Part shown: positions 1 to 64,000 of the stretch, in pieces
How positions within the stretch are numbered: the first letter of the stretch is position 1
Layout of the letters: each line of letters begins with the position of its first letter
From: Leucoraja ocellata
Lineage: Eukaryota
Length of the DNA: 64,000 nucleotides
NCBI GenBank assembly: GCA_036785375.1
Contig: JAWMAR010000007.1
Span: forward strand, 10,974,001-11,038,000
Direction: 5' to 3'
The notes under the pieces: model-generated
Told to the model about the DNA's origin: nothing
Seen by the model: the letters and a program-made list of their open reading frames with translations, nothing else
The model's database searches: none
Made by a program: the position numbers and the translations under genes

Positions 1-3000
1 GTACGCAATACTCCAGGTGTGGTCTCACCAAGACCCTGTACAACTGCAATAGAACCTCCCTGCTCCTATACGTAAATCCTTTTGCAATGAAAGCTAACAT
101 ACCATTTGCTTTCTTTACTGCCTGCTGCACCTGCATGCCTACCTTCAATGACTGGTGTACCATGACACCCAGGTCTCGCTGCATCTCCCCCTTTCCCAAT
201 CGGCCACCATTTAGATAATAGTCTGCTTTCCCGTTTTTGCCACCAAAATGGATAACCTCACATTTATCCACATTATATTGCATCTGCCAAACATTTGCCC
301 ACTCACCCAGCCTATCCAAGTCACCTTGCAGTCTCCTAGCATCCTCCTCACAGCTAACACCGCCCCCCAGCTTAGTGTCATCCGCAAACTTGGAGATATT
401 GCCTTCAATTCCCTCATCCAGATCATTAATATATATTGTAAATAGCTGGGGTCCCAGCACTGAGCCGTGTGGTACCCCACTAGTCACTGCCTTCCATTGT
501 GAAAAGGACCCGTTTACTCCTACTCTTTGCTTCCTGTTTGCCAGCCAGTTCTCTATCCACATCAATACTGAACCCCCAATGCCGTGTACTTTAAGTTTGT
601 ATACTAATCTCTTATGTGGGACCTTGTCGAAAGCCTTCTGGAAGTCCAGATACACCACATCCACTGGTTCTCCCCTATCCGCGCTACTAGTTACATCCTT
701 GAAAAATTCTATGAGATTCGTCAGACACGATTTACCTTTCGTAAATCCATGCTGACTTTGTCCAATGATTTCACCACTTTCCAAATGTGCTGCTATCCCA
801 TCTTTAATAACTGACTCTAGCAGTTTCCCCACTACCGATGTTAGACTAACTGGTCTGTAATTCCCCATTTTCTCTCTCCCTCCCTTCTTAAAAAGTGGGG
901 TTACGTTTGCTACCCGCCAATCTTCAGGAACTACTCCAGAATCTAAAGAGTTTTGAAAGATTATTACTAATGCATCCATTATTTCTGGAGCTACTTCCTT
1001 AAGTACTCTGGGATGCAGCCTATCTGGCCCTGGGGATTTATCGGCCTTTAATCCATTCAATTTACCCAACACCACTTCCCGGCTAACCTGGATTTCACTC
1101 AATTCCTCCAACTCCTTTGACCCGCGGTCCCCTGCTATTTCCGGCAAATTATTTATGTCTTCCTTAGTGAAGACGGAACCAAAGTAGTTATTCAATTGGT
1201 CCACCATATCCTTGTTCACCATGATCAACTCACCTGTTTCTGACTGCAAGGGACCTACATTTGTTTTAACTAATCTCTTTCTTTTCACATATCTATAAAA
1301 ACTTTTGCAGTCAGTTTTTATGTTCCCTGCCAGTTTTCTTTCATAATCTATTTTTCCTTTCCTAATTAAGCCCTTTGTCCTCCTCTGCTGGTCTCTGAAT
1401 TTCTCCCAGTTCTCCGGTATGCTGCTTTTTCTGGCTAATTTGTACGCATCATCCTTCGCTTTGATACTATCCCAGATATTCCTTGTTATCCACAGATGTA
1501 CTACCTTCCCTGATTTATTCATTTGCCAAACTGGGATGAACAATTATTGTAGTTCATCCATGCAGCCTTTAAATGTCTTCCATTGCATATCCACCGTCAA
1601 CCCTTTTAGAATTAATTGCCAGTCAATCTTGGCCAATTCACGTCTCATACCCTCAAAGTTACCTTTCTTTAAGTTCAGAACCATTGTTTCTGAATTAACA
1701 ATGTCACTCTCCATCCTAATGAAGAACTCAACCATATTATGGTCACTCTTGCCCAAGGGGGCACGGACAACAAGATTGCTAACTAACCCTTCCTCATTAC
1801 TCAATACCCAGTCTAAAATAGCCTGCTCTCTCGTTGGTTCCTCTACATGTTGTTTTAGATAACTACCCCGCATACATTCCAAGAAATCCTCTTCCTCAGC
1901 ACCCCTGCCAATTTGATTCACCCAATCTATATGCAGATTGAAGTCACCCATTATAACTGTTTTGCCTTTGTCGCACGCATTTCTAATTTCCTGTTTGATA
2001 CCATCTCCAACTTTACTACTACTGTTAGGTGGCCTGTACACAACACCCACCAGTGTTTTCTGCCCCTTAGTGTTTCGCAGCTCTACCCATACCGATCCAT
2101 CCTCCAAATGTCCTTCCTTTCCATTGCATTAATCCCCTCTCTAATCAGTAACGCTACCCCACCTCCTTTTCCTTTCTGTCTATCCCTCCTGAATATTGAA
2201 TATCCCTGGATGTTCAGCTCCCAGCCTTGGTCACCCTGGAGCCATGTCTCCGTGATCCCAACTATATCATAGTCATTAATAGCTATCTGCACATTCAACT
2301 CATCCACCTTATTACAAATGCTCCTTGCATTGAGACACAAAGCCTTCAGGCTTGTTTTTACAACACTCTTACCCCTTATACAATTATGTTGAAAAGTGGC
2401 CCTTTTTGATTTTTGCCCTGGTTTTGTCTGCCTGCCACTTTTAATTTTCACCTTGCTACCTATTTCTTCTACCCTCATTTTACACCCTTCGGTCTCTACG
2501 CTCACACATTTAAGAAACCCTTTCCCTTTAACTCCATCCTCCACTATCCCGTTCAACACCCCACCCCCCTTATTCAGTTTAAAGCCACCCGTGTAGCAGT
2601 GGCAAACCTGCCTGCCAGAATGCTGGTCCCACACCTGTTAAGATGCAATCCGTCCCTTTTGTACAGTTCCCCCTTACCCCAAAACAGATCCCAGTGATCT
2701 AAGAATCTAAATCCCTGCCCCGTGCACCAGTTCCTCAGCCACATGTTCAGGTCCCGTATCTCCCTGTTCCTGCTCTCGCTAGCATGGGGAACTGGAAGCA
2801 AACCGGAGATAACAACCCTGGAGTACCTGCTTTTCAACATTTTTCCGAGCTCTCTAAAGTCACGCTGCAGAATATTCATCCCCTTTTTTCCGACATCATT
2901 TGTGCCGACATGCACTGCCACTTCCGGATGTTCACCTTCGCCCTTGAGGATTTTCTGCACTCTGTCCGTGACATCCTGGATCCTGGCACCGGGAAGGCAG

Positions 3001-3930
3001 CACACCATCCTCGCATCCCCTCTGTTGCCGCAGAAACCCCTGTTCATACCTCTCACGATGGAGTCTCCCACTACAATGGCCTTGCCTGCCTTAGGCCTTT
3101 TTGGTTTTGGCTCAACAGCCCTATTCGCATCGCAAGCCAGTCCGCCGCTCACGTCTTCTGTCCCAACAGCTTCTAAGCGGATGAACCTGTTTACAAGAGG
3201 TACCCCACCCGGGGATGTTGGCATTCCATGCTTCCTTCCCTTTCTCACTGTCTCCCACCTTCTCTCTTCCAGTACCTTAGGTGTAACAATCGTACTGTAC
3301 GACTTGTTGAGGAACGACTCCATTTCTCGTACGAACTGGAGGTCGTCCACTTGCTTCTCCAGTTCCCCAACACGGTCCTTCAAGAGCTCTACCTGGATGC
3401 ACTTTTCGCATTTGTAGCAGCCAGAGGCACCAGCGGTGTCCTTGACCTCCCACATACTGCAAGCATCGCACTGTATCAGCTTGCCTGACATCTCCTTCTT
3501 TGGTCTCTACCTCTCAAGCGTATTGCGTGGTCTCCTCTCCTCAGCCTCCTCGCCGAAGACTCTTGAGCCAAAGACTCACACTTTACTCGCAAGACCGCTC
3601 ACTCACTGCCGCTCACTAAGAACTGTCCTGCTTAAATTGACTGATAAATTACCTGATTTACCAATTTACAAAGCAAACTCCTCAGTTTTCAACTGTTTTC
3701 ACCCCTCTGACTCACTTCTCTCTTCCCACTTGGGCTAGAGCCAATCAGTCGTATCTCTTGCTAATCTGCTGCTGCTGTTGTTCCTCCCAAATCTACAGCA
3801 GTTCTGAACAAAGACTGTGCGTCCTCGGCCTTTAACTGTTTTCACCCCTCTCCTCCCACTTGGGCTAGAGCCAATCAGTCGTATCTCTTGCTAATCTGTT
3901 GCTGCTGTTGTTCCTCCCAAATCTACAGCA
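1..3930 (-). mobile_element. Young CR1 LINE (5' UTR, ORF1, ORF2 cut by the window edge), copy A
   Basis: Minus-strand ORF1 (2574-3491) and APE-endonuclease ORF2 pieces (CLNARSI, GITETW, YRPP, MGDFN, SDHN); near identical to 34727-38656. Confidence 0.95.
2574..3491 (-). CDS. CR1 ORF1 protein (Cys-rich N-terminus, coiled coil, SGNH/GDSL esterase-like domain)
   Basis: 305 aa open frame with CxxC..CxxC, VGDSIVR, HVGTND and DGLHLN motifs typical of CR1 ORF1 esterase domains. Confidence 0.9.
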   Translation of the reverse strand: MSGKLIQCDACSMWEVKDTAGASGCYKCEKCIQVELLKDRVGELEKQVDDLQFVREMESFLNKSYSTIVTPKVLEERRWETVRKGRKHGMPTSPGGVPLVNRFIRLEAVGTEDVSGGLACDANRAVEPKPKRPKAGKAIVVGDSIVRGMNRGFCGNRGDARMVCCLPGARIQDVTDRVQKILKGEGEHPEVAVHVGTNDVGKKGMNILQRDFRELGKMLKSRYSRVVISGLLPVPHASESRNREIRDLNMWLRNWCTGQGFRFLDHWDLFWGKGELYKRDGLHLNRCGTSILAGRFATATRVALN

Positions 3931-4250
3931 CAACGTTGTGTTGCTGCTACTCAGGAGGGTTTAATCTAGTTTGTCAGAAGGTTGGGAACTGGAGCAGGTG
4001 GAGGAATTGAATGGGATGTAGACATCAGCTTAAGACTGATCAGAAGAGCTGGCGGGGCCAGGTTAATAAACGCAGTGGAACTGATGGGCTGAAGTATGTT
4101 TATTTCAATTCTATGTGTATTATGTGTAAGGCAGATGAATGTAGAGTTTGGATTAATGCATGGAACTATGATGTTGTGGCCATTAGAGTTTTGGTTGAGC
4201 GAGGGGCAGGACTGGCAGCACAATGTTCCAGGGTTTTAGGCGTGATTTAG
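3931..4250 (+). mobile_element. Old CR1 fragment (ORF1 end/ORF2 start), host of the young CR1
   Basis: gctactcaggagggtttaatctag followed by a degenerate LKYVYFNS..KADE..WNYDVVAI; same at 38657-38976. Confidence 0.75.
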
Positions 4251-4447
4251 CAGCATTGTAGGTTATATAAAAATGCAACCAGGCCACCTGCAATTACTCT
4301 ATTCAATTTGATTTGAGAATTCTGCATATTATTTATAAAGAAGATGAAGTTACATTTACAGTTACATTTCACCGCTCTAAAGCAGCGCAGGAGGGTCAGG
4401 GACAGATGGGTCAGAGTGGGAGTGGGATGGAGAAACATGGTCACAGA

Positions 4448-4655
4448 TGTGTAGGAAGGTACTGCAGATTCTGATTTATACCGAAGATAGACACAAAATG
4501 CTGGAGTAACACAACGTGCCAGGCAGCATCTATGGAGAAATGGAATAGATTCTACTTCAGGTCTGAAGAAGGCTTCCATTCACAAACATTACCTACTACT
4601 TTTCTCCAGAGATGCCGCATGATCTGCTGAGTTACTCCAGCATTTTGTGTCTATC
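4448..4655. mobile_element. Short palindromic Penelope-like terminal-repeat insertion with 14 bp target-site duplication
   Basis: aacatggtcacaga at both 4434-4447 and 4656-4669. Internal inverted arms agacacaaaatgctggagtaac...gttactccagcattttgtgtct. Related copies near 6100-6460, 9104-9310, 20030-20225, 20495-20755. Confidence 0.65.
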
Positions 4656-4756
4656 AACATGGTCACAGACACAGGTAAAGTATTGATAAAAATAAATGTG
4701 GGTAATGCATCCGACCAATGAATAATGTCCATATTTTAAATCTTTCTCTATCCGAG

Positions 4757-5125
4757 GTGATGTCAGCGCATCTATGGTGATCGGGAAGAGAGGAGGTGGT
4801 GCCACACTGAACTGCAACTTCAAACACTCGAGTGCAAATACCAGGGTGATCACTATCCTCTGGATGAAGGGGACTCCATGGGAAGAGTCCGTTGTCTTTA
4901 AACATACCGGCTCCTACGCCACAAGCGGTCCCGGCACTGACAATGTAAATACAGGAGGTCGATATGAGCTGGTGGGAAACGTAGACAAGGGAGATGCCTC
5001 CATCAGAGTGAGGGGACTCACATTGAATGACACCAACATCTATTTCTGTCATGTTTGGACCTGGAATTCCCCTCTGAAGAAAAATATTCAGGTGACTCAG
5101 GATGAGACGGGACTACAGGTTTTGG
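4757..5125 (+). CDS. Ig V-set exon V1 of Siglec-15-like receptor gene, copy A
   Basis: Acceptor tctttctctatccgAG, donor G|GTAAGG, 369 nt, phase 1-1. Encodes ATLNCNF..ILWMKG..RYELVG..GDASIRV..LNDTNIYFCHV..GLQVL (B-strand Cys, C-strand Trp, DxxxYxC). Confidence 0.92.
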
Positions 5126-5315
5126 GTAAGGAAACAGTCAATGTTGAGGAGTAAATGATAAAATCACATTGAACAACTGTGAGAAGAATGAGCTTTGATC
5201 TGTTTCCTCTCTGAATATTTCACTCCATTCTCCCGCTTGGTCTCTTTCAAATCTTCACCGATTCCTGGTTCTCCCCCTGCACCAATGAATAACAGTGACT
5301 TTTATCCCTCTCTAG

Positions 5316-5463
5316 GCTTCAGCCATCATCTTGGAATGATGGTGATAATGTATCTGGAGATACGTGTGTGTGCAGGAGAGAATGGACAGGTTGATCATTT
5401 CAGCTGCCATTTGTTGAGTCTACTTTCTTGTGATTGGCTTCACTTTCTAGTGATTAAACATAG
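5316..5463 (+). pseudogene. Decayed C2-set/TM exon after V1
   Basis: Colinear similarity to 11650-12200, including the upstream intron and acceptor. Large internal deletions, TTC-TGC-TGG changed to TTC-TAG-TGA, donor GTGAAC changed to ATAAAC. Paralog near 40040-40190. Confidence 0.8.
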
Positions 5464-6848
5464 ATAAACATCATGTCTAATCTCCATTGCTGGTGTTCAT
5501 GGGAGAATCATGGGACCTCCAGTGACATTGTTGTCAGCCTCTGGTTCCGGTAATGGGGGAGGGGAGAAGAGAGAGTAACTCTGGTGTGAGTGATCCTTCA
5601 TTATGTTGGCTGCTTTCCCAAGGAATAAATGCAGTTGATGGGCGGGGGAACGAGGGAAAACCTTTTATTCATTCTACATGGTTAATCCTGAGCTTTCTGG
5701 TGCTTGTAATCCTAATCATCTATGCAATTCCCCCTCTGACTATTTTTTGTGACTTCCTTATAACCTGTCTAATGCAATTTGAAGAACAGGGCTCTCTGCA
5801 TCATTGCAGAATCCATTGAATTCAAGAATTTTGGATGATACTTTTTCTCTCTTTTATCAGAACTAACCAGTTCTACTGAAGATAAGCAAAATGGATTATT
5901 AATCAGTTATTCTCTGAACAATTATTGCAACTTAAAATAAGTTGGCTGAAGTTGCAGAGGTTGTATAGAGGGGTGGATTGGAAATAGGAAATATCTCTGA
6001 AAGGGTGAGTCTAGATTTGCTGTTGATGAAATTATCTGGTTGATAAATTAAGGAAGGAAACTGGAGACAGAGAACACAAACAAAGATAGAAACAGAGCTG
6101 CAAAATGCACGTCAGCTACAAGAAACACGCTGCAGATCAGGCAGCGTCAGTGGAGAGAGGAGAACTGAGTCAGTATTGCAGATGGATAACCTGCTGCAGA
6201 ACTTCTGATACAAACAGTGAGAAAGTTACCAGAAATTGTTGTATTCAATGTTGACTCAATGGTTCAATGGGTCAACCTAGAATAGAGCAATTTCTGGTGA
6301 CTTGCTCGCTGTTTGTATCAGATCTGGCGAGTTCTACAGCATCTGCGATACTGACTCAGTTCTCCTGAAAAAGAGTCACGACCCGAAACGTCACCGATTC
6401 ATTCTATCCAGAGATGCTGCCAGCCCGCTGAATTACTCCAGCATTTTGTGTCTATTTTCGGTTCAATGGTTTCTTTATTATCACATGTAGCAAGTACAGT
6501 GAAATACATTTTTGCATACAGATCAGTAAGAATATCACCGTACATAAATAAGCACAATCCCCCCGGTTAGTACATCATGTACACAAGAACCCACTGAGTC
6601 TGGGCAACAGTTGCCATTTTGCACCATTTTACAGTCCTCGATGCAGTGGCCACAGAGGCCCCATTGCAGCCGCCGCCTCCATTCCAGTTGTCCTGGAATG
6701 TTGACCCTCACCCTGCACAGCCCTATTCAGCCCTTCTTCCCCAGGGGTGGTGTGCGGTGGGGGGGGGCTCCTCCTGCAGATGAGATTAGGGAACGGAAGT
6801 TAAAAACTCCTCCACTCCGCCTGAGTCGGTTAACCAGGCATTTTCTCG

Positions 6849-7760
6849 TTGGCTGCCAGTTACTAGCAGAGTTCCGCAGGGCTCGGTGCTGGGGCCACTG
6901 CTCTTCACGTTGTATATTAATGATTTGGATGAGGGGATTGAAGGCTTTGTGGCCAAGTTTGCAGATTATACAAAAATAGGTGGATGGGCAGGTAGTGCAG
7001 AGAAAGCAGGGTCTCTGTAGAAGAACTTGGATAGGTTGGGAGAGTGGGCAGAGAAGTGGCAGATGGAAAGGTGTGGAAAAGTGTGGAGTCATGTATTTTG
7101 GTAATAGGATTAAAGGCGTTGATTATTTTCTAAATGGGGAGAGAATCCAGAAATCGAAGTTGCAAGGTGATTTGAGAATGCTGGTGCAGGATTCACAAAA
7201 AGTTAATCTGCAAGTTGAAGCAGTTGTAAAGAAAGCAAACGCAATGCTAGCATTTATTTCGAGAGGGTTTATATGCAAAAGTAGGGATGTAATGCTGAGA
7301 ATCTTTCAGGTGCTGGTCAGGCCACATTTGGAATATTGTGAGCAATTTTAGGCACCATATCTGAGGAAGGATGTGCTGGCTCTGGAGAGGGTCCAGAGGA
7401 GGTTCACAAGAATGATCCCAGGAATGAGTAGGATAACATCAGATGAATATTTGACGGCACTGGGCCTATGTTTGCTGCAGTTTAGAAGAATGAGGGAGGA
7501 CCTCATTGAAACAGACAGAATAGTGAAAGGCTTGGATGTGGAGAGGATGCTTCCACTAGTGGGAGAGTCGAAGACGAGAGGTTTAAGCCTCAGAATTAAA
7601 GGACGTTCTTTTAGAAAGGAGATGAGGCTGAATTTCTTTGGTAGGAGGGTGGTGAATCTATGGAATTCATTGCCACAGATGGCTGTGGAGGCAATCAGTG
7701 GATATATTTAAGCAAGAGATAAGTAGATTCCTGATTAGTGCAGATGTCAGAGGTAATGAA
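6849..7760 (+). mobile_element. CR1 LINE 3' RT fragment (paralog about 41575-42490)
   Basis: Degenerate VPQGSVLGP/YINDLD, KKANAMLAFI..LVRPHLEYC, LERVQRRFTRMIPG. Confidence 0.9.
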
Positions 7761-8097
7761 AAGTGCTTCGGGTGCAGAACCTAAGACCCGCCACCCCCCC
7801 TCCCCCTCCCCCCCCCCCCACCTAATTCAGTTAACCGCGCCTTTAGTCACCCTCCATCCTCCTCTCCGGTTCCTGGTCTTCAAGGTCAAGGCTCCATCCT
7901 GGCCAGACTGAAACTGAGATGTCTTTACTTGAGATTGGCCCTTATTAGAATAGTGCAGGTCAGGAACAGGTGGATCAGAGTGGAATGGGATGGAGAATCC
8001 AAGTCACAAGTATGGATGAACTATTGATGAAGACTGTGTGGTTATTGTATTCAATTACTAAATCATATTCACACTTTAAAACTCTTCTCTCTGCAAG

Positions 8098-8460
8098 GTG
8101 ATAATGACAGAGCATCCATGGTGATTGGGAAGAAGGGTGCGACTGCCACACTGCCCTGCTCCTTCAGTCCCTCGAACAGGAATCCCAGCTCCATCACCAT
8201 CAGCTGGATGAAGGGGAATCCACCAAAATGGTCTGTTGTCTTTCGTGACACTTCTCCCCGCCCAGCAGCAAATCGCATTCCTGAAAATGTGAATATAGAA
8301 AATCGATATGAGCTGGTGGGAAATGTGGAGCAGGGAGACGCCTCCATCAGAGTAAAGGGACTCAAACTGGATGACGCCAGTGATTACTCCTGTCACCTTT
8401 ATGTCAGGAATTCAACGTTGACGACTGTGACTCAGGATGAGATGAAACTGCAGGTTGTGC
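8098..8460 (+). CDS. Ig V-set exon V2, copy A
   Basis: Acceptor ctcttctctctgcaAG, donor C|GTAAGG, 363 nt, phase 1-1. Encodes ATLPCSF..ISWMKG..RYELVG..GDASIRV..LDDASDYSCHL..KLQVV. Confidence 0.92.
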
Positions 8461-8534
8461 GTAAGGAAACATATGTTATGCTGTAAACGATAACATCATA
8501 TTGCACAACCTTAAGAGGAATGAGCTCCCACTGA

Positions 8535-9560
8535 CAGTGTAGACCAGCACAGGAACAGGCCCTTTGACCCGCAATGTCTGTACAGAACATGATGCTACGT
8601 TAATCTCGTCTACCTGCAGGTGATACATTTCTTCCATTACCTGCATTTCAAAAAGTCTCTAAAACTCCACTATCGTAGCTGCCTCCACCTCCACCCCTAG
8701 CAGTATTTTCCTGGCACCCACCACCCTCTGTGTAAACAATAACTTTCCCCACATATCTCCTTTCATCTTTTCCCATCTGTCCTTGTCACAATACCGTCTA
8801 TTCGTTGACATTTCCGCCGTAGGCAAAAGGTTCTGACTCTCTCTCCTATCCATGTCTTTCATATTTTTATAAACTTTCAACAGTCCAGAGAAACAGTTCA
8901 AGTATGTCCGACCTTTTCTTATAACTATTACCCTCTAATCCAGGCAGCATTCTGCTAAACCTCTTCTGAACCCTTTCCAAAGTCTCCTCATCCTTCCTGT
9001 AATGGGTGAAAACTGCACATAAAACTGAATGCAATAATCCCAGTGTCGTAACTAAAGTTGTATAGAGCTACAACATGACTTCCTGACTCTTGTATTCAGT
9101 AGATAGACACTAAAAGCTGGAGTAACTCACCGGGACAGACAGCGTCTCTGGAGAGAAGGAATGGATGATGTTTCGGGTCAAGTATCTTCTTCTTGACCTG
9201 AAACGTGACCCATCCTTTCTCTCCAGAGATGCTGCCTGTCCCGCTGAGTTACTCCAGCTTTTTGTGTCCATCTTCGGTTTTAACCAGCATCTGCAGTTCC
9301 TTCCTACACATCTTGTATTCAGTACCTTGACCAATGAAAGCAAGAAAACTGTACACGTTTTTAACGTGTTGCCATTTTCAGGGAGTAATGGAATTGGATC
9401 CCAATATTTTTCTGTACACCAGTGGTATTAAGGGTCTTGCCCTTGTATATTTTCCACTTGCATTCAACATCCCAAAGACAACACTTCACATATGTTCGGA
9501 TCAAACTCCATCTGCCATTTCTCTGCCTATATCTGTATTAGATTAAAATTTGTAGTATCT
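8535..9560 (-). mobile_element. Old CR1 3' fragment with nested palindromic repeat (9104-9310)
   Basis: Minus ORF 8659-8901 resembles the CR1 ORF2 C-terminus (FTQRVVGA); CR1-type 3' end near 8535. Confidence 0.75.
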
Positions 9561-9629
9561 TTCGACAGTTCTACGTTCATCTGTCTTCCTCATGATGCTC
9601 TTGCATTGTCAATGAGCAACACTACAGCC

Positions 9630-9710
9630 CATGTGTGGGTTTGATATTTGAGCTGCCACATGTGGACTGCACTCTTACGATTGGCTTCACTTTCTCATGT
9701 TTGAACAGAG
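9630..9710 (+). pseudogene. Decayed TM exon remnant after V2
   Basis: gctgcc..cttacgattggcttcactttctcatgtttgaacagaG|GTGAAC aligns to the functional gctgcc..cttataattggcctcacattctgctggttgaagagaG|GTGAAC, and the downstream intron is also homologous. The Arg codon position reads TGA. Paralog near 44055-44135. Confidence 0.8.
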
Positions 9711-9862
9711 GTGAACGCCACTGTCTCATCTCCAATGTTAGTGTTGACGGGAGACTTGTGGCATCTCCAATGATATTGTCATCAGCCTCTAGCTATGGTG
9801 GTTTGGGTCAGGTAATATTGACTTTTGAGGCAGTTCTGGCCAGTTCTTATACTTAACAGTAA

Positions 9863-10528
9863 AGGGCTTGTCCCACTTAGGTGATTTTTTAGGCGACTGC
9901 CGGTGACTGTCATGGTCGTAGCAGGTTGCCGAAAAACCGGTGACTGGACCCCCCCCCCACGACAATGTCTACAACAACCAACCACCTAGTCGACGTTAAG
10001 CCATGACATCCGGCGACTCAATCGTCACGACTTAGGACGTCCACCTACGACCACACCTAGACAACCCTACGACCACACAGGTGACAACCTACGATAACTC
10101 GTCAACCGACCTCCACCCGCGACAAGCTACGACAAGCTACCACCCTGTCGGTGACAATTGAAGACTTCTCTTGACGCCGGTAGCTGTTGCCGGTTGACGC
10201 AGGTTGACGTAGGTAGTCCCCAAATGAATTCATCGAAGTCAGCAGCAGCGACAACATACATCATCCTGGCAACAACCTATGTTATCCTGGCGACAACTTA
10301 CGACAGCACCTACGTCAGGAGAAGACAAGCTACGACAAGCCCAAGATCGCTGAGTGTCGCCAAAAAGATTTGAACATTTCAAAATCCTGCGGCGACCAGA
10401 AAAACGCTACGGATCTTTGGGCGACTTGAGGAGACGACTCACGACCCTACATGTGACACCCGGCAACCGTGTGGTGACCGCCTAGTTGCCCGTTGTCGCC
10501 TAATAATCGCGTACGTTGGACAGGCCCT
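9863..10528. mobile_element. Non-autonomous PIF/Harbinger-type DNA transposon (MITE)
   Basis: Imperfect TIRs agggcttgtccca..ttaggcgac / gtcgcctaa..ttggacaggccct, TAA target duplication (9860-9862, 10529-10531), internal ctacgac repeats. Confidence 0.85.
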
Positions 10529-10757
10529 TAAGCAAGTTATTGAAATTGTTGTATTAAATGTTAACACAAAAGCTTCATGCTGCCCAGACAGAAGATGAGG
10601 TTGCTTGAGATTGGGCCTCGTTAGAACAGTGCAGGAGGTCTGAGACAGACAGATCAGAGCGGGAGTGGGATGGGGAATCAATGTCACAGGCATGGTTGAT
10701 GTATTTTTATAAACCATGTGGAATAGATTGTTTAAATACAACTTTTCTCTATACAAG

Positions 10758-11120
10758 ATGGAAAGAAGAAGACATCCATGGTGATTGGGAAGAGAAGAGA
10801 TTCAGCCACACTGCCCTGCTCCTTCAGCCCCTTGAACAAGAATCCCAGCCCCATCACTGTCCGCTGGATGAAGGGGAATCCACGGGAAGAGTCCACAGTC
10901 TTTAATCACACCCACCCCCACTCTGTGAACCCTCCCTCCACTGTCACTGTAAAGGGAGGAGGTCGATATAAGCTGGTGGGAAAACTAGACCGGGGAGACG
11001 CCTCTATCAGCGTGAAGGAACTCAGACTGGACGACAGCAGTGACTATTTCTGTTACGTTTGGGTCAGGAATTCCACACAGGAGACGGTGACTCAGGATGA
11101 GACTAAACTGGAGGTTGTGG
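10758..11120 (+). CDS. Ig V-set exon V3, copy A
   Basis: Acceptor cttttctctatacaAG, donor G|GTAAGG, 363 nt, phase 1-1. Encodes ATLPCSF..VRWMKG..RYKLVG..GDASISV..LDDSSDYFCYV..KLEVV. Confidence 0.92.
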
Positions 11121-11769
11121 GTAAGGAAATATCTGTCTGTGTTGTGCTGTGAGCGATAAAATCACATTAACAACTGTAAGAGGACATGAGATCCACTGAC
11201 AGCTGGAGCCAAGATCGGCCCAATCCATTGTAGGTTCCATTCCTTGCACCGGGCTTCCCTTGCTCAGCACTGCCCCTAGTGGTTGGAAAACAGTGCTGAT
11301 TCCAGCCAGGTTGCACGGAGCTCCCTGCAGCAGGATCAGAGATTCAGAACCATATTCACCTGCTGAACCTCCAGTCCCTGTGTCTGTGACATGGTCTGTG
11401 TTACAAAGATCCACAGACGGCTCTGGGGTATCATCCGTCTCTTTCATTCACATCGACTCCGGGATCCTGTATGTTCTCTCACTGAATATTACATAGAACA
11501 GTACAGCACAGGACCAGGCCCTTTGGCCCGCAATATCTGTGCAGAATATAATGGTTCTTTAAGTTAAACTAATATCATCTGCTGACACATGATCCATATC
11601 CCTCCATTCCCTGTAGATCCATGTGCTTCTCAAAGACACCGTCATATCTGCAAATATTTCACTGCAGTCTCCTAGATGTGTCCTTCCAATCCCCATTCAG
11701 ATGGACTCTATCTGCACACACCAACAGTGATTAATTCAATGAATTTAATACATTTTTTCCTTCTCCAAG

Positions 11770-12135
11770 TCCCAGCCACCATCCTGGAGCTGTTCGTTGT
11801 GAGTGACAATGTAACTGGAGAGCCCACCCTCATGTGCAGGGCTGAAGGGAAGCCCCCTGCAAACATCGTGTGGATCGGCCCAGGGAACGGTGCACTGCCC
11901 GTGACCAGTAATGAGATGACAGTCACACATGATCCAGAGAAACTACTGACTGTGGGAGAGCTGCTTCACCTCAGGCTGCCAGGGAAATACATGTGTGTGG
12001 CTGTGAATGAACACCAGATGGACACGCGTGAGATTCGCCTTTTCGAGGATGGACTAAGAGCGTTGGCCATTCGGGCTGCCATTTATGCCGTCTATTTTCT
12101 TATAATTGGCCTCACATTCTGCTGGTTGAAGAGAG
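11770..12135 (+). CDS. Ig C2-set + transmembrane exon, copy A (may read through to stop at 12234-12236)
   Basis: Acceptor ttttttccttctccaAG, phase 1. Encodes LMCRAEGKPPANIVWIGP..GKYMCVAVNEH (compare Siglec-15 LCTAEGEPPPALAWSGP..GRYTCTAANSLG, from memory), then TM ALAIRAAIYAVYFLIIGLTFCWL and KR. Weak donor G|GTGAAC. Confidence 0.88.
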
Positions 12136-12348
12136 GTGAACGTCTTCATCTCAGTTCCATTGCCGGTGTCAACAGGAGGGATGCTGCACCTCCAGTGACA
12201 GTGTCAGGTTCTTTTGTTGTAGATCAGGCAGTGTAACTTCGGAGATAAACAATGCTACATTCCCGCAGCTATGACCGTGTGTCTGTGGAGTACATGCAGC
12301 TGTCCTCACGTCAGTCTGAATCAGTGGCCCCTCCTTTGTTTCTTGTGC

Positions 12349-12354
12349 AATAAA
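12349..12354 (+). terminator. Candidate polyadenylation signal, copy A
   Basis: AATAAA 113 nt after the read-through stop; homologous to AATAAA at 48108 in copy B. Confidence 0.45.
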
Positions 12355-12769
12355 AACCAGCATTCCATTTGTCTTAACAACTGTTTACAATACCTGCACG
12401 CAAGTCTCGTGTTTCACGTGTACGTACCCAATGTTAGGGGAAAATGAAACGGCAAGTTATTATTTGATTGGTATGTGACTGCAATCCTTTTCTTAACTGT
12501 CTTCCACGTATCTTAACACCATCACCCTCATTCTACGGCCCACTGGTTCCTATTAGATTTCATTCCCCCAATATAAGTGCTATTTTGCATACCTACCTAA
12601 TTTTTGCAAACCTACCTGTGGTATTTGATTAAAGATCTTCTGAACATGCAGATACACTGCACCCACTCACATTTTCCTACCAATTACATTCTTGGAAACA
12701 AACTCCCAGCACAGCTGTCAACCATTGAATAAATAAAAATGCTTGCAGTTCTGATTTCCCCAGTACAGG

Positions 12770-13230
12770 AAGTGTGGGAAAGCTCTTTGGAGAGAATGCA
12801 GAAAAGGTTTACCATGATTAGAAAGTATGAGCTATGAGGAGAGGCTGGACATACTTGGATTGTTTTCTCTGGAGAGTCGGAGATTGAGGGAAAATCTGAT
12901 AGAAGTATAAAAATTCTATGAGGCAGAGATTAGGTAGACAGTCAAAACCTTTTCCCCAGGTAGAAATTACTAAGGCTAGAGGGTATAGTTTTGATACGAG
13001 GGGCAGGTTTTTTTTGACATGGGGTGATGGGGCCTGGAATGCCCTGACAGGTTTAGTGGAATCAGATACAATAGGGCATCTAAGAGGCAATTAGATAGAC
13101 ACATGGATATGCAGGGAAGGAGGGATGTGGATCACATGTAGGCAGAAGAGGTTAGATAACCAGTCATCAAATTTGGTAGGGACATGATGGGCTGAAGGGC
13201 CTGTTCCTGTGCTGTACTGTTCTATGTTCA
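12770..13230 (+). mobile_element. Old CR1 3' fragment (paralog about 48530-48990)
   Basis: Degenerate ERMQKRFT..SYEERL..GLFSLE region ending in ctgtactgttctatgttc. Confidence 0.8.
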
Positions 13231-13429
13231 GAAAAATACAAATTGATTTAATCTAATCCTTTGAAACTTTCAAAATGTGCTGTTATCACATGTATAGATT
13301 AAGCAAAATAAATGCTAATTGTGTGAGGCTAACTGGTGTGTAGTTTGTTTATTTCTCTCAAACATCATTTGTTGCATTTGACACTTGCCAACCTTCAGAA
13401 AACATTGCAGAAGATGTGAATTTGGGGCC

Positions 13430-13860
13430 ATTACGTCCAGTGCATTTTGCGGTGACAGGGGAAAGTGGCAGTGGAAAGGGAGACGTGAGTGTGAAGGGGA
13501 TGAGTGCACCTGGGTGCAGGGGCAAAGTGGTCTCTTGTCAAGGCAGAAATGGGAGGCGACATAAAGATAAGACCTGGGGTGGGCATCGTGTTGAAATTGA
13601 TGGAAATATCATAGAATGTTCTCGTGGATGTGGAGGCTGGTGGGGTAAATGATAAGGTCCAGGGAACCCTAAACCTGTTCTGCCTGGGGGAAGGGTGGGG
13701 TGGTGGTGGGGGGGGGGGGGGGGGGGGGGGCTGTACGAATGGAGGAGACACAGGTGAGGGCATCATCCACAACTGTGGGGTGTGTGGGGCAACCATGTTT
13801 CCTCTAAGGAGATCTCCTAGAGTGGAAATCACCCATCTTGAAATCATCTCAAGATGAGGA
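13430..13860 (-). mobile_element. Penelope-like retroelement fragment
   Basis: Reverse strand resembles the degenerate 3' region of elasmobranch Penelope-like elements (ctttacccc accagcctccacatcc.. pattern); recognised from memory only. Confidence 0.5.
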
Positions 13861-13864
13861 GATC

Positions 13865-14595
13865 ACAATCAATCAACCACAATGATACTTTATTAGCCAA
13901 GTATGTTTTGCAACATACAAGGATTTTTAATTTGCCAAGTCAGTCATATAAATAAAAAGCAATGGAACACACAAAATACATTTTAACATAAACATCCACC
14001 ACAGTGACTCCTCCACATTCCTCACTGTGATGGAAAGCGAAAAAAATTCCATCTCTTCCCTTTGTTTTCCCGCGGTCGGGGGACTCAAGCCCTCCGCTGA
14101 CGGGACGATCTTGACTCCCGTAGCCGGCGGCATTTGGGCCTCCGCATGATCAGCTCCTGTGTCAGTGGGGGGTGTCAGATTGGACCCCCGAGTTGGGGCT
14201 GGTCGAACCTCTACGTCTTTGGAGCTCCCAACTCGGCCTCTCTCGAGATTGCGAGCTCGATGGTAAAGTCCACAGGCCACGATTGGAATGATCCCAGGCA
14301 AGGGATCTGGTTTGATCTTAAGTCCACGCCCCGCAGAGGGGCTCCAAAGTGAGTCCGAGGAGGCCTCCAGCTCCACTGATGTTAGGCCGCAGAGCGACCG
14401 GAGATACGACCCGGAAAACATCGCATCTCCGGCAAGGTAAGAGACTGAAAAAAAAAGTTTCTCCCGACCGCTTCCCCCTCCCCCCACATAAAACAAACCG
14501 GAGAACATTTATACAATCTTTTAAAACACACAAATATTTTAAAAAGGCCGGAAAAGCAGACAAGACTGTTGGCGAGGCTGCCAATCGTGCACCAC
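13865..14595 (-). mobile_element. Short non-autonomous retroelement with microsatellite tail (family also at 16850-17500 +, 28565-29452 -, 49628-50360 -)
   Basis: Shared 5' motif cctcgccaacagtct, shared ccttccatcacagtgaggaa..gtggtggatgtt block, and (ATTG)n or (ATTGT)n tails. Confidence 0.65.
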
Positions 14596-15108
14596 CCCTG
14601 GTGGAACAGGCAGTATGGGTTTGGGGAGTTGTCAGGTTGGTGGTTTTCATGGAAAGTGATGGGATGTGTTATGGGATGGGAGACAGAGGTCTGCTGGCTG
14701 TTCGTAGGTCACTATACAAGGAGGTGTTCAAAGAGCTGTCCTGTGGACACACCAAGGATGAATGGAATAGATCTATCTCCACCCCACCATTGCACCCTTC
14801 TTCACTGCGGCCCTGTGATATCTCGGCTCTGACAATTCAAGGGACCTAACCAGTAACAACACTAAGAGCAGCCTCAGGCAGCTGCACTCCCCAACTCGAA
14901 TCTGAGCTTGAAAAATCTGGTGATGGGTCAGATGTCCCGCGGGTCATATTTTGGAGACTCCTGCCTTACAAGAACAAAAACAAAAATGTACAGAAGTACA
15001 AATATTGATGACTTTATCATTATGGTAAATATACATCTATTTTTTTTAAATCTAATAACTTTCTAATATACCGACAAACCTAGACAGAAAATAATAATAT
15101 ATCCTCAC

Positions 15109-15218
15109 CTTTCTTTGTTATTGGGGAACCTGTAGAAAGACAGGTAGGGTCGTCTACATTAACGATTAGAGCAATTTATAGCAGAACAGTGAGCTCTGGT
15201 TGTAGATGTGGACGCCAT
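15109..15218 (-). pseudogene. THAP zinc-finger first exon remnant (DNA-transposon derived)
   Basis: Hand translation MASTSTTRAHCSAINCSNR*CRRPYLSFYRFPNNKER then donor GTGAGG. CxxxxC..LSFYRFP is the THAP N-terminal signature. One in-frame TAA. Confidence 0.72.
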
Positions 15219-15839
15219 GACAATATCGAGTCAGCCCATTAAAATGGCATGAACAATCACCCATGATGTACCACGCTTTTTTCGCTGAGTGGCGTATCTT
15301 GCTCCGCTCTATGATCTTTGGGCAGGAAGGAGGGAGGACGGGAGAGAGCCAGTGGGTTTCCAAGGGGCACGGGAGACGGCCGGTGAGGCGATCAGCGAGT
15401 GTAGCCGCCTCTCTGGCCCGGTGACACGGGGTCGGGCCTCGGCCTCCTGCGCTGTCGGTGTGGAGCTCGCAACCTTCTCCCCGCCAGCGATCTGCGCTTC
15501 CTTCCTTCCTACACACACGAGTCGATGGCTCACTGTTATTAATGATCTCCGTGATAATGCCTGGCAGAAACAGGACCTTCGGCCCACCGTGTCCATACTG
15601 GCCATCAGGAAACCATGTACATTGTGTGTAGTAATTTCACAAACCAAGGAGCGGTCTTGACCTACCATAAACCTCATTAGAGACTCTCGAACTATCTTTA
15701 ATTGGACTTTACTGGAATTTACCTTGCACTAAAGGTTATTCCCTTTATCCTGCATGTGTACACTGTGGACAGCTTGAGTGGGATCATGATCATGTATAGT
15801 CTATTTTGCTGACTGCTTTTTTGCTTAACATATGATAGG

Positions 15840-16720
15840 TTTACAAGAATGATCCCAGTAATGAGTAGGTTAACACATGATGAGCATTTGATGCACTGGG
15901 CCTGTACTCGCTGGAGTTTAGAATAATGAGGAGGGGACCATCATTGAAACAAAAAGAATAATGAAAGGCTTGGATAGAGTGGATTTGGAGTAGATGTTTC
16001 CAATAGTGAGAGACTCCAGGACTAGATATCATAGCCTCAGAATTAAAGGCCATTCCTTTAGGAAAGAGATGAGGAGGAATTTATTTAGACAGAGGGTGGT
16101 GAATCTATTGAATTCTTTACCACATGAGGCTGTGGAGGTCAAGTCAATGGATATTTTTAAGGCTGAGATAGATAGATTCTTGATTAGTACAGGTCTCAGA
16201 GGTTAGGAGAAGGCAGGAGAATGGGGTTAGCAGGGAGAGATAGAACAGCTGTTAGTTCTCTCCGCGCTATCAGACAACAAACCACATGAGTAACTTTCAG
16301 AATGTAACAATTCCTCTTTATAATGCATGCGGGAGTGGGAGAGCAACTATGAGTACGGTTAAATACTCGTTGCCTCTTGCAGTCCCACTCAATTGTTCTG
16401 TTCACAGGCAGTATATGTATAGATGAATATTCCCCGGTCCAGCTAATCTCACAGCTAACCACACAGTTAGCACATTCCTTATTGTATAGAACAGACTTGT
16501 GTTTCTCAAGACATTTTGCAATTCTGCAAAACCACTAATTCATTAGCTAGCAATTCTAAGTAAATAAAACAGGCTCACCATGTGAAACATGTAATCTGCA
16601 TGTGTACATTAACTCTTAAACCCCCATCCTCCTCTCCACAGCCATGATTGAATGGTGGAGTAGACTTGATGGGCTGAATGGCCTAATTCAGCTCCTATTC
16701 CTAAGGACCTTATGACCTTA
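15840..16720 (+). mobile_element. CR1 3' fragment interrupted by a solo LTR
   Basis: FTRMIP..GLYSLEFR..HSLRIKG..RVVNL motifs; paralog at 53440-53848. Confidence 0.85.
16250..16638 (-). mobile_element. Solo LTR (389 bp)
   Basis: Starts TG, ends CA, 4 bp TSD CAGC (16246-16249, 16639-16642). The paralogous site near 53765 is empty (gatagatcagccatgattg). Orientation is tentative. Confidence 0.8.
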
Positions 16721-17714
16721 TGACTGGATAACATACAACACCAAAAAATAACTTTATATTGGTTCACGTGGCAATAGCTGAGCTAAAGAAAGGCATTGCA
16801 GATGCTGATTAATACAATTAATACTGATTAATTAAGACACAAAGGACACAGTCTCGCCAACAGTCTGTCTGTCCTTTTGTCTTTGTTTGTGATATTTTTA
16901 GTGTGTTTTAAAGGCTTGTGTGAATGCTCTCTGGTGTGTTTTATGTGGGGGTGGGGGAGGAGGTTGGGGGAAACTTTCTTTCAATCTCTTACCTTGCAGG
17001 AGATTGTATCTCCGGTCACTCTGCGGCCTAACATTGTGGAGCTGGAGGCCTCGCTCAGGACTAATGAGCTCCACCGTCGGGCCATGGACTTACCAACAGA
17101 GTCAATTCCTTGCCTGGGATCAATGATCCAACTGCAGTCTGCAGACTTTAACATCAAAGATATCACAGTCTCGGGAGAGACCGAGTCGGGAAGCTCTAAT
17201 GAAGCAAGAAGGTTTGACCAGATCGCCTGGCATGGGGAGCTGACATCCCCCCCGATGCAGGAGCTTGATCGCCCCAACGAGGAGGCTCGCCGCCGGCTAA
17301 TCGAGTCAAGATCGTCCCGTCAACGGAAGTCTCGAGGCCCCCTACTGTGGTAGAACAATGAACGGAAGAGATTGAAATTTTTCTTCGCCTTCCATCACAG
17401 TGAGGAACTTGTGGTGGATGTTCATGTTAGACTATAGACATAGACAATGTAATAAAATATGTTTTGTGTGTTCTGTTGCTTTTTATTAGTATGACTAATT
17501 TTGGGTTAGGACCTTAACTCAGAAGAAGAAAGTGCAGTCTTCAGAAGAAGGGTTTTGACCTGAAACAACAGCTATCCATGTTCTCCAGAGATGCTGCCTG
17601 ACCCGTTGAGTTATTCCAGCATTTTGTGACCCATGTTGACTGATCCTGTTCCCTGCACATTCCCATCAACTCTTCCCCAGATTCATCGCCTCACGGACAA
17701 TTCAAGAGAATTAA

Positions 17715-18400
17715 GAATGTTTTATTGTCATATGTACTGAAAAGGAACAATTAAATTCTTACTTGTAGCATAGCAGGTTTGTAAACATTGCACCCAACAG
17801 AAAATATAACAAACAAAAAACATTCAATTAATAAAATAGACAAAGTAGAATAGCAAAAACTAAACAAAGCTCAAAGACCCTGGAACTCTGCTGAGTTTGG
17901 AGTTTAGTCGGCAATCCTAGTGTTCGGCACGGTCTAGAAGGGCCAAGATGGCCTGTTTCCGTGCTGTAATTGTTATATGGTTATATGGTTATATAATAGT
18001 CTAATGGTTGTTGGGAAGAAGCTGTTCCTGAACCTGGACATTAGTTTTCAGGTTCCTGTACATTGGTCCTGATGGCAGGAGTGAAAGGAGAGCATGGCCA
18101 GTCTGGTGTGGGCCCTTGACTTTGCTCGTTGCCTTTTTGAAACAGTACTTCTTATAGATCCCTTCGAAGGTGGGGAGGTCAGTACCTTTGATGGACCGGG
18201 CAGCGTTCACCACTTGATGTAATGTCCTTTGTTTCCGGGTGTGCGAGTTGCTGAACCAGGCAGTGATGCAACCAATCAATGTGCTCTCTACCGTACACCT
18301 GCATTCGTCGACATACCAAATCTCCCCAATCTTCTAAGGAAGTAGAGATGTTTATGGGCATTCTTTATGATTGCATTAATTTGCTGGGTCAAGGACAGAG
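17715..18400 (-). mobile_element. Rex1/Babar-type LINE 3' fragment
   Basis: ORF 18001-18279 GCITAWFSN..LHQVVNAARSI..LLPSG matches the Rex1 ORF C-terminus. Confidence 0.75.
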
Positions 18401-19218
18401 ATCTGCACACCCAGCAACCCAGGAAATTTGTTGGATTTTTTTGAAGAAGATGGGTTTATGGATCCACGGATTTCCCAGGGTCCACACACAAACTCACCCA
18501 ACAACCTGTGTATCTTTGGGTGCAGTTTGACCTGGTTTCTTCCCATATCCCAGGGTATCACAGATTAGGATTGGACTCTGGTCTCTGGAGCTGTTCAGAG
18601 TTTGTTCTACTCATGCAACATTAATTTGTCCCTCTAATAGGTGAGTGGTAAAATCGTAGATGTGGAGGTGAGGTGTTGGAGTTGATGCAGATGTGGGCAG
18701 ATTAAAATGAGTCCCACAGTTTTTTGTCTCCATTTTACTGATCCACTGTGAAATCTATTCAAAATTTCCCTCTGGGAGTTCTGTGAATTCTTGCACCTTT
18801 TAGCTCAGGGACTCCAGTCACCCACAGACAGGAGACAACTGGAAGACAGTTGACTGGACCTTGATGCTGTTATGTGAGCAGCTACACCTTCTGTGGGACT
18901 TCTGGGACCTGGTTCCAATCTACAGTTTGTTTGTTGGGTGTAAATTTTGCAGCATAGGTTGGAGATCTGAACCAGAGGGTGACACCCTCATTGCATCTGC
19001 CAGTTCCACTCAGATTCAGCAAGGATGGAGACTGGATGACTGAAATGCAGTGTGTCAAAATGGACTTTGCCATTTGATGCTGGCTGACAATTCTTGCAAA
19101 GTCTCTGGAGCCCTTTTACACTCTGTGTTAACTGCACAACTCAGAAAACGGCAGGAAGCAGCAAGGAGTCTTGGTCCCACCGAACCTAAAGGATTCGAAG
19201 GCTCAATAAGAGAAGTGA

Positions 19219-19259
19219 ATGTTTTTGATTTGCCTTTGCACTGCCTGTCTCCACTGATC
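19219..19259 (+). pseudogene. Inactivated paralog of the signal-peptide exon
   Basis: Homologous to 30327-30375 with flanks (about 18975-19389). 8 nt shorter, frameshifted to TGA, donor GTAAGT changed to GTACAA. Confidence 0.8.
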
Positions 19260-19389
19260 GTACAAATATTTTAATACAGAGCAGCAGTTGGTTTTCTGGC
19301 TGCTTCACTGTGAGTGAAACATATATCTATGAGATAGACTGGGCTGTCCACGGCAATGGAGCAAAATCAGTCTTTTGATGCTATACTTA

Positions 19390-21457
19390 AACCCCTTTTT
19401 CACGGGGCGACTTGATGCAAGAGTTAACCAAAGTTGAACATCGTGGGAACCTCTTGCGATAACCGTATGGCATTCGTGGACCACCGTGGCGCTAACGGCA
19501 GGTACTCGTGTAACTTGGGTACTCGGGAGAAAATTCAAACAAGCTTGAATTTCTCCAAGAGTGACTTGTACACTTGTGGTTGAACATTGCAACATTATGC
19601 GGACGTAGTTTATATTGCAACATTATGCTCATTATCCGTACTGACTCTTGCGTGTACCGTGGGAACTCCTGCGAACGGTGAACCCGGAAGCTGGACAGAG
19701 GGGACAGAAGGCGAGTAAAAATTGTCTTCTGTGGGATTGAATTAAAAGAATAAAGATTTGAATCCGGATATGGACATCAACTTATTCATGAGTTATGTTA
19801 ATGTGATTCAAGAAAATAACTATAATCTTTAAAAGGGACTTTACTGAAAGGTCCCGCATTTTTATGGTCCGTGAGACATTTTTCACATGTACTTCTTTGA
19901 GAGATACAGCTCGGAGTCCTCGCCGACCAGCGATCGATGCCTTTCCGAAGCAGGGTCCGGAACGCTACCAATCAATGTTCTCCAGATACCTGTGTAAAGG
20001 AGCGAACTGCACATGCTGGTTTAAAACGAAGACAGACACAAAAAGCTGGAGTAACTCAGCGAGTCAAGCAGCATCTCTGGAGAAAAATAGGTGATGTTTC
20101 GGGACGAGACACATCTTCAGACTCAATTCCGATTAGGATGTCTGAAGAAGGGTTCCGATTCGAATCGCCACCTATACTTTTTCTCCAGAGATGCTGCCTG
20201 ACACGCTGACTTACTCCAGCTTTTTATGTTTTTCTTCCCAGATCTGACTTACCTGCTGAGTTACACCAACATTTTGTGTCTGTGTTCACTATGAACATTG
20301 AATTAATTAATTTTAGGTAACTTACACTCTCTCTCCCCCGCCCACCCCCTCCTGCCCACCCACCCACCCCCCCCCCCCCCCCCCCCTCCCCCATGCAGTA
20401 ATTGTCGGTTAACTAGTCCAAGGTTTGCAACGCTGGTTCCCTCTTGGGATCACACTATCCCTAGCCAACAATTGGCCTATCAGGGAACCAAATATAGACA
20501 TAAAGTGCTGGAGTGACTCAGTGGGTCAGGCAGCATCTCTGGAGGAAAGGGTTAGGTGACATTTCGGGTTTGGACCCCTCTTCAAAATACCCTGCTGAGG
20601 TCATCTGTTGTTGGCCCTGATTTGACCCGGTCTTTTCTTGATTCCAGTTCCCCCCTACAATCATCCCGAAGAAGGTTCCGACCAAAAATGGAATCTATTC
20701 CTTTTCTCCAGAGATGCTGCTTGGCCCGCTGAGTTACTCCAGCATTTTGTGTCTAACTTGCTGATTCAGACAGTTTTTGATTTACTCTGAAACACACATT
20801 GGAAATTTAAACTTGGGCGCAACTAACATCGTCTTACTACCGTGGGAACTCTTTAACTAAGCGGGAAGGCAGCAGTTAATTGTTGCTCCCTTCAGTTTCC
20901 CAGGGGGTCGGGACGGGACTGGAGTTGGGAGGGAAAGGTGGGGGAGTCGAGGGAGAGGAGGGGGAGACAGATGGGGGTGTCTTCATTTACTGGCGGCGGG
21001 TGTCTGTCACTGAAACAGGCTGGTGAGATTTCACATCCAACTTGCGTGTGCCTCTCTCTCTCTCTCTCTCTCTCCCTCCCTCCCTCTCACACAGGCATGA
21101 CTGGAGGAACTCCACGGGCCAGGCAGCATTTACAGAGGGAAATGGACAGGCGGCCCATTCTTCAGGCTGCCTTATGTCTCTCTCCCCCCCCAACTCCCAC
21201 CCACACACGCGAATGCTGGAGAAACTCAGCGGGTGCAGCAGCATCTATGGAACGAAGGAAATAGACAACGTTTCGGCCCCGCTGCACCCACTGCACCGGC
21301 TGAGTTTCTCCAGTATTTGTGTGTGTGGGTGGGAGTTGGGGGGAGGGAGGGGAGAGAGACATAAGGCAGCCTGTAGAATGGGTCGCCTGTCCATTTCCCT
21401 CCGTAGATGCTGCCTGGCCCGCGGAGTTCATCCATTCATGCCTGTGTGAGTGGGAGG

Positions 21458-21488
<31 letters not shown>

Positions 21489-22136
21489 GCACACACAAGG
21501 TGGATGTGAAATCTCACCTGCCTGTTTCAGTGACAGACACCCACCGCCACTAAATGAAGACACCCCCATCTGTCTCCCCCTCCTCTCCCTCGACTCCCCC
21601 ACTTTTCCCTCCCAACTCCAGTCCCGTCCCAAGTTCGGTCTGTGAAACGCAACACGCCAGCCCTGACAACCAGCCCGGTGGTCAGTGCCTCTCTCTCTCT
21701 CCCTCCCTCCCTCTCACACAGGCTGAGAGACTCTGCCTCTGTGAGTGTACGTCTATTTCTCCCCCTCTCCCACACACAGTAAAGACCGAGTAACTGTGCT
21801 CACTCCATCTGTGTCTCCCACATACACAGTAAAACTCTGCTTTGTGTGTGTATATACCAATTCAACAAAGGGAGGATATTTATAGTGTGTGAAAAAAAAG
21901 TGACATCATTTGTGCCACGTGATGATTTAATTACACTTGACAGTTATTACAATGTCATTCAAGATTTAACGGGAAAGCTCGGGAGACGGACAAGTCACTC
22001 GCACAAATAACAGAAATGCCGAGTACCTTGGGGACTCTTTGTCTACCCCCCCATTATATCGTGTGATATCGTGCTAGACCATGACCACTTCACTCTGGCT
22101 ACATCTTGCGTCAAGTCGCCCCGTGAAAAAGGCCTA
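19390..22136. mobile_element. Large non-autonomous PIF/Harbinger-type DNA transposon (2.75 kb)
   Basis: TIRs cctttttcacggggcgacttga.gcaaga / tcttgcgtcaagtcgccccgtgaaaaagg, TTA TSD (19387-19389, 22137-22139). The joined flanks match the uninterrupted paralog at 30495-30550. Confidence 0.85.
20910..21630. repeat. Long inverted repeat (arms about 330 bp, spacer about 50 bp)
   Basis: gggacgggactggagttggga.. at 20910 is the reverse complement of ..tcccaactccagtcccgtccc ending 21630. ORFs 20938(+) and 21632(-) give near-identical translations. Confidence 0.92.
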
Positions 22137-22302
22137 TTAGAATGAGAGGCAGAAGTTCAAAAAGGGAATATGTGTGTGAATATGTGAATCCCGACCTGAA
22201 ACGTTGTCTGTTTATTCCCTCCACAGTTGATGCCTGACCTGCTGAGTTCGCCAGCACTTGGATTTTGTTTGAAACTAAAATTAATGATGGGTTAGTGTAT
22301 GT

Positions 22303-24250
22303 CGTCAAGTCAAGTCAAGTCTATTCGTCACATACACATACGAGATGTGCAGTGAAATGAAAGTGGCAATGCCCACGGACTTTGTGCAAAAAGACAAACA
22401 AACAAACAACCAAACAAACTATAAACACAATCATAACACACATATTCTTTTACATAATAAATAATAGAAGGAAAAACGTTCAGTAAAGTTAGTCCCTGGT
22501 GAAATAGGAGTTTACAGTCCGAATGGCCTCTGGGAAGAAACTCCTTCTCAACCTCTCCGTTCTCATAGCATGGTAACGGATGCATTTGCCTGACCGTATC
22601 AGCTGAAACAGTCCGTTGCATGGGTGGAAGGGGTCTCCCATGTTTTTATTGGCTCTGGAGTTGCACCTCCTGATGTATAGTTCCTGCAGGGGGGCGAGTG
22701 AAGTTCGGCCGAACGCACTACTCTCTGCAGAGCCTTCTTGTCCTGGGCAGAGCAATTCCCAAACCAAATGGTAATTTTTTCCAGACAAGATGCTTTCCAC
22801 AGCCGCTGCGTAGAAGCACTGGAGGATCCTCGGAGACACTCTCAATTTCCTCAATTGCCTGAGGTGGTAAAGGCGCTGCCTTGCCTTACTCACGAGTGCT
22901 GAGGCGTGTGATGTCCATGTCATATCCTCAGAGATGTGGACTCCCAGATATTTAAAACAGTTCACCCTATCCACAGTATCCCCATTTATCCTCAATGGAG
23001 TGTACGTACTCGGATGATGTGCCCTCCTAAAATCCACGATCAGCTCCTTAGTTTTATTGATGTTCAAGAGGAGGCTGTTATCCTGGCAGCAGAGTGCCTT
23101 CTCATCGTTGTCTGAGATCAGGCCCACCACCACAGTGTCATCAGCAAACTTAATTATTGAGTTGGAGCTGAACCTAGCCACACAGTCATGTGTGTACAGG
23201 GAGTACAATAGGGGGCTGAGGATGCAACCCTGGGGCGATCCTGTGCTCAGGGTGAGGGACTTCGATGTATTCCCTCCCATCTTGACTACCTGGGGACTGG
23301 CGGTGAGAAAGTCCAGAACCCAGGCACACAGGGAGGTGTTGAGCCCCAATTCCATTAGCTTCCCGGCCAGTCTGGTGGGGACTATCGTGTTGAAGGCTGA
23401 ACTGAAGTCTATGAACAGCATCCTCACGTAGCCCCCCTTCTGGCTGTCAAGATGAGAGACAGCGGTGTGCAAAACCTGGGAGACCGCATCGCCCGTGGAT
23501 CTGTTCGGACGGTATGCGAACTGCAACGGGTCCATGTTGCGAGGGAGGAAGGCGCAGATTTGTTTCTTCACCAGCCTCTCAAAGCATTTCATGACTACCG
23601 AGGTAAGGGCCACCGGATGGTAGTCATTCAGACAGGCTGGGGAGGCATTTTTTGGTACCGGTACAATGGTGGATTTTTTGAAGCAGGCAGGGACCATGGA
23701 CTTGGCCAGGGAGAGGTTGAATAATGTAGTGAGCACTGGAGCTAGCTGCGTAGCACAGGACTTGAGTACTCGCCCCTAGATGCCATCAGGGCCTGCAGCT
23801 TTCCTCGTGTTCACCCATGTCAGAGCCGTCCTCACGTCATGCTCGGAGAGCGTGAATGTGTGCACATTCCTCCCTTCAGATTCGGTAGCCAGCCCGCTGG
23901 CGGTATTGTCGATAGTCGGCAGACCTGGAGTGGTGTTGCCCCTCTCGAAACGAGCGTAAAAGGAGTTCAGCTCATCAGCTAGGGAGGTGCCGGCACTTAC
24001 GGATGAGGGTGGGGTGCTCCGGGAGTTGGTTACAGTCCGTAGCCCCTGCCACAGGCGTCTGGTGGCCTGCTGCTCCATCTGTGACTCCATCTTGTCCCTG
24101 TACCTCCTTTTTGCGTCCTTCACCGCCCTTCGCAGTCGGTAGGACTCTGCCTTGTTGACGTCCATGTTTTCTGCTGCCAGGCCCGATTTGTAGGCAGAGG
24201 TGCAAGCATTCAAGTCCACACGAACGGACCTATCTACCCAGGGTTTTTGG
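22303..24250 (-). mobile_element. Rex1/Babar LINE, 5'-truncated RT
   Basis: 415 aa ORF: [53 protein letters not shown]; (GACTT)n tail at 22303-22321. Confidence 0.93.
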
Positions 24251-24265
24251 TTTGGTTTGGTTTGG

Positions 24266-25452
24266 ACTTTCAGAAAGCATTTGATAAGGTCCCACATAGG
24301 AGATTATTGGGCAAAATTAGGGCACATGGTATTCCGGGTAGAGTGCTGACATGGATAGAGAAGTGGTTGGCAGACAGGAAACAAAGAGTAGGGATTAACG
24401 GGTCCCTTTCAGAATGGCAGGCAGTGACTAATGGGGTACCGCAAGGCTCGTTGCTGGGACCGCAGCTATTTACAATATACAGCAATGATTTGGATGAAGG
24501 GAATCAAAGTAACATTAGCAAATTTGCAGGTGACACAAAGCTGGGTGGCAGTATGAACTGTGAGGAGGATGCTATGAGAATGCAGGGTGACTTGGACAGG
24601 TTGGGGAAGTGGGCAGATGCATGGTAGAAGAAGTTTAATGCGGATGCATGTGAGGTTATCCACTTTGGTAGCAAAAACAGGAAGGCAGATTACTATCTAA
24701 ATGGCATCAAGTTGGGAAAAGGGGCAGTACAACGGGATCTGGGGGTCCATGTACATCAGTTTATGAAAGTAAGAATGCAGGTACAGCAGCAGTGAAGAAA
24801 GCGAATGGCATGTTGGCCTTTATAACAAGAGGAATCGAATATAGGAGCAAAGAGGTCCTTCTGCAGTTGTACAGAGCCCTAGTGAGACCATACCTGGAGT
24901 ATTATGTGCAGTTTTGGTCCCCTAATCTGAGGAATTACATTCTTGCTATTGAGGGAGTGCAACGTAGGTTGACAAGGTTAATTCCCGGTCTGGCGGGACT
25001 GTCATATGCTGAGAGAATGGAGCGGCTGGGCTTGTGCACTCTGGAGTTAAGAAGGATGAGAGAGGATCTCATTGAAACATATAAGATTGTTAAGGGTTTG
25101 GACACGCTAGAGGCAGGAAACATGGTCCCAATGTTGGGGGAGTCCAGAACCAGTGGCCACAGTTTAAGATTAAGGAGTAAGCCATTTAGAACGGAGACGA
25201 GGAAACACTTTTTCTCACAGAGAGTGGTGACTGTGGAATTCTCTGCCTCAGGGGGTGGTGGAGGTAGGTTCTCTGGATGCTTTCAAGAGAGAGCTAGGTA
25301 GGGCTTAAAAATAGTGGAGTCAGGGGATATGGGGAGAAGGCAGGAACGGGGTACTGATTGGGGTTGATCAGCCATGATCACATTGAATGGCGGTAATGGC
25401 TCGAAGGGCCGAATGGCCTACTCCTGCACCTATTGTCTATTGTCTATTGTCT
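24266..25452 (+). mobile_element. CR1 LINE 3' portion
   Basis: LDFQKAFDKVPH..VPQGS..; ends in a (CTATTGT)3 tail. Confidence 0.92.
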
Positions 25453-25454
25453 AC

Positions 25455-25858
25455 CCCCTGACCATCGACCACCCACCACCCCCCCACCAGACATCGCCTC
25501 GGCCTCAGTCCACTCACCTGCCTTCCTCCGGCCCCAACCCCCATTCCTGCCGTGTGTTCACCCACCCCCCTGACCTCCCCCTCTCAGATACTGAACGGTC
25601 TGTCCTCAGCAGAGGCCTCACCTTTGTCCCCTTCCATCCCCACCTCAATTAGTTCCGTGCCCGCCGCGATTTGGAGCGCTTCTTCCGTCGCCTCCGCCTC
25701 ACACCCTTCTTCCATGGGAATGAGTCCTCGCCCCCATTGATGATCCCTTTTCCCATCACCAACGGACCCCCTCCTCTTGGAACCCCCCCCTCATGGCCAT
25801 CTTCCGGCTTTAGACCATTTTATTTTAAACTGCCGACAGGACATCAACCGCCTCAACA
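25455..25858 (+). mobile_element. Penelope-like retroelement ORF fragment
   Basis: CRVFT..PDLPLSDTERSVLSRGLTFVP..HLN..LERFFRRLRL resembles the N-terminus of Penelope-like ORFs. Confidence 0.7.
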
Positions 25859-26029
25859 GTATATAATACCATGTAATCCTGTGTTCAGGGAAGTGGAGAG
25901 AGGACAGCCAAGTGTCCGTGTTGCTGACTTGGCTGGGGCTTGTTTTCCTTGCCATCTCCGTCGGACGATAATTGGTAAAGTTTTGAATTGGTCGACCAAA
26001 CTGCTTTGTGATTTGTCTGTTTATTAAGA

Positions 26030-26990
26030 CGTGAACCTGTTTGTTTAGTTATAAGTTAGCCTTTTTCAAGCAGGTTAGATTCAGATTTGAATCTGGTTTT
26101 GCAATATAATTGTCAATAAGGAACAATTCTTTAAGAAATAGTTCCCAACGGGAGGCACATGCAAAAGCCGCAGAAGCTATTTTGGAAAGTTACAGCGCTA
26201 TCACTGATGCCCTCAATCATTTGTACTCCGATGTTAATGTGAAGGGTGATACCAGGCTTCAAGCTAACAATCTTTTGCAGAAAATGGAAGAACTGGAATT
26301 TGTGTTTATGCTGCATTTTTGGACACGTCTGATAAGTCATTTCCACAAGGTCAACAAAGCCATTCAGAAATCCAAACAAGTTATTGAGTACTTGTGCAAG
26401 TTTGTACAGTTCAGGATTTTGTACGCAAAATTAGAGAAGAATTTGATGAGCTTGAGCAACAAGCAAATGCCACCTTGCCAGATGTTAATTCCAGAACTGT
26501 CACAGGGAGACAAAGAGTAAGGAAGTGGCAAGGAAATGATGGAAGTGCACCTGGTTCTGATGCTTTAGATAACTCTCTTCAAGAGATAAGTTTAGGAAAA
26601 AATCCTTTATCCCTATGCGAGATGTACTTGAAACCAATTTAAAAAGAAGAGATATTGTGTACAGCGAAGTTGCACAACAGTTTTCCTTTCTTGCTAATCT
26701 GACCACATCTAAGCAAGAAATTCAGCAAGGTGTTGAACATTTGATGGAAGCATACCCAGAAGATGTTGACCTGAATCTTACTGATGAACTTTTGCACTTT
26801 CACTCATACGTGAGACAAAGCCATAGGCATACAGAAGAGCACTCTCTGTCTCATGCAGACCTTTATCAAATAATATACAAGGATACAGTTCAGATGGTCT
26901 TCCCTAATGTGGAAGCAATCTTGCGGCTGTTTCTTAGCTCAATAGTCACCAACTGCTCGGGAGAGAGGTCTTTTTCAAGACTCAAAAGAA
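26030..26990 (+). mobile_element. hAT transposase fragment (C-terminal dimerisation region), frameshifted
   Basis: FPNVEAILRLFLSSIVTNCSGERSFSRLKR motif; upstream LEFVFMLHFW..LQ-like segment in other frames. Confidence 0.85.
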
Positions 26991-27589
26991 TGTGCAGAAT
27001 CCTGTCCCACCGTCGGTGTATTCCAAAGCGCTTTGCAAACAATGAAGCTCGGTGAAGCACTGTGATTGTGATGTTGGGGAAAGCAGAAACTAGTGCACAA
27101 ATAACTTTCCACAAACAGCAATGACCAGGCTAGGAAGAACCGTACCATCCAATCAGTGTTCTTGGTAAGCAGCAACCTGGCACATGTCACCAGAGGATTT
27201 ATCCCTGACCTCAGTAAAATTCACTGGACAAACTAATCCCACCTAGACACCAGAAATCATGGATTTGTTTTTGTTTCTAGTTTTGTTTTGCTCTAATGTA
27301 TCGATTTCGCTTTATAATACTTTGATTGTCTTGCAGAATTTGTGTGATTTATGTATCATTTGTTTATGTGTCTGAGTCTATGTACCTCTCATGCTGCTGC
27401 AAGCAAGATTTTCATTGTACCCGTACCTCACTATACCGACGCATATGTGACAATAAACCGCGAGAATAAAATGTGAAATTCAGACATTTCTAGTGGTGGG
27501 GTGACTGTGAAAATCCCTGCAAAGGGAATATTGATCTGATGTGAATGTGTCCTTTAAGACCGGACAATGCTTCCCCCTCTACTCTCAAG

Positions 27590-29885
27590 CTCTGTGCCGA
27601 ACAACTGGCACAGACATTTTTAACCAGTCCCTGCAAACCTGTATTGACCCTGCCTGTTTCAAAGTCTCCGCTATTGTCCCTGTACCCAAAAAGGCAAGGA
27701 TTACTGGTCTTAATGACTACAGGCTTGTCGCACTGACCTCTGTAGTCATGAAGACCCTTGAAAGGGTTGTGCTGGCCAAGCTGAAAAATATCACAAACCC
27801 CCTGCTGGACCCTCTGCAGTTTGTATATCGGGCCAATAGAACAGTGGGTAACACAGTCAGCCTAGGCCTGCACTTCATCCTCCAGCACCTAGACAGCCTA
27901 GATTAATTGTGCCAGAGCTACTACACTCCAAACTTTCCGAATTGTCTGTGACCTGAACCCCTCTGTTGGTGGATCACCAGCTTTCTCACAGACAGGAAGC
28001 AGCATGTGAGTCTGGGAAAGCACATCTCGGACCCTCAGCAGAGGAGCACGGCAAGGCTGCACACTCTCCCCTCTCCTCTACTCTCTCTACACCAATAACT
28101 GCACCTCCACAGACACCTCTGTCAAGCTTCTCAAGTTTGCAGACAATGCAACCCTGATTGGACTGATCCAGGATGGGGAGGAATCTGCCTACAGGCAGGA
28201 AGTGTCACAGCTGGCGTGCTGGTGCCAACGCAACAACCTGGAGCTCAATGCTCTTAAGGCAGTGGAATTGATTGTAGACTTTAGGAGAGTTTTCCCTCCC
28301 CTCACCCCACTCACCATCAACAACACCACAGTCACATCTGTGGAGTCTTTTAAGTTCCTGGGAACCATCATCTCCAAGAACCTTAAGTGGGGGGCTACCA
28401 TCGACTCCACAGTCAAAAAAGCACAACAGAGGATGTACTTCCAACAGCAGCTGAGGAAGCACAATGTGCCACAGGCAATGATGGTCCAATTCTATATGGT
28501 GATCGTAGAGTCTGTCCTCACCTTCTCCATCATGGTCTGGTTTGGCTCAGCTACCAAGCACGACAATACAATACAATACAATACAATACAATACGGTTTT
28601 ATACATCACATTGCAAGTGCAAGTGAAATGAATTTGCCAGCAGCGGTACAATGATAAAGAACACACAAATACACAATAAAAATGTAACACAAACATCTAC
28701 CACAGCATTCATCACTGTGGTGGAAGGCACAAAGATTGTCCAGTCCTCCTCCATTTTCCCCTGTGGTCGGGTCCACAACCCTCCGTAGCCAGCGCTGCGG
28801 GCATCCAGATGTACAGACAAGATAAAAAGTCCAGGTAAGTCGTGAATCGGTGCAACCCTACCGGAGACCGCGGCTTCAAGATGGTGTAGACCGCAGGCCG
28901 GCGGTCGAAGATTTAAAGTTCCCGCCACGCCGCAGCCAGAAGCACCACAGACCACAGGGCCGGTGGTCTGGAGCTCCCCTACAGGGTTCCCCGGCTTGGG
29001 ACCCCGCTCCTGATGGTAAGTAAGTCCACGCTGCACCCGCAGTAGTAGTTGGCCGCGGGCCCATAGTTGGAGCTCTTCTACCCCCGGGTCCCCCACGAGG
29101 GATCCCGGGCTGCAGACGCCGCACCAGCTGGAACTCTGCAGACCAGGGCTTCAGGCTGCTGGCTGCCGCGGACCAGCAAAACAGAGCGCTCCCCCTCAGG
29201 CGAGCCCCTGCTCCACTCGCAGAGACCATGCTGCGCCCACCGCTGAGCCCCGGGCGCGTCTCTGGGAAAAGCCGCCCGACCTTCGCTGGGGGAGGTGACC
29301 AATGGGGAGGTGACCTGGAAAAAGTCGCCTCTCTGTGGAGGAGGTGACCGAAGCCGTTTCCCCCTTACCCCTCCGCCCCACACAAAACGCACAGAGGAAC
29401 ATTAAAAACATACATTAAAAGATACTAAAAAAACAAATAAAGTTGAAAAAAATCCGGAGGTTGCAGAGAATCGTCCGATCAGTTAAGAAGGTTATTGGCT
29501 GCAACCTTCCCTCCATTGACAAACTGTACACTGCAGAGGCTAAGAAGCGAGCGGATAAGATCATCTCTGACCCCTCTCACCCTGGCCACAAACTCTTTGA
29601 ATCATGTCCCTCTGGAAGGCGACTCCGGACTGACAAAGCTGCCACAGCCAGACATAAAAACAGCTTTTTTCCATGACTATTAGCTCTACTCAACAGCCAA
29701 CAATCCGTAGCCTCCATCTGCTCTGATATTTTATTTAATTCACATGTTTGATCAATGTGTTTTATTATTAATGTTTAGTGTTTTATGTATCAGTCGTAAC
29801 TGTCACTGTATGTCATGTTGTCACATGTGGGCGGATCACAAAGGCAAATTCCTTGTTTGTGAATACTTGGCCAATAAACTTATTC
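27590..29885 (+). mobile_element. Rex1/Babar LINE fragment split by an insertion (28565-29452)
   Basis: [35 protein letters not shown] and IRRLQRIV are joined across the insertion. Paralog at 59820-61400. Confidence 0.88.
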
Positions 29886-30326
29886 ATGCATGCATTCAAT
29901 CATACATGCATTCATTCATTCATCCATTCATTCATTCGTTAAGAATTATGCACGGTATCACATATCAAATATTTGGTGGTGCATTGAGGGATGATGCAGG
30001 GTCTTGACCTGAAAAGTCAAAAAAGTGCGGTGTGGACTTGAAATATTGCTGGCATACCACCGACAGCAGTCAGAGGGTGAAGCCCTTGTTGCTGCTGTCA
30101 GTTCCACTCAGTTTGTGCTGGACAAGGACTGGTTGATTGAAATGCAAAGTGTCAAAATTGACTTCTCCATTTGAAGCTGTATGACAATTCTTGCAAAGTC
30201 TCTTGCGCCCTTTTACACTCTATGTTAAATGTAAAATTCAGAAAACTACAGAAAACTGCAGGAGTCTCGGTTCTACTCGTCCAGTGGATAGACTTACGGC
30301 ATTTGAAAGCTCAACGAGAGAAGAGA

Positions 30327-30375
30327 ATGCTGTTCATTTTGCTTTGTGCCTTTGCACTGCCTGTCACCGCTAATC
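30327..30375 (+). CDS. Signal-peptide (leader) exon of receptor gene copy B
   Basis: ATG in agaATG context, MLFILLCAFALPVTAN + C, perfect donor GTAAGT. Phase 1 matches all V acceptors. Identical copy at 62177-62225. The link to the V exons is inferred. Confidence 0.78.
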
Positions 30376-32029
30376 GTAAGTATCCTTTAATAAGGAACAG
30401 AAGTTGCTTTTCTGGCTGTTTCACTGTGAGTGAAATGATTAACTGTATGAGATAGACATGTGTGTCCGTGGAAACAGAGCAGGATCAGTCTTTTGATGCT
30501 GTACTTAAGATGACAGGCAGTCTTCCAGAAAGGCAATATGTATGTGTGTGAAGACCTTTAATACAAACATTTTACAATACAGTAAATGATCGGTTTGAGA
30601 TTATAAGGCTGGAGTCAGAGCAGCTGGGGAGATTGTGTTTAGTTGTCGACCCCACACTTCTGAATGAAGATATTAGCCCTTGAGAGGGAGTGAAGGGCGT
30701 TGTGTCCTTGGCATAGTTTAAAAGTGAAGATGATGAGAAATATGTTCACTGAGAGTAATGCACCTATAGAATTATCGAATTGAAAGTAGTTCAAGCCAAG
30801 CCACCTCTTGTCTTCAGCAAGGAGCTGAATATATTCCCAGGCTAAAGAAATCAAGGGGAATGGGGACAAAGTTCAATTCAGTATTGATTAGCAATTAAGA
30901 GCCATAATCATATTGACTGTTGACCAGGCTTGAACAGCCGAATGGCTTCCTGTGTTGCTCTGAATGTCTTTGCGCTCATTGTTGATTCTGATCCTAATCA
31001 AATTGGTTTTGGTTTATTATTGTCACATGTACTGAGGTACCGTGAACACCTGCACCTGGGATAATACCTTTCTCAAAATAACATCTCATATGTGAAGAAT
31101 GAATCCCCAATCTTCCAATATACCTTGTTGTGGCCACAAAGATTTTTAATAAACGACAATTCCTCTGTAGGTGCAATGCTATATTATTTACTCTATTTGT
31201 TTTCTCTAATGCACTAAGTGATGTAATGAAAAAAATGAAATGATTCAATTTATTGTCATTGTCAGTGTACAGTACAGAGACAACGAAATGCATTCAAGAT
31301 GTAATCAAGAATGGTACAATTTAGCCAGATAACACACAAAATAATTTTTCGTCTATCTCAGTATACATGAAAATAATAAACCAATACTAATTTTCCTCAA
31401 TCAGTATTACCGGCCCATCTAAAATGTCCCTTCCCTCTCCATTATCAACACCTTGTAGCCAGAACCATTAAATGTCTGGTTCTGCCCCAACTCTGCATCA
31501 TTTTTCCATATAGATATTTCTACCTGTCAATAACCAGGCTCACTCACATATTTACTATTTTCGTACTATCTGCCACTCCCAATCTTGGTGCACCTTATTT
31601 CTCTTTTCTCTTGCCACACACTAGTAATAGATACTGATCCATTACTTTGTCTGTTCGGCTCAAACTCTTCTTCGTGCACCAATAAATCTCCCTACTACGA
31701 CACTGTCCCAGTGTGGCTGAGGTGCAACCCATTGATCTTGGAGAGGTCTTTCCTGTTGCAGAACTGGTCCAATGCCCCTAGAATTTAGAGCAGAAACGAG
31801 AAAGTCACGAAAATTAGTGCAGTAATTAAAATGTCCTGAGCATTGGAGCAGTAACCAGAATTCTGGTGGATTAGCACAGCACCTAGAATATCACAAGAAT
31901 TGAACAGTAATTCAGCTCAAAAATCAATCCATGGCTCCCCAGCCCCAGTTTCTACCACTGACCGAAAAACACTGAGGGCAACTTAGAGTAGTCTGTTAAT
32001 TAACGATGCGCATCAATTTGAGAAGGAGA

Positions 32030-33497
32030 AGGTTAAAGTGTCAGTGATGCAGTTGAACAAAGGGGACTATGAAGGCATGAGAGAGGAGCAGGCCAAGGTA
32101 GACTGGAAAGGGATCCTAGCAGAAATGACGATGGAACAGGAATGGCAGGAATTTCTGGGCATTATCCAGAAGATGCAGGATCATTTCATTCGAAAAAGGA
32201 AGAAAGATTCCAAGTAGGAGGCAACCGTGGGTGACAAGAGAAGTTAGGGATAGAATAAAACTAAACGTAAAGATGTATAACACAGCAAAGCGTAGTCGGA
32301 AGCCAGAGGATTGGGAAACTTTCATAGGACAACAGATGGAAACAAAACGGGCAATATGGGCTGAAAAGATGAAGTATGAGGGGCAGCTGGCCAGGAATAT
32401 AAGGAAGGACAGTAAAAGCTTCTTTAGATATGTTATGGGAAAAGAGTAGCAAAGTCAAATGTGGGTCCCTTGAAGGCAGACACGGGTAAAATTATAATGG
32501 GGACAAGGAAATGGCAGAAAAGTTGGTACTTCGGATCTGTCTTCACTAAGGAAGACACAAACAATCTCCCAGATGTACTGGAGGACAGAGGATCTAAGGG
32601 GGTAAAGGAACTGAAAGAACATTTTATTAGGTTAGAAATATTATTGGGGAGGCTAATGGGACTGAAGGATGATAAATCCTCTGGGCCTGATGGTCTGCAT
32701 CCCAGGGTCCTCAGGGAGGTGGCTCTAAAAATAGTGGACGCATTGGTGATCATTTTCCAATGTTCAATAGATTCAGGATAAGTTCCTGTGGATTGGAGGA
32801 TTGCTAATGTTATCCATTTTTCAAGAAAGGAGCGAGAGAGAAAACGGGGAATTGCAGACCAGTTAGCCTGACTTCGGTGGTGAGAAAGATGCTGGAGTCA
32901 ATTATTAAAGAGGTAATAATGGGGCATTTGGATAGCAGTAAAAGGATTAGTCCAAGTCAACATGGATTTATGAAAGGGAAATCATGCTTGACTAATCTTC
33001 TGGAATTTTTTGAGGATGTGACAAGTAAAATGGATGAAGGGGAGCCAGTGGATGCAGTGTGTCTAGACTTTTAGATAGCCTTTGATAAGGTCCTGCATAG
33101 GAGACTGGTGACAAAAATTGGAGCACATGGTATTGGGGGTAGGGTGTTGACATGAATAGAAAATTGATTGGCAAACAGGAAGCAAAGAGTAGGAGTGAAC
33201 GGGTCCTTTTCAAAATGGCAGGCAGTAGCGAGTGGAGTGCCGCAAGGCTTGGTGTTGGGGCCGCAACTATTTACCATATATATTAATGATTTGGAAGAGG
33301 GAATTAGGAGCTACACTAGCAAGTTTGCGGATGACACAAAGCTGGGGGGCAGTGTGAACTGTGAAGAGGATGTTAGGAGGTTGCAGGGTGACCTGGACAG
33401 GTTGAGCGAGTGGGCAGATGAGTGGCAGATGCAGTGTAATATAGATAAATGTGAGGTTATCCACTTTGGTGGCAAAAACAAGGGGGTAGATTATTAT
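32030..33497 (+). mobile_element. CR1 LINE ORF2 fragment
   Basis: KSFFRY, GPDGLHPRVLRE, SQHGFMKGKSCLTNL, KFADDTKL; several stops. Confidence 0.92.
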
Positions 33498-34355
33498 CAT
33501 ATTGGCTGCCCTCTATATTTACTCTCATTCACTTACCAATCAAGTGACCACAACAGCCGATCACCAGGGCAATCCTGTCCCCAACCTATCATAGATTCCT
33601 CCACATTCCCACTTCTCTGCAACACAAGACATTTGTTTTATTGTAACTTTTCCCAGTTCTGATCATCAACCTGACAATCATTTGTTTCTCTCCTGATTTT
33701 TTCTATGTCAATGTAGCTATCGTAATCTTGTACTTCATACTTTCATCATTGAGCCCAGCGTCTCGCACTTCACTAACCATTGCCTCAATGTGTCACATTT
33801 GTTTTAGTTAACTGTGTCTCAGAAGGAGTTTTCCACATGTTCCTTGGCATCCTGGAGCATTGTTCTGTTTAACTATCTTATCTCTCATTTCTGTGTAGGT
33901 ATTATCACTCGGTGCGTGTCTCTGTTAATTTTTATCTCACAAACCTTCTCCACCTCTTCATATTCCATTTGCAATCTTCTTATAATTCAATGGAAAATGA
34001 CCTTGTAGTAGAATATGCAGTAGGAAATGTAGTAGAGGTATACTACATCGGCTGGATCCTTCCTTATCAATTCTGTTAGATATATTGTCCACCCTAACCC
34101 TAAACTCCACTTAAATTGTCAACAGAACTTCCCCTTCATCAAGAATTAAAACATAAATTGCTGTAAAATTAATCAGGTCTGATTGCAAGTCAACTGGAGG
34201 GGCGACAATATCCATGTAGGACATAGAAACATAGAAATTAAGTGCAGGAGTAGGCCATTCGGCCCTTCGAGCCTGCACCGCCATTCAATATGATCATGGC
34301 TGATCATCCAACTCAGTATCCCGTACCTGCCTTCTCTCCATACCCCCTGATTCTC

Positions 34356-37300
34356 TTACCCACAAGGGCCACACTCCCTCTTAAATATAGCCAATGCACT
34401 GGCCTCAACTACTCTCTGTGTGAAAAAAGTACTTCTCATCTCGGTTTTAAAGGATTTCCCCCTTATCCTTAAGCTGTGACCACTTGTCCTGGACTTCCCC
34501 AACATCGGGAGCAATCTTCCTGCATCTAGCCTGTCCAACCCCTTAAGAATTTTGTAAGTTTCTATAAGATCCCCTCTCAATCTCCTAAATTCTAGAGAGT
34601 ATAAACCAAGTCTATCCCGTCTTTCTTCATAAGACAGTCCTGACATCCCAGGAATCAGTCTGGTGAACCTTCTCTGCACTCCCTCTATGGCAATAATGTC
34701 CTTCCTCAGATTTGGAGACCAGAACTGTACGCAATACTCCAGGTGTGGTCTCACCAAGACCCTGTACAACTGCAATAGAACCTCCCTGCTCCTATACTTA
34801 AATCCTTTTGCAATGAAAGCTAACATACCATTCGCTTTCTTTACTGCCTGCTGCACCTGCATGCCTACCTTCAATGACTGGTGTACCATGACACCCAGGT
34901 CTCGCTGCATCTCCCCCTTTCCCAATCGGCCACCATTTAGATAATAGTCTGCTTTCCCGTTTTTGCCACCAAAATGGATAACCTCATATTTATCCACATT
35001 ATATTGCATCTGCCAAACATTTGCCCACTCACCCAGCCTATCCAAGTCACCTTGCAGTCTCCTAGCATCCTCCTCACAGCTAACACCGCCCCCCAGCTTA
35101 GTGTCATCCGCAAACTTGGAGATATTGCCTTCAATTCCCTCATCCAGATCATTAATATATATTGTAAATAGCTGGGGTCCCAGCACTGAGCCGTGTGGTA
35201 CCCCACTAGTCACTGCCTTCCATTGTGAAAAGGACCCGTTTACTCCTACTCTTTGCTTCCTGTTTGCCAGCCAGTTCTCTATCCACATCAATACTGAACC
35301 CCCAATGCCTTGTGCTTTAAGTTTGTATACTAATCTCTTATGTGGGACCTTGTCGAAAGCCTTCTGGAAGTCCAGATACACCACATCCACTGGTTCTCCC
35401 CTATCCGCGCTACTAGTTACATCCTTGAAAAATTCTATGAGATTCGTCAGACACGATTTACCTTTCGTAAATCCATGCTGACTTTGTCCAATGATTTCAC
35501 CACTTTCCAAATGTGCTGCTATCCCATCTTTAATAACTGACTCTAGCAGTTTCCCCACTACCGATGTTAGACTAACTGGTCTGTAATTCCCCATTTTCTC
35601 TCTCCCTCCCTTCTTAAAAAGTGGGGTTACGTTTGCTACCCGCCAATCTTCAGGAACTACTCCAGAATCTAAAGAGTTTTGAAAGATTATTACTAATGCA
35701 TCCATTATTTCTGGAGCTACTTCCTTAAGTACTCTGGGATGCAGCCTATCTGGCCCTGGGGATTTATCGGCCTTTAATCCATTCAATTTACCCAACACCA
35801 CTTCCCGGCTAACCTGGATTTCACTCAATTCCTCCAACTCCTTTGACCCGCGGTCCCCTGCTATTTCCGGCAAATTATTTATGTCTTCCTTAGTGAAGAC
35901 GGAACAAAAGTAGTTATTCAATTGGTCCACCATATCCTTGTTCACCATGATCAACTCACCTGTTTCTGACTGCAAGGGACCTACATTTGTTTTAACTAAT
36001 CTCTTTCTTTTCACATATCTATAAAAACTTTTGCAGTCAGTTTTTATGTTCCCTGCCAGTTTTCTTTCATAATCTATTTTTCCTTTCCTAATTAAGCCCT
36101 TTGTCCTCCTCTGCTGGTCTCTGAATTTCTCCCAGTTCTCCGGTATGCTGCTTTTTCTGGCTAATTTGTACGCATCATCCTTCGCTTTGATACTATCCCT
36201 GATTTCCCTTGTTATCCACGGATGTACTACCTTCCCTGATTTATTCATTTGCCAAACTGGGATGAACAATTATTGTAGTTCATCCATGCAGCCTTTAAAT
36301 GTCTTCCATTGCATATCCACCGTCAACCCTTTTAGAATTAATTGCCAGTCAATCTTGGCCAATTCACGTCTCATACCCTCAAAGTTACCTTTCTTTAAGT
36401 TCAGAACCATTGTTTCTGAATTAACAATGTCACTCTCCATCCTAATGAAGAACTCAACCATATTATGGTCACTCTTGCCCAAAGGGGCACGGACAACAAG
36501 ATTGCTAACTAACCCTTCATCATTACTCAATACCCAGTCTAAAATAGCCTGCTCTCTCGTTGGTTCCTCTACATGTTGTTTTAGATAACTACCCCGCATA
36601 CATTCCAAGAAATCCTCTTCCTCAGCACCCCTGCCAATTTGATTCACCCAATCTATATGTAGATTGAAGTCACCCATTATAACTGTTTTGCCTTTGTCGC
36701 ACGCATTTCTAATTTCCTGTTTGATACCATCTCCAACTTTACTACTACTGTTAGGTGGCCTGTACACAACACCCACCAGCGTTTTCTGCCCCTTAGTGTT
36801 TCGCAGCTCTACCCATACCGATCCATCCTCCAAATGTCCTTCCTTTCCATTGCATTAATCCCCTCTCTAATCAGTAACGCTACCCCACCTCCTTTTCCTT
36901 TCTGTCTATCCCTCCTGAATATTGAATATCCCTGGATGTTCAGCTCCCAGCCTTGGTCACCCTGGAGCCATGTCTCCGTGATCCCAACTATATCATAGTC
37001 ATTAATAGCTATCTGCACATTCAACTCATCCACCTTATTACAAATGCTCCTTGCATTGAGACACAAAGCCTTCAGGCTTGTTTTTACAACACTCTTACCC
37101 CTTATACAATTATGTTGAAAAGTGGCCCTTTTTGATTTTTGCCCTGGTTTTGTCTGCCTGCCACTTTTACTTTTCACCTTGCTACCTATTTCTTCTACCC
37201 TCATTTTACACCCCTCGGTCTCTACGCTCACACATTTAAGAAACCCTTTCCCTTTAACTCCATCCTCCACTATCCCGTTCAACACCCCACCCCCCTTATT
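34356..37300 (-). pseudogene. CR1 ORF2 (APE endonuclease + reverse transcriptase), disrupted
   Basis: 637 aa RT segment (NYRPVSLTS, YLDFQKAFD, KFADD). One stop (36270-36272) and one frameshift (about 36833), both shared with copy A. Confidence 0.93.
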
Positions 37301-38217
37301 CAGTTTAAAGCCACCCGTGTAGCAGTGGCAAACCTGCCTGCCAGAATGCTGGTCCCACACCTGTTAAGATGCAATCCGTCCCTTTTGTACAGTTCCCCCT
37401 TACCCCAAAACAGATCCCAGTGATCTAAGAATCTAAATCCCTGCCCCGTGCACCAGTTCCTCAGCCACATGTTCAGGTCCCGTATCTCCCTGTTCCTGCT
37501 CTCGCTAGCATGGGGAACTGGAAGCAAACCGGAGATAACAACCCTGGAGGTCCTGCTTTTCAACATTTTTCCGAGCTCTCTAAAGTCACGCTGCAGAATA
37601 TTCATCCCCTTTTTTCCGACATCGCTTGTGCCGACATGCACTGCCACTTCCGGATGTTCACCTTCGCCCTTGAGGATTTTCTGCACTCTGTCCGTGACAT
37701 CCTGGATCCTGGCACCAGGAAGGCAGCACACCATCCTCGCATCCCGTCTGTTGCCGCAGAAACCCCTGTTCATACCTCTCACGATGGAGTCTCCCACTAC
37801 AATGGCCTTGCCTGCCTTAGGCCTTTTTGGTTTTGGCTCAACAGCCCTATTCGCATCGCAAGCCAGTCCGCCGCTCACGTCTTCTGTCCCAACAGCTTCT
37901 AAGCGGATGAACCTGTTTACAAGAGGTACCCCACCCGGGGATGTTGGCATTCCATGCTTCCTTCCCTTTCTCACTGTCTCCCACCTTCTCTCTTCCAGTA
38001 CCTTAGGTGTAACAATCGTACTGTACGACTTGTTGAGGAACGACTCCATTTCTCGTACGAACTGGAGGTCGTCCACTTGCTTCTCCAGTTCCCCAACACG
38101 GTCCTTCAAGAGCTCTACCTGGATGCACTTTTCGCATTTGTAGCAGCCAGAGGCACCAGCGGTGTCCTTGACCTCCCACATACTGCAAGCATCGCACTGT
38201 ATCAGCTTGCCTGATAT
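37300..38217 (-). pseudogene. CR1 ORF1, copy B (start ATG mutated to ATA)
   Basis: Same protein as 2574-3491; plus strand reads cctgatatc rather than cctgacatc. Confidence 0.85.
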
Positions 38218-39483
38218 CTCCTTCTTTGGTCTCTACCTCTCAAGCGTATTGCGTGGTCTCCTCTCCTCAGCCTCCTCGCCGAAGACTCTTGAGCCAAAGA
38301 CTCACACTTTACTCGCAAGACCGCTCACTCACTGCCGCTCACTAAGAACTGTCCTGCTTAAATTGACTGATAAATTACCTGATTTACCATTTTACAAAGC
38401 AAACTCCTCAGTTTTCAACTGTTTTCACCCCTCTGACTCATTTCTCTCTTCCCACTTGGGCTAGAGCCAATCAGTCGTATCTCTTGCTAATCTGCTGCTG
38501 CTGTTGTTCCTCCCAAATCTACAGCAGTTCTGAACAAAGACTGTGCGTCCTCGGCCTTTAACTGTTTTCACCCCTCTCCTCCCACTTGGGCTAGAGCCAA
38601 TCAGTCGTATCTCTTGCTAATCTGCTGCTGCTGTTGTTCCTCCCAAATCTACAGCACAACGTTGTGTTGCTGCTACTCAGGAGGGTTTAATCTAGTTTGT
38701 CAGAAGGTTGGGAACTGGAGCAGGTGGAGGAATTGAATGGGATGTAGACATCAGCTTAAGACTGATCAGAAGAGCTGGCGGGGCCAGGTTAATAAACGCA
38801 GTGGAACTGATGGGCTGAAGTATGTTTATTTCAATTCTATGTGTATTATGTGTAAGGCAGATGAATGTAGAGTTTGGATTAATGCATGGAACTATGATGT
38901 TGTGGCCATTAGAGTTTTGGTTGAGCGAGGGGCAGGACTGGCAGCACAATGTTCCAGGGTTTTAGGCATGATTTAGCAGCATTGTAGGTTATATAAAAAT
39001 GCAACCAGGCCACCTGCAATTACTCTATTCAATTTGATTTGAGAATTCTGCATATTATTTATAAAGAAGATGAAGTTACATTTACAGTTACATTTCACCG
39101 CTCTAAAGCAGCGCAGGAGGGTCAGGGACAGATGGGTCAGAGTGGGAGTGGGATGGAGAAACATGGTCACAGATGTGTAGGAAGGTACTGCAGATGCTGA
39201 TTTATACCGAAGATAGACACAAAATGCTGGAGTAACACAACGTGCCAGGCAGCATCTATGGAGAAATGGAATAGATTCTACTTCAGGTCTGAAGAAGGCT
39301 TCCATTCACAAACATTACCTACTACTTTTCTCCAGAGATGCCCGCATGATCTGCTGAGTTACTCCAGCATTTTGTGTCTATCAACATGGTCACAGACACA
39401 GGTAAAGTATTGATAAAAATAAATGTGGGTAATGCATCCGACCAATGAATAATGTCCATATTTTAAATCTTTCTCTATCCGAG

Positions 39484-39850
39484 GTGATGTCAGCGCATCT
39501 ATGGTGATCGGGAAGAGAGGAGGTGGTGCCACACTGAACTGCAACTTCAAACACTCGAGTGCAAATAGCAGGGTGATCACTATCCTCTGGATGAAGGGGA
39601 CTCCATGGGAAGAGTCCGTTGTCTTTAAACATACCCGCTCCTACGCCACGTGGTCCCGGCACTGACAATGTAAATAGAGGAGGTCGCTATGAGCTGGTGG
39701 GAAACGTAGACAATGGAGATGCCTCCATCAGAGTGAGGGGACTCATGTTGAATGACACCAACAACTATTTCTGTCATGTTTGGACCTGGAATTCCCCTCT
39801 GAAGAAAAATTATCAGGTGACTCAGGATGAGATGGGACTACAGGTTTTGG
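39484..39850 (+). pseudogene. V1 exon, copy B, frameshifted
   Basis: Splice sites intact but 367 nt. A 2 nt loss near 39650 (gccacaagcggt vs gccacgtggt) gives TGA at 39663-39665. Confidence 0.88.
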
Positions 39851-42807
39851 GTAAGGAAACAGTCATTGTTGAGAAGTAAATGATAAAATCACATTGAACA
39901 ACTGTGAAAAGAATGAGCTTCGTTCTGTTTCGTCTCTGAATATTTCACTCCATTCTCCCGCTGGGTCTCTTTCAAATCTTCACCCCTTCCTGGTTCTCCC
40001 CCTGCACCAATGAATAACAGTGACGTTTATCCCTCTTTAGGCTTCAGCCACCATCTTGGAGCGATGGTGATAATGTATCTGGAGATACGTGTGTGTGCGG
40101 GAGAGAATAGACAGGTTGATCATTTCAGCTGCCATTTGTTGAGTCTACTTTCTTGTGATTGGCTTCACTTTCTAGTGGTTAAACATAGATAAACATCATG
40201 TCTAATATCCATTGCGGGTGTTGATGGGAGAATCATGGGACCTCCAGTGACATTGTTGTCAGCCTCTGGTTCCGGTAATGGGGGAGGGGAGAAGAGAGAG
40301 TAACTCGGGTGTGAGTGATCCTTCATTATGTTGGCTGCTTCCCCAATGAATAAATGCAGTTGATGGGCGGGGGAACGAGGGAAAACCTTTTATTCATTGT
40401 ACATGGTTAATCCTGAGCTTTCTGGTGCTTGTAATCTTAATCATTCCTGCAATTCCCCCTCTGACTATTTTTTGTGACTTCCTTATAACCAGTCTAATGC
40501 AATTTGAAGAACAGGGCTCTCTGCATCATTGCAGACTCCATTTAATTCAAGAATTTTGGATGATACTTTTTCTCTCTTTTATCAGAACTAACCAGTTGTA
40601 CTGAAGATAAGCAAAATGGAATATTAATCAGTTATACTCTGAACAATTATTGCAACTTAAAATAAGTTAGCTGAAGTTGCAGAGGTTGTATAGAGGGGTG
40701 GATTGGAAATAGGAAATATCTATGAAAGGGTGAGTCTAGGTTTGCTGTTGATGAAATTATCTGGTTGATAAATTAAGGAAGGAAACTGGAGACAGAGAAC
40801 ACAAACAAAGATAGAAACAGAGCTGCAAAACGCACGTCAGCTGCACGAAACACGCTGCAGATCAGGCAGCGTCAGTGGAGAGAGGAGAACTGAGTCAGTA
40901 TTGCAGATGGATAACCTGCTGCAGAACTTCTGTTACAAACAGCGAGAAAGTTACCAGAAATTGTTGTATTCAATGTTGACTCAATGGTTCAATGGGGCAA
41001 CCGTGAATAGAGACATTTCTGGTGACTTGCTCGCTGTTTGTATCAGAACTGGCGAGTTCTACAGCATCTGCGATACTGACTCAGTTCTCCTGAAGAAGAG
41101 TCACGACCCGAAACGTCACCGATTCATTCTATCCAGAGATGCTGCCTGCCCGCTGAATTACTCCAGCATTTTGTGTCTATTTTCGGTTCAATGGTTTCTT
41201 TATTATCACATGTAGCAAGTACAGTGAAATACTTTTTTGCATACAGATCAGTAAGAATATCACCGTACATAAATAAGCACAATCCCCCCGGTTAGTACAT
41301 CATGTACAGAAGAACCCACTGAGTCTGGGCAACAGTTGCCATTTTGCACCATTTTACAGTCCTCGATGCAGTGGCCACAGAGGCCCCATTGCAGCCGCCG
41401 CCTCCATTCCAGTTGTCCTGGAATGTTGACCCTCACCCTGGACAGTCCTATTCAGCCCTTCTTCCCCAGGGGTGGTGTGTGGTGGGGGGGGGGGGCTCCT
41501 CCCGCAGATGAGATTAGCGAACGGAAGTTAAAAACGCCTCCACCCCTCCTGAGTCGGTTAACCAGGCATTTTCTGGTTGGCTGCCAGTTACTAGCAGAGT
41601 TCCGCAGGGCTCGGTGCTGGGGCCGCTGCTCTTCACGTTGTATATTAATGATTTGGATGAGGGGATTGAAGGCTTTGTGGCCAAGTTTGCGGTTTATACA
41701 AAAATAGGTGGATAGGCAGGTAGTGCAGAGAAAGCAGGGTCTCTGCAGAAGAACTTGGATAGGTTGGAGAGTGGGCAGAGAAGTGGCAGATGGAAAGGTG
41801 TGGAAAAGTGTGGAGTCATGTATTTTGGTAATAGGATTAAAGGCGTTGGTTACTTTCTAAATGGGGAGAGAATCCAGAAATCGGAGGTGCAAGGTGACTT
41901 GAGAATGCTGGTGCAGGATTCACAAAAAGTTAATCTGCAAGTTGAATCAGTTGTAAAGAAAGCAAACGTAATGCTAGCATTTATTTCGAGAGGGTTTATA
42001 TGCAAAAGTAGGGATGTAATGCTGAGACTCTTTCAGGCGCTGGTCAGGCCACATTTGGAATATTGTGAGCAATTTTAGGCACCATATCTGAGGAAGGATG
42101 TGCTGGCTCTGGAGAGGGTCCAGAGGAGGTTCACAAGAATGATCCCAGGAATGAGTAGGATAACATCAGATGAATATTTGACGGCACTGGGCCTATGTTT
42201 GCTGCAGTTTAGAAGAATGAGGGAGGACGACATTGAAACAGACAGAATAGCGAAAGGCTAGGATGTGGAGAGGATGCTTCCACTAGTGGGAGAGTTGAAG
42301 ACGAGAGGTTTTAGCCTCAGAATTAAAGGACGTTCTTTTAGGAAGGAGATGAGGATGAATTTATTTGGTATGAGGGTGGTGAATCTATGGAATTCATTGC
42401 CACAGATGGCTGTGGAGGCAAAGTCAGTGGATATATTTAAGGCAGAGATAAGTAGATTCCTGATTAGTGCAGATGTCAGAGGTAATGAGAAGTGCTTCGG
42501 GTGCAGAACCTAAGACCCGCCCCCTCCCCACCTAATTCAGTTAACCGCGCCTTTAGTCACACTCCATCCTCCTCTCCAGTTCCTGGTCTTCAAGGTCAAG
42601 GCTCCATCCTGGCCAGACTGAAGCTGAGATGTCTTTACTTGAGATTGGCCCTTCTTAGAATAGTGCAGGTCAGGAACAGGTGGATCAGAGTGGAATGGGA
42701 TGGAGAATCCAAGTCACAAGTATGGATGAACTATTGATAAAGACTGTATGGTTATTGTATTCAATTACTAAATCATATTCACACTTTAAAACTCTTCTCT
42801 CTGCAAG

Positions 42808-43170
42808 GTGATAATGACAGAGCATCCATGGTGATTGGGAGGAAGGGTGCGACTGCCACACTGCCCTGCTCCTTCAGTCCCTCGAACAGGAATCCCAGCT
42901 CTATCATCATCAGCTGGATGAAGGGGAATCCACCAAAATGGTCTGTTGTCTTTCGCGACACTTCTCCCCGCCCAGCAGCAAATCACATTCCTGAAAATGT
43001 GAATATAGAAAATCGATATGAGCTGGTGGGAAATCTGGAGCAGGGAGACGCCTCCATCAGAGTGAAGGGACTCAAACTGGATGACGCCAGTGATTACTCC
43101 TGTCACGTTTATGTCAGGAATTCAGGGTTGACGACTGTGACTCCGGATGAGATGAAACTGCAGGTTGTGG
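42808..43170 (+). CDS. Ig V-set exon V2, copy B (intact)
   Basis: AG/GTAAG intact, 363 nt, open frame. Confidence 0.88.
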
Positions 43171-44287
43171 GTAAGGAAACGTATGTTATGCTGTAAACGA
43201 TAATATCATATTGAACAACCTTAGGAGGAATGAGCTCCCACTGACAGTGTAGACCAGCACAGGAACAGGCCCTTTGGCCCGCAATGTCTGTATCGAACAT
43301 GATGCTACGTTAATCTCGTCTACCTGCAGGTGATGCATTTCTTCCATTATCTGCATTTCAAAAAGTCTCTAAAACTCCACTATCGTAGCTGCCTCCATCA
43401 ACCCTAACAGTATTTTCCAGGCACCCACCACCCTCTGTGTAAACAATAACTTTCCCCACATATCTCCTTTCATCTTTTCCCATCTGTCCTTATCATAATG
43501 CCGTCTATTCGTTGACATTTCCGCCGTAGGCAAAACGTTCTGACTCTCTCTCCTATCCATGTCTTTCATATTTTTATAAACTTTCAGCAGTCCAGACTTT
43601 CAGCAGTATCTTCTTCTTGACCTGAAACGTGACCCATCCTTTCTCTCCAGAGATGCTGCCTGTCCCGCTGAGTTACTCCAGCTTTTTGTGTCCATCTTCG
43701 GTTTTAACCAGCATCTGCAGTTCCTTCCTACACATCTTGTATTCAGTCCCTTGACCAATGAAAGCAAGAAAACTGTACACGTTTTTAACATTTGCCATTT
43801 TCAGGGAGTTATGGAATTGGATCCCAATATTTTTCTGTACATCAGTGGTATTAAGGGTCTTGCCCTTGTATATTTTCCACTTGCATTCAACCTCCTAAAG
43901 ACAACACTTCACATATGTTCGGATCAAACTCCATCTGCCATTTTTCTGCCTATATCTGTATTAGATTAAAATTTGTAGTATCTTTCGACAGTTCTACGTT
44001 CATCTGTCTTCCTCATGATACTCTTGCATTGTCAATGAGCAACACTACAGCCCATGTGTGGGTTTGATATTTGAGCTGCCACTTATGTGGACTGCACTCT
44101 TACGATTGGCTTCACTTTCTCATGTTTGAACAGAGGTGAACGCCACTGTCTCATCTCCAATGTTAGTGTTGACGGGAGACTTGTGGCATCTCCAGTGATA
44201 TTGTCATCAGCCTCTAGCTATGGTGGTTTGTGTCAGGTAATATTGACTTTTGAGGCAGTTCTGGCCAGTTCTTATACTTAACAGTAA

Positions 44288-44950
44288 AGGGCTTGTCCCA
44301 CTTAGGTGATTTTTTAGGCGTCTGCCGGTGACTGTCCTGGTCGTAGCAGGTTGCCGAAAAACCGGCCACTGGACCCCCCCTACGACAATGTCTACAACAA
44401 TCTACCACCTAGTCGACGTTAAGCCATGACAACCGGCGACTCAATCGTCACGACTTAGGACGTCCACCTACGACCACACCTAGACAACCTACGACCACAC
44501 AGGTGACAACCTACGATAACTCATCAACCGACCTCCCACCGCGACAAGCTACGACAAGTTACGACCCTGTCGGTGACAATTGAAGACTTCTCTTGACGCC
44601 GGTAGCTGTTGCCGGTTGACGCAGGTTGACGTAGGTAGTCCCCAAATGAATTCATCGAAGTCAGCAGCAGCGACAACATACATCATCCTGGCAACAACCT
44701 ATGTTATCCTGGTGACAACTTACGACAGCACCTACGTCAGGAGAAGACAAGCTACGACAAGCCCAAGATCGCTGAGTGTCGCCAAAAAGATTTGAACATT
44801 TCAAAATCCTGCGGCGACCAGAAAAACGCTACGGATCTTTGGGCGACTTGAGGAGACGACTCACGACCCTACATGTGACACCCGGCAACCGTGTGGTGAC
44901 CGCCTAGTCGCCCGTTGTCGCCTAATAATCGCGTACGTTGGACAGGCCCT
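44288..44950. mobile_element. PIF/Harbinger-type MITE (paralog of 9863-10528)
   Basis: Same TIRs and TAA TSD. Confidence 0.85.
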
Positions 44951-45179
44951 TAAGCAAGTTATTGAAATTGTTGTATTAAATGTTAACACAAAAGCTTCAT
45001 GCTGCCCAGACAGAAGATGAGGTTGCTTGAGATTGGGCCTCGTTAGAACAGTGCAGGAGGTCTGAGACAGACAGATCAGAGCGGGAGTGGGATGGGGAAT
45101 CAATGTCACAGGCATGGATGATGTATTTTTATAAACCATGTGGAATAGATTGTTTAAATACAACTTTTCTCTATACAAG

Positions 45180-45542
45180 ATGGAAAGAAGAACACATCGA
45201 TGGTGATTGGGAAGAGAAAAGATTCAGCCACACTGCCCTGCTCCTTCAGCCCCTTGAACAAGAATCCCAGCCCCATCACTGTCCGCTGGATGAAGGGGAA
45301 TCCACGGGAAGAGTCCACAGTCTTTAATCACACCCACCCCCACTCTGTGAACCCTCCCTCCACTGTCACTGTAAAGGGAGGAGGTCGATATGAGCTGGTG
45401 GGAAAACTAGACCAGGGAGACGCCTCTATCAGAGTGAAGGAACTCAGACTGGACGACAGCAGTGACTATTTCTGTTACGTTTGGGTCAGGAATTACACAC
45501 AGGAGACGGTGACTCAGGATGAGACTAAACTGGAGGTTGTGG
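45180..45542 (+). CDS. Ig V-set exon V3, copy B (intact)
   Basis: AG/GTAAGC intact, 363 nt, open frame. Confidence 0.88.
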
Positions 45543-46125
45543 GTAAGCAAATATCTGTCTGTGTTGTGCTGTGAGCGATAAAATCACATTAACAACTGTA
45601 AGAGGACATGAGATCCACTGACAGCTGGAGCCGAGATCAGCCCAATCCATTGTAGGTTCCATTCCTTGCACCGGGCTTCCCTTGCTCAGCACTGCCCCTA
45701 GTGGGTGGAAAACAGTGCTGATTCCAGCCAGGATGCACGGAGCTCCCTGTAGCAGGATCAGAGATTCAGAACCACATTCACCAGCTGAACCTCCAGTCCC
45801 TGTGTCTGTGACATGGTCTGTGTTACAAAGATCCACAGACGGCCCTGGGGTATCATCCGTCTCTTTCATTCACATCGACTCCGGGATCCTGTATGTTCTC
45901 TCACTGAATATTACATAGAACAGTACAGCACAGGACCAGGCCCTTTGGCCTGCAATATCTGTGCAGAATATAATGGTTCTGTAAGTTAAACTAATATCAT
46001 CTGCTGACACATGATCCATATCCCTCCATTCCCTGTAGATCCATGTGCTTCTAAAAGACACCGTCATATCTGCAAATATTTCACTGCAGTCTCCTAGATG
46101 TGTCCTTCCAATCCCCATTCAGATG

Positions 46126-46336
46126 GATCCAGAGAAACTACTGACTGTGGGAAAGCTGCTTCACCTCACGCTGCCAGGGAAATACACGTGTGTGGCTGAG
46201 AATGAACACCAGATGGACACGCGTGAGATTCGCGTAATCGAGGATGGACGAAGTGATGAAGTGTTGGCCATTCGGGCTGCCATTTATGCCGTCTATTTTC
46301 TTATAATTGGCCTCACATTCTGCTGGTTGAAGAGAG
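46126..46336 (+). pseudogene. C2/TM exon, copy B, 5' half and acceptor deleted
   Basis: cagatgGAtccagag joins copy A positions 11705 and 11933 (227 bp lost). The remainder encodes DPEKLL..KYTCVAENEH..TM. Confidence 0.88.
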
Positions 46337-47386
46337 GTGAACGTCTCCATCTCAGTTCCATTGCCGGTGTCAACAGGAGGGATGCTGCACCTCCAGTGAC
46401 AGTGTCAGGTTCTTTTGTTGTGGATCAGGCAGTGTAACTTCGGAGATAAACCATGCTACATTCCCGCAGCTATGACCGTGTGTCTGTGGGGTACATGCAG
46501 CTGTCCTCACGTCAGTCTGACTCAGCGGCCCCTCCCTCAGTAGTGTATCTGATACTTTTGCTACTGCATTGCTGCTGATTCCTGCATCCACATAGAACTC
46601 AAATTTCACATGGCTCTTAGCTGTCTTCCTGCATCCTAATCCATGGCTTAATCTCTACATTAGCTGACAGTGGCCTTAGCAGCTTTGAATCATTTCATCA
46701 ACTTCTTTGCTAATTCTTTCCCCAAGGCAGAGCAAGAATAGCTTTTCCCTGATCCTCATTTCCCACCCACTAGTCTCTGCATTCAGTGGATCAACCTTTA
46801 TAGCTTCTGTTACCATCAGTGCTGGTACACCAACAGACACATCTTCCACCTGCCTACACTTTCAGCATCCTGAGGGGTCCTTTCCCTTTGCGACTCCATC
46901 ATCTGCTCTTCCATTCCATTCAACCATTTACTCGGAACAGTGCATGGTGTAGCTTTCCAGGCTAGACTGTGCAATCAACAATATCGGTGAGCTCACTTTC
47001 TCTGTCTGTGTCAAAGCTGGTCAGCTGTGTTGTAGATAATCCATCTGCATTATGAACTTGTTTTCCTCTCTCTACGGGCACGGCCTGATCTGTGGCCATC
47101 TCCTGTAGCTCTGGCTTGCTTTTGCAGTTTCTACATGCTGTCTTTCTAAATGCCCAGATAGCTTTGTCAATCATTTATTACTATGGACACCAGGCCTTTC
47201 CCCTATGTCATTCCTTTTTCGCTGTCCCTCTCTCATTATCTCACTCTTTCTGTGCCAACAATCTTTTTTATTGTCTCAGCTATTCAATCAGAAGCATGAA
47301 CTCTTTCTCTCTGCACAGATGCCGCCTGACCTGTTGAGTATCCTTTGCACTCTGGAGAAACATTCCCTTTTCCTTGCGGATCACAG

Positions 47387-47413
47387 GTGTTCCCTGCAAT
47401 ATGGAGCGTGCGT
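47387..47413 (+). CDS. Candidate 27 nt cytoplasmic micro-exon (GVPCNMERA)
   Basis: ttcccttttccttgcggatcacAG acceptor and GTAAGC donor, phase 1-1, downstream of the TM exon; no homology support. Confidence 0.35.
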
Positions 47414-48107
47414 GTAAGCTGAAACCACATAATATTTTTTTTGCACTAATTCCAAGAGTGAATATTTTATTCTGCATCTCATATTTTTCACTGGTGATTT
47501 GTGAATTCTGCAAGGGAGAATTTCCATTACTGGAACAGCCGGAATATGGGCTTTACCCAAATTGGACTGGTGGTTGGGTTCAAGGATTGGGCACGTCTTG
47601 TAACATGAGATGAGATCTCCTGGTAAAGGGCGATGTCTACATTGAAGAATCTGGAATTCAGTTCACTTGTGTCTGAAGCCCGTGTGCTAAACTTTAATTA
47701 AGGCATTTACAATGGTGTGATGCAGTTGGTTAAAGTAGTTTCAAAATGATAGAAAATGCCTAGAGTAATGTTGTGAAGTTTATTTAAAAGAGGATTGGGA
47801 GATTGTAAGACTGAAGTAAACATCTTAAAAAATTATGAGGACAGGGTTGATGGAGAAAATTGGTAAATATAAAAGAGATGAAAGGAGCTTCTGCAAGTAT
47901 ATAAAAGGAACAGTCTCCAAAGCAAACAATGGATGAAAGCACCAAACGTACTGCAGAGACGCTGTCTGACGATGCAAAGATAGGTGAGTTAGCAAGTGAT
48001 GAGGACACAATAGGCCGGCACAGACATATAGATGGTTAAGGGAGTGGGGAAAAAATCAGCTGAATTAGTATGATGGGGGGGAATGTACCCTGTAATGTTT
48101 CTTGTGC

Positions 48108-48113
48108 AATAAA
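48108..48113 (+). terminator. Candidate polyadenylation signal, copy B
   Basis: AATAAA followed by a T/GT-rich tract, about 600 nt after the candidate last-exon acceptor at 47514. Confidence 0.4.
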
Positions 48114-51100
48114 ACCAGCATTCCATTTGTCTTTACAACTGTTTACAATACCTGCACGCAAGTCTCGTGTTTCACGTGTACGTACCCAATGTTAGGTGAA
48201 AATGAAACGGCAAGTTATTATTTGATTGGTATGTGACTGCAATCCTTTTCTTAACTGTCTTCCACGTATCTTAACACCATCACCCTCATTCTACGGCCCA
48301 CTGGTTCCTATTAGATTTCATTCCCCCAATATCAGTGCTATTTTGCATACCTACCTAATTTTTGCAAACCTACCTGTGGTATTTGATTAAAGATCTTCTG
48401 AACGTGCAGGTACACTGCACCCACTCACATTTTCCTACCAATTACATTCTTGGAAAAAAACTCCCAGCACAGCTGTCAACCATTGAATAAATAAAAATGC
48501 TTGCAGATCTGATTTCCCCAGTACAGGAAGTGTGGGAAAGCTCTTTGGAGAGGGTGCAGAAAAGGTTTACCATGATTAGAAAGTATGAGCTATGAGGAGA
48601 GGCTGGACATACTTGGATTGTTTTCTCTGGAGAGTCGGAGATTGAAGGAAAATCTGATAGAAGTATAAAAAAAGCTATGAGGCAGAGATTAGGTAGACAG
48701 TCAAAACCTTTTCCCCATGTAGAAATTACTAAGGCTAGAGGGTATAGTTTTGATACGAGGGGCAGGTTTTTTTTTGACATGGGGTGATGGGGCCTGGAAT
48801 GCCCTGACAGGTTTAGTGGAATCAGATACAATAGGGCATCTAAGAGGCAATTAGATAGACACATGGATATGCAGGGACGGAGGGATGTGGATCACATGTA
48901 GGCAGAAGAGGTTAGTTTGCCAGCCATCAAATTTGGTAGGGACATGATGGGCTGAAGGGCCTGTTTCTGTGCTGTACTGTTCTATGTTCAGAAAAATACA
49001 AATTGATTTTATCTAATCCTTTGAAACTTTCAAAATGTGCTGTTATCACATGTATAGATTCCAGCAAAATAAATGCTAATTGTGTGAGGCTAACTGGTGT
49101 GTAGTTTGTTTATTTCTCTCAAACATCATTTGTTGCATTTGACACTTGCAAACCTTCAGAAAACATTGCAGAAGATGTGAATTTGGGGCCATTATGTCCA
49201 GTGCATTTTGCGGTGACAGGAAAGTGGCAGTGGAAAGGGAGACGTGAGTGTGGAGGGGATGAGTGCACCTGGGTGCAGGGGCAAAGTGGTCTCTTGTCAA
49301 GGCAGAAATGGGAGGCGACATAAAGACAAGACCTGGGGTGGGCATCGTGTTGAAATTGGTGGAAATATCATGGAATGTTCTCGTGGATGTGGAGGCTGGT
49401 GGGGTAAATGATAAGGTCCAGGGGAACCCTAAACCTGTTCTGCCTGGGGGAAGGGTGGGGTGGTGGTGGTGGGGGGGCTGTACGAATGGAAGAGACACAG
49501 GTGAGGGAATCATCCACAACTGTAGGGTGTGTGGAGTGTGTGGGGCAACCACGTTTCCTCTAAAAGGAGGACATCCCAGATCTCCTAGAGTGGAAATCAC
49601 CCATCTTGAAATCAGCTCAAGATGAGATCACAATCAATCAATCACAATGATACTTTATTAGCCAAGTATGTTTTGAAACATACGAGGATTTTTAATTTGC
49701 CAAGTCAGTCATATAAATAAAAAGCAATGGAACACACAAAATACATTTTAACATAAACATCCACCACAATGACTCCTCCACATTCCTCACTGTGATGGAA
49801 AGCGAAAAAAATTCCATCTCTTCCCTTTGTTTTCCCGCGGTCGGGGGACTCGAACCCTTCGCTGACGGGACGATCTTGACTCCCGTAGCCGGCGGCATTT
49901 GGGCCTCCGCATGATCAGCTCCTGTGTCGGTGGGGGGTGTCAGATCGGACCCCCGAGTTGGGGCTGGTCGAACCTCTGCGTCTTTGGAGCTCCCAACCCG
50001 GCCTCTCTCGAGACTGCGAGCTCGATGGTAAAGTCCGCAGGCCACGATTGGAATGATCCCAGACAAGGGATCTGCTTTGATCTTAAGTCCACGCCACGCA
50101 GAGGGGCTCCAAAGTGAGTTCGAGGAGGCCTCCAGCTCCACTGATGTTAGGCCGCAGAGCGACCGGAGATACGACCCGGTAAACATCGCATCTCCGGCAA
50201 GGTAAGAGACTGAAACAAAAAGTTTCCCCCGACCCCCTCCCCCTCCCCCCACATAAAACAAACCGGAGAACATTTATACAATCTTTTAAAACACACAAAT
50301 ATTTGAAAAAGGCCGGAAAAGCAGACAAGACTGTTGGCGAGGCTGCCAATCGTGCACCGCCCCTGGTGGAACAGGCAATATGGGTTTGGGGAATTGTCAG
50401 GTTGGTGGTTTTCATGGAAAGTGATGGGATGTGTTATGGGATGGGAGACAGAGGTCTGCTGGCTGTTCGAAGGTCACTATACGAGGAGGTGTTTAAAGAG
50501 GACACACTAATGGTGTAAGGAAAAGATCTATCAGAACGAGGGTGGATCTGATCTACGGTAGTAATGTGTGAACAAGTACTGATGGAACTGTGAACAATTA
50601 CCCCCACGCTGCTCAATAAAACTTTGTACCTTCACCTTTTCCCATTCCCACCCCAGCTTTTGCAGACTTTTACAGGATGATTTTATAGAATACGATTTAC
50701 CAAGAGAATCAGATGAAAAGGCAGCCCTTTTGTACCAGGACAGAAAAACAAAATGACTCCATGACAAATAACAAGAGCAACACAGTAGACTGTAAATCAA
50801 ATGGCAGTAAAGTTGAGGAAGGGGAGAAGACCAGGGTGGGGACATTAAAAAAGGGAGCACTGTGAGCAGAGGTGCAAGGTTCAGCCACCGATTGATGTTT
50901 CGCTCTAGAAATTCAGGAAAGGGCTTAGACTGGAGTGGAGAAGATTGTACAAATATCAAGCTGCCAATAGAAATTGTTGAATAATTCATAGACATGGATC
51001 ACACAGAGCACATGAACAGGCACTCGGCCCATTACGTCCATTCTGACCATCCAATGCCCTCCAGTACTGACCCTACTTACCTGCACTTAGTCCACGAAGA

Positions 51101-51684
51101 TGAAGGGGAGGCGGTGGGTGGATTCACGAAACTTCCATGGATCACACCACATGGTCAGGCTAGCAGGCTATGTTTCATCCAGGTTTCTCCCTATCCCTCT
51201 GGATCTCTCCTTATCTCTCTGGATCTCTCCCTCTCCCTCAGGATCTCTGACTCTAGACCTCTCCATCTTCCTCAGGTTCCGTTTCCTCCATCAGGAGCAC
51301 TCATTCTCCCTCAGGGTCTCTCCTCTCCCTCTAGGTCTCCACCAACCACCCACAGCTGCAGCAGCAACCATGGTGCGATTTCTCTCCATCCCCAGCAACC
51401 ACCCGCACTCCCTTCACAAACCCTCCCCCCCTCTCACAAACTTACCCATCCAGTCTTCTCTATTCACAAACCCTCCCGTCTCCTCCGCTCACAAACATAT
51501 ACCGTCCCCTCCCCTCACAGACACATCCCATCCCCGCCACTCTCCTCACAAACCCTCCCATCTCGTCCCGTCCCCTTACTAAGACACCCATGCTGTCCCA
51601 TCACAAACTCACACATCCCTTCCCAAATCCTTCCCCCCATCGCCTCCCCCCACAAACCCTCCTAACTCCTCACAAATCCACTCT

Positions 51685-52085
51685 GAGGCGTGGAAACAGG
51701 CCCTTCGGCCCAACTTGCCTACACACCTGCCAACATGTCCCAGCTACACTAGTTTCACCTACCTGCGTTTGGACCATATGCCCCCAAACCTATCCTATCC
51801 ATCTGCCTGTCTAACTGTTTCTTAAATGTTAGGGCAGTCCCTGCCTCAACTACCTCCTCTGGCAGCTCGTGCCAAACTTTGTGTGAAAAAGTTACCCCTC
51901 AGATTCCTATTAAATCTTTTCCCCTTTACCTTAAACCCACGTCCTCTGGTCCTCGATTCCCCTACTCTGGGCAAGAGATTCTGTGTGTCTACCTGATCTA
52001 TACCTCTCATGATTTTGTATACCTCTATAAGATCATCCCTCATCCTCCTGTGCTCCAAGGAATATCATTAACCTCTCCCTATAGC
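51685..52085 (-). mobile_element. CR1 3' fragment
   Basis: RRMRDDLIEVYKIMRGID..RTRG..FFTQ. Confidence 0.85.
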
Positions 52086-53850
52086 TCACAGGAGCTCTCT
52101 TCCCTCACAAACCCTCATGTCCCCTCCCCTCACAAACCAAACCCATACCCTCCCATCATGCCACCAATACCATAGTGTCATCATAATACCACCCATCTCC
52201 TCCCATTATAATACCACTCATCTCCTCTCCATAATCCTCACCCTCTCTGGCGCGGGGAAGGTTCTGGGCGTGAAGACGCCTGGGCCATTTTGTACCCGTG
52301 ACCATTTGCGATGCGAGTGCACAGCGGGGAGCGACGGGCCGAGTGGCGGCAAGGAGCGGCCACGCCGGACCGCGGGGAAGCATCGGAGCAGGTGATGGAG
52401 ACAATTGGCCTCGGCGGGAAGGAGGGAGGTTGGGAGATGGCCGCCTCTCAGGCCAGGGGACCTCATGGTCGGGTGCCAGCCTCCTGCGCTGTTGGTGTGG
52501 AGCTCGCAATCTTCTCCTCGCCAACGATCTCCGCTTCCCTCCGACGCACGCAAGTCGATGGCTCACGGTTATCAATGATCTCCTTGATAATGCCTGGCAG
52601 AAACAGGCCCTTCGGCCCACCGAGTCTGTACTGACCATCAGGAAACCATGTACATTGTGTGTAGAAATTTCACAAACAAGGGAGCTGTCTTGACCTACCA
52701 TCAACCTCCGTAGAGACTCTCGAACTATATTTAATTGGACATTACTGGAATTTACCTTGCACTAAAGGTTATAGGGGTTGCACGTAAGGTCATTGGGTCA
52801 AAGGGCGTGACGCACGGAACAGCTCAATCTGTCTGGAGGACATAGCAGCTTCCAGTATACACTGCTAACACATGAAACACGTACTTTCTTACCTGTTAAA
52901 AACTGCCGAAATGGTCAATTTTTGTGCTGCAAATAATTGTGGAGGGTGACTGAGCGCTCTGAACCAAATGCTCCAGTATCTTTGCTCTAAACCCGAGCAC
53001 CAAGGTGGAAGCGGCTGAAGGAGCGCATCCCTCGGGACAGCCCCCACTCTACCCCCGGGGTCAACGTTGTCCGGCCACAGCCACCCTCCACCCACGCTCC
53101 ACCTGTGCGGCCGCGCTGTCACGTGCTGTGGGTCGGCAGCGCCCACGCAGGGTGCCAGGTGGGGCGGGGCCACGGATCCCGGCAGCGGACCCATGAGGAC
53201 GCAAACCCGGCAATGTCCTGGTGCTGCGGCATCCCGCCCACTCCCCGCCCCCGCCCCCCCAGACCATACCCCCACCCCCACCCTCCACATCACGACCACC
53301 CCCCTCCCCGACCAACCCCCAACTACACCCCCCCCTGGATCACCCGTCAAACCCCCCCCCCCCCCCCCCCCCACCGACCTCCTCCCCGGCGGTCCGCAAG
53401 CGTGGAACCAGTCAACATGGAGTGAATGAGGGGTGGAGTGAATTAGAAGAATGAGGGGGGGACCATCATTGAAACAAACAGAAAATGAAAGGCTTGGACA
53501 GAATGGGTGTGGGGAGGATGTTTTCGATAGTGAGAGAATGCAGGACTAGACATCATAGCCTCAGAACTAAAGGACTTTCCTTTCGGAAGATGAGGCGGAA
53601 TTTGTTTAGACAGAGGGTGGTGAATCTGTGGAACTCTTTACCACAGAACGCTGCGGAGCCCGTCAATGGATATTTTTAAGGCCGAGATAGATAGATTCTT
53701 GATTAGTACAGGTGTTGGGAGCTTACGGGGAGAAGGCAGGACAATGGGGTGAGCAGAGAGAGATAGATCAGCCATGATTGAATGGGGGAGTAGACTTGAT
53801 GGGCCGAATGGCCTAATTCAGCTCCTTTTCCTTAGAACTTTATGACCGTA

Positions 53851-54090
53851 CTAGACTAACTGGGACCTGTTGGGTCCCATTCACACACGGGAGAGAGGGC
53901 TGGTCCCCAACGCAATGTTCCACCTCTCCACCAATTCCAATATTCCACCACTCACGCATAGCCCCCAACTGCGCAGGCGCGGCTGACCCCCGCCTCCCCT
54001 CACACCCTCAGCCCCCCCACTCCGCCCCTTGCCTTTCACCTCCCCCAAGCACTCACTCCATCCCCGCCTCAGCACCCCCTACCCCATCCA
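53851..54090 (-). mobile_element. Helitron-like non-autonomous element, 3' end
   Basis: Minus strand ends tgggacc-caaca-ggtccca hairpin, 6 nt, CTAG, then T. Confidence 0.55.
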
Positions 54091-55256
54091 CTCTTAGCGG
54101 CTCCAACACCAAGTATTGATTAATCTTTTACCCAATGCACACCCCAGTAAATATCAACCAAATCCTGAAATTTCAAACTCCTTCATGCTGCAAAGTAAAC
54201 AAACAACAGTCAGACTACTCCTATAGATAAAAGAAATGGTGGTGGTGTCAAAATGCCATTCTCCTTTGGAGTGTTGTTGGATTTCTGGTCGTTGCATCAG
54301 ATATTGGCATTAGTTTATTATTGTTGTGTGTACTGATATACGGTACTATCCGATCAAATTAAACCATACACGATTACAATCAAGATACACAAGTGTAACA
54401 TGTAATGCAAAGAGAAGAAGTGCCAGAGTGTTGGATATAGTATTATGGCATTCTAGTGTTACAATTATGGAGCATAAGTGCAAGGTCTACATTTGAGTTA
54501 GTTTGGAACATTGGGACTACACTGTGGCCCATCGGAGGACCATTTAGATCTGATAACTGCAAGGGAGAAGCTGTTCTTCACATCTGGTAGAACATGCTTT
54601 CAAGCTTTTGTATCTCCTGCCCAATGGAAGAAGGAAGAGAATGACCAGAGTGAAACTGGACTTTGATTATATTGACTGCTTTCCTGAATCAATGTGAAGT
54701 GCAGATGAAAGCGATGGTGGGGAAGGTAATCTGTGCGATGGACTGGGCTACATCCACAACTGGAATGTCTTGCAGTCTTGGGTAGAGCAGTATCCAAACC
54801 AAGCTGTGATGCAATTAATGGTGTAACATTCCTCCATAATACAGAAAAATAAAACAAAAACAATCATCAAACAGTGTGGTTTCCATGTCTATTAACAAGG
54901 ATCTCCAGAATGTAGCATTTTGTTCCAGCATGATTTGTCACTCGTAGTTCACTGTTCTGTTGATAAACGTCCACTTCAGGTCAGGCTGGGACCACAATCA
55001 GCCATCACTACTCAAAATGGAAGAATTCTTCAAGTTACTGGTTTTAAAAATTGCAGACCAATTTTTCTTTCCTTCTACAAACATAAGAAAATAGTCATGT
55101 CAAACTAATAGCCAGACAACTCAAACCTGCTTCACCTTTGATGAAAACATAGCTGATATTCCATTGTCCTGCACTATTCTCAAATCCACATCTGGAGCTG
55201 TTCTCTTTCCTTCTATTCTCAACAGGAGAAAGGGATGAGAAATATCTTCTTGAAAG

Positions 55257-55552
55257 ACAGCACAATGGTTCATCTGGTGGAGCTACTGCTTCACAGCCCA
55301 AGAGAACCTGGTTCAATCCTGAACTCGGATTCTGTCTGTGTAGAGTTTGCACGTTCTCCCTATGACCATGTGAATTTCCTCCCACATCCCAAAGACATGC
55401 GGGCTTGTCAGTTAAATTGTCCTCTGTAAATTGCCCCAAGTGTGTAGGGGAGTGGATGTAAAAGCGGGATAACATAAAACTTGTGTGAATGGATGTTCGA
55501 TGGTTAGCATGGACTCGGTGAGCTGAAGGGTCTGTTTCCATGCAATATCTTT
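55257..55552 (+). mobile_element. tRNA-derived HE1-like SINE, degenerate
   Basis: ggttcaatcct B-box-like motif, ctgtctgtgtagagtttgcacgttctccc core, CR1-like 3' end. Confidence 0.75.
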
Positions 55553-56024
55553 AAAATAATCACGTTGGATTCCGGTTCAGGCCGTGGAGAGCCGTACACA
55601 TGAAAGTCTTGAATATTATTGCAGCTATCATCATATCAGCCTGGCCCAGGAATTCAAGGCAGTGACTCAAGAATGACCTGATCCAGTGGGAACTGGCTGC
55701 TATGCGGAGAAGCCGAGCTGAAACAGGGAGAGCCAGTGGATGTAGTGTACCTGGACTTTCAGAAAGCATTTGATGTCCCACATAGGAGATTAGTGGGCAA
55801 AATGAAAGCATATGGTATTGGTGGTAGGGTGCTGACATGGCGAGGGACTATAAAACCAGGAAGTGGTGTGCCTCAATCAGTGTCTGCAAGCTGGAGGAAG
55901 GCAGAGGGTCACGTTTCTCTGAGCTGTGAATACTGAACACATGTCTACTCAAATGTAGTTTCCTTAGTGGTTCTAAAACGCTTGCAGAATGTGTCTTTTT
56001 TGGTTCTAAAATGGTTTTTAGGTT

Positions 56025-56965
56025 CTCCCATCCCCACTTCTCCTCTCCCCTCTCTCCTCTCCCCTCTCCTCTCTCCCCCCTCTCCTCTACCTCCCTCTCC
56101 TCCCACCTCTCTCCCCATCCCCCCCTCTCCCATCCCCCCTCTCCTCTCCCCCCTCTCCTCTCCCCCCTCTCCTCCCTCTCCTCCCCCCCCCTCTCCTCTC
56201 CCCCTCTCCTCTCCCCTCCTCTCCTCTCCCCCCCTCTCCTCCCCTCTCCTCACCCACCTCTCCTCCCCCCCTCTCCTCCCCCCTCTCCTCCCCCCTCTCC
56301 TCTATCCCCCCTCTCCTCTCCCCCCCATCCCCCCATATCCCCCCCTCTCCACCTCTCCAATCCTCTCCTCTCCATCTCCCCCCTCTCTCCCTCTCCTCTC
56401 CTCTACTCTCCCCACCTCTCCCCACCTCACTCCTCCTCTCTCCCCCCCTCTACCCCCCTCTCTCCCCCCTCTCTCCTCCCCCCCTCTCCACTCCCCCCTC
56501 TCCTCACCCCTCTCCTCCCCCCCTCCCCCCTCTCCTCCCCCCCTCTCATCCCCCCCTCTCCTCTCCCCCTCTCCTCCCCCCTCCTCTTCCCCCTCTCTCT
56601 CCCCTCTTTTTCTCCCCCCTCCCCTCCATCCCCCTCATCATTCCTCCCCTAAACCCCCTCCCCTCCACACTCCCTACCCTCTTCCCTCCACCCTCCCTCC
56701 CTTCCCTGCTCCCCACCTCTCCCCCTCACTCCCCTCTCAGCACCCCCCTCTCTCCCCCTCACTCTCACCATCCTCTCTCCTCCCCTCCTCCCCCACCTTC
56801 CCCCCCTCACCCACCCTCCCTCTTATCCTCCTCTCCATTCCCCTATCCTTCTTGCCCCTCTCTCTGTGTTTCTGTCTCTCTCTCTGTCTCTGCCCCTTCT
56901 CTCTCTGCCCTCACTCTCTACCCCACCCCACCCCCCCCCCCCCCCCCCCCCCCCCGCCCCCTCTC
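56025..56965. repeat. Polypyrimidine low-complexity tract (CCTCT-like)
   Basis: About 940 bp of almost only C and T on the + strand. Confidence 0.97.
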
Positions 56966-57618
56966 TAGATGTGACTGCAAGTTGGGGGCTATGCGTCAGT
57001 AGATAGGGTGGTTATGGGTAAAAAGAGCAAATTAATAATATTAATATAATATCAAGGGGGTAATTAGCGTGAGTGCGGGGGGGGGGGGATAGTTAGTGTG
57101 TGTGACGCTGTGTGCCGCCTGCCCCCCTCCCCCCACAACCGCACGTTGGGGGAACATACCCAACGGGTCTGCACTTGGTCTAGTCTATATTACTAAATCT
57201 CTGTTCTTGACCGCATTTGGCCTTCTCTGCTGCAATTTCTGAGAGAACACCACCACCTAAGGCCGTCATTTTTGGCCACCTTGCTCAGAGCCCCCCTCTG
57301 TGTGCCGAGGATTTATCCCGTCGATGAAAAATGACGGAGATATTAATGTTTTTACAAAATCCCCCATTCTCTCCGTAGCCCCTGCTGGAGGGAGGGGGAG
57401 GGACTATAAAGCCAGGAAGTGGTGTGCCTCAATCAGTCTCTCATCAAGATGGAGCTCCGTCAATTAGTCTCTGTCACTCTGAGCTCTGAATGACACTGAA
57501 CAAATTTCTTCACACCTGTGAGTAAGTACCCTTAATGTGGCTTGAAAATGAAAATATAGTTAGTTTGAAATAAAAAAGCACTGCCTACAAATGGTTGTTT
57601 GGGGGGGGGGGGTTTGGT

Positions 57619-57780
57619 NNNNNNNNNNNNNNNNNNNNNNNNNNNNNNNNNNNNNNNNNNNNNNNNNNNNNNNNNNNNNNNNNNNNNNNNNNNNNNNNNN
57701 NNNNNNNNNNNNNNNNNNNNNNNNNNNNNNNNNNNNNNNNNNNNNNNNNNNNNNNNNNNNNNNNNNNNNNNNNNNNNNNN
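57619..57780. other. Assembly gap (N run)
   Basis: 162 Ns inside the second C/T-rich unit. Confidence 0.99.
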
Positions 57781-57977
57781 CCCCCCCTCTCCCCATCCCC
57801 CCCTCTCCTCTCCTCCCCCCCCTCTCCTCCCCCCCTCTCTTCCCCCCCTCTCCTCTCCTCTCCCCCCTCCTCTCTCCTCCCCCTCTCTCCTGTAACGCTG
57901 CATGCCGCCTCCCCCCCCCCCCCCCCCCACAACCGCACGTTGGGGGAGCAGACCCAAAGGGTCTGCACTTGGTCTAG

Positions 57978-58418
57978 TATGTTGATAGAATGGAGCAGCT
58001 GGGCTTGTATACTCTGGAATTTAGAAGGATGAGAGGGTATCTTATTGAAATATAAGTTTATTAAAGGTCTGGACATGCTAGAGGCAGGAAACATGTTCCT
58101 GATTTTGGGGGAGTCCAGAACCATGGGCCACAGTTTCAGAATAAGGGGTAAACCATTTGGAACGGTGATGAGGAAAAGCTTTTTCACCCAGAGAGTTGTG
58201 AGTGTGGAATTCTCTGCCTCATAGGGTGGTGGAGGCTGGTTCTCTGGATACTTTCAAGAGAGAACTAGACAGGGCTCTTAAAGATAGAGAAGTCAAGGAA
58301 TATGAAGAGAAGGCAGGAACGGGGTACTGTTTGTGGATGATCAGCCATGATCACATTGAATGGCGGTGCTGGCTTGAAGGGCCAAATGGCCTTCGCCTGC
58401 ACCTATTGCCTATTGTCT
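57978..58418 (+). mobile_element. CR1 3' fragment
   Basis: LGLYTLEFRRMRG..HSFRIRGK..WNSLP; ends cctattgcctattgtc. Confidence 0.88.
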
Positions 58419-58500
58419 AAACACGGAACTGTGTTTTAGAAGAGAAATGAACAAAGGGAAGAGAGGATACAAGGATACTGTGATGGATTGAAATGAAGTG

Positions 58501-58772
58501 GGTGGCATGGTGGCACAGCGATAGTTCCTGCTTGACAGCACTTACAGCACCAGAGAACGGGTTCGATCCCGACTACAGATGCTGTCTGTATGGAGTTTGT
58601 AAGTTCTCCACACACACTTCAAAAACGTACAGGTTTGTAGGTTAATTGGCTTGGTGTCAGTGTAAATTGTCCCTAGTGTGTGTAGGATACTGTTAATGTG
58701 CGGGGATCACTGGTCGGTGCGGACTCAGTGGGCCGAAGGGCTTGTTTCCTTGCTGTACCTCTAAAACTAAAA
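58501..58772 (+). mobile_element. tRNA-derived HE1-like SINE
   Basis: A-box-like tggtggcacagcg, B-box gggttcgatccc, conserved core, CR1-like tail ending ctctaaaactaa. Confidence 0.85.
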
Positions 58773-59220
58773 AAATATATAAAGAGCAATGAGAGGAGGC
58801 TTGACAGAGCAGAATTCTCAGCTGGGCCAATGGCCCCATTGAACCAGGGCGAGGAAATGATCCAATTGGTATCTAATTGGTTTGACATGGGAAAAGAGCA
58901 GAAATGGAGAATGGGAATGTGTGTAAACACAAGGACTAAAGTACAACAGAATGAGGAAGGATAAACATCTCCTTCCCCAAGGGACAGACATCTGTTTGTT
59001 TACAACACTGTTTGTTTGAGGGTCGATGTTACAGATCCAACTCATGTATCCATCCATAGATAGGAACCAGATCCCAGAAGGGCCACAGAAAGTGTAGCTG
59101 CTCTCATAACAGTGTCATGGTCCAGTCAACTGACTTCCAGTTGTATCCTGACTGTGGGTGACTGGAGTCCCTGGGCTAAAAGATGCAAAGATTTGTTTCT
59201 CAAACTCCAACAGATTTACT

Positions 59221-62200
59221 GAATGTGCAGAATCCTGTCCCACCGTCGGTGTATTCCAAGGCGCTTTGCAAACAATGAAGCTCGGTGAAGCACTGTGATT
59301 GTGATGTTGGGGAAAGCAGAAACTAGTGCACAAATAACTTTCCACAAACAGCAATGACCAGGCTAGGAAGAACTGTACCATCCAATCAGTGTTCTTGGTA
59401 AGCAGCAACCTGGCACATGTCACCAGAGGATTTATCCCTGACCTCAGTAAAATTCACTGGACAAACTAATCCCACCTAGACACCAGAATCATGGATTTGT
59501 TTTTGGTTCTAGTTGTGTTTTGCTCTAATGTATCGATTTTGCTTTATAATATTTTGATTGTCTTGCAGAATTTATGTGATTAATGTATCATTTGTTTATG
59601 TGTCTGAGTCTATGTACTTCTCATGCTGCTGCAAGCAAGATTTTCATTGTACCCGTACCTCACTATACCGACGCATATGTGACAATAAACCGCGAGAATA
59701 AAATGTGAAATTCAGACATTTCTAGTGGTGGGGTGACTGTGAAAATCCCTGCAAAGGGAATATTGATCTGATGTGAATGTGTCCTTTAGGACCGGACAAT
59801 GTTTCCCCCTCTACTCTCAAGCTCTGTGCCGAACAACTGGCACAGACATTTTTAACCAGTCCCTGCAAACCTGTATTGACCCTGCCTGTTTCAAAGTCTC
59901 CGCTATTGTCCCTGTACCCAAAAAGGCAAGGATTACTGGTCTTGACTACAGGCTTGTCGCACTGACCTCTGTAGTCATGAAGACCCTTGAAAGGGTTGGG
60001 CTGGCCAAGCTGAAAAATATCACAAACCCCCTGCTGGACCCTCTGCAGTTTGTATATCGGGCCAATAGAACAGTGGGTAACACAGTCAGCCTAGGCCTGC
60101 ACTTTATCCTCCAGCACCTAGACAGCCTAGATTAATTGTGCCAGAGCTACTACACTCCAAACTTTCCGAGTTGTCTGTGACCTGAACCCCTCTGTTGGTG
60201 GATCACCAGCTTTCTAACAGACAGGAAGCAGCATGTGAGTCTGGGAAAGCACATCTCGGACCCTCAGCAGAGGAGCACGGCAAGGCTGCACACTCTCCCC
60301 TCTCCTCTACTCTCTCTACACCAATAACTGCACTCCACAGACACCTCTGTCAAGCTTCTCAAGTTTGCGGACAATGCAACCCTAATAGGACTGATCCAGG
60401 ATGGGGAGGAATCTGCCTACAGACAGGAAGTGTCACAGCTGGCGTGCAGGAGCCAACGCAACAACCTGGAGCTCAATGCTCTTAAGGCAGTGGAATTGAT
60501 TGTAGACTTTAGGAGAGTTTCTCCCTCCCCTCACCCCACTCACCATCAACAATACCACAGTCACATCTGTGGAGTCTTTTAAGTTCCTGGGAACCATCAT
60601 CTCCAAGGACCTTCTACCCCCGGGTCCCCACTGCAGACGCCGCGCCAGCTGGAACTCTGCAGACCGGGGCTTCAGGCTGCCGGCTGCCGTGGACCAGCGA
60701 AACGGAGCGCTCCCCCTCAGGCGAGCCCCTGCTCCACTCCCAGAGCCCACGCTGCACCCACCGCTGAGCCCCGGGCGCGTCTCTGGGAAAAGCCGCCCGA
60801 CCTTCGCTGTTTGACCACGGGGGAGGTGACCTGGAAAAATTCACCTCTCTGTGGAGGAGGTGACCGAAGCGGTTTCCCCCTTACCCCCCCCCCCCACACA
60901 AAACGCAGAGAGGAACATTAAAAACATACATTAAAAGATACTAAAAAAACAAAAGAAGTTGAAAAAAATCCGGAGGTTGCAGAGAATCATCCGATCAGTT
61001 AAGAAGGTTATTGGCTGCAACCTTCCCTCCATTGACAAACTGTACACTGCAGAGGCTAAGAAGCGAGTGGATAAGATCATCTCTGACAACTCTCACCCTG
61101 GCCACAAACTCTTTGAATCATGTCCCTCTGGAAGGCGACTCCGGACTGACAAAGCTGCCACAGCCAGACATAAAAACAGCTTTTTTTCCATGACTATTAG
61201 CTCTACTCAACAGCCAACAATCTGTAGCCTCCTTCTGCTCTGGTATTTTATTTAATTCACATGTTTGATCAATGTGTTTTATTATTAATGTTTAGTGTTT
61301 TATGTATCATTTATAACTGTCACTGTATGTCATGTTGTCACATGTGGGCGGATCACAAATTCCTTGTTTGTGAATACATAGCCAATAAACTTATTCATGC
61401 ATGCATCCATTCATTCATGCATACATTCATTCATTCATCCATTCGTTAAGAATTATGCACGGTATCACATATCAAATATTTGGTGATGCATTGAGGGATG
61501 ATGCAGGGTCTTGACCTGAAACGTCAACCATTACTCTGCCTCCACAGATGCAACCTAACGCATTGAGGACCTCCTGCAATATGTTTTTCTGCATGTCAAA
61601 TATTTGGTTAAATGAGGTACAACTGTAATTAACAAGAACCTGATTAATATTAGGTATGGTTTCTTACATTTGTGACAAATTTATCCATGTCATAATCAAA
61701 ACTATAAAATTATTATAAAACTTGATAACATATAATTTCATCATCACCCAGCACAAATGCATTTTGCAATCCTTTTCATATTTTGCTTCAGGTTATAAAC
61801 AAGGAACAATCTTGCTTCTTACTTCCTGGTCAACTTTCTGAGAATTCTGCAAGCTCTTTCTAATCAAGATAAAAGTGTGGTGTGGACTTGAAATATTGCT
61901 GGCGTACCACCGACAGCAGCCAGAGGGTGAAGCCCTTGTTGCTGCTGTCAGTTCCACTCAGATTCTGCTGGACAAGGACTGGTTGATTGAAATGCAAAGT
62001 GTCAAAATTGACTTCTCCATTTGAAGCTGTATGACAATTCTTGCAAAGTCTCTTGCGCCCGTTTACACTCTATGATAAATGTACAATTCAGAAAACTACA
62101 GAAAACTGCTGGAGTCTCGGTTCTACTCGTCCAGTGGATAGACTTACGGCATTTGAAAGCTCAACGAGAGAAGAGAATGCTGTTCATTTTGCTTTGTGCC

Positions 62201-62409
62201 TTTGCACTGCCTGTCACCGCTAATCGTAAGTATCCTTTAATAAGGAACAGAAGTTGCTTTTCTGGCTGTTTCACTGTGAGTGAAATGATTAACTGTATGA
62301 GATAGACATGTGTGTCCGTGGAAACAGAGCAGGATCAGTCTTTTGATGCTGTACTTAAGGTGACAGGCAGTCTTCCAGAAAGGGAATATGTATGTGTGTG
62401 AAGACCTTT
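59221..62409 (+). repeat. Segmental duplication block, start of third unit (copy C)
   Basis: Paralog of 26988-30559. Confidence 0.95.
62177..62225 (+). CDS. Signal-peptide exon of receptor gene copy C
   Basis: Identical to 30327-30375: MLFILLCAFALPVTAN, donor GTAAGT. Confidence 0.75.
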
Positions 62410-64000
62410 TTTTTTTTTTTTTTTTTTTATTATTAGAAGTACGGTAAATTACAATTCTACACAACACATATATCTTGATACATTTTTTGTACCGCTTCAT
62501 TTTTTTTTTTTTTTTTGAGCTTTAAGAAAAAGGTAGAAGTAAGGAAAGTAAAGAAAGTGCAAGAGAGTCGTGCAGTGCAAGAGTGTAAGGAAAAGAAAGC
62601 CCCTTAGGAAAGAAGTTAGAGAAGGAAGTAAAGTGAGAAAATAGACCCTAGAAAAGAGAGAAAGAGAAAGTAGAAACAATCGCTCTGTTATAACATTAAA
62701 CTCCGCAGAAAGGGGACTACCAACCAAGTCTGTTTTTGTTATTTTACCTCCCGTTACCAGGTCCTGATTCCGCTTATTTATATATTTGTTTTTTTTTAGA
62801 TTACTATTGCACCTCATACTTGTAATAGGTCCAGAAACATAGACCACGTCTTTTGGAATTGGTCTGCTTTACCTGCTAGGAGGAATCTCATCTCTTCCAG
62901 ATGTAATGTTTCAAACATATTTGATATCCACATTTTTATTGTTGGTGTCGGCGCATTTTTCCAGAATTTAAGTATAAGCTTTTTTCCCATTATTAGCCCG
63001 TAATTAAATAAATTCTTCTGAAACACGTGTAATTCAGGGTTACCTTCCGATATTCCGAAGATAATCCATTCTGGTTTTGGTACCAGTTTTATTTTGATCA
63101 ATTTTGAAAAAATATCAAATATTTCATACCAGAATTTTTGGATTTTTGTACAAAAAACAAAAGAGTGCGCTATGGTAGCTTCTTGACATAGGCATTTATC
63201 ACAGATTGGTGAAACATTAGGGAAGATTTTATTTAATTTAGTTTTTGAATAATATAATCTATGTTATGTTTTAAATTGGATGAGCGTATGTCGTACGTTG
63301 ATCGAACATTTATGCACCTGTAGTAAATGATTATCCCAGGTCTCTTTTGAGATTTTTATAGCTAATTCTTGTTCCCAATCTTTTCTAATTCCATCTGTTG
63401 TGGGTATTTCTATGTTTAAAATGATATTATATAGGTACGATATTAAATTAGCTGATTCCGCCTTGGTCTTCATTGCTTCATCCAATAAGTCGGAAGACAT
63501 ATTATGATAGTCTTTTGTGTGTTTTTTCAGATAATCACAAATTTGAAGATATTTAAAATATTGGTTATTTTTCAAATTATATTTCAGTTGTAGTTGTTGA
63601 AATGATAGTAAATTCCCCAATTCATACAGATCTTCGAGCGTTTTAATTCCCATTCTTTCCCATTGTATAAATGATTTGTCTATGATTGATGGTTTAAACG
63701 ATGGATTATTGACTATTGGTATTAAAAGAGATAGGTTTCTTAATTTTAAAGTCTGTTTTATTTGTTTCCATGTTCTTATTGTGTTATGTATAATTGGATT
63801 TTTATTATAATTTTTATTATTCAAATTTGTTGGTGAGAGGATAGTCGCTCCTATATTACTCGGGGAGCAGTCCCCTTTTTCCATTACCATCCAGTCCGCC
63901 TGTAGTGCAGAATTGTCCAGCAGGTGAATCATATTTTTAATATTTACTGCCCAGTTATAATACATAAAATTAGGGAGCGCTAGACCCCCCAGCTCTTTTC
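62410..64000 (-). mobile_element. L1-clade LINE 3' end with poly(A) tails
   Basis: Minus strand GGLALPNF.YYNWA..CSINVRH..IQFK, CxxC..H..C knuckle (CDKC..AHSFVFC). Poly-T at about 62407-62428 and 62500-62516. Absent from the paralogous site at 30559. Confidence 0.9.

What the first reader, a model, noticed from the sequence alone, without database searches (positions are those of the whole stretch)
4757..12354. Siglec-15-like receptor with three interchangeable V exons feeding one constant C2-TM exon
Seen: three paralogous V-set exons, all phase 1-1 with good splice sites, lie upstream of a single C2+TM exon. In copy B a single intact leader (30327) precedes the set. Any subset of V exons splices in frame without a junction stop. 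Known: Siglec-15 is V+C2+TM, and the C2 and V motifs here resemble it (recalled alignment). Inference: the locus makes either a novel 3V-C2 receptor or alternative V-C2 isoforms by cassette splicing. The latter would be a splice-based variable/constant immune receptor in a cartilaginous fish, with no V(D)J recombination.
Basis: partly seen in the sequence, partly recalled or inferred. Interest (0 to 1): 0.88.

Follow-up and report, generated by a model that had tools for sequence, protein, structure and literature searches.

The report
Skate Siglec-15-like receptor, three V exons
This is part of a skate-specific cluster of Siglec-15-related immune receptor genes in which one antibody-like (V) exon was triplicated, and the evidence favours all three copies being strung together in one protein rather than chosen one at a time by splicing.

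Summary
Three paralogous V-set exons (4757-5125, 8098-8460, 10758-11120), all phase 1-1, precede one exon coding a C2 domain, a transmembrane helix with Arg and a short tail (11770-12236). Decayed C2-TM relics follow V1 and V2.

The family call is right. Human Siglec-15 is the best solved match, and NCBI names the shark, ray and chimaera homologues Siglec-15.

The cassette-splicing reading is not supported:
- RefSeq models in two other skates string V1-V2-V3 in series, behind an extra N-terminal V0 domain that the window lacks.
- V1, V2 and V3 each form a well-supported clade across four skates.
- One RNA-like run has a contig joining V2 to V3 exactly at the predicted splice sites, and probably another joining V3 to C2.
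- In-frame compatibility is generic for Ig-domain exons.

V1 inclusion was not seen, and minor isoforms cannot be excluded.

The window holds a 34.7-kb duplication at about 98% identity. Copy B is broken. All three V domains lack the Siglec arginine.

Best reading: an activating-type, multi-V member of a birth-and-death paired-receptor cluster. It is a new member of a known kind, of modest interest. The scan noted the same architecture on neighbouring DNA (s1-885277, s1-884619, s1-900013).

The parts
4757..5125 (+). V1 exon (V-set domain, phase 1-1), copy A
   Evidence: Open frame, AG acceptor and GTAAGG donor. Pfam V-set E 2.3e-15. 96% identical to V1 of A. radiata XP model P0152.
5378..5542 (+). 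Fossil of a C2-TM exon after V1 (TM and tail part; weaker C2-start remnants lie just upstream)
   Evidence: blastn to the intact exon gives 71.5% over 144 nt, E 1.6e-12. Local alignment. The TM Arg codon is replaced and the frame is broken.
8098..8460 (+). V2 exon (V-set domain, phase 1-1), copy A
   Evidence: Pfam V-set E 3.2e-14. An RNA-like contig covers 8100-8459 and continues directly into V3 (record 26).
9639..9829 (+). Second fossil of the C2-TM exon after V2
   Evidence: blastn gives 71.6% over 109 nt, E 2.3e-10. In the alignment the Arg codon CGG of the intact exon faces TGA.
10758..11120 (+). V3 exon (V-set domain, phase 1-1), copy A
   Evidence: Pfam V-set E 3.1e-14. Best solved match is Siglec-15 7ZOZ at E 1.4e-7. 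97% identical over 120 columns to V3 of L. erinacea P0151.
11770..12236 (+). Terminal coding exon: C2-type Ig domain, TM helix with Arg (codon 12072-12074), short tail, stop
   Evidence: 84% identical to the TM-Arg type models of Rhinoraja longicauda (P0154, P0005). RNA-like contigs lie on 11769-11957 and 12067-12334.
12237..12354 (+). 3' untranslated stretch up to the AATAAA at 12349
2..3506 (-). LINE remnant (esterase-like ORF1, endonuclease, reverse transcriptase) in the intron upstream of V1
   Evidence: Pfam RVT_1 E 1.8e-31, Exo_endo_phos_2 E 2.8e-11, Lipase_GDSL_2 E 2.9e-11.
19140..19310 (+). Fossil leader exon (frame-breaking deletions, donor destroyed)
   Evidence: 75% identical to the leader region. 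Alignment.
30327..30375 (+). Leader (signal peptide) exon upstream of copy B, phase 1
39484..39850 (+). V1' of copy B, with a 2-bp deletion (frameshift near 39650)
   Evidence: tblastn splits into two frames. Base-by-base comparison.
42808..43170 (+). V2' of copy B (open frame)
45180..45542 (+). V3' of copy B (open frame)
46126..46437 (+). Truncated C2-TM exon of copy B. The stretch matching 11706-11930 of copy A (acceptor and first Cys half of C2) is missing.
62177..62225 (+). Leader exon of the next gene copy, whose body lies beyond the window
   Evidence: Unchecked scan note s1-884619.

Best explanation
The stretch holds the last four coding exons of an activating-type member of a skate-specific, tandemly duplicated cluster of Siglec-15-related immunoglobulin-superfamily receptor genes.

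How it arose (inferred from the relics): a block [V exon + C2-TM exon] was triplicated inside the gene. The C2-TM exons of the first two blocks decayed. That left three V exons in a row before the one surviving C2-TM exon.

How it most likely works:
- Transcripts most likely include V1, V2 and V3 in series.
- The product is a type I membrane protein with three V-set domains and one C2 domain.
- The V frameworks are conserved and the loops have diverged.
- None of the three V domains has the arginine that Siglecs need to bind sialic acid.
- The transmembrane Arg and short tail suggest signalling through an ITAM adaptor (inferred).
- A paralogue with nearly the same V domains and a tyrosine-motif tail would be the inhibitory partner.

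Shown here: the exons, the relics, the family relationship, orthology of each V across skates, and a V2-V3 splice in RNA-like data. Inferred: V1 inclusion, adaptor pairing, ligand.
For: Exons and domains.

Relics of the C2-TM exon lie after V1 and V2. No leader-like sequence lies between the V exons, so V2 and V3 have no signal peptide of their own.

Family:
- Siglec-15 is the best solved match.
- NCBI names the homologues Siglec-15.
- The canonical skate orthologue P0158 aligns with human Siglec-15 from V through C2 to the TM lysine.

Serial architecture in relatives:
- P0001 (A. radiata) and P0151/P0172 (L. erinacea) read V0-V1-V2-V3-C2. X1 and X3 differ only in the tail.
- More than one strong V per gene model occurs in 7 of 12 skate-cluster models. 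It occurs in 0 of 12 non-skate models per gene unit and in 0 of 2 canonical skate Siglec-15 models.

Long-term retention. The V1, V2 and V3 clades each hold all four skates:
- V1: 5 rows, support 100/100.
- V2: 7 rows, support 100/99.
- V3: 11 rows, support 100/98.
- All frames are open.

RNA-like evidence:
- In run X4 exon bins are many times deeper than intron bins.
- Record 26 lies on 8100-8459 and then 10757-10969 in one contig. That is the predicted V2-V3 junction.
- Record 30 lies on 11769-11957 with 131 further letters. Its depth (67.6) and end distance match the contig over 11011, so it is probably V3-C2.
- Record 31 covers the TM-Arg part.
Against: - V1 lay outside the 6,000 letters that could be laid, so its inclusion is unseen.
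- The X4 contigs differ from copy A by about 0.5-2% in V2/V3 and about 7% in the first half of C2. They may come from a paralogue or a close relative (coded organism), not from this very gene.
- Contigs show presence, not absence, so minor skipped isoforms are not excluded. Only 15 of 1,103 joints were printed.
- R. longicauda has models with V1 followed directly by V3 (P0154). It also has models with a single V3-like domain plus TM-Arg (P0004, P0005, P0163, P0175 by sequence; P0176 only by its 93% identity and length in the listing).
- No V0 exon is in the window.
- No protein encoded by the window was listed in two searches covering 195-1043 aa.
- dN/dS between copies A and B is about 1 on few changes.
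Confidence: 0.6

Rival explanations
1. Cassette model: the three V exons are alternative cassettes, and transcripts join the leader to one V, or to varying subsets, and then to C2-TM. This would give a splice-based choice of binding domain.
For: All junctions are in frame without stops. The loops of V1-V3 are strongly diverged with dN/dS 0.6-1.1 between them. One R. longicauda model goes from V1 straight to V3 (P0154). The V2 contig of X4 stops at the exon's start, which means a branch there.
Against: Phase 1-1 is generic for Ig-domain exons. An RNA-like contig joins V2 to V3. The RefSeq four-V models include all V exons, and the two isoforms seen differ only in the tail. The branch at the V2 acceptor is explained by the unspliced intron contig that ends at 8097 (record 25).
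Confidence: 0.1
2. Copy A is a decaying or silent member of a birth-and-death cluster. It lost V0 and is no longer a working gene, and the expressed sequences seen belong to paralogues.
For: V0 is absent between the leader and V1 in the homologous copy B. Copy B is plainly broken. dN/dS between A and B is about 0.8-1.8 on 7-11 changes per exon. No window-encoded protein appeared. The X4 contig over the start of C2 has 14 other letters in 189.
Against: All four exons of copy A are open, with intact splice sites and a polyadenylation signal. A contig 97% like the TM-Arg part is present at exon-like depth in X4 (record 31).
Confidence: 0.15
3. V1 and V2 are dead leftovers that are always skipped. 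The working gene would then be leader-V3-C2-TM, a two-domain receptor like mammalian Siglec-15.
For: R. longicauda models with only a V3-like domain plus TM-Arg: P0004, P0005, P0163 and P0175 by sequence, and P0176 by listing only. V3 is the sister of the V of the canonical skate Siglec-15 (98/87). The AU test rejects V1+V2+V3 as one clade (p 0.006; the group was named after seeing the tree).
Against: V1 and V2 keep open frames, framework residues and splice sites in four skates. V2 is spliced to V3 in X4.
Confidence: 0.1

Closest known systems
Human Siglec-15 (PDB 7ZOZ)
   Same: Best solved sequence match of V3 (E 1.4e-7). The C2 part also matches (E 1.6e-3). Both are type I receptors with a basic residue in the membrane helix and a short tail. 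The B- and F-strand cysteines line up.
   Different: The window gene has three V domains instead of one. The arginine after the F-strand Cys (CRV in Siglec-15; the number R143 is recalled) is His, His and Tyr in V1-V3. The membrane residue is Arg near the outer end of the helix. It is not the Lys that the canonical skate orthologue P0158 shares with Siglec-15.
Chondrichthyan 'sialic acid-binding Ig-like lectin 15' RefSeq models (e.g. L. erinacea XP_055488168, Pristis pectinata, Heterodontus francisci)
   Same: Same family. The window V exons are homologous to their second V (strong matches), and the C2 is homologous as well.
   Different: Those models are leader-V0-V-C2-TM(Lys), about 400 aa, with one V of this type. 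The window has three and shows no V0.
Four-V skate models: A. radiata LOC116971578 (XP_032874704) and L. erinacea LOC129695366 (XP_055488227, XP_055488229), named 'uncharacterized protein'
   Same: They carry V1, V2 and V3 in the same order, each orthologous to the window's exon. Protein identity to the window is 84-95%.
   Different: They begin with V0. The L. erinacea protein has a different TM without Arg, and a long tail with tyrosine motifs such as PIYSVV, LIYSIV and TLYSNL. It is the inhibitory type, whereas the window's copy A is the TM-Arg type.
Paired activating/inhibitory Ig receptors (Siglec-5/14, KIR, LILR, SIRP; recalled)
   Same: Near-identical ectodomains are coupled either to a charged TM with a short tail or to a tyrosine-motif tail. 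The genes lie in a tandem cluster with broken copies.
   Different: No adaptor or ligand is known here. The domain gain came from an internal block triplication that left fossil terminal exons.
Dscam1-type mutually exclusive Ig-exon splicing (arthropods; recalled)
   Same: Tandem paralogous Ig-domain exons, all frame-compatible. This is what the cassette model would resemble.
   Different: Here two neighbouring V exons are found joined in one RNA-like contig, which mutual exclusion forbids. There are only three exons. No selector or docking structure was looked for.
Modular domain immune-type receptors of the clearnose skate (recalled; one library paper mentions the term, listing only)
   Same: Skate multigene family of Ig receptors with a variable domain number and with activating and inhibitory forms.
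   Different: By my recollection those domains resemble CD300, pIgR and TREM. None of these is among the 60 best solved matches of V3. No sequence comparison was possible.

Membership tests
Immunoglobulin V-set domain (Pfam PF07686) | Profile match above the curated threshold | tested here: met
   V1 57.1 bits, V2 53.5 bits and V3 53.5 bits against a cut-off of 26.
Siglec-15 family | Closest sequence relatives are Siglec-15 proteins | tested here: met
   7ZOZ is the top solved match of V3. Homologues are named Siglec-15 by NCBI in several chondrichthyans, among them L. erinacea, P. pectinata, H. sabinus, M. hypostoma, H. francisci, M. asterias and R. longicauda. These names are automatic.
Siglec-15 family | Arginine on the F strand needed for sialic acid binding (CRV; R143 recalled) | tested here: not met
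   The column holds His (V1), His (V2) and Tyr (V3). The V0 domain of relatives keeps Arg (P0151, P0001), but V0 is not in the window.
Siglec-15 family | Architecture of one V-set plus one C2-set domain | tested here: not met
   Three V exons precede the C2 exon. Chondrichthyan relatives already have two V domains.
Siglec-15 family | Lysine in the membrane helix for DAP12 (K274 recalled) | tested here: not met
   The window has Arg in LAIRAAIYAVYFL. The canonical skate orthologue P0158 has a Lys aligned with the Lys of Siglec-15. A basic residue may still serve an adaptor.
Siglec-15 family | Binding of sialylated glycans | not testable with these tools
   Needs a binding assay.
Paired activating/inhibitory receptor cluster | Charged TM with short tail in one member, and a tyrosine-motif tail in a paralogue with a similar ectodomain | tested here: met
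   Copy A has a TM Arg and a tail of about 35 residues without tyrosine. P0172 has 85-95% identical V domains and a tail with IYSVV, IYSIV and LYSNL. That this paralogue lies next to the window rests on an unchecked note.
Mutually exclusive cassette splicing of V exons | Transcripts never carry two of the alternative exons together | tested here: not met
   Record 26 of run X4 carries V2 and V3 joined. It comes from a 98-99.5% identical sequence, perhaps a paralogue.
Rearranging antigen receptor V segment | Recombination signal heptamer after the V exon | tested here: not met
   0 of 3 V exons have CACAGTG or CACTGTG within 80 nt of their 3' end. Each ends in a splice donor and includes its own G strand.

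The most novel reading that the evidence does not exclude
Besides the serial V1-V2-V3 form, the gene makes regulated minor isoforms that skip one or two V exons, or that end in the fossil exon after V1. One locus would then give receptors with different V make-up, a modest splice-based diversification of an innate receptor in a cartilaginous fish.
Probability: 0.12. Interest if true: 0.7.

Novelty: new member of a known kind. Interest (0 to 1): 0.3.

Why it matters
If the serial reading is right, skates turned a two-V Siglec-15-type receptor into four-V or three-V paired receptors. They did so by duplicating a [V + terminal exon] block and then losing the inner terminal exons. The fossil exons document this domain accretion cleanly.

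The added V domains lack the sialic-acid arginine, and this copy lacks the arginine-bearing V0. The cluster may therefore have moved to ligands other than sialic acid.

It does not offer a new route to receptor diversity, which was the reason for the high first score. No paper in the searched library treats Siglec-15 relatives of cartilaginous fishes. The proteins exist only as automatic RefSeq models.

Tried and rejected
- V0 exon and tyrosine-motif tail exons: a tblastn search with word size 2 and E up to 50 gave only weak hits to V1-V3 themselves and the two leaders. No V0 or tail exon was found.
- Leader copies between the V exons: none. Only 19.0-19.4 kb (a fossil), 30.1-30.6 kb, 61.9-62.4 kb and a 37-nt chance-level hit at 22142.
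- RNA runs: no listed holder is on record as RNA. Of the four runs laid, three behave as DNA and one as RNA. The printed joint and loose-end tables were filled by repeats (SINE-like elements at about 6355-6460 and 9155-9310), so rarer V junctions could not be read.
- dN/dS between copies A and B: too few changes to decide.
- Literature: one search was too loose. None of the 15 papers holding 'Siglec-15' and 'shark' is about fish Siglecs by title or abstract. One paper holds the term 'modular domain immune-type receptor'. In one search none of the 15 listed papers holds 'Siglec' together with Leucoraja, Amblyraja, Callorhinchus or chondrichthyan. I saw search listings only and read no paper. 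Supplements were not consulted.
- Rejected: a rearranging V segment, because no heptamers are present and each V is a complete domain.
- Rejected: MDIR membership, because there are no CD300, pIgR or TREM matches among the best 60. That is a weak test.
- No structure was predicted, because the V-set fold is not in doubt.
- The species was not settled. The window is closest to L. erinacea in V3 and to A. radiata in V1 and the leader.
- L. erinacea isoform X2 was not found in any search.

Full report
**What is there**

Reading and translating 4500-12600 shows three open V-type exons and one longer last exon. After correcting the donor positions, the coordinates are:
- V1: 4757-5125
- V2: 8098-8460
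- V3: 10758-11120
- last exon: 11770 to the stop at 12234-12236, with AATAAA at 12349

Each V exon is 363-369 nt long and is entered and left in phase 1. Each has a pyrimidine-rich AG acceptor and a GTAAGG donor.

Pfam calls all three V-set (E 2e-15 to 3e-14). It calls the last exon a C2/I-type Ig domain near threshold. The last exon continues into a hydrophobic helix with an Arg (LAIRAAIYAVYFLIIGLTFCWL) and a short tail. The V exons are 52-58% identical as protein.

All possible junctions among leader, V exons and C2-TM are stop-free. This follows from the phase 1-1 rule of Ig-domain exons (established knowledge). It is not evidence for interchangeability.

**Surroundings**

The window contains a segmental duplication:
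- 1-8889 matches 34727-43596 at 97.8%.
- 9181-11705 matches 43605-46127 at 98.0%.
- Further blocks follow up to 30559 against 62409.

Copy B repeats the V1-V2-V3-C2TM array but is damaged:
- V1' has a 2-bp deletion.
- The stretch equal to 11706-11930 is missing. It holds the acceptor and the first half of the C2 domain.

Leader exons lie at 30327-30375 and 62177-62225 (MLFILLCAFALPVTAN, phase 1). A decayed leader lies near 19.2 kb. A LINE sits in the intron before V1.

Behind V1 and V2 lie relics of the C2-TM exon (71.5% and 71.6% identity, E 1.6e-12 and 2.3e-10). In the second relic the Arg codon faces TGA. No leader relic lies between the V exons.

The array therefore arose by triplication of a [V + C2-TM] block inside one gene, followed by decay of the two inner terminal exons. 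This is inference from the relics.

**Family**

- V3's best solved match is human Siglec-15 (7ZOZ, E 1.4e-7). TIM-3, VSIG4 and other Siglecs follow.
- The C2 part matches Siglec-15 at E 1.6e-3, rank 11.
- A search of 1.84 billion representatives with V3 gave 223 proteins at E up to 0.001.
- The best hits are chondrichthyan proteins that NCBI names 'sialic acid-binding Ig-like lectin 15' or 'uncharacterized'.

Their common plan is leader, V0, V, C2, TM and tail. The window's V exons match the second V strongly and V0 only weakly.

The canonical little-skate protein P0158 aligns with human Siglec-15 through V0. It aligns again from the second V through C2 to the membrane Lys.

The arginine after the F-strand Cys of Siglec-15 is His, His and Tyr in V1-V3. 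V0 of the close relatives keeps it. No V0 exon exists anywhere in the window, including the 9 kb between the leader at 30327 and V1'.

**Serial or alternative?**

Four lines favour serial use.

1. RefSeq models of two other skates read V0-V1-V2-V3-C2: A. radiata XP_032874704 and L. erinacea XP_055488227/XP_055488229. The two L. erinacea isoforms differ only in the tail.
2. In a tree of 41 V domains, V1, V2 and V3 each form a well-supported clade (100/100, 100/99, 100/98). Each clade holds the window, A. radiata, L. erinacea and R. longicauda, and all frames are open. So all three have been kept since before these genera split. More than one strong V occurs in 7 of 12 skate-cluster models and in none of 12 non-skate models per gene unit.
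3. V2 and V3 have no leader of their own.
4. Reads. Of four runs of one study, three give even depth over introns and exons, so they are DNA. X4 gives exon bins many times deeper than intron bins, so it is RNA-like.
   - X4 record 26 lies on 8100-8459 and continues at 10757-10969. That is the predicted V2-V3 junction, shifted by one base because the contig has the copy-B-like G at 8460.
   - X4 record 30 lies on 11769-11957 and has 131 further letters. A contig of the same depth (67.6) covers 11011, 23 letters from its end, which fits V3 10989-11120 joined to C2. This second junction is inferred, not printed.
   - X4 record 31 covers the TM-Arg part.

**Limits**

- V1 was outside the 6,000 letters laid.
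- The contigs differ from copy A by 0.5-7% and may come from a paralogue or a close relative.
- Contigs cannot show absence.
- Only 15 of 1,103 joints were printed, all in repeats.
- R. longicauda has a model going from V1 to V3 (P0154). It also has single-V TM-Arg models: P0004, P0005, P0163 and P0175 by sequence, and P0176 by listing only.
- No protein encoded by the window appeared in two searches.
- dN/dS between copies A and B is near 1 on 7-11 changes per exon.
- Between V1, V2 and V3 dN/dS is 0.6-1.1, with changes concentrated in the BC, C'-D and FG loops and frameworks kept.
- The AU test rejects V1+V2+V3 as a clade apart from the V of canonical skate Siglec-15 (p 0.006; the group was named after the tree). 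V3 is that V's sister, so the order of duplications is open.

**Mechanism proposed**

The product is a type I receptor with three V-set domains and one C2 domain. This copy apparently lacks the arginine-bearing V0. The membrane Arg and the tyrosine-free short tail point to an ITAM adaptor (inferred).

L. erinacea P0172 has 85-95% identical V domains and a tail with tyrosine motifs, so it is the inhibitory counterpart. Scan notes place such a gene right after the window (unchecked).

Copy B shows birth-and-death turnover.

**Comparison and novelty**

The gene works like a paired activating receptor and belongs by descent to the Siglec-15 family. It fails three defining features of Siglec-15 proper: the arginine, the one-V architecture and the membrane Lys.

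The multi-V plan is already present in automatic RefSeq models. No paper in the library treats it (listings only).

The joined leader-V1-V2-V3-C2TM model was deliberately not built or searched.

**Verdict**

The cassette model is not supported but is not excluded as a minor phenomenon. Interest is modest.

Noticed in passing
window 1-30559 versus 34727-62409: A segmental duplication of about 34.7 kb at about 98% identity carries the whole receptor unit. Copy B has an extra 1.5 kb or so after 46535. Whether both copies are real, or partly a haplotype artefact, was not settled. DNA runs show one or two contig paths depending on the place.
   Followed up: partly
window 39650 and 46126: Copy B is pseudogene-like. 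V1' has a 2-bp deletion, and 225 bp covering the acceptor and first half of its C2 exon are lost. V2' and V3' stay open.
   Followed up: yes
window 19140-19310: Fossil leader exon, 75% like the live leaders, with 8 nt of deletions in the coding part and a destroyed donor. It is the trace of an older, otherwise vanished gene copy inside the repeat unit.
   Followed up: yes
window about 5300-5330: The first relic keeps an AG acceptor-like site. If V1 were spliced to it, the C2 frame would read five codons and stop. This could in principle give a secreted single-V product. I read this by eye and have no evidence of use.
   Followed up: no
proteins P0158, P0159, P0165, P0007: In the canonical chondrichthyan Siglec-15 orthologues (membrane Lys kept), the V0 position of the essential arginine is Leu (CLVDL or CLVEL). 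The expanded paralogues (P0151, P0001, P0009, P0017) keep Arg (CRVEL, CRVVL or CRVDF).
   Followed up: partly
protein P0003 (A. radiata LOC116971575): This RefSeq model looks like a fusion of two neighbouring genes: V2-V2-C2 followed by the untranslated leader region, signal peptide and V0 of the next gene. P0002 (Mobula birostris) likewise holds two complete receptor units.
   Followed up: partly
window 12190-12236 versus P0005/P0154: The cytoplasmic end differs by frame between this gene (…PPVTVSGSFVVDQAV) and R. longicauda (…PPSGSVRFR), so the extreme tail is not conserved.
   Followed up: no
window 6355-6460, 9155-9310, 11355-11554: SINE-like elements with enormous depth in all four runs. 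They swamp the joint and loose-end tables.
   Followed up: no
window 55900-57000 and 57619-57780: A long proline/serine/leucine-rich low-complexity tract with internal repeats (ORFs) lies next to the only N run of the window. I left it untouched.
   Followed up: no

Follow-up and report, generated by a model that had tools for sequence, protein, structure and literature searches.

A broken copy of a receptor gene's own terminal exon, which encodes the C2 domain and an arginine-bearing transmembrane segment (Arg-type C2-TM), lies at 5316–5551 in the intron following V1, the first of three repeated V domains. There is good reason to believe that this copy (relic 1), likely skipped in splicing, likely records the expansion of a skate Siglec-15-like receptor from two V domains to four. 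Unless a contig prefix is given, positions are those of the window, i.e. the whole stretch of DNA analysed (64 000 nt of the Leucoraja ocellata genome, C7:10974001–11038000), and all features mapped in it lie on the forward strand.

The gene specifies a Siglec-15-like skate receptor with its parts in the order L-V0-V1-V2-V3-C2-TM. The leader (L) and V0 are located 9.1 and 4.2 kb, respectively, before the start of the window; within it are the V1 (4757–5125; Pfam V-set, E 2.3e-15; bounded by AG and GTAAGG), V2 (8098–8460) and V3 (10758–11120) exons, the latter two also matching Pfam V-set, followed by the working C2-TM exon (11770–12236), which scored 22.7 bits against C2-set_2 (cut-off 21), encodes an Arg in its TM and reads through a GT at 12136–12137 to a stop. 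All V exons are of phase 1-1. When the L-V0-V1-V2-V3-C2-TM exons were joined by script, 664 codons were open and the ends were AG/GT. The best PDB match was human Siglec-15 (7zoz; V0 E 3e-14, V3 E 1.4e-7). V0, the fourth V domain, lies outside the repeated block and supplies the N-terminal V-set domain with the essential arginine that characterises a Siglec: in all six V0 exons found an Arg occupies the position aligned with that of the FCRV motif of 7zoz, while V1, V2 and V3 lack the Siglec arginine. V1, V2 and V3 are each flanked, 5′ and 3′, by introns that are mutually homologous; the intron located 5′ of V1 (4289–4756, with a short repeat at 4445–4655) resembles those 5′ of V2 and V3 (4289–4446 versus 10541–10689: 103/149, z 21). 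Three further observations were made around this gene. An exon-like segment at 13399–13484, with AG and GTGAGT ends, matches a segment of the Rhinoraja models P0013 and P0008, and is a candidate for an alternative tail exon or 3′ UTR exon in Arg-TM genes. A stretch of 1.56 kb on the 3′ side of the two other Arg-TM copies is missing from the window's first gene copy (12334–12337 versus 46536–48095), and this brings an AATAAA at 12349 close to the stop. Finally, 27 kb before the window begins lies a separate V-set exon (C7:10947170–10947620) that is divergent and encodes a YFCRVE motif; it possibly belongs to another Siglec-like gene.

Relic 1 was compared with the working exon and its surroundings by local alignment against 11600–12400, each piece being assessed with 1000 dinucleotide shuffles and 300 random genomic stretches. 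The region 5205–5531 proved to consist of four pieces collinear with 11642–12204. The original prediction had taken 5210–5315 for a copy of the intron preceding C2 and 5316 onwards for the start of the C2 exon, and both identifications held: 5205–5313 matched 11642–11757 (75/108 identical, z 7.8), and 5300–5360 matched 11753–11821 (46/61, z 9.6), the relic's C2-exon start (5316–5360) bearing an 8-nt deletion. The predicted jump to the YxC strand and then to the TM was also found, with ∼166 nt of C2 missing in between: 5356–5388 matched 11983–12013 (25/31, z 5.4), and the Arg-type TM and tail (5378–5551) aligned over 5378–5531 with 12045–12204 (111/154, z 31.7). Relic 1 thus aligns significantly, and in order, with an exon that still works in its own gene, as would be expected of a pseudoexon from local duplication; the likeness is specifically to the Arg-type version, since no match was obtained with either the uncharged or the Lys TM (z 0.2 each). 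Further downstream, 5784–5915 likely derives from the 3′ flank of an Arg-TM exon (versus 46935–47069, 85/130; its score of 169 was reached by none of the 300 genomic controls, the best of which scored 157). The first block begins near 4289 and reaches 5551 or beyond, likely as far as 5915. Chance likeness or an interspersed repeat could be suspected from the shortness of the YxC piece and the pyrimidine-rich composition of the intron piece. Against this, the four pieces are collinear and the score of each was reached by 0/1000 shuffles and 0/300 genomic stretches; moreover, when the animal's own genome (3.44 Gb) was searched with the relic, 17/17 matches fell inside a single C7 cluster (counts being lower bounds) and dispersed copies were not found. 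Such an origin is hardly credible.

The lesions in relic 1 are numerous. At 5360 a deletion has removed ∼166 nt of C2, and GGAGA/GGAAA microhomology is seen where the ends were joined. The ancestral acceptor AG (11768–11769) aligns with GG (5315–5316) within an ungapped block (5299–5335 versus 11752–11788), and a new AG at 5314–5315, one base upstream, would lead into a shifted frame. Stops are found at 5415–5417 (TGA), 5448–5450 (TAG) and 5451–5453 (TGA). The prediction had noted two consecutive stops, TAG TGA, and both exist in the window at 5448–5453; the TAG is present in all seven copies of the gene found in the cluster, as is the TGA at 5415–5417, but the second stop of the pair is private to the window's first copy, the other six reading TGG. 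The donor was rightly described as changed from GT to AT; this occurs at 5464–5465 in 7/7 copies. Between the two deletions, the stops, the acceptor shift (GG in 7/7 copies) and the GT-to-AT change, the original frame and splice signals are disabled in all seven copies.

Relic 1 does keep a good-looking AG, an open frame of 50 codons and an AATAAA at 5624, all conserved in 7/7 copies. It might therefore be a live alternative last exon, giving a short V0-V1 product of ∼317 residues outside the original TM frame, possibly acting as a decoy. However, the cluster copies of relic 1 are 96–97% alike, and when the 13 observed changes were placed at random the frame was still open in 49% of 20000 trials; no selection on the 50-codon frame was detected (5/13 changes synonymous versus 3.8 expected, P = 0.33). 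Nor was the relic used by any of the four Leucoraja and Amblyraja models that contain V1; in the models of these genera V1 is joined to V2, and V1-V2-V3-C2 run on without the relic. No RNA data set was listed as containing the C2-TM exon; four sequence runs (X1–X4) from one study, of a kind not on record, were also consulted, their contigs giving no levels. In X1–X3 exons and introns were covered evenly and contigs ran through the V1 donor, while X4 was exon-bounded and was taken as RNA-like. X4 contigs ended at 5125, the V1 donor, and at 8459 (the V2 donor); cover was absent at 5161–5265 and 5511–5545, to which no weight was given, and the sole listed contig over relic 1 was unspliced, starting in the intron at 5286. 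A V1-V2 joint was not displayed among the X4 contigs, the joint table being swamped by repeats. Taken together, relic 1 is likely skipped in splicing, and its use as a live last exon is very improbable.

The prediction had further proposed that loss of the internal anchor, whose donor is destroyed, allowed V1 to be joined to the downstream unit. The GT after the TM ends the TM exon in ITIM-type and Lys-type relatives, so calling it a donor was a fair reading. In the Arg-TM genes, it is read through in three of five Rhinoraja models and in a sawfish model, and spliced in the other two Rhinoraja models; in the working exon an X4 contig spans 12067–12334 without gaps, bridging it. A second relic, described below, retains its GT, and donor loss is thus not the general cause of skipping. 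Relic 1 lacks both original splice sites, and relic 2 has the GT but no acceptor.

Relic 2 (9635–9799), in the intron after V2, comprises an Arg-type TM and tail only (versus 12058–12206, 101/147, z 27). Its donor at 9711–9712 (AGAG/GTGAAC in the window) is kept in the six copies that could be read out, the seventh not being parsed. No acceptor was found, and the sequence upstream showed no trace of C2 or of the pre-C2 intron (z 0.5; 177/300 controls scored equally high). Against the Arg TM, relics 1 and 2 scored 323 and 301, compared with 55–104 against the uncharged or Lys TMs, the top of that range being a weak match of relic 2 to the uncharged-TM region (score 104, z 4.6). An insertion of ∼670 nt with short inverted ends (about 9860–10531) lies between relic 2 and V3 in 7/7 copies and has a 72% relative at C7:11291899–11292527; once it is removed, relic 2 abuts the intron upstream of V3.

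The seven gene copies lie at C7 10.98–11.35 Mb, have the same order of parts, and all carry both relics, the first behind V1 and the second behind V2. Three have an Arg TM with a short, tyrosine-free tail, and four an uncharged TM with a GTGAGT donor and tyrosine-motif exons. One such motif, LIYSIV in model P0001, fits the ITIM pattern, and in the stretch read a match to its exon occurs in three of the four copies with an uncharged TM. The two types diverge inside the last common exon, at the end of C2; their V and C2 exons are 92.6–98.9% identical to those of the window's first copy (V0, 88–91%). These linked genes thus combine near-identical ectodomains with, at the sequence level, a charged TM and short tail in some and an uncharged TM with ITIM in others, as paired receptors do. 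Both relics are of the Arg-TM type even in the four uncharged-TM copies. Some copies are damaged. That at 39485–46535, with relics at about 39925–40285 and 44064–44215, has a frameshift in V1 and a deletion of the 5′ half of C2, and no V0 was found for it; of two others, one has a split V2, and one a stop in V1 and a cut V3. Several other features were recorded in and around the cluster. In the uncharged-TM genes the exons for the tyrosine-motif tails themselves occur in tandem, in as many as four copies, of which some contain stops (C7:11072346–11080864, 11162683–11168148 and 11364166–11375274). A decayed leader-like copy (19193–19302) and two leader exons of the next gene copies (30280–30420 and 62130–62270) were seen in the window, as was a degenerate tandem repeat array flanking a stretch of Ns on both sides (56024–56967 and 57781–57927). 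Elsewhere, at C10:6172529–6549917, V-set exons that are more distantly related (33–45% identity to V3) make up a second cluster.

The closest proteins were those of the skates Leucoraja, Amblyraja and Rhinoraja, many of them named Siglec-15 by NCBI. The architectures of relatives rest on NCBI-predicted protein models. Full-length models from sawfish (Pristis), stingray (Hypanus), devil ray (Mobula), sevengill shark (Heptranchias) and chimaera (Callorhinchus) have the order V0-V-C2-TM, i.e. two V domains with a single one of the second type. A paralogue at C7:3.75 Mb is likewise L-V0-V-C2-TM, with a Lys in its TM and a V0 lacking the Arg. A record of domain accretion, as originally suggested, is therefore what the DNA appears to hold: there is a second relic, the V exons have homologous flanks, and one such V in ray and shark relatives stands against three in skates. 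The prediction had also advised looking for an intact orthologous exon in related species. The sawfish (Pristis pectinata) model XP_051876576.1 (P0024; partial, 187 residues) does have an intact V-C2-Arg TM-tail, 94/149 residues being identical to the working C2-TM exon; this protein-level match makes it a candidate orthologue of the relic. Its TM and tail match those of relic 1 at 33/58 residues, relic 2 at 34/58 and the working exon at 31/55. The working TM is thus no closer to that of sawfish than are the dead relics, which is odd for a simple triplication with one copy under selection. Other models showed variant domain numbers: a V0 present two or three times over, a double V2, or chimeras looking like V2/V3 (P0167 and P0168 from Callorhinchus, P0019 from Amblyraja, P0008 and P0011–P0013 from Rhinoraja); judging by these gene models, the domain number of this receptor family seems to change repeatedly.

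The prediction held that a whole [V-C2-TM] block had been triplicated. This agrees with the remains of both C2 and TM after V1, but only a TM is found after V2. Two unequal steps might then be envisaged, in which the whole [V-C2-TM] block was copied first and only [TM relic-spacer-V-part of intron] second, in which case relic 2 lacked a C2 and an acceptor from the outset. The absence of any C2 trace before relic 2 is in line with this. In a tree of V domains (24 chosen rows; domains missed by the pattern, such as the first V of P0019 and P0009, were left out), V2 and V3, together with the V of the Lys paralogue, formed a clade with support 95/96. The introns upstream of V2 and V3 shared 22 private sites within one block, versus 6 and 12 for the other pairings, and 32 sites were common to relics 1 and 2 only, versus 17 and 17 (P = 0.008). 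The grouping of the relics as sisters failed, however, when the sawfish protein was used as outgroup: no site then grouped both relics, against 0 and 3 for the other groupings, and the 32 shared sites are therefore largely ancestral states. In addition, the block adjacent to the intron acceptor gave 6 sites versus 12 and 10, and synonymous divergence did not single out V2 and V3 as the closest pair (dS: V1-V3, 0.31; V2-V3, 0.42; V1-V2, 0.53).

The V trees are also blurred by the likely history of V3. Between V3 (10758–11120) and the V of the Lys paralogue (C7:3751088–3751451), 7 Mb away, dS was 0.12, versus 0.28–0.53 in the other comparisons, and the likeness is confined to the exon, the flanks being 48–57% identical. 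From this pattern, V3 was likely converted by the Lys paralogue through long-range gene conversion. Such conversion would explain why V1, V2 and V3 alone were rejected as a clade (p-AU 0.024), while with the Lys-paralogue V added the clade was not rejected (p-AU 0.446). V1, V2 and V3 each formed a supported clade of their own that included Rhinoraja; the extra domains therefore predate the split of these skates. All considered, the two-step history is a serious possibility that falls a little short of even.

Another route would be the fusion of neighbouring V0-V-C2-TM genes arranged head to tail, with Arg-type genes upstream and an inhibitory one downstream, followed by deletion of the downstream leader and V0. 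It gives a direct account of the Arg-type relics found in uncharged-TM genes, and a Mobula model (P0021) indeed consists of an Arg-TM unit and an uncharged-TM unit placed head to tail. The two relics and the working TM differ from one another about as much as each does from its sawfish counterpart, a pattern expected of old paralogues, and V1 did not group with V2 and V3 in the tree. Yet no match to a leader or V0 was found between the V exons, relic 2 adjoins the V3 upstream intron after excision of the insertion, and the scheme requires two deletions with similar ends plus a later TM swap to produce the four-V Arg genes. A fusion of neighbouring paralogous genes fits the data as well as intragenic duplication does; it is nevertheless regarded as rather unlikely.

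The preferred explanation would run as follows. Early in skate ancestry, a [V-intron-C2-TM-3′ flank] block of an Arg-TM gene would twice have come to lie before another V. Since all exons are of phase 1-1, skipping an internal anchor would join V to V in frame. Relic 1 would have been disabled by several lesions (the acceptor shift, the two deletions, the stops and the loss of the donor), and relic 2 has no acceptor. The four-V ectodomain would then have come to be shared by genes of the predicted activating and the predicted inhibitory kind, through exchange where C2 meets the TM, and this proposed exchange would explain why the uncharged-TM genes carry Arg-TM fossils. The likely effect is a longer and more varied ectodomain, with the Arg-bearing V0 further from the membrane. 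A bolder version, in which the family are paired receptors derived from the Siglec-15 branch, their four-V ectodomain was put together by absorbing activating genes, the inhibitory members are chimeras with two fossil activating anchors, and relic 1 perhaps yields a soluble V0-V1 decoy, is considered unlikely as a whole.

Domain accretion through tandem duplication of symmetric phase-1 immunoglobulin exons is well known, and the skate genes share with it the phase 1-1 exons, the in-frame joining and the homologous intron flanks; they differ in that the copied unit held a terminal anchor exon that needed silencing, the remains of which can still be read. The sawfish protein P0024 has the V-C2-Arg TM-tail arrangement and a tail matching the relics, but it is intact, comes from a partial model and is known as a protein only. 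Siglec-15 proper has one V and one C2 domain. The skate receptor resembles it in the V0 Arg that aligns with the FCRV Arg of 7zoz and in the NCBI naming of many relatives, but has four V domains and one C2, of which V1–V3 lack the Arg; its TM carries an Arg (3/7 copies) or is uncharged (4/7), rather than bearing a Lys, and it belongs to a multigene cluster with tyrosine-motif members. According to PMC7226832, the TM lysine of Siglec-15 is conserved and its essential arginine is numbered R143 (the mapping of this residue onto the FCRV motif of 7zoz was made in the present analysis). In PMC5701461, PMC2832619 and PMC13358205, paired receptors with opposing anchors are described as being kept alike by conversion or recombination, examples being Siglecs 11/16 and 5/14 and the CEACAM1/ITAM pairs. 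The skate set is similar in its near-identical ectodomains and opposing anchors, but stems from a Siglec-15-like branch in cartilaginous fish, has its switch point inside a single C2-TM exon, and retains intronic fossils of Arg anchors in its uncharged-TM genes. In the literature covered, no description was found of the cluster, of the relics, or of a Siglec-15-related activating/inhibitory set in cartilaginous fishes.

The process is of a known kind with an unusually legible record. Domain gain is usually deduced from protein trees; here the DNA retains the discarded anchors, a deletion joint and the ends of the blocks, and these retained fossils make the route testable once a small number of further genomes from skates and rays are compared. 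They also give the direction of exchange: DNA of an Arg-TM gene would have built the ectodomain of the uncharged-TM genes.
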